A DNA stretch of 63,382 nt. Source: Chlorokybus atmophyticus. Its lineage: Eukaryota > Plantae > Mesostigma and Chlorokybus algae. Below, one piece after another: positions 1-63,382 of the stretch. Both the position numbers and the translations under genes were made by a program. Position 1 is the stretch's first letter; every line of letters begins with the position of its first letter. Where the stretch lies: contig RHPI01001168.1 of the NCBI GenBank assembly GCA_009103225.1, positions 469,053-532,434 on the forward strand, read 5' to 3'. Under the pieces are notes generated by a model. The model searched no databases. It had not been told where the DNA came from and saw nothing but the letters and a program-made list of their open reading frames with translations.

Positions 1-29
1 CCCCCCCCCCCCCCCCCCCCCCCCCCCCC
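1..29. repeat. poly-C run at window start
   Basis: 29 consecutive C; may be a contig-edge or sequencing artefact. Confidence 0.9.
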
Positions 30-209
30 GCGGACGAAAGAAATGAGGGTGGCTCATGTTTAAGCAGGGGGCTTTCGTTGTGAGTAAATACGGTATACGC
101 ATACCTTACTTACTCGAATGAAAACTTCGCTTTTATACCGCATATATGCACCACACGAACTTCGCTGTATGCACACACAGACATTGCGCAGTTATACACA
201 TACGCACGC

Positions 210-385
210 ACGTGCATGTGCACGCGCATGCATGCGTGGTATAAGCAAGAGCGTAGTAGCTGAGTAGGTATATAATGTGTATATACATATATATATGTAA
301 ATACGTGCATGTGCACGCGCATGCCTGCGTGGTATAAGCAAGAGCGTAGCAGCTGAGTAGATATATAATGTATATGTACACATAC

Positions 386-395
<10 letters not shown>
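210..395. repeat. 93-bp tandem duplication
   Basis: ACGTGCATGTGCACGCGCATG...GTATAAGCAAGAGCGTAG starts at 210 and again at 303. Confidence 0.9.
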
Positions 396-440
<45 letters not shown>

Positions 441-444
441 CGTG

Positions 445-497
<53 letters not shown>

Positions 498-545
498 TAC
501 TTATCTACAGTATGGAGCACACACACACACACATGTATATATATA
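395..545. repeat. (TG)n microsatellite followed by short (CA)/(TA) runs
   Basis: About 50 TG units at 395-496 with a few CG interruptions; explains the spurious CVCV/HTHT ORFs. Confidence 0.95.
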
Positions 546-1778
546 GAGCTTGTTAAGAACGCACATGTACATTGCAGGTTGCTTGAAAATGCACAGCCAA
601 TAATAGATAGCTATGAATGGTGCGCAGCCGAGCAATGACACATGCAGAGTATGCAACAAAAAACAGCCAGGCCACATTATCAGATGCAAGTGAACATGCA
701 AGTGCCCTTGGTTGCGCACGCACTAGTATGGCATATATGCGAGCGCGCACACGTGAGACATGGACTGCTCATGCACCGAACAGTCACATGGTGAGTTTAT
801 CCATGAAATATGTGGAAGTTACAGCGCTAATGACTTATTGTGCGATGTTAAAATTTATGATTTTTGTCAGCGGTGACCCTCGACACCCACTTCTCTCTCG
901 CACTGCATAAGGCAGAGATCCTGATGGTGCCTCAATTACTCAACCTGCTTTCAAACTGCCAGCAACACGCTCTACCCACCGGGACGCAGTCCCTATGTCG
1001 GCGGGCTGCGCAAACAGCCGACTACTAGCATGGGCCTCGACCAATCAGGACGCAGTCCCCAAGGCGGCGGGCCGTGTTGACAGCGGACTTAGGCGAAGCC
1101 CGCAGCAAGCGTTGGCAGTGAGTTGCAAGTAGACGGACTGGAGCAGAAGTAGCGATGGCACCGCCCGAGACTGACTACGTTAGCCCACCTTGGAGCTGAC
1201 GAGCGCCCAAGGTTCGGTAAGGTAGAGCTCCGCAGTAAAAGTAGTTCAGCGATAGTTGTGTACGTGCTGTCAGCGAACCCAGCTATTCCAAGCGGCAGTT
1301 GTTTACAGTTGCACTTGCCTTTGCCCGTACACTTATAAGTGTACACTCTTTGTTCCCATGCTTGTGGCCATCGCATTTGCTACTTGCACACTGCATCATT
1401 TATGCACTGCTGCTTGCTCGCACCCCACTCACTGTTCAATTGTGACTATGCTTGCTCGCACTTGCACACTTGGTGCTGGTAGTGTGTGATCTCCTCTCAC
1501 TTGGTTACACATCCCCGCACACATACACTGCGTGACTGCTGTGTGCATTCTCCAAGCGTCCTTGCTCGGGAGCTTGTTGAATAACTACTACCACATAAAG
1601 CTTAAGAGACCATACAGTTTGTTTTCCTCTCCTCTGTCTCCTGCACGTACTACGCCACCAATAGCACATTGCTACTACAGCTCTCCCTGCGTTGCGACCC
1701 GCACGCTGCCCTGCAGCATTTCAACTCTCAACACTTGTGCACTTTCGTGCACACACCCCACTGCGAAACATACCCCGC

Positions 1779-2330
1779 AGGTGAGGCCTCCCTTGCACGA
1801 CATGTTCATATCAACGTGATTGAACAATTCCATGAGGACTTTTTTGAAACAAGTAGCACTAAGTTTTTTTTTTAATTGTATGTATAACTGTATAACAAGT
1901 GAGTGAAGCTTGGCGTTCATCAAGAATTTACGAAACGCCCTTGATGATAAGGCCTATTGGTATGTTGCTGAAGATCTTAAACTTGTGAACGTTCGCTGCA
2001 CGCATCTCGAGCATTGTCTCCGTACACAACCATGTGCAGCACACAGTTTATTTCGCTGCATGCAACATGCCAAGAGAAGGACCTTGACATATCTGAACTG
2101 TGTAAGGTCAATCGGGCGGACGCAAACGATGCGGCTGTGGAGGGGGCAAAAGAGTCGCAACCTGAGAGATTCGAACTCTCGCGGGAAGATCCCATGTACT
2201 TAGCAGGCACACGCCTTAACCACTCGGCCAAAGTTGCTTTGGGACAAACCACCATGATAGACCTGGCGGTCGCACGTAATATGTACATATTACCACATGT
2301 CGCGCTCATGCCGACCACCAGCGCTGATCT
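1779..2330 (+). other. unresolved coding-like segments upstream of the DUF89 gene
   Basis: Open stretches (LAFIKNLRNALDDKAYWYVAEDLKLV; EKDLDISELCKVNRADAND) lie near plausible splice acceptors. I recognise no family and cannot build a consistent model. Confidence 0.25.
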
Positions 2331-2335
2331 ACCTC

Positions 2336-4619
2336 ATGGCGACGGTGTTTGCCGGCGGCAATGCCGCCAACACCAGCAATGCACTGGGAGGACAAGAGCA
2401 CACTGTTGGCAACTCTTTCTGTGGGCCTCTGCGGCAGCTGGTTGCAAACGGGTACCACCCCGCCACCATCGCCTACATTGATGCTGACACTGGCAAACCG
2501 GTGCAGCTGTGGATCGACATCTTCCGGCGGAGCATTCCGGCCTTTAGGTATCAGTTGTATGCATGTCATATAGGCATTGTACTTGCAATGCATTTATCAC
2601 TCCCCAGTAAAGATCATGCAAGGCAGTTCATCAACACGCCAGGTGACATTGGTGCAAGCTGACCGTGTCATATGCCGCTCTCAAGTGTTTACGGCGTGCT
2701 ACGCAAACAGCTTGTCACCTCAACGGATGTCTGTTGTTGGCACAGTCCTTTACATGGGTTGCTAAAGTACATGCGCACATGCAGACGTTGGATAATTTCT
2801 GATAGCGTACCAATGATGCATGCAGGGCGCGGGCAGCTGCGGATGCTTCAGTGCCAGATGCAGGAAGGCTTGCGGATCAGTTTGCCATCAAGTGAGTGAT
2901 CAGCACACACACATAGTGCATTGGCAGCTTACCAGGGAGTGTCGCATGTTGCTGTGACTTGACAAGCTGCACTCGGCAGTTATGACAATATCATGCAAAG
3001 AGTCGAAAAGGATCCCCTTGCTTACGGAGAGCTGAACTGCATGGTACGGTACGCAAAGCATTTATACTGCTTGTGTGTATTCAATGTGATGACGACAAGA
3101 TTGCAATACTGGCACAATATATGCAGGCGTTGTGTGCACTAAGAGATAACTGCTTGAGAGACCTTGGCTTCCGTGACATCTTTGCTGTCGTCAAGGCAAG
3201 TCTGGAGGTGCAAGTGACTTTATGTCCCTTTTGCAAGCTGCATGCAGCTAAACAGCTATGACTTATGGCAGGCGGCGGAGAATGCTACGAGTCTCGAGCT
3301 CCTCAGTGGCGTCCTTTGCGAGGTGGACGCTGTGAGTGACGAGGGCGAACGCATACGCAACCTCGTGCGCGGTGTTTTCGCGGGGAATGTCTTTGACCTT
3401 GGCACCCCGGAGGTCCGTTGCAAAGACGTGACAACTGTGCATGTGGGCAAGTGTGCGTTGGGGTTGAGCGAATTGCTTGTTGTCTCGCGCGTGTGCTGTA
3501 ACAACTCGTGGTTACTAATGTCTTGAGGCTAGACTACTGTTGTCCGCAGTACGAAGATGTTGGTTTATATTGTCAGCATGTATCATACCAAGTTTCATGT
3601 GACAAACCATGCTGCATGGTTGCAGACAGCAGCATGGTTTGAGTCAGGAGCATTCTCCTTCGCGGACCAGCTCGGCAAGCTGTTGGCGCGGCCATGGCTG
3701 TACGACGATCTTGACATCTTCGCCCAGCATTGGCAGACCGCTGCACACTACCGAGAAGTGTGTACTTGTGCGGAGTTTAGTAGTGGGGAGCATGGCACAG
3801 TTCTCACCGCAAAACGCCCATCGTCGCAGGTCGTTATGTTTGTGGATAATGCTGGCGCTGATGTGGTGTTGGGGATGATCCCTCTGGCGCGAGAGTTTCT
3901 TAGGAAAGGCACCAAGGTACAGCGCTTGCTGTTCAGCTGATTGGCAGGAAAACGTTGTGTTTGCCCACAGCGGTTTGGAAACAGGTGATACTGGCGGCGA
4001 ACGCAGTGCCTTCCCTCAATGACATCACGCACGAGGAGCTTGTTGGCATACTGCAGATGGTGCGTAACATTGACAATGTCATCGCACGCGCCTTGGACGA
4101 AGAAACTCTCAGATGTATATCCAGCGGAAGCGACATGCCGGTGCGGGACTGCGGGCTGACTGCCACAACCATTGCTGGAATGTCTGCACCTATGCTTTAG
4201 AGAGTGCACCAGTATGTGTGTTTATTTTGGGCAGGTTCTGGATTTCAGACGGATTTCAAGTGAGCTTGTGGAGGCAGCTGGTGAAGCGGACCTTATCATT
4301 GTAGAAGGAATGGTAAGCTTTATTCTCAGTGCGCTGACCAAATGCTTGCCCATGCCAACCTTTTGCGTCACACCACATCAATGGCTGCAGGGTCGTTCCA
4401 TAGAAACCAATCTGTACGCGAAGTTCACCTGCGACAGTCTCAAGCTTGGCATGGTATGTTCCAACACCCAATTTCCACATGTTGTGCAATGCCATCGGCT
4501 TGTAGCGCACCGCATCAAATCATTGCTTAACGCAGGTGAAGCATCAGGAGGTGGCGGATGCGCTCAGGGGCCGCATGTACGATTGTGTATGCAAGTTTGA
4601 TCGGTCCTCCACCAAGTGA
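2336..4619 (+). CDS. DUF89/ARMT1-like damage-control phosphatase, At2g17340-like (PANK2 C-terminal-domain family), about 12 exons
   Basis: Manually spliced exons give WIDIFRRSIPAF, VPDA, LCALRDNCLRDLGFRDIF, LVRGVFAGNVFDLG, RPWLYDDL, FVDNAGADVVLGMIPLARE, ANAVPSLNDIT, EGMGRSIETNLYAKFTCDSLKLGMVKH, GRMYDCVCKF and a TGA at 4617-4619. These are collinear with Arabidopsis At2g17340 as I recall it. The start at ATG 2336 is tentative. Confidence 0.92.
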
Positions 4620-4826
4620 TGTGCTGACAAGCGCCATTCAGTTAAACTGAGAGGAGCTAGTGTTTAAAAGGTATTCTTGATTCTTGGTTCTAGCACACTC
4701 TGCTTGGTAGTGGATTGCACATTACATATCTTTCGTGGCCGCACGTATGTGGAAAGCAGCTGACCGGCAAAGGCAGCATGCATGGAAGCAGGCAACAATG
4801 CAATGCAGCACACCTAACCGACAGCA

Positions 4827-7030
4827 GCGACATGGGGGTTGTTATGATAGCGCTTCTGCCGGTGGTTCATGCAGTGGCTGGGTATCCCACCTGGGCGCAG
4901 GGCAAAGAATCGTTCTCAATTCAGAAACGTGAGATTTCATGACACTTTAATGTAGTGTTAGAAGATGTGAAGCGGGCGAGCTGGGAAGGTCTGCAGCTCA
5001 TCGACCCGAATGGCATTGAGCGTCGTGTGTTTCTCGCGCTTGCTAACTACATCAGCGACTTGCAGGTAGTGGGCATGCATGGTTGTAACCGGATGCAGCC
5101 TGCTGGCAAACAGTGCATGGAGGATGTTGTCAGTGGAGCATTTGAGTTTGTTGTGTTGCAGGAGACTGCCACACTCGCACGCACTGTGTCGGGCAACAAA
5201 ATATGACATCCTTGCGATGTTTATCTCGTTATTAAATCAGATCTGTGAGAGATGCATGAGGACTGGGAATTGAGAACCGAGGCTTTCGACACAACAGCAA
5301 TTACGTCAGTTGCGGGCGGACCTGTATAGCGGTGTTAGGAATGCACGCCAGACAGCCAAGGCTCTCCATGCATGTCGAGGAGGTAATGCTCAAATTATCG
5401 GCATTCGTGAGGATGAATGGCTTTCAGTGAAACCATGCAATGTGGTTTGGCAACCAAAAGCATTGTGGGGTTGGCGACGGTCGCATGTGCCGGGAGCTGA
5501 CTGCTACTGTCGTCTTGCCCCTGACGCAATGCATGTGCTGAGAGGCATCATTGACCACCTGCTTGCTGCTGTGTACGACGCATTCGTTCCTTCGCAGCGT
5601 CGCAGGTGCCGGGAGCTGACTACTACTCTCGTCTTGCCCCTGACGCAATTCATGTGCTGGGAGGCATCATTAACCACATGCTTGCTGCTGTATACGACGC
5701 TTCGAAGGAACGAATGCGTCTATCCACGAGACAGCTTCTGCAGGCCAGGCACGTCTTTGGTGTTGGTTTTTTTTTTGAACACAAAAGCCAACAACACGTG
5801 CTCACAAGCAGATGTGCACAGGCTCAATGCATGCAAGGCGTCTCTACGGGTTTTGCACTTCAAGGCACCCACAAGGACAGTAGATTTCTTCCTGTCCAAC
5901 CACTCCTTTCAGGTGGTGGGAAAAGTGGCGGTGCTGTAGCTGCTGCCGGTCCTTACGGACGGTTTGCTGCTCGACAGTGAGAGCGACGATTTCTTCACCA
6001 TTGTTGCCACATTGCTTGCCCAGTGGAACAAAAGGTTGCTCAAGGCGCATGAACACACAACAGAGACCCTGACCACAGCCGACAACGAGCTGGCTGCCTT
6101 CAAAGCTGCAGTGTTGCATCCGATACTGTCGTCATATTCTGCACAAAAGTCAGGTCGGAAGATCGAGAGGATGTTTCGGCTCACTTATTTTGGGCCGGCA
6201 ATTGTTAGCAGTGGAAATTCAGATTGGTTCAGCGCCAACCGCTTGAAGCAAACGCACGCCCAAAATATCAAAAGGTGGGCGCGTGGTGGCAACAACCGGG
6301 ACTTCTAGGCGCGTATCTTGAAGGCATGGAGCTGTGCAGAATATGTGAGAGAGGATGGCATGGTTGTGGATCACGAGATGCGCTCGGTCATGGCGCAGGC
6401 GCGGCAGCAGTGATGTAATGTAATGAAAAAGACGGACAGATTGCTACGGATGGATGTGCTGACAAGGAGGGAGTCCAGCCCGTATTAGAGCTAATCTGTG
6501 CGTAGCCGCCAAGTCGCCCTGAAGACTCCATTCGCCAACAAGCTGCCTGCCACCCTAGACAGCTGGTTGAGGAGGGAACAACTGGAGCTGACCAACGGGT
6601 GGCGTGCTGTTCGCGTGGTGAACGGAGGCGCAGCGGTGTACATGACATCAGGAGTCAGCATGGCGCGCGCAACTGGGATGTTCCATGGGCGGCCTTGATT
6701 CTCTACACTTGAGTTAGAAGGTGATGAGGACGGTGCGAACATGACGTGGTGGGCTTAGGCACTCCTTTTTTTGTGCGTGGTCGTGTGGGGTGGTAGCGGC
6801 GAGCGTGTGTGGAAGGAGGTTGTGTTTGTCTGCTGGTACATGAAGCAGGATGTGACGAGCGACACAAAGTGCATCGCTCTGGAATGGGAAAAGCGTCGGG
6901 GGGGTCCACATCTCGATGTCGTGACTCTGGAGCAAATAAAAGGCATTGTCCAGCTGCTCCCCATGTTTGACAAGGACAGTGCCCGTGTACAAGAGGGCAA
7001 GTATTAGGTGAACGTTCACTGCACTGTCAC
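4827..7030 (+). pseudogene. Plavaka-type (EnSpm/CACTA-like) transposase, copy 1; 5'-truncated, with frameshifts and premature stops
   Basis: IALLPVV...REIFHD.LNVVL.DVKRASWEGLQLIDPNGIERRVF.ALANYISD, HPCD, LAPDAMH, K.F.LTHF...AN..KQTHAQNIK and a C-terminal IKGIVQLLPMF...KY*VN. Nucleotide-collinear with 61500-63382. Confidence 0.85.
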
Positions 7031-7237
7031 GTAACACATGTACTTGTCTCACTACTCTGAGTTTGGAGCATATCAGTCAGTAAGGCATTACTAATCGTAC
7101 GCTAAGACTTCTGCATGTGGACGTGTACAATACCGGGCAGCTGTTACTGCACAACTGTCACTGCAATCGAATGTGCTATGCAACATTTAACGATCAGTCC
7201 GCCGTGTGGCATTAAGCATCAATACAGTGCACCACAC

Positions 7238-8965
7238 TCAAGCCTTATAGTTCCATGATACAGGAGGGTAGTCATAGCGCATATCCATTGTTTCAAGCAT
7301 GAGACGCCCTATGCACTCCGTTATTGCGGGAGGAACTGCATTCGCTATGGTAACGACCGAGGTCATCCATGGCACTCCCAGCGCTGTTCGCCATGCAGCA
7401 ATGCCGCCTCTGGTGCTTGGAAGGCCATAGACCGGGTACATTTGCTGTGGCGCGTTTAATGTCACAATTGTCTTCTTCGCGCTAGCGGACAGGTGCGGCA
7501 ATAGCAGTCCAACCGCCTTGCCCGCGTGCGAGCAGCGTGCTGGCGGGGTAGCTACCACTGGCTGTGTGCAAAACAGACGGTGTCGAAAAGTTGATAGGCC
7601 AAACATCGTGCCACAAATAGACAGATTGGGTTTGAATGAGGAAGCTGCTCCTGGCACATTCTCAATTACAAACTTGACTTGGCTTGCAAGCAGCAGATGT
7701 TGGACGAGCGGTATCATATCCTGGTGTCTCCAGGATGTGCCATGTGCCGCCCGTTGAGGTGCCAGAATAGCATCTGAATAGGCCTTGCATGGTGGACTGG
7801 CCCATATGAGCTCGTACTCGCTCAGCTCTCCTGCACTCAGAGTGCATACATCGCGGTGTATCAAGGGCAGCCGGTACTCAGAGGAGGGACTTATGTCCAT
7901 CCCGATCACGTCAAAGCCTGCGTGATATAGACCGACACTGGCACCGCCACCGTCGCAGAATAGGTCAAGTGGCCTTGGTCTGCGTGTGCGTCCAAGCTTG
8001 TTGTCAAATGGCGTGTATGTGGTCAAGGCTGATCGTGGTGCTGGTCAGGGACTAACAATGATGCCGTCTGGGCGTACTTTACGACTGACGTTCTCCCCTC
8101 CGGCGCGCAGATTATAGCGTGCCCCGTCAACTGATGTGTACGCGAATACGTTGTGCCCTTTGAAGTTGATGGTCTGTGGTCGATGACCGTCATCGAATAC
8201 TATACGGTGCTGCCCTGCACAGACATTTCCATTGCACCATGCATATATAATCAGTCCTTGATCTCGCACGCCACGAAGCGATGCTGACCTGACGCTTGCT
8301 TGAATGATTCCACAACGCCCGCATACCACTCTCCATCCAGCGGCCAATGCACCATGACATTCACACCGATCAGCTGCTCGCATCCCAACTTAACTGCGTT
8401 CCGCAGCTGAAGCAGTGCGCTGTTCAACGGTCGATGGTCTGCCGCCTCTACAGCGGCCAGGGGTAGGATCTGCCCACGCCCACATCGTGGAAGACTGCTC
8501 TAAATGCGACAGCAGCTTCAACATGCATGAAATAAGCATACGCCCAACATAACATGCAGTGATACGTCGCGGTCCACTCTGCCAAATTACCTCCACAGCA
8601 TCCACCACATGTCCACTAAACACATGTCCCAGTGTTGTCCATGTGAAGAAGCGCATGAAGCCCCTCGCCACTCGAAGCATGAGCGCGAGCACGATTCGCA
8701 CACGCACTGCACGCAATGGAAAAACTCGGGTTCCTTGCACAGCACTTTGCCGAGGCGGCAGCTAAACACATCGACATTGTGTGTGGTGTGATGCCAGCAA
8801 GCAGCATTAAAATCGTGGCACCCTGTCTGCACTCGCTGGCATTAGGTCAAGTGTGCTCGCATTTGCTGCCTACGATCATTGGCACATATGTACGCATTGC
8901 ATTGTGGGCACACCAAGCATGGTCTCCTAGGTATGGGGGATTCAACTGCTGCCGCCAACATCATG
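7238..8965 (-). pseudogene. spliced gene: Cys-rich region + Tudor-like domain + phage/bacterial-type C5 cytosine DNA methyltransferase
   Basis: MTase motifs: I LDLFCDGGGAS, IV WASPPC, VI IENVPG, VIII RHRLF, X ANAVPPAITECIG. The upstream ORF 8045-8383 is in the same frame as the MTase ORF, separated only by one TGA. Removing a GT-AG intron (8288-8215) gives LIGVNVMVHWPLDGEWYAGVVESFKQASGQHRIVFDDG, which is Tudor-like. Further upstream are CLVCPQC...RAHL and a Cys-rich exon. Confidence 0.8.
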
Positions 8966-9082
8966 CAAAGTAGGAATCGGCACGGCTGCCCACAACTGAG
9001 CGAGACTTTAGGGTATGGGCATCAATTTGGGGTTGCCAGCTTACGAACCCTACATGGGTCACACTTCAAGTGAAGCACGACT

Positions 9083-9190
9083 ATACCATGGACGATATTG
9101 CAGTACCATGCATGCATACTACATCAACATGAATGGTACTCCATATGTCAATGGTACTACGATACAAGGATACTCGCATACTACCACGAT
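9083..9190. promoter_or_regulatory. GTACCAT/ATGGTAC motif cluster upstream of the Tudor-MTase gene
   Basis: GTACCATG near 9103 and two AATGGTAC near 9132 and 9150. The same motif recurs at 13540-13615, 18585 and 60104-60304. Function is inferred. Confidence 0.4.
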
Positions 9191-9539
9191 CGTAGAGTAA
9201 TACTGTGCTGTTTGTCCATAGAACCCAGAGCGCTGTCCGAGTTTGTTGCTGTCAACCATGCTCTGAACTAGTGAGGTATGCAAGCCATGCACTGACTCAT
9301 GCGCCGGGCAGTCATCATACACATGTACAGCCATGCTTCTGACAACAGCAGATCTCGGGTGCATCATGCACCATGCTGCAACTATACATGTATTTACATG
9401 GTTCATAGGAAGCCAACACAAAACTACAATACATGCACAATTGTCATCAAGGCGGGGGCCAAATCACCGTTGACACGTTGGCGTCTTGCATCAGGCGTGA
9501 CTACCAAAACGGGTGAGGTTGCTTGCAGAAGGGACACGT

Positions 9540-12330
9540 TTATGGATTCTTTGATTTATTTGCCACAGTCTTCTCATGTGCTATAATGCAGACATGGCAC
9601 AACGCTTTCTTGCAACAGGGCGTCTCCCTATCCGCTGGCGGGGGTGGCTCTGCAATGCGACAAATCAGTACGCATGGTGCACGCGGGTGTGCAAGCTGCC
9701 TCTGCCACCAAACTCTGTTATCGCGTTGCAGGCGTAGCAACTCCCATCTGAATGGCGCAGCATAACGCTCCACTGCCTGCTCGATCACCTGACTACGCCC
9801 ATCTGCCGTCATGCACCACCTGCTGGGGCCTTAGTGCTCTCGTTCAGCATGCATTCATCCAGGCCCTCGACATGGCTGTCGTCACTCGTGTACTCCCCCG
9901 CATCGCCATTTTCTTCGAGCTTCCACAGAATCAGCTCGACGTGCCGTATGACATACAGCCACTGCCAGCCAAAGCATGCAAAGTATAGCTCAAATGTTTT
10001 TACTTGCCGCCCAGTATGTTTGCTCAGATAGTGGCACACATCTCGACCCACATCGATTGACATCGACAGGTACATCTGCTGCAGCAGGTCGAAGTTCTGC
10101 TCCGCGGATAGCTCTTGCACATTGCCGGGTTGCTGCGGCAACAACAACACCATCATATCGAGGACGGCGAGGGGCAACAACATACTACGGATGGCCATAT
10201 CGAGTTTGGGTTCCAACCATGGCCAATCCTAAGAGGTCTGTTTAGACCGCACTTTCCGCGTTTGCTCCCACTTATTGCATACTTTCGTCACCCACCTTGA
10301 GGCATGCCGCATGCGGTGATGCAGCGCATCTTGGGCGTATTGTAGGGCGATCAACTCCTTTGCACTACGAGTCAGCCCCTCAAAGCGTCTGCGCGTCGGT
10401 GCTTTGAGCTTAAGCAGCTCGTGCCGCACCGGCTGTCTCTCTTGACGATGCAGAGCAGCCACTTGACGCTGTAAACCCGCCTGTGCCTACTCAGGACACA
10501 CAGTCAGCCCCAATGAGGCTTCAAGGCGCTTCTTCTAACGTTTTAACGATGCCTCACCTTTCCTATTTTGGTCCTGTCAGCGTCCCTTGTTCCGATACCC
10601 CTTCTTCTTTGTTTTTTTTGTCAACCTGCACATTGTGACAGGCGCTCTCCGTAGCACTGTCACTCAGAGGAGGTAAGGAGTTATCTTGCTGCACAGCCTT
10701 GCGCTTGTTGGTTGCCTCCCGTTTCCCCACGACCTCATGCTGCTTCATGAGGTCGAGCATGAAGCCTTTGTCTTTCAGCGCAGCTTTCAGGACACCTCGA
10801 TCAATCTCTTTACCAACAAGACAGGCTGGAATCAATGTGGCAAGCTTAGAGGGAGAGGGCGAGCTACCGCTGCTTCTTGATGGAGATGCTTCCGGATGGT
10901 TAGAGTGCGGTGGCATGAGTCTCCGCAGCAGGAAGGGAGGGTGCTCAATTGTTATTGCGAGCATGTGGCTGTGGTTGAGGGGAGGCAGGATGTGCAGCAC
11001 ACTCAGCTACTTCTTGCCTAGCATACAAAGGCGAGGCCTGAGGCGTTGGCGCAGCACTCTGGGTTACAGCCGGTGGTAGCGGGGAATTGGCAACGCCATT
11101 CCGCCACTCTCCGATCAAGTCTGTTACCTCCGGTGGCACTTCATGCATAGGCCACGACCATTGTTCGGTGCTTGCAGGCTTGAGGAGCCAAAAGTGTGCT
11201 TTTGGCTCGTCATGAGCAGTATTGCCCACCACCAGAACTGAGTTGGGAGCTACTTTATTTCCAACCCAAACTGCGCTGCCGGGCCGTGGCACCCACTCCC
11301 CATGCTCGCGCTGAACGGTCACACAGACAATCAGCAAACTCAGCTTGTTGGCAAACATGGTCGTCTGTAGGTGCTCGACATACACATCTTTTCTCCGCAC
11401 GATCTGTCGCACCTTAGCCATGGCTATGTCAATGTTGCAATTGACATCAGCCAACATGGTCGCAGGCAGTTTGTCGTAATACTGCGCAATCTCTCCCGCG
11501 GCACCAGTGGCTCTGCAGAAGTCTAGGATTCTGCTCGCCACGCTTGCATCGACAGCCTTGGCGGTGATTTTGCGGAGAGTGTCCCTCCTGCCGTCGTCGC
11601 TCATGGTGTCCAGCATGGCCCAAAATCTGGGGCACTTGTGATCGAGCTGGGGCACTTGTGATCATCCAGGACACTTTGCGCTATGGATGGCCTGGCGCGA
11701 AACACACAATGGTAGAAGCAATAACCATCTGTTGGCGCATTGAAGTGGTCCCATGAGGCGAGCTGGCCACCTAGCATGACTGATGGCCGTATGCGGGTTG
11801 CGGCCAGCTCATCTGATGACTCGCTGACAGGTGGTGACCCCTGCTGCATGCGCATACAGCACTTAAATGGTGTGTCCAACTGTGGACGGCAAGAGTCACA
11901 GTGACTGACAAAGTACCTGAGTTTGGGGCAGACTGCCGGCTTCAACTTGCAGCGGGTGGGGTAAGGTAGGTGCAGAAGCCACATCGGTTGTTGCATTGTG
12001 CTGTGGTCTCGCCGGTTGCGGCAAGAAGGATTGTTGCCCCGCAATCACCGGTGCTGCTCGTGGAGGAGATGGCAGTGCATGAAGGCCTGGTGCCGCGGAA
12101 GGTGGTTGCGCTCTGGCTGCGAGGGGAGCATGAGCGGCAGGTGAGACCACTTGCATGCAGCAAGGGGGGCTGTATACATGACTCTGGATAAGATGGCTTG
12201 CAATGTTGCAGAGGACGAATATAAGCTTATGCAGTGCCTGACGCATTGTTACCAAGGCACAAGCGTAAAAAACAGCGACTTACCTCAATGGCCCATCGGC
12301 TGCATGGAACAGGGGAAGCTATGGGGGCTG
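9540..12330 (-). pseudogene. degenerate multi-exon gene containing an OTU-family cysteine protease (deubiquitinase-like) domain
   Basis: HFNAPTDGYCFYHCVFRA (OTU Cys box D-x-x-C) joins ORF 10945-11655 once a 20-bp insertion at 11627-11663 is removed. It continues ...YVEHLQTTMFANKLSLLIVCV...AHFWLLKP (His box). The flanking exons are low-complexity or Cys-rich, and gene limits are approximate. Confidence 0.6.
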
Positions 12331-12916
12331 ACAAGGTGGTATTGGGTGCACTCTCCCCGCCACCCTCGCAGACTCGTCACGGAGCTCGTGAGCCATGGGC
12401 ACATCATGCGCCACTGCCCCAATGGACATGTTGGGATTCAACAGATCAACATGCATGTTAAACTGATGCCGCATTGCCGCCGCGCCCATCAGCAAGTGGG
12501 ATTGAAGGACTAGTTGATGGGATTGAATCCAGGCTTGCATAGGAGCTCCAACAGGACCTAGTGCACTGTGGTGCTGTCAACCAATCACATGTGGGTTAGC
12601 TGCATGCTTGCGACACTGCAATTGCAATAGTCAACTGCGTCACATCGTCATCAGTTGGTTGCTTCAAACAGTCACCTGCGGCATTACTGGTTAATGCACA
12701 AATGATTGCATGGACTGCATCATTGCTGGTTGATGCACTATCGGTTGAATGCCGGACAAATGGTCACGCGCTCATGTGCTGAAACCCAGCCTACTTCGTT
12801 CGGCACGCGCGCGCGACTTCGCACGTTCACGCACATCCTAGCATGCAAAGGTAGGCATGCATTGAAGGTGCATGCAGTCAACATGCACAGCGAGATTGGC
12901 AACAGCATACCGCCGC

Positions 12917-13480
12917 TCAGCTCTGCCTATCTGCTCTGTCGGCTTGACTGTAGGGTGGGTATGGGTAAATAGTGGAGGCCTGCAGCCACGCTACATGTAT
13001 CACATGGACTGCGCTAAACAACAAGTTGCGCTTGCAAGGAAATGCATGTGACTGTTGAGCGTACCTCTGCATTCCTTGTGCTTGTTGCCACAGTCGCAAT
13101 TGGTCCCGCATGGTTGACAATGGGCTCCAAGAACTGCAGCTCTTAATCCACTCCCTGTTGCAGATAGCGAGCCACCAAGCAGCTCTGTGTGTGAAGATGG
13201 TTCTTAATGGCTTGCCTGCTGGTTTGTTAAATGTTGGTGATGCCTGTTGGACAGCCCCATTGCTGACGTTTGCCATGATCCATGACGTGGCGCCCGATAG
13301 TTGCTGGCTTCGCTGCTTGAACTCTTACGACCACAACTTCTTGTGCCACGCCGCCACCGCCGCCGCCTCCTCCGACTCCTGGTCCTCCGCCTCTCAGTCG
13401 GACCCAGGTCCACTATGCCTGACATTCGACCCGTCATCGACATGGTGCCCCTGCGTGCCATCATCCGGCCATCAACGAAG
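12917..13480 (-). pseudogene. degenerate ORF, possibly the 5' part of the OTU gene
   Basis: One frame reads protein-like (EAEDQESEEAAAVAAWHKKLWS*EFKQRSQQLSGATSWIMANV...) but is interrupted by TGA/TAA stops. Confidence 0.3.
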
Positions 13481-13661
13481 CGTGTTTGGGTGAGTGCACG
13501 CTAACTCCCATTAGGGCTGATTGAGCAATGCCTCTGTCGAACCATGGATGGTACGACAGAGGCATTGTACGGCAATGGCTGGGGTGGACGAGAGATGCCT
13601 TTGTCGTACCATAAATGTTACGACACAACCATTGTTACCAATGGTTGTATGAAGCATGGAT

Positions 13662-14079
13662 TGTTGAAGAACTAGCATGCACATGTAGTTGAGGCAAGCA
13701 TGGATACACACGGACAGAGCTACCGCCACCAGAGCATACACAAGTCACATCACATTCATCTATTACAAGTTGTCCGCTGGTTCTTATACCAGCCAGTTAC
13801 ACACACGTCTACGTTTGCAAGCACTGCGTACGCTATACTCAGCCTTTTGACGCGCTCTAAGTTGTGTTGTCTTCCTTACAACCAGAGCTTTCCAACAAGC
13901 TCTTACACGCCTCATATAAGTAAGTATACGCGGAGATACCAAGCAGTTAGTAAGGCTCCAGTCTGGAGTCTGGTCCGACGATGCCATCTTGCTAAGTCCG
14001 GACCTAGTGCTCGTCCTTACGACCTTCTACTCCTGTGTGGAGGGTCGATGCTGATCGTATGTAGGAATGACTCTCAACA
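13662..14079 (-). repeat. copia 3' LTR
   Basis: TGTTGAAG...CTCTCAACA; I see two substitutions relative to the other LTR. Confidence 0.97.
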
Positions 14080-14121
14080 CTCCCACGCAAGCAGCTTGAC
14101 CTCCGACGCTTGCTCCTGTAG

Positions 14122-17118
14122 TCAAACACAGATGCCAAGTCCTGCACAATAAGTCTTGAACTGAAGTGGTGACAATGGCTTTGTCATGAAGTCTGCCAGC
14201 ATGCGTTCGGTGTTGCAGTACCGGAACTCCACCTCCTTTCTTGTGACTCTGTCACGCACAAAGTGATGCATGACATCAATGTGCTTTGTCCTTGCCGAAG
14301 CGATAGGATGCTTCAACAACTTGATGGCTCCTTGGTTGTCACAGTTGATGACGATGCACGCCATGGGGTGCTCCAAGTCTGCCATGAGCTTGCGAAGCCA
14401 GAGTGCCTCCTTCACTGCTGCTGCCGCTGCCATGTACTCAGCCTCTGATGTAGATGCTGCTGTTGTTGGCTGCAGCCTGCTGTTCCAGCTCACCACGCCT
14501 CCGTTCAGCTTGAAGACGTAGCCTGTAGTGGACCTCCTGCTGTTGAGGTCACCAGCAAAGTCCGAGTCGCAGTAGCCCTCCAACTCAGTGCTCCCGCTCC
14601 CAAACTTGATGCCAACTGTTGCGCTCCCAGCAACATAGCGTAGTACTCCCTTTGCTGCTCTCCAGTGCTCCATGCTCGGTGCAGACATGTAGCGAGCAAG
14701 TAATCCCACAGCATGTGCAACATCGGGACGTGTGCACACTGCCAGATAGAGCATGCTGCCTACCAGCTCACCATATGGATACTGAGCCTTGTCGAGTACC
14801 TCCTCATCCTTTGCCTTGATGAGGGCAGTGCCAAGTGCCAACGGTGTGGTCTTGGTCTTCGCTTCAGTGAGCCCAAACTTGATGACGAGTCTTCTCACCA
14901 TCTGCTCCTGACTGATCTTGATTTTGCGAGCAGCCCTGTCGCGCTCAATCACCATGCCAATGAACCACTTGGCCTCTTCAAGATCACGAACTGAGAATGC
15001 TTGCTGTAGAGCAAGTTTCGTCTCCTGCAGGTGGTGCACCTGCCTGGCGGTGATGATGATGTCATCAACATACACGAGCAGCCAGACCTTGTTGTCTGCA
15101 TGGATGAAGAGCCCAGGGTCTGCAGAGGATGCGGTGAAGCCAAGTGCCTCCAGCTCCTTGGTGAGCTTGATGTGCCACATACGCGGTGCCTGTCGCAGCC
15201 CGTACAGTGCCTTGATCAGCTTGCACGCTGTGCCTCTTTCCCCTTCTTCATATCCAGGTGGTTGCTCGATGAAGATCTCCTCCTCCAGCTCTCCGTAGAG
15301 AAAGGCAGTCTTCACATCGAGGTGATGCAGCTTGAGGTCCTCAGCGGCAATCACAGCTAGCAGTGCACGGAAGGTGGTATGCTTACTTGCAGGTGCAAAC
15401 ACTTCGTTGAAGTCCACACCTTCCTGCTGCAAGAAGCCCTTTGCCACCAGTCTTGCCTTGTAGCGCTCAATGTTGCCCTGACCATCACGCTTCACCTTGA
15501 AGACCCATTTCACTGGAATGGTCTTCACTCCTTGCGGTAACTGCTCCAGTGACCAAGTGTTGTTGGCATGGAGTGACGCAATCTCCTCGTCCATAGCACG
15601 CTGCCATTGCTCCGCATCTGGTGCTAACAATGCCTCCTCGTAGGTGCTTGGCTCCTCATTCTGCACACTGGCGACGTGTGCCTTGTGTAGGAAGTCAGGT
15701 GCCTTTCTCTCCCTCACTGGGTATCTCCGAGCTGCGTGCTCCTGCTGCAGGTGCGACTGCTTGTCTGCTACAGTGGAGTCCTGCTCACCCTTATCGTCGA
15801 TGATGGCCTTGCCTGTAGCCTCCACTGTTTCAGGATGCTCCGGCTGTGCTTCATCTTCAGGAAAGAAGCCTGCTTCTGGTTGTGATAATCCCTCGTGGAA
15901 AACCACCTCTCTGCTCACGATGATCTTCTGAGTGTCCTCGAGCAAGATCCTGTAAGCCTTGGAACCCGGTTCATAGCCAACGAAGATGCCCTTCTTGCTG
16001 ACCGGCTCCAGCTTGTGCCTGAGCTGTTTAGGCACTAGTGCATATGCCGTGCATCCAAACACACGCATACCACTCACATCTGGTGTGGCTCCATAGAAGT
16101 GCTCCCACGGAGTCTTCTGCTCTGAGCTCACCGGAGACCTGTTGCGGATGTAGTTGGCAGTGAGTACCGCCTCCTTCCACAGACTGTCTTCCATCTTTGT
16201 GTCATTGAGCATGGCTCGAACACGCTCCAAGAGTGTCCTGTTGAGGCGTTCAGCTGCTCCATTCTGCTGCGGGGTGTAGGGTGCTGTTGTCTCGCGGCGT
16301 ATGCCCTTGCTGGCGAAGAACTCCTTCAACTCCTTGTTGATGTACTCCCCTCCTCGATCACTCCTCATTGCCTTCATCTTGTTGCCAGACTGCGTCTCCA
16401 ACAAGGCCACAACTGTGCGCACAGCTCCAGCAACTTCTGACTTGAGCGTCGATGGAAAGATGATGGACAGCTTGCTGTAGTCGTCGAGGAATGTAGCAAA
16501 GTACCTGGCCCCTCCCTTCGCCACAATGCGCATAGGGCCACAGACATCCATGTGCACAAGCTCGCAAGGATGCTGACTGCTAGAAGAGGATGATGGGAAT
16601 GGCATAGCATGCTGCTTTGCAACCAGACATGGTTCACAAAGTGCACCTGATGCTGTCTTGAGTTCTTCTGTGCTGAGATGGATGCCCTTGACCATCTTCT
16701 CAGCGACAAGGCGAGTGAGGTTGACGTAGCTGAGATGCCCGAACCTTCGATGCCACAATGTTGGCGACTCCTTGTCCTTCACCATCATGGCTTGAATGTC
16801 TCTGTCTTGAGGCTGCTCCACGTGGTAGAGCCCTCCCGGATCAGCGATTCCAACCATGTGCACGACCCCATCAAGGATGACTGAGCAGCCACCCTTCCGA
16901 AATAGGATCTCCGCGCCTAAGCGCTCCGCAACCCTCACAGAGAATAGACTCGCAATAGCCTTAGGAACATGCAGGACGTTGCGTAACAACACCTCGCGTA
17001 GTGTGTTACCAACCTTGCACTGGAGTCGCACGTTGCCAACTCCCTCAGCCACCAGTACTTCACCACCGAAGCCCGCAACCTTGATTGTGGACGTCAGCTT
17101 CCTGTAGCCCTCCATCAC
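14122..17118 (-). CDS. pol: copia Pol (protease C-terminal part, GAG-pre-integrase, integrase, RT, RNase H)
   Basis: LWHRRFGH...CEPC zinc finger; VHMDVCGP...FLDDYSK...SDRGGEY...PQQNGAAER integrase; YKARLVAKG, LDVKTAFL and YVDD RT; YCDSDFAGD...SEAEY...CDNQGA...KHIDV RNase H. Confidence 0.97.
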   Translation of the reverse strand: MMEGYRKLTSTIKVAGFGGEVLVAEGVGNVRLQCKVGNTLREVLLRNVLHVPKAIASLFSVRVAERLGAEILFRKGGCSVILDGVVHMVGIADPGGLYHVEQPQDRDIQAMMVKDKESPTLWHRRFGHLSYVNLTRLVAEKMVKGIHLSTEELKTASGALCEPCLVAKQHAMPFPSSSSSSQHPCELVHMDVCGPMRIVAKGGARYFATFLDDYSKLSIIFPSTLKSEVAGAVRTVVALLETQSGNKMKAMRSDRGGEYINKELKEFFASKGIRRETTAPYTPQQNGAAERLNRTLLERVRAMLNDTKMEDSLWKEAVLTANYIRNRSPVSSEQKTPWEHFYGATPDVSGMRVFGCTAYALVPKQLRHKLEPVSKKGIFVGYEPGSKAYRILLEDTQKIIVSREVVFHEGLSQPEAGFFPEDEAQPEHPETVEATGKAIIDDKGEQDSTVADKQSHLQQEHAARRYPVRERKAPDFLHKAHVASVQNEEPSTYEEALLAPDAEQWQRAMDEEIASLHANNTWSLEQLPQGVKTIPVKWVFKVKRDGQGNIERYKARLVAKGFLQQEGVDFNEVFAPASKHTTFRALLAVIAAEDLKLHHLDVKTAFLYGELEEEIFIEQPPGYEEGERGTACKLIKALYGLRQAPRMWHIKLTKELEALGFTASSADPGLFIHADNKVWLLVYVDDIIITARQVHHLQETKLALQQAFSVRDLEEAKWFIGMVIERDRAARKIKISQEQMVRRLVIKFGLTEAKTKTTPLALGTALIKAKDEEVLDKAQYPYGELVGSMLYLAVCTRPDVAHAVGLLARYMSAPSMEHWRAAKGVLRYVAGSATVGIKFGSGSTELEGYCDSDFAGDLNSRRSTTGYVFKLNGGVVSWNSRLQPTTAASTSEAEYMAAAAAVKEALWLRKLMADLEHPMACIVINCDNQGAIKLLKHPIASARTKHIDVMHHFVRDRVTRKEVEFRYCNTERMLADFMTKPLSPLQFKTYCAGLGICV

Positions 17119-18038
17119 CTCCTTGTTTGGTGTGAGATGACGATCGCCGGATCGCAGCCAGAGTCCACCACCCAGAAAGCTGTGCCCGCCCTCGAACTGG
17201 ATGCAGTGAAGGTGACATGTTTCTCCTTGTGTTGGTGCTCGTTGCCGCTGTTGCTGGTGCTTGCTCTAGGTTGCCCCTGTTGTTTCTTCCTACAGTCCTT
17301 CACAATGTGCCCCTTCCAACCACACCAGTGGCATGTGAGGTCTTTGTGACGAGGATTGCCTGGCTTGTTGCCCTTGTACTTCTCTTCATGGTTGCTCTTC
17401 TTTGCGTGCTTGCCGGTGTAGAAGGCGACGGCATCCGCTTGCTCGTCCTTCTTCACAACCCTCTGCTCCACGGTGAGCAGCTTCGGTAGCACGTCGTCCA
17501 ACGTCAACTCCGATGATGACGTCTCCAGCAGGGTTGCGACGACCTCGTACTCTGCTGGTAGCCCTGCAACAATGGCCAGCACTACCTCCGTCTCCCCCAT
17601 GTTGTGGCCGACGTTGATGAGGTCCGCCCACAGCTCTCTCGCGCGCGCAACATACTTTGTGATGGGTTCTGCTGTCTCCTTTCTGAGTGCGCTGAGCTGC
17701 TTGCGTAGATGCAACTTTCTGGCATTGTTCTTGGCTCTGAAAACGGCTGATAGCTTTTCCCAAGCTTGTCTACCATCTTCACATGCAGTGAGCATGGGAA
17801 AGTGATGCGGTTTGCTGTTCAACACAAGCAAAGAGTGTGCTTCTGCTGAATGCTCTGACCACACAGTGTTCGCTCCTGGTGTTGGTGGTGGTGCCTTCGG
17901 ATCAACGTACTTCCACACCTTCTTGTGGATGAGCAAGGCCTTCATCTCCACGCACCATGTGTTGTAGTTGTCGGTGTCCAGCTTTGCAATCTGCCCCTTG
18001 TCGTAGGTCGCCTCCATCTTTGTCGTGCCTGCCTTCAC
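17115..18038 (-). CDS. gag: copia Gag plus protease active site, separated from pol by an 8-bp frameshifting insertion
   Basis: KLDTDNYNTW UBN2-type gag, CHWCGWKGHIVKDC zinc knuckle, WVVDSG protease motif. Confidence 0.95.
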   Translation of the reverse strand: MKAGTTKMEATYDKGQIAKLDTDNYNTWCVEMKALLIHKKVWKYVDPKAPPPTPGANTVWSEHSAEAHSLLVLNSKPHHFPMLTACEDGRQAWEKLSAVFRAKNNARKLHLRKQLSALRKETAEPITKYVARARELWADLINVGHNMGETEVVLAIVAGLPAEYEVVATLLETSSSELTLDDVLPKLLTVEQRVVKKDEQADAVAFYTGKHAKKSNHEEKYKGNKPGNPRHKDLTCHWCGWKGHIVKDCRKKQQGQPRASTSNSGNEHQHKEKHVTFTASSSRAGTAFWVVDSGCDPAIVISHQTRR

Positions 18039-18130
18039 TTGCAGCTGACACCCAAGGCTCTGCTACCTAACAAGCTACCGTAGTGTAAAACCACTATGCA
18101 CACGAGCTAGTCTCACACTCCTCAAGCGTA

Positions 18131-18146
18131 GTGTGGGCCCATAACC
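18131..18146 (-). promoter_or_regulatory. primer binding site (internal half-tRNA-iMet type)
   Basis: The minus strand reads GGTTATGGGCCC directly after the 5' LTR, the same PBS type as Drosophila copia and algal copia elements. Confidence 0.85.
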
Positions 18147-18564
18147 TGTTGAAGAACTAGCATGCACATGTAGTTGAGGCAAGCATGGATACACACGGAC
18201 AGAGCTACCGCCACCAGAGCATACACAAGTCACATCACATTCATCTATTACAAGTTGTCCGCTGGTTCTTATACCAGCCAGTTACACACACGTCTACGTT
18301 TGCAAGCACTGCGTAAGCTATACTCAGCCTTTTGACGCGCTCTAAGTTGTGTTGTCTTCCTTACAACCAGAGCTTTCCAACAAGCTCTTACACGCCTCAT
18401 ATGAGTAAGTATACGCGGAGATACCAAGCAGTTAGTAAGGCTCCAGTCTGGAGTCTGGTCCGACGATGCCATCTTGCTAAGTCCGGACCTAGTGCTCGTC
18501 CTTACGACCTTCTACTCCTGTGTGGAGGGTCGATGCTGATCGTATGTAGGAATGACTCTCAACA
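18147..18564 (-). repeat. copia 5' LTR
   Basis: Near-identical to 13662-14079. Confidence 0.97.
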
Positions 18565-18774
18565 TGGATGGCACGAATGCATGAGTCGTACCATCAACCA
18601 TACGAGCAAGGACGCACTACAAGTGCGACTCTAGTGCGGGACACTACGTTCAAAACCGCCTCATTTTCGTTCTCGCGCCTCGTATATTCGGGCGGGCCAA
18701 CCGGCGGCGGCGGCGGCGGAGGCGACAGCGCCATTATTAGCTAAACAGGCGGCACCCGACTATCAGTTAAAGAG

Positions 18775-20432
18775 ATGCATCGTGGTCCATCTGTAGATGC
18801 ACCTTGTCGTGGAGGTCGGTGCCAGTTGTCCATATTGCCCCCAGTGTTCAACCAGGCAACCGTCGCCAACCAATTGCAGCAAGACCCCGCGCTAACGCCC
18901 AGCACATCACAACAACTCCACCTAACACCGCAATTGCAAGGGCAAGCTAGACTGCATGCGTTTTTGATGCACTGTGCACGTTGCTTCTTGCTCAACTTCT
19001 AATTTGGATGCTTGCTTTTTCATGACTGGCACAGTGGCTCACTGCATGCGTTTTGGATACACTGTGCACGTCGTTCTTCTTTCTCAACTGTGAGGGTTGC
19101 ATCTTTCATGGCTGGCAGCATGACTCATGTGGTTGTGCTTGCAGAGGGTCGATTGGAATTCAACCCAAACGCATTTGGCCGTGACGTGGCAACCTCGGCC
19201 GTCAGCAACCCTTCCCCAAGCAAGTGAAAGATTGGCAACGAGGTAAGCACTGTGTGACACTGTGACACTGTGTGTATGTGTGTAACGGATTGTTCTTCTG
19301 TGGACAGCATTTGCGAGATGCCGTCGTTGAAATCATAAACGGCCACTGGGTAGAGAGCCACGTCTATCCCAAGGAGGACACTATTTGTAATGTCATGTGT
19401 CAGGTGCTGTGAATGCTTCATGACCTCACTGCACCGTGACACTGACCAACCTGCCCATGACAGGTAGTTGGCTTCAACCATGACGACGAGGCCGATGAGG
19501 CCAAGTTCTTTGAGGTGTACTGGACGCCTAAGGAATGCCCCTTCCACTGGAGTGTCGCCTTGAAGAAAGCTACGCAGGTCCGGTTTGAGAACGTTATTAA
19601 GATCAAGCATGTTCTTGAGAAGGAGTACAAGTGGACACTGTTTAATAGCAACAAGCGCAGGTGAGTTGTGTCCCTCACCACCATGTCTGCTATGTAACAC
19701 TGCTTTCTTACTCAGCCTCCATACACACGTACGCATCTCGCTTATCGTAATCGATTCAATCATGCACATCGACGCCCTAATGGACCCCAAGACCCACCCA
19801 AACCAGATGCGCAACGCGCTCCAAAGTAAGTCACAGGCACTATTCTAGCCTAGTGCAGGCTCACTTTGAACTATCCATATCATGACCAATGCCTTGTTGG
19901 TATGACTGTCGCAGACAAGTCATGGCGGAGATTTGAGGTGACCGACAATGCAGACGCGGAGCGGAAAAGATACATCCATAAATGGGGCAATTTGGCAAAT
20001 GATCGTGCAATGCTAGTCTTACGCCGTCACTACACCTGGTCGCCGGCAGCTGACAGTCAACCACCTTGCATACCTGTTGCTTACGGTGAGCACTTCAAAC
20101 TCAATCATTAGCACTTCATGAATGCTGTAACCCCAAACTATAGGCTTGCAGACGCGCTGCAGTGAATAGTGGCTTTCAATGCTATTAAGACATGCCTGTA
20201 AACTACGCAGGTGGAGCGCATTTTAAAGGGCAAGGATGGAGACCCTCTCTTGACTGCAAGCATTGACACACATGAAGAGTACCTCAGCGAAATCAACACC
20301 ATAATCATGTCAATGAAGCGGGTGATGAGGCAACGGTACGCAGACCTCCAGCCATTCACCCTTGTGAAACGCCGCACTGCATCTTGTGTCGAATACCTGA
20401 AGGATCCCAATCGGCGCCGGCCGCAAGTGTAA
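18775..20432 (+). CDS. multi-exon gene of unknown function, apparently open
   Basis: GT-AG-bounded open exons: HLRDAVVEIINGHWVESHVYPKEDTICNVMCQ, VVGFNHDDEADEAKFFEVYWTPKECPFHWSVALKK, DKSWRRFEVTDNADAERKRYIHKWGNLAND, VERILKGKDG...RRRPQV*. No recognised family; 5' exons uncertain. Confidence 0.55.
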
Positions 20433-21060
20433 CGATGCTCGTGCTGATTGAACACCTCACCAGAGCTACCAGCCTGATGAACGAGCTAGGATGCAACTGA
20501 GCACACTAATGGCGCTATCACACGTGCACCTACTCGCAATCAATGAACAACAGTATTCGCACCGTGGGGTTGAACACCTTGAGGGCAATTTTGGCGCCTC
20601 AAAGCTTGTGGGGGCAGTCTGGTCCGTGCAAGAGCTGTAGCAAAAGCAAACCCACGCGCACACTCGCACCGTGGATGCAAACTACACAAGCACGCACACA
20701 CCGTCCACAACAAGGGCAAAGAACTTAATTTTCGCTTGGTCCAACCTCTCTAATAGCAGTATACTAGCTACTTATATACCTAAGAGGCTACACTGTCATT
20801 GTAGAATTCAACTATGTTGACTCCACCGCGAACACATGCTCAAAAACACGTGAATTAGTGTTTAAACTGTGTCGGCGCATAGAAACTGTCAACGGTGGCC
20901 AAATGTCAGCGCATAATGCTCGCGTGACCTCTAAACGCGCGCCCTTGATGTAGGAATAACCTAGCGACTCGGGACTTTATATAAGCGTAACGCGTCAGGC
21001 TTGTTAAACAGGGCTGTTTTGGGGTTAAAAAGCTAGAAATTTAGCTTAAAAGCAAGTGTA

Positions 21061-21246
21061 ATGCCAACTTTGATACAGCAAGAGACAGCAGCTAGTGACC
21101 CGCTCGCTGAGGCAGAAGCGGCATTTGATTGGCTGGCACAACCGTTTGAGGAGGAAGAGCAAGCTCCGGCGTCTCCTTCACAGGCCCCAGCGCGTGGTGC
21201 TTTGTTCCATGATGACGAGCAAAGCCATGATGGAGAGGAGCTGTAG
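21061..21246 (+). CDS. small acidic 61-aa ORF
   Basis: ATG start, protein-like composition and a TATATAAG about 80 bp upstream; no homology recognised. Confidence 0.25.
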   Translation: MPTLIQQETAASDPLAEAEAAFDWLAQPFEEEEQAPASPSQAPARGALFHDDEQSHDGEEL

Positions 21247-21628
21247 CGCAGTTGGTAGTCCGTTTAACTGGTAGTGTACATAGCTGCAAGGCTCTTGTAA
21301 CTGAGTGTTGTGCATTTTAAACCAGCTCAGTCAATCGTCATTATGCTTATGCGTCAATACTTGCATCCCTATGATATACAACAGAACTGCAGGCATTCGA
21401 GTCACATAATCGAACTACAAGCCTTGGCAAGTGACTGAGAGACACTGTACTCATTTCAGGTACCCATACACAGCACATGCACATCACGATGCTGGCAGTC
21501 AGTGACAGTCGCGTGTAGTCATGCTATGCAAATACACATGACGATAGTTGGGCATCAGTCACCTTTAGTTGCTTGAAAAATGCCTTAATGTATCGATAAT
21601 TACCTAGTTGGTGCTTGCGTATTAGGCT

Positions 21629-21985
21629 TAGTCGCCTGCGCTGGACTAGTGTGTAACCTGCGGGTGCCTGTCACATAGGCTGAGTCACCTAAGCAAGAGT
21701 AATGCGTAATTTGCAAATGCCTGCTAATTAGGTGTCGTCACATGTTAAGGCGTGATGTGTAACTTACAGGTGCCCGTTGATTAGTTATAGTCACCTAATA
21801 AGGCCTAATAAGTAACTAACAAGTGCCTGTTAATTAAGTGTAGTCACCTGTTAAGGCCTGATGTGTAACTGACAGGTGGCTGTTAATTAGGCATAGTCAC
21901 CTGCTAAGGCCTGATAGGTAACTAACAGGCGCCTGTTGATTAGGCATAATCAATTGTTAAGAACTGAATTGTAACGAAAAGGGCC
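21629..21985. repeat. 53-bp tandem array, about 7 degenerate units
   Basis: The GTCAC core or a variant recurs at 21631, 21684, 21737, 21790, 21843, 21896 and 21949, an exact 53-bp period. Confidence 0.9.
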
Positions 21986-22014
21986 TGATAGTAACGGAAG
22001 TTACTATCAGGTCC
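21981..22014. other. perfect 12-bp hairpin with GGAA tetraloop
   Basis: CCTGATAGTAAC-GGAA-GTTACTATCAGG, extending to 15 bp with one mismatch. Confidence 0.9.
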
Positions 22015-22553
22015 CTGTATCGAGATTACAGGTGGACTGAGCCACGACAGTCAAAATTTGGTGTTTTCAGGTGCACGGCCGTTGCCAATATATAGTCGGC
22101 AGGGGAAACATAATGCGACGTTGTTGCCAGCCGCTGGAGAGGGAGCGGCTCTCTCCAAGCCACGAACCTCCTCCTCTAGCTGATGGCTTCCTTGCAACAG
22201 TGCGTTTACTGAAGACTGGATCTCCTCCCGTGTCGCATCCAAAGGTGGTGGCGCAACAGCCGCGGGTGACAGGGTTGTGTCCCGAGCAGAGGGGGAATGT
22301 TGCTCATGCAGGGTGCTGCGCTGTGCCGTCCTGCTCACCGAATGGGCTGCGATATGCTGAGCTGCGCTGGCATGCTCGTCTATAAGAATGTACCGCTGCG
22401 TAGCAGTGCAGGAGGACTTTCTTGACGTGTCAGCCTCAGCAAGTGAGGGGGTCGAGGGACTTGTGCGAGCTCTCGTGGTGCAAAGCTGCCGGTGCTTGTT
22501 TGCCTTTTGACCCAATGCAGCGAGATGGACTGTAGTCAGAGTCTTCACTGGCA

Positions 22554-23250
22554 TTAATTGTGTCGCACAAAGGGAGCTCTGCAGCCGGTTTCAGGCGTGT
22601 AGGACGCTGCTTTGTTCTCTGGACATGATGCCGAGCACAGTCGGCAGTGCCTGTACACACGCATGCGCGTGTGGTTGCGTGACGTACATACCTCACGCGT
22701 GAGGGACAGTGACAATGTGGGCCTGCGGTGCACGCATTGTGTGCATGCATGTACGTGCATGCATACATGTACGATGCCATTGGCTGGCAGGCTAAATGAA
22801 CGTGTAAGCTCACCTTCCTCGGTCTTGGCCTCTTCCGGAAAGTGGCCAGGAAAGATTACTTTGTTGAGAAGCATGCGGGTCAAACCCCTCCTTGTCACAA
22901 CCCTGTCGTAGGCCAGTGCCGTCTCCTTCTCATCCCTGCCATGCGCGAGCAATAGTGAGTTGTTTGGGCTGCGCTGCTGTCTACCACTATCGTAGCCAAC
23001 ACCCACCTGAGTGAGGTGTCACACACGGATCCCCTGCCCAAGTGCACCTGCACCCTGCAACGGGAAGCGCCCTTTTGCGACATCTCTTTCTGACCCCGAA
23101 GTACTTGGACGTTGCAGGCTGTTTGGCCGTGCGTGAGCTGCGCTGCTGCTGCCGCCGCTGCTGCTGAAGCTCAGGACATCTGCGCGTGTACAAAAGCTGC
23201 AGAAGCTCGCTCCATGTGCGCACGATGTCATCGCTTCTTAAATCAGCCAT
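22554..23250 (-). pseudogene. AP2/ERF-like domain gene with frameshift(s)
   Basis: TSKYFGV...KGRF(R)CRVQVHLGRG, then after a GT-AG intron DEKETALAYDRVVTRRG...LLNKVIFP. This resembles the AP2 pattern SKYxGV...LG...EEAARAYD...LNFP, but at least one frameshift is needed. Confidence 0.5.
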
Positions 23251-26200
23251 GATAGCGTCATTCTTGCTTGCTCGTCATCAAGCCAGACGACAAGGGCAAG
23301 AGTCTGTGATGAGGCAATGCTTTTGTGACAGAAGCATGCAAGCGGAAGCGTGCCATGCAAGCTACAGGGAGTGGTCCGTACAACTTACGTTATACGAGTA
23401 TGCAAGCTGCGAGGGAAACCTTGCTGAGACGGAAGTTGAGTGAATGCGTACTGGTGATAAGCAGGCCAGCTAATTGGAGCTCAGAATGCTAATGGCACAA
23501 GTCCGGCAGTGAAAATGGAGGCGGGGACCTACGGTGGCATTTTGCACGACGAATGTCCCGGCATGAGTCTTGGCTGCGGGAGGGGCGGCGCTGTTCGCAA
23601 CTGCCCACTCCCACGTGTCTCCCTCGCGCACAAGCTGGGCCGCATGCAGGCTTGTAAGGTGCCACACCATGGCGCCGGGAGCTAAGCTGAAACACACACC
23701 CACGACGGTGAACACACATACACACACATAAGCCTACTAGGCTTATGTGTTCTAGTAGCGTGCATGCCACGGACGGCAGGAAAGAAAGCTTTCTACACAT
23801 GAACGCAAGGCCGGACATCAGGCATGCGCTGCCACAACCAGACGCAACTCTTGTGCCAAGCATTGGCGTCAAAGATGGTCGCAAAGCAAACCCCTGACTC
23901 ACCTTCAGGGATGAGTGTCACCTCCCTACCCCAGCAGCGCGTTTGTGTCCATGCCAGCGCAACGCGGCGGGCGACGTCCACACGCTAACGCTGCTGTGTG
24001 CAGCAGCCTTTTGATCAAATCAACACTTGTTGTTTGTTGGTTGATTGGATGTCACACTGATTGTGCACACTGGCACTGCTGCCTTGACAGCATGACCAGG
24101 CTGCGCGCGCTAATTCAGGCGGCGCCGTCAAACCGCCGCCGCCGCCGCATTCTGAAACCCACAATCAAACCGCCCCTACCCTTATCAAGTGGGTTGCGCA
24201 TGTGACCTTGCATGGCTCACCGACTCGGAGCGCGCGCGAGCACACACCCCTTGAGAGCTAGGAGCTGGGAGACAGGTCAAAGTAGGAGTTCAAGCTGCAG
24301 CATTTAAATTGCCTTGAATGAGGGTGGCCAAGCTTGCAAGCTGCCTCCCCTCACGTATTTACCACCAACCTCGCGCTCGCCTTCACTTATCTAAACTATA
24401 TTTCAAGCCGTAGGTTGACGATATCTTGACATGCCCTCCATCACATGTATGTTCGAATGCAAAGGTCGGGTGATGTAACAATTGGAGCCCGACCACTAGG
24501 CTATGGTAGTAAAAGACACTACCATGAGTGAGGTCTATCACAATTTATCCCAATTCGTGACATTCCTCCCCAATTAACCCATAAGTTCCTCATAATCCAA
24601 TGAGGCACTAGCCCACGTCGCCGTGTTCGCGACCATACCACGATTTTACTGTTTGCTAATATGATGTAGGTGTCTAGCCAGCTTGTAGTATAGCTAGCGC
24701 TGCACACGCCCCCTTTCAAGTGTTAGTCTTTGGTTGTGTTCTGATGACATGCCACTTGCTTGAGTTGGCTACAGCGAGACCTCTTTCTAATCATCGTAAT
24801 TCGAGGCACCATTGGTTCCCAACAATAATGTGCTTAGACAGAGGTGTGCTACTTCGAAGTAAGCACATTGTGCTGATTGCATGAGAACCTCTGAGTATGC
24901 ACAATGTGCGTATGCAAGTCATTCATATCGAGAATATTTTTTTGATGAACACATTTACATATATATAAATATATATATATATATCATCAAGGATTTCGCT
25001 ATCTTTCAATCATTACTATTGTATATTTTATATACATGCATGCATCTCATATGTTCTCCCTCTCTGTAAGCACAAATGCGCCATTTTAGCTGTGCTTGGA
25101 TAGGGTGTGCATGTGCTTACATAGGGTGAGATTCGGCTGGTTAAAAACGTGTTCCCGTGCAAAATGTGCATACATAGAGGGTGTGCATAATAAGAGTGTG
25201 CATGCACACTTATCATTTTAAGCATATGTAGGCATGTCCTTGCATAACTGTGAAGCTGTCACGTGTCATACTTGCTGCAGTTGTACCCCCTTGCATTGCG
25301 TGGATATGCGGATTGCCGGAGGCAAATTGCCAATTTTTGCGCATGCAATGTGATTGTCTACCGTACGCAACTGGCATTGCATACTATAAGCGTAACAGAT
25401 GATCGAGTTCCCAATCAACTCATGTTTGCGTAAGCACTTTCTGTACAGAAAGAAGCAATGTGCGTATACGCTTATTACGGATTGCAAAAGTTATAATCGC
25501 TCAAGCTTGAGGATAAGCTTACATTACAATTGAACTTTTGTATTTGAACTCAAGGCTATCACACAAGGTTGCACATGATATGGCAATATTGTTGACAATT
25601 ATTTACACGTTAACGGCAACGCACGTTTGACCATGTATCCGTTAAAGAGTTTGTACATCAGCAGCTTGTAACAATAGCAGGGCGTGTGATTTTGATATGA
25701 TGTGTGTGAAGAAATACGATGCGACATTAATCATATAAGACATGTGATCAATGCACACGTCTGATATGCATTACTCCTGCCGAATAGTCGTACATATTGG
25801 TGGAGGCTTAAGCACTCTCATATGCACAACTGCGCTAGCTTTACGCCATCCGCTTGCAAGGAGATATGGCAAAATGCTAATGTACAACAGCATTACCCTG
25901 TGACACTCAGCGGCAGCGGCAGCGGCAGTGGCAATGGCAGCGGCAATTGATTTGCTGATCAAGATTGCAAAATATCCGAAGGAGGGTCCACTAGCTTATG
26001 AGATACGCTGCCACGCAAGTAGTGCATCGTCACCACCTGCATGTCCTGCTGTTGTGTCGGCTTCGATGCTCAGTTTAACGTTGGTCCTGCTGCCACTGCT
26101 CGCATGCAGTTGCATTGGGCCTCTACCCAACGTTCTGGTGTACGCTTACAGTTTATCTAATTGATCTAAATCCCTCGTAAAAGAGTCCAGCAAGATGTTT

Positions 26201-27101
26201 TATTTAGTTTTTGTAAAAACCCCGCCAACTTATCCATGCCAGTGCGTAGTTACTAGAATGGATAGGTTTTGGCACCGGGAAGTTATTACAAAGTTTGTAA
26301 AATGCCCGTGTTATATTTATGTTCTCTGGAAGATTTCGTGTCACTACGGCATAACTTGCTTACTGGCTTGGTTCGGGAGTGCGGCTACATCCGCATGTTT
26401 GGGCTATAAGGCACAGCTTACTACTTGGTTTTCTAAGGATTGAAGATTTGTTGGAAAGTGTACTTCAAGACAAACAATGCGCAGTGTCATTGCTCATGCA
26501 TGCATTGCACACACGCTGCAAGGAATGCATACACCTGTTAGCATATGGGCGTAATATGTTGCGGTTCTAACTACACGGCTGGTGTAACGCCTAACCAACT
26601 GCCAGCAACCACGGAGCATCAACGATGAACAAGGAACCAGATGTTCTCAATGCCTCCATGGAAGCAATATTGTTTTTCGGCGCACAACTCGACTACATGT
26701 ACACAGCAGCAGTTGGATATCAGCGCTGCCACCATGCCTTACCACACCCTGATGTCCCTACACATGCACTACACACCACACACACGTGCACTATCCTATA
26801 TGTGCGAGCTATGACTGCCTTATTCAATGCACCCTACGCCACGGGCGTCCATCCTAACATCCCAACCACCACCATACTCCTCATTCTATAACTACTGCAC
26901 GAGCTGCAAGTGTGCACATGCTGCAGACAACAGCACTAGTATGCCATGCCAGCTCTGAATATCATAACAGTTAAAACTCGCGAGACACGAAACCACCTTA
27001 GCTAAGCTGATTAACCTATACACGTTCTGGGAAGGAGCGCTTAATGCTGCTGTTGAATGCTGCAAGAACACAACTCCACCATCTGAATATAAAAGAAGTA
27101 G

Positions 27102-29152
27102 CTAACTGGGATCGGAATTTGCACAAGGAGTGGGCGAAAGAGTCGAGGATGAGGAACGAGGGGGACTATGGTTGGACGGCGACGCTAGTCTCCGCTCCTC
27201 TTGAGTGGTATCCTCCGTGCCAGCTTCATGGCCTGATGCGCTTGGCGCTGCGCCCCTGCAGGTGGGCAAGGCAGGACATGAGTGTGCAATGCAGCCAGAG
27301 AAAAGGGCACATGCACACGGGGAAATAGCAATGGTGGCAATAAGAGCTATGCCATTTGCCTCAACTGCACCACCCATGCCGCCACAATCAGAATCAACAA
27401 CAGACACAGGCACAATACGCAAGTACAATCACCGGCTCATGCTATCATGCCACAGCTACCTGTCGATATCTGCATTGCCTTCGGCGCCAGCCCATTGAGA
27501 CTGCTCTTTACGTAACTCCTGCACTTGCTGCAAGCCATTGCATGGATCAGCTGACATTGACATAGTGTATTAAAGCCTACCGGCCATAACATGTTCACGA
27601 AAGTAGGCTTACCCGGCGCAGGCGACAATTCTCCTCAGTCAACATATCACACCACTTCCGCAGAGCCTCCCAATTCTGAGCTCGTTGCTTTATAAGCGTA
27701 CTGTACAGTAAAGCCAAGGACATCAATACATGAGCTCCGCAAGTAACAAAGAGAATCCAAACTTGCAGTTCTCCTGCAACAGTCAGCCTGCTCAACTGCG
27801 CGAGATGTGTGCCAACCGACAAGAAAGACAACCACAACTCTTTACCGTGCTCGTCGATTCTGGAACCAAACTTCCACTTGGCGTGGTAGAAGACCAAGTT
27901 GCCTAGCCAACTCCTGCTTCCGTTCCTGCACGGACAAACATTTGATGCACACAAGCACACTAAACGAACGAATTGACCGCATCGACTGACTGCCAGGTGA
28001 AGAGCGCTGATCAGCCCTTTCAACCGGTGTTTCATGCCAGACGTTACCAGTGACATGCTGGATGACGACCAGGCAAAACAGCGGCCGACATACTCTGACT
28101 GCTTGAACCAAGGGCATGCAGTACACCATCGCAACTGCAGCTGACTGGAAGGACGCAGAGTGCCCAATTAAATAGAGAAGGCTTCAGTGCTTACAGGAGT
28201 AGGTGTGCTCTGCACGTTGAAGGCCTCCTCTAAAATCTGAAGCTTTTCCTTCTCCAATTGCAATTTCTTCCCAGGAGCTTTATTTCCTGACACTACTTCC
28301 GATGTTCCTTCTCGCTTGCGCTTGCCAGCAGTTGCATTCCCAGCCGTTGCACCCATGGCAGCGAATGCACCGGCTCCACCTAAGACAGGTCCTGTGCTGG
28401 TACCTGCAGCTGCCCCTGAAAGACGGGTGCAGACATGTCAGCCAGCCCGCACCAATGTGCACAGTACAACAGTCGTAGCAGCCACTTCACTCGCACGTGT
28501 CAAGCAGTCCGTGTGTTGCCAAGACAAGGACGACCAGCTACCGTACCGGTGCCAAGGTTGACGGTGGGTGCGGAGACACCGGACACACTGCCAGTAAGCG
28601 TCGAGGATGGTGCATACACTGGTGATGGCAGCTGCATTTGTGGTGGCTGCTTCACAACAGACGCTAGTCTTTGTAACAGCAGTTGTGCATCAGCTGTTTG
28701 AGCAGGTGTCAACGGTGTGCCTCCCATGGGTGTAGTCGCGCTAGTGTATAAGCTTGGCAAATAACTGTTGGGGGCAACCTGAGAACGCCACAATACTGTC
28801 AACTGCTATCTGAGTGCACTGCGGACTACACAGCGCTGCAACCAATAAGGCATACCATGCTCATGTCCATGGTCAGTGGCAACAGGCGGGGATCAACCGC
28901 TTGCGATGATGAAGGCGGATCTGAAGGCATTGTGTAGTCTGGTCTCCATGAAAGTGGTGGTGCAGGCCGCATCATTCCAGGCGGGGCCGGATAGGGGTAA
29001 CTTGGCATCATAGCAAACCGACGCATGTCTGCCTCTGATGCCAGCATACTGTACTGGCCATGCCGAGGATCTCTTACCGGCCGTGCATCCATGGCCTCCA
29101 TAGCAGAGTCCAATGCACTTCCATACGATTGTTGCAGCATACGAGGGTCCAT
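27102..29152 (-). CDS. homeodomain-leucine zipper transcription factor, HD-ZIP class II-like, about 7 exons
   Basis: Spliced protein: [90 protein letters not shown]. It is collinear with HAT4/ATHB2 (KKLRLSK...[23 protein letters not shown].L...C..LTEEN.RL..EV.ELR). Confidence 0.88.
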
Positions 29153-32100
29153 AGCGTTCAGTCTACTCGATATGCTGCCATCAACAATGTATGTTCATAC
29201 TGTCAACCCTCCCGCACGGTGGCCACACGGACGCCACCCAAACCTGCCATGCAATGCAATGTTCAAGCGTCATGACACAGATGCGGTATGCTCTGTAGAC
29301 ATGGGCCTCGCACCATGAATTGATTGTAATGGATGACTCTCGGTGCACTAATGTGCCTGGGCATGTGTGTGCATGCCCAGGCACTGAGCATGTCCCTAGC
29401 TGACCTAAGCAGCGGCAAACTAAGCGCGCGCTTAATGCAGACGTCTCGAGACCAGCTACAGGCAATCGTCATTTACACAGTTGCATAAAGCAGAATCGCG
29501 TGTAGAGAGCCACCAAACACGCTATGTCGCTAGTTCCGTATTGTCTGCAGCGCTAACAACGATCGGCCTAAAGCGACAGTCCGCCTCAAAACATTTCGCT
29601 ATGCGCGCATACTTCGACCACTGTATCCACTCCACTGGCTACATCCAACGCTTCAGCAACACACCAGGCTCACGCAGACTCGTGCGACGACCCAAGCCAT
29701 AGCCTGCACTGCACGTGTTGCTAACAGTTTGAGGACAACTACGCTGGCTGGGGACACAAACAGATTTGCCGCAAGCGTATGGCATCCACACATCTGTCCT
29801 CCTCTCACTAATGAACAAGCAACGACCGGCGGAAAGGACGCCGCCGTAGCAAACACGACGCTTGAGCGGCTTAACCACACCTCTATGCCTAAGCACACCT
29901 ACCGGAAAGTGACACTGGACCTCACGCAGACTGAAGGCGGTTGCTCCACCAAAGCAACGAGGTGATGTGCCACTAGACCAAGCCAACCCTACTTCATACC
30001 TGGCAATCGTCCGGCCGAAGTCCGCACTGCTTGGCAACCGCTAAGTCGTAAAACCCCAGGAGCCCCGAGCCAGCTCCAGCAACGGCAGCGCGTCCAACGC
30101 TTCCCACACCGCCGGCCTCCACGCCCACCTCGCAAACGCCGCCACAGCCGCCACCGCCGACCAGCATCAAAGACGCCTAACCCTAGCGTACTCCTTAGTT
30201 GGCCGCAATCATGAAGCCAACATGAATTGCGCCGTCAACTGCACGCTGGTTTCAGTTGATAGTTACGGACCTGCGTCAGAAACGGAATGTGATTGATGAC
30301 AACAGGGAACGGGGATTGCCAGTTCTCGTTGTTAAAGGACTGCTTCAAGAGGTTATTGAAGACTACTGACTCACAATTACATGTATGTCTAAGTACACTG
30401 TTCAGTCCAGTCAGGGGACCTGGTTCAGAACGGAACGGGCTTCGTACTTTGTTCGTTAAACCGCACCTGGCCCTGTGTCGCGGAAGCTTCCTGGCGAATC
30501 AAATAACCACCAATGAAAAGGCAGCCGTCAGGGAGCTTACGCGGCGCACGGCAGGATTCGTCAGTACTGCGAGGATCGTCTCGCAGCACTGCTTGAATCA
30601 TCACATGACGAAAGCCAGAATCACCATAATACCAACGCGCCTTTCGCGCGCCTAGTCGCGGGCAATCGTCCCAGCCAAGCCAGCGCAGCAATCCGATGCA
30701 AATTGCAATGCGGTTTGGAACGAGCGCGCCAACGACTTCTCTCTTTCTGACGAGTGCAGTTATGGTGGCAGCAGCTCGGCGCAGCCGGCCAGTTCTAGAT
30801 AGCCCCGTCGACTTGACCGTCCGTTATCCAAGATGACTCCTTTCGCCGCGTGACAACTTTCCATTAGAACGGTCGGCATCTACAGGCCATGCACCTGTTT
30901 AAGCCGGTTAGAAATTGCGCTTGGCTTCAGAAAAAACCGTGTAGGTCCCTCTGTGGTATGCAGGCCTAAACGTCGGTGGTTGAGCTACGTGACACGGGAA
31001 CTTGGAAGTTTGGCGGCCAGACTCTGACGCACCACTCACATGCTCAGCGAACGCATTTTTGGCCAAGCTCAACACTGTCAACGACAGACATGAACCATTC
31101 AAGCGGCTGCTGTTAACTAAAGGGGGCCCTCTTCAGCCAGTCTGCATTGTTTGCTTTGAGGCCAAAAGCAATCCAGTGTGGGCAATCATCAGACTGGCTG
31201 CTAGAGTGATTGCTTCTAGTAAGGTGGCGTCATCACGCCGGTGTTGATTGGGTGGTCGCACAGATATTTTCCTTCCCGCCAGTGTAATTACGCGGTGCTT
31301 TGTGGCTCTGGCGACTGATGCACTGAGCTGGGTGCAACTGGTGGAAGTTCGCAAATCATTTGCGGATAGCATACATGCAAAGAGCCCATAAGGTAGAAGT
31401 AGCACGTTTGGGTCAATATAATGTCATGTGCACACTTGCGTCGTTGGTGTGATTCTGGTGGCAACTCAAGCTCGTTGTGTGAGCTCACCAACGTGTTATA
31501 TAATTTCTCCAACATAACATTGATTGCTTAAAATATGAAATCAGATGCTTATTATTATACCAAATTTTTGTACAAAGGCCGGCCACAAAGGTAAAGTATT
31601 ATAACAAGATCTTGTCAACTCAAGAATCAAAGTCAATTGCATGTCAATGGCAATTTGCTATGAGATGCAAGTGAAGATGGTTTTTACGTTCGATGCAAGT
31701 AACTGTTGTATAAGGTTTTAAAGTAAGTTTTGGTTGTATCCTCTCGCTATCAACCCTCTGTTATACTAGCAAATTACTTGTTAATAGTAAAGATACAACA
31801 TTGCACACATTTAAGACACATCTGGCTACTGTGATAGCGAATTACCTGTGAATAGTAAACTCGAACTTACCAACATATTACGGTTCAATAAACATAATGT
31901 ATCATAAAACTTACGTATTGTAACAATTTTGCATACGATGTGACTGAAGGTGAGTTACCATAACCATTATACATTGTAGTACACGTAATACGCAATGTTG
32001 CGCTAAACAAAAGATGTACATGTTGTGTGGTAGAATGCAAGCTAAACGTCCGTAAGCAAGCATGAGCTTGCATTCATAAAGGCTAATAATTGTTTACAAC

Positions 32101-32466
32101 TTTTTAAGACTTTCAACAACTTTTACACTCTCACACACAACCATTAAGTAGCAGCGCAGAGCATGCTGAAGCAGATTATTACAAGGTAAAATTGCTAACT
32201 GCAAGACGCAAGAGGACGTGTTCACTCAAACTGTGTTTATGTTATTGCACCAACTCATTCCACATTATAATTGATCAAAACCGACGCCCTTGTACAAATT
32301 TGCGTAAGATTGGCGCATATACAGCGAAACCATAAATAGTCATGTATACCAACGGAATTTTTTTCACGGACCAGAGCCAAAACGTCCGGGCGGCTTGGGG
32401 CCCGGACCAGGGTCGCCCGCCTTGGTCCGCGCGCGGGACCAAGCCTGGTTCAAAAATGCGGGTTTG

Positions 32467-32955
32467 TGTGGAACCTGGCTTTAACCGACTAAGCCACAGT
32501 AACAAAATCGCTACTATGAGAGGCTGTGTAATGCTTATAAACGGCTGAATATGCTCTCTTAGCATACTAAGTTAGTAACAAGCACCACATTCAACCCGGC
32601 TTTAACCGTGAACTACCTGAACAGCAACTGCCAAACTGACAGGGCTGACTCACGTCCGGTCATAACCTGCCTCTAGCCGGTCATACCGCATAGTTATCCG
32701 CGGAGCGACTCTGCGCGCCGGTCTTAATTCGGCCTTGGATCGTTCTAACCGCGGTCTCGTTCTACCCACTCGTGCGCAACTTTTTTCTCCCGGTGGGACT
32801 CGAACTCGAGACCTTTAGCTCCGATAGCATTGTGGAACCTGGCTTTAACCGACTAAGCCACAGTAACAAAATCGCTACTATGAGAGGCTGTGTAATGCTT
32901 ATAAACGGCTGAATATGCTCTCTCTTAGCATACTCAGTTAGTAACAAGCACCACA
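32467..32955 (-). mobile_element. TRIM (miniature non-autonomous LTR retrotransposon), 489 bp
   Basis: Direct repeats 32467-32589 and 32831-32955 both run TGTGG...CCACA; 5-bp TSD GTTTG (32462-32466 and 32956-32960); PBS-like TGCTATCGGAGC one nucleotide inside the minus-strand 5' LTR; no coding capacity. Confidence 0.9.
32786..32867 (-). promoter_or_regulatory. tRNA-like Pol III internal promoter (A box and B box) within the TRIM
   Basis: A box TGGCTTAGTCGG (32860-32849) followed by TTAAAGC, and B box AGTTCGAGTCC (32806-32796) followed by CACCGGGAG. The acceptor stem does not pair, so this is not a functional tRNA. Confidence 0.7.
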
Positions 32956-34395
32956 GTTTGTCACGCTTGGTCCCCCCCGAAACCGGACCAAGTTAAAAGC
33001 CGGTATGGTTCGGACCAGTTTTAGTCCTTTTCAAGTCCTTTTCAATGGTCCATTAGCGGTTTTACAAGTCTTGTTGCCTGTGACATTTTCCTACTACCAT
33101 ACCGACAGACCATGGCTGGTGCGCGTCTCCTAGCATAGTTCGAAGCAAGTGGTTTGTTAATCGGCCGACAGCCGGACCGGCGACTTTAATTGACCAGCAA
33201 TGGTTAAATGCAGTAAGTTAACTGTGCTTTGGCTGCTAACTGCGGTCAGCCGCGGCAACTAAGCCGCAGCTGAGCGCCGTTGGGCCGCAGCTGCTGGCGG
33301 CCTGGTGCTCCATACCAAGAGCACCAGGCCACGCCGCTGGCCTGGTCATGCTTGTCGCTTTCAGGCCAGGATGATCAGGCTCAGGACAGTCGTCAGGCCA
33401 TACCCATAGCGATCAGCAACCGCCCTGCACAATCCTGGCCTGCTCACGGCCTTCATGCTGCATGAAGGCCGTTATTCATGACCTGCACTTATCCACAAGC
33501 AGGTATGCATGCACACAGAACAAGCAGACACACACCAACTGGCATGAACAGCGGCTAACTACTCAAGTGTTAATTAACCTACTCAAGCTTAGTGCAAGTT
33601 GAGTACCTGACCTACAGTACACAAGCGCACCTACATGCACACACGCATGCACTTTAACAGTTGAACAGTTGGTCACATGCGCACACACATCCAAAGAATG
33701 GGTATCTGTTGCAGCCTGACATTTGCTCCTCCCTCTACATCAAGTGCCACACCTTGGCACTGTGCGGGGCATGCACGTGCGCATGCGCCTGTTAACAAGG
33801 CTTGCAACCGTGGGTATGCGTTTGTGCATATTGTGCTTGTACATGCGCAGGCTTGCTTAAGCATGTGCACGTGCGTGCCAATTCACACATAAGCAATGCT
33901 CAAGGTCTCACAACACACTCATGCACATGCGCATACGCATGCACACATGCAATGAGCGCACTTTGAGGTTGGTGAATACACAGACAGCTGATGTGAGGTA
34001 GTGCTTGCACCTGCTAAGCCGTGCACTTCCAACTTGTTATCTTTTCAGCAGCGGCTTCAATTAAGTTCAAGCAAGTTGCGGGGCAGACCACACACCTGCA
34101 TGCAGACACGCGTGAGCGCATGCATGTGCGCGCATTTGCATGCGCGTGCATGCGCGCGCAAGCTTGTATGTGTGCGCATGTTGGGGANGGGGGGAGGGTA
34201 CAGGGGAGAGAGTGTGTTTGTTTCTCACGTCGATGTCTTCGCGGCCTGCGGCTTGGAACTTGCAGTCTGAGGCGTTGAAGAGTGGCAAGGCTACTGCTGG
34301 GGGGACCTGTTCACATGCAGTAGTGTACACACACGCACAACTGCCTCTAGGCGGCACGGTCCAATGTGGCCTATCAGCCAGCCTATACAACTTGT

Positions 34396-34662
34396 CTCAT
34401 AGACCGCACTGGTTAGTGCGGCCTATAGCCAAATGGTTGTGTGTATGTGTGCACGTGCATGCGTGCTTGACACAGAGCATTTGTATGCTTGTATGCTCAT
34501 CAAGGGCATGCAAGCGTGATGCTCATGCGCGTAAGGCGCGCTTGGACAGTGAGGTCTATGCCTACCGATAGCACTGCCTCATAGGCTGCACAGTTCAGTG
34601 CAGCCCATGAGCCCAATTGGGGCAAATACCTCATAGGCTGCACGGACAGTGCGGTCTATGAG
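34396..34662. repeat. three copies of a 33-34 bp imperfect palindrome
   Basis: Approximate consensus CTCATAGRCYGCAC-N5/6-GTGCRGYCYATGAG at 34396, 34578 and 34630. Confidence 0.8.
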
Positions 34663-35496
34663 CTCAACCATAACTGCAGTTGTGCGTGCCCATTCATACA
34701 TAAGCAATATTTAATGTCTCACGCACGCTTATGCGCGTACGCACACTCATCGCGCCTTAAAGTTGGTGGTGAGCACGTGCTAGGGCGAGGCAGTGCTAAG
34801 GGGAGGCGTCAGTGTGAAGGGGAGGCGGCCACTCGGGCAGCCTCACCTCAAGTATTACATCCCAGCACATCACTTGTAATTATCACATTATTACTTGTGA
34901 GTGTGCTCGTGGTTGGGGCTGCCACCACGTGGATTTGAGGTGGTGTAAGGGGGGTTTGTGGTTGTTTACACTTCTCCCACCCCAAGAAAGCAGTCTAATG
35001 CCAACATGGGCTGTTTTGGCCGCCATTTAGTGCGGTAGGGCCGCCAGATTCATTCTGGGCGGACGATATCAAACCCTCGACTCACAACTTGTTGATATCA
35101 GCATGTAGGGCTGATTCAACAAGAGTTTGGCACCTTTTGTGTCATTTACAATTGTGAGTTGCGCAGGGTTGTACAAAGTGAAAACTTTGAGTTGTTGTAG
35201 CTTGTGAACCATCGCGTGGATTTGTGTATGGTTTGTTTACCAGCGAGCGTCTTGTTGAGAGGTGTTAGGCAGTCATTTTACGTGCTGTTTAGCCCAAGTA
35301 TAGCACCTTGAAATCAACGAGAAGAAAACAACAAACTTTGACACTTCCAGAGTGCTCAACTCGTGTGCTTGTGCACTCGTGCACTTGCAACTTATTGACG
35401 GCTTGTCTCCTTGGGTAGATGTCTTACCAAGGAGAGGAAGGCGGGATGTAACCCGTTCACGAGGATTCTTCATATGAGCCATCTAGTGATGAGGAA

Positions 35497-36547
35497 GTGA
35501 AGCACTCGAAAACGAGTGGTACTTATAATGTCAGTGAGGAGGAAGAAGCCAAGTCCAAGAGTGGTGAAGCTTCTTCAATGAAGTCCTCTCATGACGAACA
35601 ACCTATGGACGCTCAGAGCATCATTGGGGCAACCATAGCAAAGTACGCATCAGAGCGTAAGGCTCTTCTTACCGCACACCCCCAGCTTCGCAAGGAAGTG
35701 TGGGATGAGTGGGCGCAGCAAGTCCGTAATGCATACGAGACGAACTTCGCGACACTCCCGCGTGCAAGCAAGGAGATGGTGATTCGCATAATCGAGCACG
35801 AGTTGACGCGTAATGCACCGCAACTCATGCGCACAGATCCAGCAGCGGCCGCTCTTATGGCCACTTATGACAAACCAGGCCCGTATCCCGGCCAGGATGG
35901 CGTTCGAGGCTCTCACCTTATTGACGGTGGAAACTCAAAAGCGTTGCAAGGACCTCTTCTGGTGCTTGGGGCCTGAGCTGGAGGAGAAGTTAGCTCGAGA
36001 AGAGCGCTTGACTGCACGCCTCGATGCTATGCAGTCCGAGTTGGTGGCATTACGCCAGAAGGTGGCCGGGGCTACCACAACTGTACTACAGTAGTAGCTA
36101 GTAGCTAGTAGCAGGGACATTAGCTGGCCTACCCGTCACAGCGCTGAACAAGCCCGAAAAGTTCAAGCCCAATGAGGCTGTGAACATTCATGATTGGGTG
36201 GTGAATGTGAAACGCTACTTGGCTGCACTTCAGCGACCAGTTAGTGAGCATATATCTGTTGCTGAGTTGCTTATGCCACCTGACGCTTTAGCCGAGTGGG
36301 CACGTTAGAGGATGGTGCTTCCAAGATTGTGGAGGCATTGTTTCAGTTCTTGGTGGAGCGCTACGGTGGCATGGACCCAACTACTGCTGCTCGCAACAAG
36401 TTTACCAAGCTGCGACATAATGGTCGGGCGGCTTCAGTGTACTTGCTGGAGTTTCAGGCACTTGTTGGCCGTGTCAACAGTGGGCTCATGCCCATGGACA
36501 AGGCTGAGCAGTTTGAGCGGTTGGCGAGGAGCGGACAGCCCGGCTAG
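35497..36547 (+). pseudogene. retrotransposon Gag-like ORF, disrupted
   Basis: KPEKFKP...HDWVVNVKRYL and FLVERYGG.DPTTAARNKFTKLRH.G..ASVYLLEFQAL resemble the retrotransposon gag capsid; frameshifts are present. Confidence 0.6.
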
Positions 36548-37149
36548 CGGCGGCAGTGGACACTCACCGATACACCGCCCCTCAGCGTGGAGCCACGTGA
36601 TACGGCGCAACAAGCTGCGCAGCAGGTTGCATTAGCGTCAACCAGACTACACGTGCTGGAGCCCACCTCACAGCCTGGCCAGGCCTACTGCATAGGCCAG
36701 GCGGCGGCTGATCAGGGGGGGGGCGGCACGATTGGACGTTGTGACGATTCGGTCGGCAGTGGACCCCCCGTGTGAAACGACGGCGGCGGCAGCTGTGCCA
36801 GGTCCGATGCAAGTGGCGGGGGCGCATTAGCCGCTGGAAAGACAGATGGCGAACCATGTAGCGGTGGACATTGCAGCTGCAGCAGCAGCAGCGAAATTGA
36901 AAGCGTTAGCACCGGCTTGGTTGTCGCTGGACGAGCCAGCACACCAGCAGACGGACCACCTGCCTGTTCCCCCAGGCCTTGCTCCGGCTGCTACACCAGC
37001 GACGACGGCACTTAAAGCTGCCGGACGACAGGTATCGGCCAATGGCGGCATGACAGGCAATCGCTCACGACATCGCGGCCAGCGCGCGGCCTCTTGCGAC
37101 CGGCTCGGCACCTGTAGATGGGGACGTGATGCCACCTGCAGCGGCGCCT

Positions 37150-40100
37150 ACGGCTGGTGGACCGGCGATAACGCGCTGTGACCTGTGCACGAAGACGTGC
37201 AAAACGGCGCGCGGCTCGGCCAAACATAGACGGCTTGCATGGCAAAACGAAATGCGGCGGCGAGGGCGCAGCAGGCAGGATTAGCGGCGGCTCGCCACGT
37301 GCACAATGTTCCGTCGGCAGAGGCGGCTTGGGATTCACTCCACGGTGGCTGCGTACCTACGACGTGAGCGTGATACTGCGCCCGGACAACGTGTGAAACC
37401 TGATGCATGTCCCGTACAGGATGCGCATTAATATCAATCGCTGTGCTGCGGTCGCATTGGCGCGCATTGCAGCGGCGTCAAATGACGTGGCGGGGTAGAC
37501 TTTGTGGTGCTACTCCCGCGTGTCCAACTGACAACCAGTCCAGGTTGTGATCCACGTGGCACCCGTGCGGCGGTTCGTGACAGGTGTTGCCGTTTTGAAG
37601 CGGGTGAGTGGGCGGACCTTTTCAGAAGCGGCGCGCTCGGGCGGCAAAAACGGCGTGCGGCGCCTGTCAACTAACGCAGCAATGGCGCCCCGCATAGCGG
37701 ACTAGCACCAGGGGCATGCGACGGCACTGGTGCACGCGAGACAATTGAGCGGTGCCACGGCGGCGCTCACACCGCCCACACCGGCTTCATCGGATGATGC
37801 CACGGTGGCTGTGCTGATCGCTGGCACCCCCGGCCATAAACGCCGGTCTCAGAAAGGGTGCGGGCTTTCACATCGGCGTAGCCATTGGAGCTGTCGCCCA
37901 TGTTATTGCGGGCGTTACTGCTGACAGCGCGCCGGCTCACTGCACCAGGGCTTTTAGGCTGGACGTATGAATTTTTGAGGGATATGTATATGTTGGGCGC
38001 GGAGCATGCGAACCTCTACGCACTGATTGTGTGCCTATGCGGCCTGCTGATCGCGGACACTGTGGCAACAAAGGTAGTGTCGGCCATGGCGTCCTCCTCT
38101 CTCTCAGCCCTACACGAAGACGCCACGTTGGCGGCGGCGGGGATACGGCCAATCGCTGTGGGTGATGTCATCCAGAGGTTGGTGGTGAGGGCCGTCTTGA
38201 CACGAAATTGGACGCAACCGGGCGAGTATTTCAAGCCGTTGCAAAATGCGGTTGCTCGCACGCGCTTAGGCGGAGCTTGTGGCGCATGGCTTGCGGGTGT
38301 GGTCCGAGGCAAACCCAAGCCACGTCATCATGCGCCTAAACGTTTGCAAGGCTTCGAAATCCGTTGAGCGGGTGGCAATTTAACGAGCTCAGAGATTCTC
38401 CATACGCCTCCTATATTCCGTTTGTGCGGCTGTGTTACGCTACGGAGTCGGAACTTTAGTATAGGAACGGGGACGACGTCGTTCCAACTGTATCTGCACG
38501 AGACTTATCAGGGGGATCCGCTGGCGAGACAACTGTACGCGCTCGTTCACACACGTGTCATGCCGAGTTATCGGCATGCCCGGGCCGTGACATGTGCGGC
38601 TGACATTTTCCTCCTGGAACCGCTTGGCGAGGTGTCGGCGGCAGTGAGAGCGCTGGACGGTGAGATGGATGCGGTCGGGCTACACGTGGCGCTCTTAAAG
38701 TTGGCAGAGTATACGGCCGAGGTGGCTGCTTGACATTGCGGATATTGTGCAGGGTAACGGCCGGCATGGTGGCGTTGGGTGTGCCGTTTGGCTCGCAATC
38801 ATTATTGACAATCACTGCGGATGCGCTCTACAGGACCACGTGACAATGGTGCAGGCCATTACGGAGCTAGCGGACACCTAGATAGCCGTACTGCTTTTGA
38901 TGAGATGCGTGGCTGCGCGGCTGGCATTTTTGACTTGCACCGGACCACCATCGCCGGCCTTCCGCTTGGCGATGGCCGTTTTTTACGAGACGCTGCAACG
39001 GGCGTTACATGGCACATGCAGATGCCAAGAATTAGGCCATCTGACGGCGCCAAGGCGGCTTACGTGGCGGCGCAGATTGCGCTGCCGGTCGTGAAGGGGG
39101 GCGTCGATCTTCGCTCCCATTTGCATCATAAACCGGAGGCGTACGTCGGCAGTTGGGGGGCAATAGCGGCGAGCTTGCGCCATTTTACGTTGCCGCTCTA
39201 CCCGGCCTTTGTCGGCGCCATCGATGGGGTCGCTGAACCATTGCTGCCTTTTTAGCGAGAGCTTGACATGGCAATGGAACTTTGCCACCGGCGGCGCGTT
39301 GAATTATCCCGTCTTTTATAACACTGGCGCGCGGAAGCGCGGAAGTTATAGGAGGGCTTGGGACACGTTGTCAACATGGCAATCATCGGCGAGTACACCG
39401 TAGCGACTAATACGAATAATAATGCGCGGCGGGCGGCGGCACTTGAACATAGCTGTCAGCGCTGCCAACGGCACCGGCACTTTGGCTATCCGCCAACGTG
39501 TTTTGAACAGCTGTGCGCTCACGGCTGTCACTGTCACATCCGCTGTTGGTTCTGGGGGCGCACTGCGTGTGCGGTGAGCCGCTCAAGCCGGAGGGGGCGC
39601 ACTTGTGGCGTTGTCCGGTGGGTCATTGCCGTACTGCCATACTTGATGCCATCCGCGATGAAGTGTATGTAATGAGGGAGGCACCTACGGTGAGTAAGAA
39701 GCAGACGAAGTTCACGCCAATCCGCGAAGGTGAGACGCGTGGCCGTCGTGTCGACCTCGTTGCGTCGAAGCGGGCGTGAGGCACGCCTTTTGCTGAACGT
39801 GACCGTCACGGCACTATGCGAGCGGCCGGGGGAAGGAGTGCGACAAGCAGAGCAGGGCAAGCGGTAGAAGTATTTGGACCACCTGACGCTAAGGTAAGGC
39901 ACATAGACACGACGGCCACACGTACCCACGGTGAGCAAGGAGCAGACATGTTTCATGCAAATCCGCGAGGGCGAGATGCGTGACCGTCGTGTGGACCACG
40001 TCGCGTCGGAGCCCGGGCGTGAGGCACGCCTACTGCTGCACATGACCGTCACGGCGCCACGCGAGCGACCAAGGAAAGAGTGCGATAGGCGGCGCACGGC

Positions 40101-40430
40101 AAGCGGCGGAAGTATCAGGACCACCCGATCGATGACCGTATCTACCCACTGGCGGCCGAAACACACGGGACACTGGGGGCCGATTTCATGCGGTGGTGGA
40201 CCTGTCTGTACGGCGAACGCTGGTGGTGCGCGACTTGTCGTCAAGGCGTCTCGCCAGCGTTTTGGCGGTCTATTGACAGCGGGTGGCATGCACCCTGCAA
40301 CGAGCCTAGGCCCTAACCGTCATGGAGCGGGGAGCGGCGGCGGTGGCGACGGTATCAGGCGGGCGCCCGATGCAGGCGGCGATAACAATCGAGGAAGACG
40401 CGGCGCTGGCAGCCGCGGCTTCTTAGGCTG
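37150..40430 (+). mobile_element. degenerate CRE-clade-like non-LTR retrotransposon (C2H2 finger, RT, CCHC knuckle, restriction-like endonuclease)
   Basis: CDLCTKTCKTARGSAKH finger; RFEAGEWADL; GLLGWTYEFL; GIRPIAVGDVIQRL; YQGDPLA; LPVVKGGVDLRS; CVCGEPL...HLWRC...H knuckle; RRVDLV...NVTVT endonuclease-like segment. Many stops and frameshifts. Confidence 0.75.
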
Positions 40431-43333
40431 ATGTGCGTGTATTGGCTGTATGATGGTGTAGGTATGAATGCCTCGTACGCCTCTGATTGTGGCCAAATTA
40501 TTAGTAGAGCGTTATATAGTTGCAGCATGTTGCCTTGGGTTGCATGATAACAGTATTGATTACATCACAGTTACTGGCCAACCTAATGTCATACACCCTC
40601 GAGTTAGCTTTTTAAATTTAAATGAACCAAATTTTACTCATTTGATATTCAGAGTAGAAGTGGTTTGTGCTAGCATTATATCAGCTAACACATGTTCATG
40701 ATTAGCTGATCTGATGCTATGAGTTATAGTAACCAATTATTATACACGGTAATGTTGCACTATCATGGTTGGTCGCAAGCGTGCATGGCACAACATTGTA
40801 TTCAATAACGTGCTATTGATGGCACGACCAGTTGATTAATTGACTTTACACATGCAATCATGTAATATAATGATATGCGGCATTGCTGCCGCATGTAAGT
40901 GTTTGCAACACTTAGCATTGTAGGCTTGCGTATAAAATTTACATAGTTGCGTGCAGATATCACCAAAAATTTGATGATTGGTAAAGTCTACACACTTGCA
41001 AACATTAGTTCAGTTGGTCACTGAAACATGTAAGCTTTGCTGTGAACAACTGAAGTGCATCAGCAAACATCACTTGCTCCAAAATTGCAACGAAACAATT
41101 GGACTGCCATCGTTTCGACATCAGTTTGCATTTGTAATATGCAACGACACTTATACAACCATAGCCAAGTGGACCAGCTGCTGCACAATCATTTCCAAGC
41201 TTCGGCTCCAATCATAGCCACTTGCAGACTGTGTACGTATGCGCGGGCACGCGTGCGGTGAGGTGCAGCAAGTAACATGCATGCATGCACTCTTGGTGCA
41301 ACAATGGGGTGTGCATTGCCTGCTTTTTGGGGAATTGCAATGGTGTGTGTTCGTAGTTATCTGCTTGCTTGCTTCTTGACAAGCAGTAGACAGCGCGAAT
41401 GTCCCTGTGCTTGTGCGCGCACAAAGTGCAAGTTGCGTGCATGCAAACTTGCGTGCATTCGTGTGCAGCTGGTAGCAGAAGACGTGTGGACTTGTGCGTG
41501 GACATGCGCATTCATGTGTCCATGCCAGCACCATTCACATGCACCAACCAAGCAGTAGCAGCTACTGCTGCATAGTTGGTGCCTGTGTGTGCGCGTGTGC
41601 ACGTGCCACTGTACGCACATGTGTATCGTTGCCAGTCATGACAGCAGCTACTGCTGCCATGACTGCAATGTTCGTGCGTGTGTCCTAGCCAGATGCTGCT
41701 ACCGCATGGTTGGGTGTGCATGTGTGCACATATGTGTGCGCATATGCGTGTGCGTGTTGTTGTCAGGATGAGGTCCTTAGGTGCAAGCATGCGCGCCTGC
41801 AACGCACACATCAGGCGGTTTTTGCGTGCGAGTTTGATGTGCAGGGAGGCGGGGGAGAGCCACCTCTCTCATTACTGGTACAGCCAGCGTGTATTCATGC
41901 TATGTAGCGCACTGCATGCCTACTCCACACCACAACACACAGCATGCAACTACACTACACGGGGTAGAGGGCAGGCGCTGCCTGTGTGCATTTGTGTGAA
42001 CACACATACACGAATGCGCACCAATCCAGCAGTAGCAACAGCAGCTGCTGCAGCTGCTGTTGCCACTGCTAGAATAGTGCGCATGCTGCTGGCAAGGATA
42101 CGCACGCACGCACGCACGCACCCACGGTAATGCACTACTAATACGCATGTATGCATGCTTAACGGGGAGGTCTATACTAGTGTAGTGTAGTGAGGTTGGA
42201 ACAAACAGTGTGCATAGCCCGGTGGTTGTGTTGCGATATGCTTTGCATGCTGTTTGGCATGCGTTTGAGTGATGTCATGCATGTCTACAACTGCTGGCTG
42301 CATATCCTGTACGCATGCACGAACGCACATGCAGTAGCAAAGGCTGCAGTTGCTACTGCACACATGCACACGCACATACAACAGAACAGCAACTGCAATG
42401 ACAACAGTTCACGTTCAACAGCCAGTCACGCGCTGCCGGCCGACTTCGCTACCTTTGCGCCACCATTGCAGGCGCTCGGGCCTCAAGCAACAACCGCTGC
42501 TTCCTGCCGCCTGACCTAGTCCGCCCTGACTTGATTTAGATGCTGCTACTACACGAGATACACTCAATCTGGATATCAGTAATCCATTAACCACAGTGTT
42601 GCTGCTCATGGCAACACCATGTCGCAATCTTTATCACGACTTACTACGCAACCACTTCAAAAGTCAACAGTATCACTGGGGCTGGCGTGACATAGGGGAT
42701 TCATGCAAGCAACCAACAACATGAAAGCAGCACCATGCAGGAGCCCAACGTGTGCGGTTTTTCTTTCTCTACAGTCACTGTTGAGCAGGCAAGCCCTAGT
42801 CACAGGACCATATCTGCCGCAAGCATGCATATCTCCATATCACCCTTACTTGATCAGCACAACCACACGAACGCCAAAAGAAACTGCAGTAGCACGCGGT
42901 CAGCTGACCCAAAGCTATGCCTATGGTTGAACCAACTCTTATGACCATTGATACACACGCATTCAGGTCACTCCAGCACATGCTCCCGGAGCACAACAAC
43001 AAGTGCACACATGCAATGGAATTCCTGAACACTCCTCAGGGGACTGCTAGTTGAGACAACATGCTCCTTTGCTTGTCCTCGCCTATGCTTGACCTGAACT
43101 CCGATCGCTGTCGAGCAGGCGCAGATTGCTCACTACTGGCTAATAAGCTCAGTACCAAGTGCAAAGGCAGTGTGGTCGCATATGCAAGCCTGCATGATGA
43201 GCACAGCAGATTGAAGAATAAACCGCTACCAATGCACGCATGCATAACCACTGCACTGTTCACAATCTCAACACATTCCGCAAGGTTTAACAACCAGAAG
43301 TTGTAGCAGTGTGAACCAACCACTTGACAATCT

Positions 43334-44677
43334 TCAAGACCAGTCCAGCCAGCGGTCATCGTCCGCGCCTGTCTGTCCCCATCCACTGATGTCGTTCTCA
43401 ACATCAACAGCCTTTACTGGTACGGAAGCCGTGGCAGTCCTCGGTTGAGCGCTTAGTGGCCTCTTTGTTGTTGGCAGCGGTGGCCTGGGCACGGGCGAGG
43501 CCGTGCGTGGCCGCTGCGCTGAGGAGGGCGGGACGCGTGTCACTAGACTCTTGCTGCTGGCAAGCTGAATTGGCATCTGCACCGCCTGCACCCCGCAGAC
43601 AACGTTCAGAACGCCTTGCTGCTGTGCCTGTAGTGATTGCGCTGGCTGTTGCTGCGGCTGGTGCTGCTGTAGTAGTTGTTGTTGTGGTGGCAGTGACTCT
43701 TGTCGCTGCGGCGTCAACGGTCGCTGCTGTTGCAGAAATGCCTGTGCTGGTTGCGGTTGAGCTTGTTGTTGTGGGTATGCACGCGCGTATGGATGGGCCT
43801 GCACTTGCGCTTGTGCTAATGCATGCACCTGTGACACCTGCGACTGTGCGTGCGTGTCCAACGCACCAACTGCACCACAGCTGTAGCCTCCTACTTCGTG
43901 GGACAGCTGGCTAATGCCTGCTTGCTGCGCTGGTAACCTGGCGAGCCAACTGGCAACCGCAACAGGGGCCTTCATGACGGAGGGCTCGGCGGACTGTGGT
44001 CTAGGCCGAATAAATGTCATGTTGTTTTGTTGCAGAACAGCAGGGCGCAAGTGTTCAATCACCGTTGATCGCCGTTGATGAATGATGGCAGCGGCGCTAT
44101 GGGGTCGTTGCGGCAGCTTTGACGTGCTCGATGTTGAGCTTGTTGACACTGTTGTCTCAGCAAGACTCGAGTGTCTGCTTGCACTACTTGCACTGTGGGG
44201 CCTTTGCAACTTGTTGGGACCTGGACGTGTTCCCGGACTAGAAACTGAACCCCATATTTGCTTGTCAGATTGGGGCGCCTCAAAGCTCTGCCCAACAACA
44301 AACAGCACTGGCGGCTTGTTCTTCCACAGATGATGCTGGTGCTTGCTACTTGAAGCCAACTTACAAGCACACGTGGAAATAATCAGTACACACATACCCG
44401 TGCGGCCATGTGCAGGCGCATGCACTCCGCTCAGCCACACCTGTGTGCAGGAGAACGATGGGGAAAGGGACGGAGGTGAAAAGGAAGAGATGGAGGATGT
44501 TAGCGAAGAAGTGCGGTTGGATAGCTGTTGGTCGCCAAGAGAAAGGGAACGCACTCGCAATGACAGCGCTGCACCCAGGGCCACCTCGGAGGCTTGCGGC
44601 CTTACATCCGTCATGGCATGTTCCTGTGTGTGTGCATGCGCGCGCGCTTGTGTGTAACTTACAACGCTGAACAACAC
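43334..44677 (-). CDS. 3' exons of a low-complexity Ser/Gln/Pro-rich protein with repeated RPxSA motifs
   Basis: Long open frame containing RPHSAS, RPHSAA, RPQSA, RPRTA and RPLSA and ending DDDRWLDWS*. The 5' part of the ORF is probably intronic, and the gene may start near 46776. Confidence 0.5.
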   Translation of the reverse strand: MLFSVVSYTQARAHAHTQEHAMTDVRPQASEVALGAALSLRVRSLSLGDQQLSNRTSSLTSSISSFSPPSLSPSFSCTQVWLSGVHAPAHGRTGMCVLIISTCACKLASSSKHQHHLWKNKPPVLFVVGQSFEAPQSDKQIWGSVSSPGTRPGPNKLQRPHSASSASRHSSLAETTVSTSSTSSTSKLPQRPHSAAAIIHQRRSTVIEHLRPAVLQQNNMTFIRPRPQSAEPSVMKAPVAVASWLARLPAQQAGISQLSHEVGGYSCGAVGALDTHAQSQVSQVHALAQAQVQAHPYARAYPQQQAQPQPAQAFLQQQRPLTPQRQESLPPQQQLLQQHQPQQQPAQSLQAQQQGVLNVVCGVQAVQMPIQLASSKSLVTRVPPSSAQRPRTASPVPRPPLPTTKRPLSAQPRTATASVPVKAVDVENDISGWGQTGADDDRWLDWS

Positions 44678-46882
44678 TCAATCCTTTTCCTATAACGCAC
44701 CAGGACCAAACTTTTCACCAAGCCACAATAACAATGTATGCAACGACGCGGACATGCATGGCAGCTGCTTACCCTACTTGCTCGCGTTGTTGTGGCCGAA
44801 AGTGGCCGCAGAGCGCGCATTACATGCGCCTGCTAAAACAGGTTACAATCAGCACAATATCCTGTGGTATGGCCAGCCAGCCAGCCAGCCAGCACTGCAT
44901 GCACGTGTTAACGCACATGTGTGCCCGAATCCAGGAGAGGAGACAACTGCTTGACGGCAATGCCACCTCCCTCCTTCTCTTCTGCCTCTTTCTGGTCCTC
45001 CTCCTCCTCTTCCTCAACGAGGCCAACCACACGCTTGCCATGTGGTTGGTAACTGCTGCTATGGTAGATGCGGTATGGTGAAACCCACGCCCTTGGCCTG
45101 GCCCTTGGCCTGGTCCGAGCTGATTCTGCGCGCCTGCGCTGGGGCTGCGAGGTGGAGTCAGCGGCAGCTTCCACCATCTGGGTACAACTCCTGAGTCAGT
45201 AAAGTGAATGAAGCTGTGCTACTGACACAGGCACTTGAAGAATCTCAGAACAAAACTGATGATGTCTAGTATGCAGCATGGCCACACAACGTATTGACTT
45301 TGTGGCAAGCACTGTTATTGTGTGAGAACTTAGGAGCACTGTGGTTGCGTGTCACTTGCTGATGATCAACAAGTTATGCTCTGCAATCCAAGTTAGGAGC
45401 TACATTGGTATGTCCATGGCAGATCAACGTGCTAATATGAGAACTGACCACTCTCCAGTGCTCCTTCCAAGTGGACCGTGTGCATTGTGGCCGCAAGCAA
45501 TCCTCTCACCTGCACACAAGCATATGCTACTCGATGCATACTCCTTGTATCGTGCCACTGACCAAGAGCAGCAGCAGCAGGCGCAGGCAGCAGTTGCTTT
45601 CAATGCAGTAGCAATAGCAGCAGCTACAGCTCTTGCAGCAAAAGTTGAAGCCACTAGGACATGTGCTGCCTTTACTGCTGTAACAGCTGCTGCTGCTGTG
45701 GTTGAAGCTTTCAGTTACTGTAGCAATGACAGCTGGACCAGCAGGGGCTGTACTACAGCCGCCTTTAACACCACATCACACCAACCAGCAGCAAGCTGCT
45801 AGGACATGCACTGTACTGCTTCTACTGCCAATGCTGTACTGGTTGCTAGTGCTGCTGCTACTGCTGCGGGTCGGTGGCTTGATGGTGTTGAAAGCAGTTG
45901 TAGCACAGCCCCTGCTAGTTCAGCTACTACTGGCACCACTAACGCTGAAAGCAGCAGCAGCAATAGCAGCAACCGCAGCACCTGCTGCTGCTGCTGCTGC
46001 TGCTGTTACTATTGCTGTTTCTATCATTATTCCGGCAGCATTACTGCTCCCGCGAGTGCTTGAGGCACGAACACACAGAAATGGAATGTTTGCACCACTT
46101 GTTGCTACTATCGCAACCAAGTCAAGGAAGGAAACCTGCTAGCAAGTTTGTAACGCTACCATCATAACAAATGAATAGACAATGTACAATGCACAATATG
46201 ACAACTTATCATTGATACGGGTTGTTCAGGACTGACTTTGTTGCAACAACGACTTACCGAGGGTGATCTGACACCTTCAGCCTTGCACTCTTTTCCAACT
46301 CCACCATTGCATCCAATCCCATACCCAGAGTCACGGGAACACACATTTGATCATCACACACAACTACTCTGCATATATAGTTTCTCTGCCTACACACTAC
46401 ATGTTTGCGCCGATGGATCAGCTATCAAAGCGCCTCGCAGCGGTAACCACCAAACTAGAAGACCATCGCTGTCGTCATCATCTACAACATCCTCCAACAA
46501 TGATAAGGATTTGCAGGCAGGTACAGGCACTGCGAGGCAGGTGTTGATAGCCGTGGTGTTGACGCAATGGTGAACAACATCGACAGCACTACAGCAGAGT
46601 TTAATTCCGTCGAGTGAAACGGCAAACCATAAACGGCGGTACTCAATGGCTGCGGTAATCGTTTGCCGTTCATGTCGGACAAACCCTAAACAGGCGGCAA
46701 TGTTGTTGCCGGTGTCGCTGGTCTCTGGGGTTGGCGGGGCTGCTGCCTCGGTTTGGCTGAAAGAGGAGCTGCGCATTGCAAGGACTTGGTGAATTTGCCA
46801 CGGTTACAGCGCTGTGTTACGGCTGATGCCAACTGCTGTTTGAGGACCACTCTGCTGCAGCTGCCCGAAGTGCTTCCCAACC

Positions 46883-47959
46883 ATGGCGTCTGGCGCCCGG
46901 GGAAGCTCGCGCAAGTGGGGTGTTGACTTTGCGGGGGAGGGCGCTGGGTTTACAGGCAGAGCGCCCAATGACCCGCCGGGCTACGGCAGGGGAGGGGAAC
47001 AGGCAAGTGGGCAAGGGTCTTGTTACTACTTTTACCGTCATTATTAGCATGACACTCTGGTAGTAGTCGTTGCGTCAACCCATTCCGCACATGAGTCACA
47101 GGGAATGCATGCTCTGCCCACTGCTGAAGGTGGTTTCAACGACGTTGCTGACATTGCATGCCTGCACAAGGGCTGTTCAAGTAGTTTGGGTGTCTTTGCT
47201 ACATTGTCATGATATAACATGCTTGCAGGATGCGGAAAGCAGCACATCAACAAAGAGAAAAGACGCTGAGGTTACGATGAAGCAGAAGGTAGCTTAGTGT
47301 TACTTTGCAACCAGCCTGCAATGCACTGTCGCATGTGGATGCTGCGCAAACCAACTGATAAAGCGCGTTCGTTTACAGAAAGCTTGGGAGGCAGCTACTG
47401 CTCCTATGAAGCAGATACTTATGATGGGTTTCATGATGTGGATGGCTGGCAGCACAGTCCACATATTCAGCATTATGATCACAGCTACCGCCATATGGCA
47501 GCCCCTTCAAGCTATACGAGGAGCCCCTGCTTGTGAGCTCTTGCGCTGAGATGTAGTGGACTGCATTGCCATGGACTGACTTTGGTGTGGCGTGCTCAGT
47601 GTTCAAGAGGTTCAAAGATCCCAAAGTGGATACCTTTTCCTGCCAAGCAGTGTACATTCTTTGCAACCTTGCAGCATGTGGCATTGGCTTGTTCAAGGTG
47701 AGGTTCTTGTTCAACCTGTTTAGGCATGTGGCATTGTTGTCCTGTTGTGCTAGTCTCTTGATCTAACTATGGCATTATTGTGCAGCTCAATACGCTAGGG
47801 CTACTACCAACCAGTGCATCTGATTGGATATCAGACGCCGTCCCGCAGGCAAGTTGGCATGACGCATTGATTTTGGAAACAACAATCAGGTTTCGTAACA
47901 ATGCCAATATGCAGGCACTGGAGATCTCTGGTGGAGGGATTCCTCTTTCTCTGCATTGA
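46883..47959 (+). CDS. EMC4: ER membrane protein complex subunit 4 (DUF1077), 6 exons, two GC-AG introns
   Basis: Spliced protein: MASGARGSSRKWGVDF...DPPGY...|KRKDAEVTMKQK|KAWEAATAPMKQILMMGFMMWMAGSTVHIFSI...WQPLQAI|FKDPKVD...NL...GLFK|LNTLGLLPTSASDW|EISGGG. It is collinear with plant EMC4. Confidence 0.95.
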
Positions 47960-50554
47960 GGTGTTGCTTGGTTGTGCAGGCTTCGAGTAGGAGTAGATTG
48001 GTTGCAAAGCATGTTGCTGCTCAATTACAGTGCGCCTAGATGGTCTCTGTAGTGTGCTTGTCATCAGTGCCTTTCGATGGGGTCAGTGACGCATCGCGGT
48101 TGATATTGAACATGTGCGCATTGGTTTGACGAACACCAGTTTGCGACATTATACCTGCGCATATGAGAGGAGGCGTTCTGCATGCTGGCGCAAAGTGCTG
48201 TGAGAAAACCTTCCGTGTGTTTGCCACCACATGGTTGCCAAAAACTGTCAACTAATTCTTCTTGAGATTGTACAAACAATGCGCAACAGTATTCCTCATG
48301 ACTTGTGTCATGCACAACATGCAAGCATATGAACATCACACATGCACCGTGTGGCGCTGCGTGGTGTGGTGCTGTGGTCTTAACGCTGCTTCGTAAGTCA
48401 CGCACGTGTTGCTGAGGGGCCCAGCGCACTGCTATTCTTTACTTGTTTGCTGCCTGACTAACTTGTCCAATGTGTGCACCATCACCTTCACCCAACCCCC
48501 GTCTACCTCACCAACCACTGCCTTTGTTGCTTGTATAGGCTTTCCGACAGATCAAAGTGCATGCACACGCACACACAGCAAGCCAAGAGCAGGCAGAACA
48601 GGGTGAGCAATGGATTCAAGCGGGGGCTTCACCAAGACAACTTAGCTATGTGCAAGTAGCTAAGTGCAATGCAAGGGGCGGGCAGGCAGGCAGGCAGGCA
48701 AAGCAGGGTAGTAAAAAAGCAGCAAGCAGACCTGTGCAACAGGTGCTTGTATATATCTGTGCGCTCGATAAGCAGCAACAGCAACAGCAAGGGGACAATT
48801 GCAACAACGCGCACAACAACCACCCTTCTCCTACCCACCCTACCCTTACACCACTACATAAGGGCCACGGCAATGGGGTAAAAAAGGCAAAGCAATAACC
48901 ATGCGACTATGTGCAGCAGCGGGCGGGGTGGCAGTAGTTGATGATACCTGCAGGGGAGGGAGCACCCAGTGGTTACTTTTACGCCCCTCTTCGCCCCATT
49001 GTGGCCCCTAGCAACCACAACCACGACCACGGCGCTAGCGTTACTACGACAGTTCTGAGTTCTCAGCTGCCATCAGCTCAAACGTCTTAGCCACAGTATC
49101 GTTGACAAACATACACCTATAAGGGGTGTTAAGTAAACACCCTTGCATTAGTACATTGCATCGCATGAGAACGTACGGATGCGGCATGCACGGTGGGGAC
49201 GTTGCTGGCGATGCCGTGCGGAAGCCATTGGCAGTGTTGAATGCTTCATGATGTTGCAGCACGGTTGCAGTCAATGTATCCGCCAAGCAGTACGTGGCTA
49301 TCTGCAATTCAGCTCGCAACAATGTTACATAGAACTTTCTGCAAATCACTGCAATTGTTTTAATTTCAAACACCCCCGCCGCCTCATCCACTTGCGTGTA
49401 CAACACAAACCCACGCTGCAACTCATGCAGTTGCTGGTGATCATCTGACGCTGGTTGACCAGCCACAGGTGGCATCACCTAATTGTATGTATGCGTATAC
49501 CATGTGTAATTAGACGTGCTTTGCAGTCATATTATGCTCCTTGCGTATAAACCGCATTGTATACTTACTTTGTGCACACCAGGCACTCACCCTCATATGC
49601 ACTTAACTACCGGGCTATACTACTACATCATCTGAATTATTACCTAAATCACCACCCCGTTAGTCCTGCAAGCATGCATGCATGCATGCATAGGCTGTCC
49701 TTGTATGGCAAATGCAAAGCACAAAAATGCAGCAATTGAGCACGCAGTAGCACAGCAGAAACAACTCGAATAGAGTGAAATGCAGTGCAGTGCTGTAGAA
49801 CAAAACACGCACTCACGCACCCACGCACGTAGACACAGATAGCTCCCAGAACTGCATGCATGCATAGCCTATTAATTAAATGCATGCTTCACAATGTATT
49901 CACCTGCCCACACGGGCGAGTGCTGCTCTTGTTCTGCCTGCCCTGTGCATCCTGACTAAATCACCTGTTCAGAAGCTGCCTGTTTAATGGATGATGCTCA
50001 CATGTGCCCCATGGGCCACGGGCCGTGGCATTGACTGCAAAACGTGGCATATGCACACTATCATGCCAGCAACATTCTGCGCACGCGTGATCAATTGTGC
50101 ACTTATTGTGGAAATGGAAGTTGCCTGCACAATAGCAATGCCCCATGACCTGGTATTGCGTAAATAATTGGCAAACATGGTGTGAGTCACTTGCACAAGT
50201 CGTAAACATCACCAAAACCACTGATTCATTGTGCACACAGCTGTGTGCACAAATGCACAACAGCAGCTCGCATATCCTGTACAAAGCCACATAAAAACAA
50301 TGTACTTAATACAGTATGTGGATCTGTACTTTACGAGTCCTGCCAGTCTACCTGCATGTCTATGCCAATGCTACGACTTCCTCCCTGTACGCGCATTGGT
50401 TTGCAGGCTGTGACATGATTGCCACGGCAAGCATTAATAATGACACTACAAAGAATGGGGTGCAGTGCACCTGACCAGACTTGCCTGGTGCAGTCCTGCT
50501 TGTTGCACGCAGTGAAAGTCAAAACTGTGCAACCAGTGCAGGGGCCCATGCTGG

Positions 50555-51778
50555 CTACAAGTCGGCATACTTGCATGGGTCAACAGCAGCTCCTCCCGGA
50601 CTGCGAATCTCCCAATGCAAATGCGGACCAGTAGCCCTGCCAGTCTCGCCAACAAGAGAAATGCAGTCTCCTCGCTTGACTCTCTCTCCCTCCTTGACCA
50701 AGATTTCACTGTTGTGGCCATACAGAGTGCGCCAGCCGTCCGCATGCGTGATCTGCACATACACGGCGACGTCAGCACTACTGTGTTAAAGCTCAAGGTG
50801 TTAATAGCAAACAGTGAAAAATAATTGCATACCTCCACAAGGTTGCCGAAGCCGCTGACCTCCCAGCCAGACCAGGTGACCTCGCCATCGTCAGCAGCCA
50901 TCACAGGAGCGCCTGTGGGTGCCGCAAGGTCTACACCATTGTGAAACTTGCCCCAGCGAGGCCCATACAGCGAGCTGATGTCCCAGTGCTTTTCCACAGG
51001 CTTGATGAAGCCGCTCCAGCCAGGTGCAGCTTCCTGTGCAACAAAAGCACAGCAAACATCAACACATGCCTCAAAACAACAAGACCGGCCAAGCACAAGG
51101 AGAAGGACAGGAACTAAGTTGTGACCGTCAATGTGCATTTTGTACCTGTGCTGCTATTTTGGCTGTGTACAAGGCAGCCTCGCGGTAGTTCCACTCAGAC
51201 TCATAGTATGATACCGAAGTGCTTGCAAGTGGAGCCAGGCGCTTGGCTTTGTAGGTGGTTTGCGGCGGCAGCAGCTTGCGTCCAGCCTTCTGGATCTGTA
51301 CGGCGAGGTGCGCGAGTGTCTTGTTGTTCCACACCGCAAGGTGTACTTGGCGAAAAGACTGCTCCAAGTTGGCTTGAACCCAAGCCACAGGATCTGCCCG
51401 CCCCGCGGTGGTGGGCGTCACTGGCGACTGGTCGCCGCAACAGCAGCCTGCTCCGTGGGGCTTGTTGTGCACCATTGTGGCCTCTGAGTCTGCACGACAT
51501 AAGCAAGAAGGCAGAAACACAGCGTAAGCGTCAAGCCAGCAGCAATGCGCACGCATAAGCATTGTCAGGACACATAATGTGCTTACAGTTGGGAAAGCGA
51601 GCAACTTCGCGAGCGAGAGCCGGGCAGCAAAAGCGGTCGAGCTCTCAACGACCAACACCGGCGCCGCTACCTCCTTCCACAACAGCTCTCCCCTTGGCCT
51701 GCTCTGCCCTGTAGCCAAGCAGCTACTGCGGCGGCGGGTGGCTAAGCCAAAAAACAAGCTGCTACTACTTCGTCGCAA
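50555..51778 (-). CDS. M23-family zinc metallo-endopeptidase (NlpD/MepM/DipM-like), intron-containing, probably plastid-targeted
   Basis: ISSLYGPRWGKFHNGVDLAAPTGAPVMAADDGEV (HxxxD), GFGNLVE|ITHADGWRTLYGHNS, GRATGPHLHWEIR (HxH). A Ser/Arg-rich N-terminal stretch is present; the start codon is not resolved. Confidence 0.9.
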
Positions 51779-52639
51779 AAAACGGCAGCCAAGTGCAGCT
51801 CAGCAACCACAGCAACAGCACTCCCCCAAGACACCAAAATGACCTCTACCACGACCGTTGCGCCGACCACAAGCGCACAAACAACACCACTGCCGCCTCC
51901 CCTCCCGCCCAAACACCCGCCCCAAAACTTGGCCCGCCTCCTGGCCAGCTGGCCGCCAAAAACCAGTAACTTAACGGGGAATGCGGTCTGTTTTTCGCTG
52001 CTGACGGCCGCGACGCGCAAACCTACACGGTCAGTGCGGATGCGCGCAGCCTTAGGATGGACAGGTGTCTATCAATGGTCGTTGGATGCGCGGACTATTT
52101 TTTCTAGCGCGGTTAAGTGACTGCGCCAATGGTGCTCGTCGCCCCCGCGGCCTGGATAACGCTCACAATGTGCGCGCAACTGGCTGGCGTTTGGGCTGCA
52201 GCTGCTTCCCTCACGATGTTAGCCATTTGGCAACATTCGTTACGAGCAAGCCGGTGTTCATGTGTTCATGTGTTTCAAAATCTTGTTGTTCACTTATGTA
52301 TGGGCATCGCAGTTTACACTGTGTAAGGGTGACAATCGGGCCATTCACCATGGCTCATTCTCAATTACCGCCCATGCCATGATGCAGGAGGAGCCGGCGA
52401 GCCAAGCTGCGGAGTGGCGTAGAAGCGCCTGCTATAGTAACAGGCGATCTGTGGAGCACGTAGCCCATTCGTCTGTGTTCTGTCCACGGAGCTTCTTCTG
52501 CCTGCCTTAACCCACTCAACGGTCACATGGCTTGAATCGCATGCGTGCCAATCATGCAATGTGCCACTACTACTACTAGCGCAACTTTGGCCTCGCGAGC
52601 CAGTTGCGACACGGGCAAGCATTGGGTTGCATCACGCCT

Positions 52640-54261
52640 TAGAGCCACAACGGACCAACCCGAGTTTTAGGGCCCGCAGCTCGTGTAAAACCTCGTATGA
52701 CCCTGAAATGCGAACGCGTCACGGTTTTAGGGATGAGTTTTGGATCGAGCCACGTAAACCTCGTACCATTTTTGTAAAACTCCTAAAATGCACAGTTAGT
52801 GAGGAAAAGTAAATCACCATTGGGGTTGCGCGCATTTCATGAGCTCCCGCCCTTTCCGCCTCCGTTTCATCACGCCTCTGTCTCATAGCTCAAAGCCCCT
52901 GCCGCCGTTGCTGACGGCGGCCACATACATAAACAGAAACAGAAACAGAAACATGTACTTATACATATACACTTACATGTATACACAAATGCATGTGACA
53001 CATATATACACGTATACATACATATATATGCAAATGCATGTAAATATATATATATACACATATATATGTAAATAGACATCGTTGTATGTTCATGTCAATT
53101 GGCTGTGTATATACATGTTATGTGTATACATATATGTAATTATGTATGTACTTATATACATGTATGGATATATATCTACATTTATTGATATATTTGTATG
53201 CAAGTATATAGAATCACTCATAGCATAACTTATACATATACATATTGATGAACATGAACATATATGTTATGCTATACATATTTGTATATTCGAATATGTA
53301 CTTATACTATAGTTATATGTGTATATTTTTATGTATATGTCTATTACATGTACATGTATATAAATGCATGTATGACACATAATTATACATATAAAGATAT
53401 GTAAGTATACATGTTTGAAAATCTATGATGTACATATAGCATGTACATAACATGTAACATGTATATGTAGTATATATATTTATCTGTACTCTTACAGGTA
53501 CAATCGATATATATATATATACATATATATGTAAATATAATTACATATGTTGTACATATACATATATATGTATCCATACATATGTATCAATGTATATAGC
53601 CATGTGTAAGATATGAATATGCATGTATATACACATATATATATATATATACATAAACATATGCATATATTGATATATATACATGTGTGATGATTATGTT
53701 GCTGTTCATGCATGCGATATACACATGTACATACATGTACACATATATATACACACATGTACACATATGTGTGTACATGTGTGTGTATGTACACACACAT
53801 ATGTGTACATGTGTGTGTATGTACACACACATATGTTTTGTGTGTGTGTGTATATATAAACATATATGGTTGTGCACACATACAGATATTATATGATATT
53901 TCTGTGAATATATGTATAATGTATATACATATAAATATATATGTATATACACATATGATGACCACATGTGTGCGTATATTTATGTGACTTAATTTGTGCA
54001 GCTGTACATACATATAAAGATGTATAGACGTCTTAACATACACATGTGCCCACGCCGCCGCCACCTTAATAAGTAGTATGAACGCTTGTTGCTCTTGGGG
54101 AGGCACTCGTGAGATGCCGCTCCCCGCCAATCGCAACATTTTGGCCCTAAAACTTTCGGGTCGTTTGCGGTTTAGGGCCCGACCAGTTTTAGGGCTTGAA
54201 ATCAGGTTTTAAAATCACCCAAAAACTTTCGGCACCAAAACCCGGTCCGTTGTGGCTTCTA
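52640..54261. mobile_element. non-autonomous TIR element (MITE-like, possibly hAT-related) with an AT-rich interior
   Basis: AGCCACAACGGACC at 52643-52656 and its exact reverse complement GGTCCGTTGTGGCT at 54244-54257. Subterminal TTTTAGGG/CCCTAAAA repeats are present. I found no TSD. Confidence 0.65.
52925..54045. repeat. AT-rich (TA/CA/TG) low-complexity tract
   Basis: Degenerate ATAT/ACAT/GTGT repeats; source of the spurious YIYI/CVCV ORFs. Confidence 0.9.
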
Positions 54262-55918
54262 CTTGTGACAAGTGAGCGTCATTGATGTGTCTGCAGCAGC
54301 CATCGACGGTAGTGGTCGCGACTCGCAAATGCAGCTTCAAAAACTTCTTGCGTGATGCGTGACTGAAGTTGTGCGTGAGAAGTCTGCACCAAGTTACGGT
54401 CCAGCTGCCACGTGCTCTGCTGCCACGCTTGCTGCAAGTTCTTGCCCCGTTGCTGTATCAGCCATGCAATAAATGCTTGTAACGTGTCAGCTCACATCAA
54501 ATAGGTGTATTGAAGCACTCCTCTCACGCATCATGTTGCGTCAACGACATTACACATAGCATGCGTAAGTTTGTGTACGGTGCACACACATGAAGGTCAA
54601 CCTAGCAGATACTTGACAAGTAACTTCCTTGCAGCATGCATTTTCAATGGCAATATTTAATGGGGAAAAAATTGGGGTTGCAATTGCATAGCATCATTGA
54701 GCTTTTCACCTCCACCGTTTTTCAAGCCTTAATTTGCACTTTTGGCCCCTACGTAAACTCGAACCTTATATATCCTCAAACTGGCTTTTTGTCTTCATGT
54801 GCAACCAATGGGACCGGTTATTCAACATAGCATGGCAGAGCAGATTGCATTATTACTCATAAGGCAACAAACAAGCAACATACCACACAAAGCAAAGACA
54901 CGGGGTGGGGGGCCAATTATGCCAGCTATATGTGCGCTATGTAGGAACGCAAATGAATAGGGGAGGGGAGGGAGCAGCAAGCAGTAGAGCAAGAGTTGGG
55001 GATAACCTGCCAGCATCGCGCAGCAACGCATGCGTCTCTGCCGCACAGGCTGTTCTTCTCCCCCCGCCCCCCCTCCTGCCCTACTGCTTTCTTATCTAGC
55101 CTACATGCCTGCTTATTGCGTGCTTGATTGTTGTGCGCTAATGTTACGCACTCGTGTCTATCCTTTATGTTGATTGCTAAGCGCCACTCTGTGCCCGCTC
55201 ATGAATCTTAATGCCAATGTAAATTTCAAGGCTTGCATGTGTGCATTATTAGTTGCATGGCTTTACTCTATATGTATGCTGTTTTGTGTTTACCATGTAC
55301 CAAAGATTGTGTTTGGGTGGTCACGGTGCATTTACGTTACCCTATTGAGCAAAATGAGTATACTTGTCATCAGAAAAAATTTGCATACGTCAACGTCGCA
55401 ATGCCGCTGCCCTACCTACAGTCGGACCATGTATGACGGCCAGTCCACATTGTCACCAGCAGTCAGCTAGTCAGGTACCAACCGTCCGATGCCCATTATT
55501 GGCCACTGACGGCGGACTGCCTTCGTGACCTGCTGTTTGCGGCGCCGACCTGAGACGGACTGACAGTCGACCGTAGTTTTGCACGGGCGACTAATGGTGA
55601 CTGAGTGGTAACCTTGAGATACCTGAAAACTAAGTTGGTTAGCTACAAGGTAGATTATGGTGACGGAGCGGATTGTTGGGTACTTGAAAACTTGGTTAGT
55701 GAGCTTGAAGGCGACTTATGCAAACAACACAGTACCTTTTAGCTACGGGAAACATCAACAAATTAGCCAACAACGGACTGAAGGTACCAACGGGGTACCT
55801 GGAGTTTAACTGTTCAAGCCTTTGGTTGGCGAGCAGGTGGTTGATGGTAACAAACCGTTCATAGTCACATGCCTTAATGAGCGGCGCAGTTAGCGGTCAG
55901 TCTATTATTGGCAAAGTA

Positions 55919-58160
55919 CAGTCTACCCTTGCTAAGAGCATACTGTTTGTCCCCAGCAATCGTATGCTCTTGGCGAGGTTATGCTCGTGGCGTTTAAGAG
56001 AATAACTTGCTCTTAGATGTCAAGAGCTTATTTACGCTATTAAAACGGTTTTGCAGCAAAAACATGTATAAATAAAACTTTGTGAGTTATTGTGCTGGCT
56101 AATGCATGTTCAATCAATTGCTTACTTGAGAAGCATGTAAAAGCACATACAAAATTAATGAAACTCAATTATTATATGTGTGATGCAGTGATCAAATGCC
56201 CTTTATGCATGTGTCTGCATGCTCGATTTATTGGTTTATACACTTTTTAAAGTTATTGCTGGTGTTTTTCAATGTAAGACATGCGCATGAACTCATGTAT
56301 GCGCTACTCGCGCATTAAACACCATGAGCAAGTCACATGTTTACAATACACAAGTCAACAACCTAAACATACCACACTAATCATCAACTATCAAAGGGTG
56401 TTCGGCCGTCGCACTGCTAGTTGCCACATGCAATGCCGACGCGTCAGTGGTCAAGACATGAAAGAACTCATGTGCAACTCATGTGTTAACACTGCATGCG
56501 TACACACCGTCATCATCCGCATTAGAGTCGTCCTTTGGTGGGCTCAGTGCCCCGACATTCAATAAAAAACTTCGTCACTCTGGCTCGCTTCGGTGGGAAA
56601 TGTTTCATCGACCTCGACGAACTCAGCGGCAGGCAGCATATCAACACGCGGGATGGGCAGCGCTGCATCATGTCGCCCATGTCGTGTATCACCGCCTCAA
56701 TGATGCAATCGCTTTCGGGGGGATTGGTGGCATACCATTCAGCAGGGGTAATGCCAGTCTTCCTCCAGCAATTGGAGATGGGTCGTGCCGCTCAGCTCCT
56801 GCCACACCTCGCGATTCCACATAATGGCGTCGCGATCTGTACCTTGATTTTGCTCAAGCGGAGGGTGGGGTCGGCGTCAAATTGCTGAAGAAGGTGCTAC
56901 ACAAGCTTCCTTTTGTACCTGCACATGAAGAGCAACAACAACATCATCAATAGCATTACAATCTCTAACAAACATGGGGGTCCTAGGGGTCGGCCCCTCA
57001 GCCCAAAAATGTTTCACATCTTATTAAAATTAACAGCTCTGTTTGTTTCGAAACAGTGCACTGTCACTCACCTGGCCTTGAATGCGACGATGATGCCAGC
57101 GTCTTAAGGTTGCACTTTGGAAGTGGTGTTGGCCGGGAAAATCAGACACTTGATGTTGCTCAACTCCAGCGTTCGGAAGCCTTCTTCCATGCCATGTTCG
57201 GCATATGTGTAGGCATGTGTTGAGGAGTTGTTATAGTAGCAAGACGTGTCTGTTTTGTAGCTTCATGTACAGGTTGAAGGCACACAATCATTGGCTGAAA
57301 ACCTATTGCACATAATACATATCAATAAGTTGCATGTGCGGTTGCAGTTGTAACCACACGAGACACTTACTTGTGAGTTCATCCAAGCTTTCTTGTTATA
57401 GTCGTAGTCCACGCCAATGTGGATTGGCGTCCAGGGTCTGCCAAAGGATTTGGGACGCTTGTATGTGCCGATGATGAGGATGGGCGCTTCTCAAAGCCAT
57501 CAGCATTAACATATAGGACTGCTGTAATCCCATCTTTCTCTTTTTCCCCCCTTTAGCTTCCTCCGTTGCAGTAAACAGAATACGACACGGGCATGCTCTA
57601 TATAATACTCCACTCTCATCCACGTTCCACACATCAACTATGCGGTATTTACCTATAATAAGAGGCAACCTACTACGGGCTGCATCCACACCCTCCTCGT
57701 CTGCATCCTTTGGTTCACCATCCAAAGTTTTTGCAGCAATGCCATGTCGCTTTTTAAAACGGTAAACCCAACCATGTGAAGCATTGAACCCCTCTATGCT
57801 CAGCTTGCTAGCAAAGTCTCTTGCTTTCTCCATCAACATGCCATCAGTTATCAATGCGTTGCGTGCTCTGGCCTGGTCAAACCACGCATACAGTCCATCC
57901 TCCAACTTAGAGTGAGCGGCAACCCGCATCCTCTTATGCTTGGCAACATGCTTGCCACCCGACGTCAACACATTAGCTGTGTGTTGTCGCTGTTTGCCAA
58001 GGAGTTTTGAGAGAGAACTCTGTTTGATGATGATCTTGAGCTCGATTTCGATAAGGGCAATCAACTTTGCTTGTTTGAGTCCTTAATGGGCGTCACATAA
58101 CTCAGTGATGCGTTGCTTGTCCGTTATGGAAAGGTTCTCACGCTTGAGTCGTGAAGCCAT
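55919..58160 (-). mobile_element. pogo/Tigger (CENP-B-like) DNA transposon fossil with an intron-containing transposase pseudogene
   Basis: MASRLKRENLSITDKQRI HTH; LEDGLYAWF...LMEKAR...FNASHGWVYRFKKRHGI; WNVDESG; after frameshifts ITAVLYVNADG, YNKKAWMNS, VLLL*..STH, FPANTTSKVQP*DAGII.AFK, ISNCWRKTG. TA|CAGTCTACCC at 55917 is a plausible terminus; the other TIR was not found. Confidence 0.85.
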
Positions 58161-59039
58161 GACAACCTACAACCACCACATACTTATTGTTATTGAGTGA
58201 CTCAGTGACTACACATCTGCATTGCATGCACTATGCATGCACTGTGTTTATGCGTGTGTCCGCAAAACCCTGATCTGCTTGTCGCTTGGGTCGGCCACAT
58301 GCCTGCTCCAGCAGCCGCTACCAGTCGCTGCCTATGTCAGCGCCATGCCCAACTACCCTATCCAGCTTGCCGCCGTTCTCTCCGCTGCGGTGGCGGCGCA
58401 TCAGAAGATTGCTCTGCTCGCCGCCGCTGCCCATGCCGTCGACGGCGGCGGCAATGCTAAGGCACAACATACAGTGTGCTGCATGCTCCCATCACGCGCA
58501 GCGCCCATCGCGCCTATCACGCCCATCACGCCCTCGTCGCAAACTTTACACGGTGACTGACTAAGGACTGAGGGACTGACTGGTGCCTGAGCCTGCCTGA
58601 GCCTGCCTGTTGCTGCCTGAAATATTACTTTTGGACTGTTGGGTTTGCCGTTGGCTTAAGTGGACTGACGCAGACGGCCGCGGGCCGAAAGTGGTTGTCA
58701 GTGGCACTAACCGGCCGAGAGTTGTCAACCAGTTACCCTTTGGTCGATGTGCACAGACGGCCGTTGACCGGTAGTTACGGACAGCTGACAGCAATAGCCG
58801 GCAGTTTCTTTGCCGTTACACTGCTGTTAATATGTGACCCTTGCCATTTGAAAAAAGTTGGCAATTCTTGCCGTAAGCCAACACTAACATGCCATGCAGC
58901 TTGTACAAACCTTGGACTGATTGTTTGGTCTTGCACCTAAAAGCCCACAATATATACAATGTACGGGCAGTGGTGAGAGTATGTCCACTTACAACTGAGC
59001 AGCCGACTTGCGCATGAACTATCCTATAACATTGAGTCT

Positions 59040-60050
59040 AGCTGTCGGACTTATGCGCAGCTTGTCAACCCGTGGTACCTGCCTCAGAACTCCTCCTCAA
59101 ACCCCCTCCTCCTGTTCCTCCTCCGACGAGTCTTCTGCTTCAACGCCGGAGTCATCTTCATCCGCTGCCTCGCTCGCTGACAGTACAGCGGCTACTTCGT
59201 CCTTCAGCTTGAATGTCAGCGCCTCGCCGTGCACGCGCATGCGCTTGATGGTCGCTTTGAGAGTGACCACCTGCATTTGGTAATGCTGTAAGAGTGGCGT
59301 GCTGCCAGAAGACTAGCCCATCAGCATACACACGCTTACCTCGTCTTCCGCTTTGTTGCACTCCGCCAGGCAGACAGTCAGCCTGCCGCGCTGCTCTTGG
59401 TTCACTCTGACCAACATGGCAATCTGCAAGCATACTGCTTAATTACCGCTGGAAACATTAAACTAGGTCATAGATTACCCGTTCGTTTGACTCCGCAGCT
59501 TCTCTTTTGCGACTTGTGAGCTCCCGCAAGTAGAAATAGGCTGTGCATTTGCGAGATTGGTCATGCTGTTCATGTGCATGACACTGGAGGTTGTGCATGA
59601 GGTTGTGCATGTCGTATTGACAATGTATGTCAAGTGCAAGATACTTGAGGCTGTGCATGTGCAAGATAAAAGAACCATAGCATGTGGCATTGACAGTGCA
59701 TCGTAGCCCACCTTGGTTATGCCAGTCTTGTTTCGTCCCTTCAATCATGTCGCCGTGGTCGCAGCTGCTGGTGGGTCGGATTTTCTTCGAGGCAGTATTG
59801 TGGTGTGCCTTTGCCCACTCGGAGGGGGAGCCCTGTAAGATATCGCCCGAGTCACTGTTGTCATTGGATGTGCCCTTGGTAGTCTTGGTGGGGTTTGACA
59901 CCGAGGACACCCCTCCGGCACCCTGCCCGCCCTGTGCGAACATGGAATTCATCCCGGACCTCGACCACAATGCCCACTACGCCCCTGGCAGCGCCGCCAA
60001 CGATCTTCCAAACGCCACATACCCTCGGCATCACGCCCCTGTAAGGGCAT
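59040..60050 (-). pseudogene. degenerate multi-exon ORF divergent from Plavaka copy 2
   Basis: Protein-like frames (ORF 59458-59970; MQVVTLKATIKRMRVHGEALTFKLKDEVAAV...EEEQEEG) with GT donors and in-frame stops; no family recognised. Confidence 0.3.
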
Positions 60051-60103
60051 AGCTTGGCGGAGCTATCAATGGTGTTTTCATGCGCAGGGGGACTGACATT
60101 GCC

Positions 60104-60304
60104 AGAGTTGTCAATGGTACGAACTGCCATTGCCATTGTACAAAGGTACCATTTCAATGGTACCTTTGTACAATGCCTAGACCTTTTGGCAAAGGCATCT
60201 TCGTGCCATTGAAATGGTTCAATCAGAATGTATATGTATATAAAAATATCCAGAGACTCACCCTGGACGTGCAATGGCTCGTTCGTACCATTATAATGGT
60301 ACGA
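60104..60304. promoter_or_regulatory. palindromic GTAC motif cluster upstream of the Plavaka transposase
   Basis: CAATGGTACGA; the hairpin ATTGTACAAAGGTACCATTTCAATGGTACCTTTGTACAAT; TCGTACCATTATAATGGTACGA. Confidence 0.5.
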
Positions 60305-60461
60305 CGGAGCCAGTGACTGGCGGCCAAGTTTCCCGCCTCTGGCATGCAAGGGTAGCGGTAGCGGTGGCGGTGGCGGCGGCGGCGGCGGCGGCGGGTGTGC
60401 GTGTTGCTGGATATGATGCAGGTTACATTGGCGACACCTGTGTCGACGTTAGTAGTGAGAT

Positions 60462-63382
60462 ATGGGAGTCCTTTGTCCGTATTGCCACATGCGCTTCGCC
60501 ACACGCAGCTCGGTCTACATGCACATTATTAGCAGCAGGGTGTGCAAGCAGATCAAGCTGTATGTCGGCCAGCGTCCATTACAGTACGATGCGGGTCATG
60601 TTGAACCCGGGAGTTCAATCCAGGATGCTCACATGCTTGATGCTGAAGGATTCCTCCAGGAGACACACGCACAGCAGCAACAGGAGGAGGAGGAAGTGAA
60701 CGAGGGCTTTCGATGTGTGCGTGTGCCTGAGAAACCTGTGGCACGCCAACATGGAAGTGGAGGCGTCCCTTCGCACGCGTCGGAATCCAGGTGGTATGGC
60801 TCGGAGCATGCTCTTGCAGTGGCATTCGTGCAGTGCAACAACGGCCAAGGCCTGTCGGCCTCCGACATGGGGCGGATCATCAAGTGCATCCGAAATGCAC
60901 ACTTCCTGACGGAAGAGCTCCAGTGGGAGACCGGTGTGCATGCGGCCAGCTACCTCCGGACCACGATTGCTTTCTCTCAGTCTGAGGTGTGTTCACGGTG
61001 TGCGGTGCATGTGCTTCAACCATCAGAGCCATGTCACATATGCACATGCGAGTGTGCTGCCGTATCAGAACTACGTGACGGCTGACCTGCGCAAGCCTGG
61101 AGACCCTGAGGATCAGGACATCTGCGTCACATATATGCCGGCCAAGGTCTGTGAAATGCAGTACCTAATGCAGTATCGATGCAGTATCTATTCTGAGGCC
61201 AGCATAGTAAGTAATGCTCTTGGTCGGAGCAGGTATGGCTCGCGCGGTTGTATGGCAATCCACATGCCGCCAATGGCTTCAATCTCCAGTACACTGGTGA
61301 CGAGCACAGCTTTGGCCATCCTTCCACGGGCGATTGGTGGAAGGATGTGGAGGTGGATTTGAGGAGAGAGGTGGGGGAAGCGTCCTACTTGGCGCCTGCC
61401 ATTCTGTACAGTGACAAGACCACGCTGGACAGCGCGGGCAAGCGCTCTGGCTACCCTCTGATGGCATCGCTTGCCAACTACAGTTGGGACATGTATGCTA
61501 GCAACATGGGGGTTGTTATGATAGCGCTTCTGCCGGTGGTTCACGCAGTGGCCGGGCATCCCACCTGGGCGCAGGGCAAGGAATCGTTCTCCATTCGGAA
61601 ACGTGAGATTTTTCATGACGCTTTGAATGTAGTGTTAGGGGATGTGAAGCGGGCGAGTTGGGAAGGTCTGCAGCTTATCGACCCGAATGGCATCGAGCGA
61701 CGTGTGTTTCCCGCGCTTGCCAACTACATCAGCAATTTGCAGGTAGTGGGCATGAATGGTTGTAACCGGATGCAGCCCGCCAGCAAACAGTGCATGGAGG
61801 ATGTTGTCATTAGAACATCTGAGTTTGTCGTGTTGTAGGAGACTGCCACACTCGCACGCACTGTGTCGGGCAACCAAACACGACATCCTTGCGATGTTTG
61901 TCTCGTCACCAAATCAGATCTGTTGGGAATGGATGAGGACCGGGAATTGAGAACCGAGGCCTTCTACACACCAGCAATACGTCAGCTGCGGGCGGACCTG
62001 CATAGCGGTGTTAGGAATGCACGCCAGACAGCCAAGGCTTTCAAAGAGCAGCACTCCATGCATGTCGAGGAGGTAATGGTCAAATTATCGGCATTCGTGA
62101 GGATGAATGGCTTTCCGTGAAACCAGGCAATGTGGTTTGGCAACAGAATGCACTGTGGGGTTGGCGACAGTCGCGGGTGCCGGGAGCTGACTGCTACTCT
62201 CGTCTTGCCCCTGACGCAATGCATGTGCTGGGAGGCATCATTGACCACCTGCTTGCTGCTGTGTACGACGCCGCGAAGGAACGAATGCGTCCATCCACGA
62301 GACAGATTCTGCAGGCCAGGCACGTCTTTGGTGTTGCTTTTGTGTTGAACACAAAAGCCAACAACACGTGCTCACGAGCAGATGTGCACAGGCTGAATGC
62401 ATGCAAGGCGACTCTGCGGGTTTCGCACTTCAAGGCACCCACAAGCACAGTAGATTTCTTCCTGTCCGACCACTCCTTTCAGGTGGTGGAGAAAGTGGCG
62501 GTGCTGCAGCTGCTGCCGGTCCTCGCAGACGGTTTGCTGCTCGACAGTGAGGGCAACGATTTCTTCACCATTGCTGCCGCATCGCTTGCCCAGTGGAACA
62601 AGAAGTTGCTGAAGGCGCATGAACACACAAGAGAGACCCTGACCACAGCCGACAACGAGCTGGCTGCCTTCAAAGCTGCAGTGTTGCATCCGCTACTGTC
62701 GTCATATTCTGCACAGAAGTCAGGTTGGAAGATCGAGAAGATGCATCAGCTCACTCATTTTGGGCCGGCAATTGTCAGCAGTGGACACCCAGATTGGTTC
62801 AGCGCCAACCGCATGGAGCAGACGCACGCCCAAAATATCAAACGGTGGGCGCGTGGTGGCAACAACCGGGACTACCAGGCACGTATCCTGAAGGCATGGA
62901 GCTGTGCGGAATATGTGAGAGAGGATGGCATGGTCGTGGATCCCGAGATGCGCTCGGTCATGGCGCAGGCGCGGCAGCAGTGCTGTAATGTCATGGAGAA
63001 GACGGACAAGTTGCTACGGATGGATGTGCTGACAAGGAGGGAGTCCAGCCCGTACTGGAGCGGATCTGCGCGTAGCCGCCAAGTCGCCTTGAAGACTCCA
63101 TTTGCCGACAAGCTGCCTGCCACCCTGGACAGCTGGTTGAGGAGGGAACAACTGGAGTTGGCCGACGGGTGGCGTGCTGTTCGCGTGATGAACGGAGGCA
63201 GCGGTGTACATGACATCAGGAGTCAGCATGGCGCGCGCAACTGAGATGTTCCATGGGCGGCCTTGGTTCTCTACACTTGAGTTGGAAGGTGATGAGGACG
63301 GTGTGAATGTGACGTGGTGGGCTCAGGCACTCCTTTTTCTGCGCGTGGTGGTGTGGGGTGGTAGCGGCGAGCGCGTGTGGAA
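60462..63382 (+). mobile_element. Plavaka-type transposase, copy 2, multi-exon, runs off the window end
   Basis: N-terminal CPYC...H finger; HPSTGDWW; ILYSDKT...GYPLMASLAN; REIFHDAL; FPALANYISNLQ|E; HPCDVC; LAPDAMH; KMHQLTHF; MEQTHAQNIK. The conserved Asp reads Asn here (AAT) but Asp in copy 1 (GAC). Confidence 0.9.

Follow-up and report, generated by a model that had tools for sequence, protein, structure and literature searches.

We found that the genome of the alga Chlorokybus atmophyticus carries the pseudogene of a three-exon gene of about 520 residues, which lies in a repeated unit together with a tail-to-tail Plavaka transposase and which was probably, when intact, a reader-guided methylation writer. 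We put the probability of this reading at roughly 0.7. The domain order is a Cys/His-rich region, followed by a Tudor domain of the PDS5/RDM15 type and then by a compact C5 DNA methyltransferase. The analysis covered one stretch of DNA of 63,382 nucleotides (contig RHPI01001168.1, positions 469,053 to 532,434), called the window here, and all coordinates refer to it. Frame and splice-site analysis placed the gene on the minus strand at 8964-7238, with three exons and two GT-AG introns (table 1). A first-pass annotation of the same DNA had put the start at 8965, whereas the ATG is actually at 8964.

Table 1. Features of the Tudor-methylase gene and of the Plavaka transposase copies, with positions in the window
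Feature	Position	Strand	Remarks
Exon 1	8591..8964	-	ATG at 8964; Cys/His-rich N-terminal region; from frame analysis
Intron 1 (predicted)	8500..8590	-	91 nt, GTAATT...ATTTAG; phase-0 donor at 8591/8590
Exon 2	8289..8499	-	Linker and N-terminal half of the Tudor domain; the 7DE9 match starts here
Intron 2 (predicted)	8215..8288	-	74 nt, GTCAGC...GTGCAG
Exon 3, first part	8048..8214	-	C-terminal half of the Tudor domain and linker; the 7DE9 alignment crosses the 8289/8214 junction
In-frame TGA	8045..8047	-	Splits the Tudor part from the methylase part in this copy
Exon 3, second part	7238..8044	-	Compact C5 DNA methyltransferase domain; gene stop at 7240-7238
Plavaka transposase pseudogene, copy 1	4826..6814	+	5' truncated at 4826; short ORFs; tail to tail with the methylase gene
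Tandem duplication of ~105 nt, spacing 119	5480..5704	+	Inside copy 1; absent from copy 2
Plavaka transposase copy 2	60274..63382	+	Better preserved; runs off the window end

The methylase part of the gene matched phrog_363 (E 1.7e-22, residues 8-241), while Pfam DNA_methylase (PF00145), which most relatives carry, stayed below its cut-off with 18.4 bits versus 22 and covered the N-terminal half only. This was the outcome of a profile check that had been named beforehand. TIGR00675 reached 13.3 versus a cut-off of 100.65. In a database search, more than 6000 homologous proteins were found, the best of them 40-47% identical, and the best 270 of these matches were all small virus, phage or metagenome enzymes. 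The canonical DNMT1, DNMT3, CMT, DRM and DNMT5 clades were not among the closest relatives in these best 270 matches, in agreement with the earlier view that the enzyme is not a DNMT1, DNMT3 or CMT. Furthermore, the family profile reached DNMT1 chains only at E 0.007, over 20 residues. An AF2 model of the methylase, built with a 15-sequence alignment, had a pLDDT of 79 and a pTM of 0.81, and Foldseek matched this model with a probability of 1.0 to DNMT3A/B, M.HaeIII and a prophage methylase (TM 0.5-0.57).

All of the methylase motifs quoted in the first-pass annotation were present in alignment A1. In motif IV (ASPPCK), the catalytic Cys is invariant, and the residue after Pro-Cys is Lys in place of Gln, at a position where the sister clade has His or Leu. 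Motif VI (IENV) and motif VIII (FRHRLF) are also present, and E122, N123, V124 and R148 are invariant columns of the same alignment. Motif I reads F-C-D-G-G-G, so that Asp replaces the first Gly of FxGxG. This change had been taken as a sign of a dead enzyme. The Asp is indeed there, but the position also varies between Gly and Cys in relatives (Cys in two of them), and the last two Gly, near-invariant in the family, are retained. Other departures at conserved positions of alignment A1 are Cys in place of the Glu after RHRLF and PPAI in place of PPAY. The differences at the RHRLF Glu, at PPAY, at FxGxG and at the position of D645 in the Tudor domain (see below) appear compatible with family traits and with decay alike.

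The odd residues after motif VIII and at PPAI would also suit intact copies that were not writers of 5-methylcytosine (5mC) on DNA at all, with a methylase that was inactive or acted on RNA and a protein that was a chromatin binder only. In addition, it is hard to tell for orphan DNMTs whether the substrate is DNA or RNA (PMC12344493). Nevertheless, the catalytic Cys, ENV and RxR are retained, the methylase differences between copies are mostly synonymous (see below), and the relatives are phage and virus DNA methylases. We regard a nonwriting protein of this kind as unlikely.

The gene that we read as a former reader-guided writer stands next to a transposase. Plavaka, of the EnSpm/CACTA superfamily, had been proposed as the source of the transposase and as the tail-to-tail neighbor of the methylase gene, and both proposals were supported: copy 1 adjoins the gene, and its DNA (4826-6814) is 90-92% identical to 61500-63382 of copy 2, in which homology to copy 1 starts at 61500 and 60274-61499 is assigned by ORFs only. 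The ORF 61248-61838 of copy 2 passes Pfam Plavaka (E 4.8e-22, 79 bits versus a cut-off of 26.3). Copy 2 also has an open C-terminal ORF of 375 aa at 62117-63244, for which no homologue was found at E 1e-5. Copy 1 itself gave a weak Pfam Plavaka match at 4955-5206; its identity as Plavaka rests on the Pfam match of the second copy and on the DNA identity between the two.

Copy 1 breaks off at 4826 and is probably interrupted by a Copia element. We found no terminal repeats or target duplications in the window. The candidate terminal motif CGTCGCAA has four occurrences in the window, no more than expected by chance, and none of them lies at plausible ends of copy 1. Similarly, the left flank of copy 2 showed no inverted match to the right flank of copy 1. 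With neither terminal repeats nor target duplications found, the case for the gene as cargo is built on its adjacency to the transposase and on their co-amplification.

All of 6000-10500 occurs in multiple copies in other DNA runs, with 249 and 102 contigs that are 85-99% alike, and single methylase positions are covered by 8-9 distinct contigs. For example, one 2521-nt contig spans 6075-8580, that is, the transposase tail, the methylase and the Tudor exons, with 146 substitutions and one indel, which lies in intron 2. This contig is another copy that links the methylase to the transposase, the lack of which would have spoken against the first-pass annotation. Besides an extra base near 8656, the sole indel within the gene in other copies is located after 8225, in intron 2. 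The gene was co-amplified with the Plavaka transposase. Synonymous sites were counted from the 40 differences listed out of 267: among the eight in exon 3 with the best support, seven fall on third codon positions (binomial P ~0.003) and six are synonymous, with one of the two replacements restoring the YPF consensus of the family, and one of the five differences in exons 1-2 is synonymous. The excess of third-position and synonymous differences in exon 3 suggests that the methylase part was once under purifying selection.

One rival reading is a host gene family that spread by segmental duplication or was domesticated and that lies near transposases without being carried by them. It would agree with the missing transposon ends in the window and with the fact that the methylase is beside a transposase at one place only in the window. 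However, it would have to accommodate many diverged variants of the whole 4.5-kb stretch with 8-9 distinct contigs over single methylase positions, the contig that connects the transposase tail to the gene, and a copy that decayed together with its transposase. For us, such a host family is quite unlikely, and we keep the reading of a gene amplified in one unit with its transposase.

The decay of this copy is plain. It is a pseudogene with two stops and one frameshift and cannot make the protein. The first-pass annotation had already called the copy probably dead because of the TGA at 8047-8045; this stop was verified, and two further lesions that had been missed lie in exon 1, namely a TAA at 8844-8842 and a 1-nt deletion near 8656-8660 relative to the other copies. 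A CGA in place of the TGA, which that annotation had suggested as its origin, was not among the differences listed between copies. At 8656/8660, contigs from all three DNA runs have one extra base, and once this base is restored, the frame enters the phase-0 donor at 8591/8590. In addition, there is a GC-to-AT bias over 6000-10500: this copy has T or A where the others have C or G at 141 sites, versus 42 sites for the reverse. We considered decay driven by 5mC as a methylation footprint and rejected it, because only 3 of the 24 transitions listed are in CpG context versus a background of 40%.

Several other elements were seen in the window. A young Copia LTR retrotransposon occupies 13662-18446, with 300-nt LTRs at 13662-13961 and 18147-18446 that are 99% identical, an open gag ORF at 17115-18038 and an open pol ORF at 14122-17118 (998 aa, all domains). 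It lies beyond the methylase gene and was probably inserted into the same Plavaka element. Its polyprotein matched database proteins at 49-57% identity, and the single match with a named source, a green alga, was 49% identical. Similar palindromes (CAATGnCTC..GTACCAT / ATGGTACGAC..GAGnCAnTG) were found at 13526-13634 and 60134-60315, the former about 4.5 kb upstream of the Tudor-methylase gene and the latter upstream of transposase copy 2. In this element family, they may function as subterminal or protein-binding repeats. On the other side, a host gene with short GT-AG introns, which encodes an ARMT1-like damage-control phosphatase (DUF89), is located at 3242-4600 on the plus strand, and the truncation of Plavaka copy 1 lies about 230 bases beyond the last ARMT1-like ORF (4600 versus 4826). 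Beside Plavaka copy 2, the minus-strand ORF 57396-58064 encodes a Tc5 transposase DNA-binding domain (E 2e-18) and represents a remnant of a pogo-type transposon. Another minus-strand ORF, 50446-51138, contains a partial Peptidase_M23 domain (E 1.5e-08). The minus-strand ORF 10945-11655 (region 10945-11800), a candidate hidden OTU protease, had no significant Pfam match.

The unity of the Tudor-methylase gene follows from its frame. As the first-pass annotation had observed, the two minus-strand ORFs 7238-8026 (262 codons) and 8045-8383 are in a common frame and the sole break between them is the TGA at 8047-8045; apart from this codon, the frame is continuous for 325 codons. Between the TGA that ends the Tudor part and motif I of the methylase, there is no ATG. 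Thus, the methylase cannot be a free-standing gene, and the two parts belong to one gene. A 74-nt GT-AG intron whose removal rebuilds a Tudor-like domain had also been proposed, and this was borne out: 8288-8215 starts with GT and ends with AG, and the spliced sequence matches the PDB entry 7DE9 with an E value of 1e-08. Likewise, the suggested Cys-rich upstream exon is present as a Cys/His-rich stretch at 8964-8591, joined through the second GT-AG intron of 91 nt at 8590-8500. For the pieces of this exon, we found no Pfam family and no Atlas lead. The neighboring ARMT1-like gene of the host has a GT-AG intron of about 67 nt (~3917-3983) in the same style as intron 1, which indicates that such short introns are usual in this genome.

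If a small Tudor protein and a separate methylase were adjacent and in frame by chance, the stop codon between the two parts in this copy would be explained. Nor did the RNA runs give a joint transcript: among the runs searched for the stretch, none of the RNA runs contain it, and it was met in DNA runs only, with contigs that share 0.13 of the sampled words. Two separate genes are nevertheless hard to reconcile with a methylase part that has no ATG before motif I, with a frame open over 325 codons apart from one TGA, and with a related copy that spans both parts without a coding indel. We regard chance adjacency as very improbable, and the evidence supports one intron-containing gene in which Tudor and methylase are fused.

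The Tudor domain was identified from the 62-residue spliced sequence. This sequence matched the Tudor domain of Arabidopsis RDM15 (7DE9) over 42 residues, and the alignment spans residues 2-43 and crosses the splice junction at about residue 31. The match runs unbroken across the join, which is good evidence that the splice of intron 2 is real. The next matches were 53BP1 Tudor chains at about 6e-4. In Pfam, PTM_DIR17_Tudor (4.5e-4), 53-BP1_Tudor (0.004) and Tudor_KDM3B (0.023) were found on the Tudor part, every one of them below its cut-off, and the Pfam Tudor score was 20.4 versus a curated cut-off of 27.2. Thus, the check on the Tudor profile that had been named beforehand returned a match through 7DE9 while the Pfam Tudor families remained below cut-off, and the proposed plant PDS5-like Tudor is supported as one of the PDS5/RDM15 type.

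RDM15 reads H3K4me1 through W616, Y623 and Y641 together with D643 and D645 (PMC8184781). In the 7DE9 alignment, the residues at these five positions of the window protein are W, Y, F, D and H. The aromatic cage therefore appears to be kept, but the second Asp (D645), which confers monomethyl specificity, seems to be replaced by His.

The first-pass annotation had also described the methylase as phage-type. This description holds for the wider family, in which 306 phage records, mostly from actinophages, include enzymes that are 34-37% identical at 87-93% query coverage and annotated as DNA methyltransferases, and in which 519 IMG/VR loci encode relatives. However, the phylogenetic analysis placed the gene elsewhere. 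In a maximum-likelihood tree of 74 rows, including 14 long-form enzymes and three phage enzymes, the window enzyme formed a long branch in a 21-row clade that holds all 14 long-form enzymes (SH-aLRT 90-92) and adjoined P0123, P0124, P0125, P0128 and P0130 (SH-aLRT 86), whereas the three phage enzymes fall across the tree from it. The tree had been named beforehand as a check, and the methylase grouped in it with the long forms that carry MBD or zf-CW domains and away from the actinophage enzymes.

In the sister group of the window enzyme, an MBD is inserted in the variable region, and this group has a QMYPVYG-type motif and a C-terminal DYPP in common with the window protein. Another member of the long-form clade has an N-terminal zf-CW. 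The nearest relatives have 340-390 residues with the MBD insert or the N-terminal zf-CW, and the window enzyme is without the insert of about 100 residues. These readers, an inserted methyl-CpG-binding domain or an N-terminal CW zinc finger, were noted at the loci L006, L012 (P0123, P0125, P0128, P0124) and L007/L008 (P0187). The presence of MBD or CW in the closest relatives indicates that virus-like small C5 methylases gained chromatin readers more than once. In a search of 1.84 billion cluster representatives with a query shorter than full length, no protein of the same architecture was found: none exceeded 47% identity, and no Tudor fusion was present in the best 150.

The contigs of the relatives are dense and intron-free, with eukaryote-type genes. 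For instance, one relative (L001) is accompanied by SNF2-RING and protein kinase genes, four others (L002-5), from marine TARA samples, by rhodopsin, and an MBD-inserted relative (L013) lies on a 29-kb contig with topoisomerase II, the ribonucleotide reductase small subunit, a U-box gene and aquaporin. Capsid or other viral hallmark genes were not seen on these contigs, so it is by inference that we call at least one of them giant-virus-like. An integrated giant-virus remnant instead of a transposon gene, which the virus-like contigs of the closest methylase relatives might bring to mind, is hardly credible given the spliceosomal-type introns of host size, the plant-type Tudor, the lack of any hallmark family among the subset of window ORFs scanned in Pfam, and neighbors that are a Plavaka transposase and a Copia element.

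Taken as a reader-guided writer on a Plavaka transposon, the intact copies are predicted to work in two steps. The Tudor domain would first bind a histone mark of the methyl-lysine type (H3K4me1-like), after which the methylase would write 5-methylcytosine on DNA nearby. In this way, the mobile element would possess a reader-guided methylation writer of its own. A clade of virus-borne enzymes that carry MBD and zf-CW readers was probably the source of the methylase, or shares it. It is a bolder proposal that intact copies are active, histone-mark-guided de novo 5mC writers carried by a cut-and-paste transposon and acquired from the giant-virus lineage with MBD/zf-CW methylases; we hold this proposal tentatively and think it somewhat doubtful.

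Several known systems resemble the gene in part. The RDM15/PDS5C Tudor (7DE9; PMC8184781) is its best sequence match; the window gene has W, Y and F at the cage positions and retains one Asp of the pair. However, D645, required for monomethyl specificity in RDM15, is His in the window gene, and RDM15 recruits methylation indirectly through Pol V, while in the window gene the reader is fused to the enzyme. Phage methylases of phrog_363, such as Mycobacterium phage Pukovnik gp82 and Gordonia phage Yakult gp45, have about 210-260 residues, the same motifs and 34-37% identity, but they are single-domain enzymes on the opposite side of the tree. DNMT5b of microeukaryotes has N-terminal Tudor or MBD modules (PMC9998398) and thus likewise combines a Tudor reader and a C5 DNA methylase in one protein; nevertheless, it belongs to another methylase family, is long, has an SNF2 ATPase and is host-encoded, not transposon-associated.

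Mobile elements with similar cargo are also known. In the red alga Bostrychia moritziana, giant Plavaka transposons contain accessory chromatin genes, namely PAG1 of unknown function, PAG2 with an N6-adenine methylase (PF01555) and SET, and PAG3 with a ParB-like domain and a 2OG oxygenase (preprint 10.1101/2025.02.11.637652). As in the window, the transposase travels with intron-containing genes for DNA or chromatin modification and most copies are degenerate, but the published cargo includes neither a Tudor nor a C5 methylase. Enlarged En/Spm families of 16-20 kb with extra ORFs have been described for Chondrus crispus in work cited in PMC6431247, and giant Plavaka repeats of Amoebidium carry other genes. 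Retrotransposons that captured cytosine methyltransferases were reported by de Mendoza et al. 2018, as cited in PMC12344493, and orphan virus-derived eukaryotic DNMTs are described as "lacking companion domains" (PMC12344493). In these cases, as in ours, a mobile element of a eukaryote is tied to a non-canonical C5 methylase whose ancestry is prokaryotic or viral; however, the carriers there are retrotransposons or viral insertions, and here the carrier would be a DNA transposon and the enzyme has a Tudor reader. In the literature that we searched, a Tudor-C5 methylase carried by a DNA transposon is not described, and the earlier statement that this architecture had not been described is upheld to that extent. 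The separate parts (Tudor-DNMT5b, giant red-algal Plavaka with chromatin cargo, and retrotransposon-borne DNMTs) are already published, and the combination would be new.

Transposons are usually the targets of DNA methylation. Exceptions are the retrotransposons that carry DNMTs, fungal Plavaka with TET/JBP, and red-algal Plavaka with an adenine-methylase/SET gene and an oxygenase. A DNA transposon whose cytosine methylase is joined directly to a reader of histone marks would extend these exceptions by a reader-writer module, and it would connect three gene pools: phage-type methylases, giant-virus MBD/zf-CW methylases and the plant-type Tudor. The dead copy in the window contributes only anatomy and evidence of past constraint. 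The design would be a compact natural one for mark-directed methylation, which is biochemically testable, and if the reading is true, a mobile element would shape the DNA methylation of its own or its host's chromatin.
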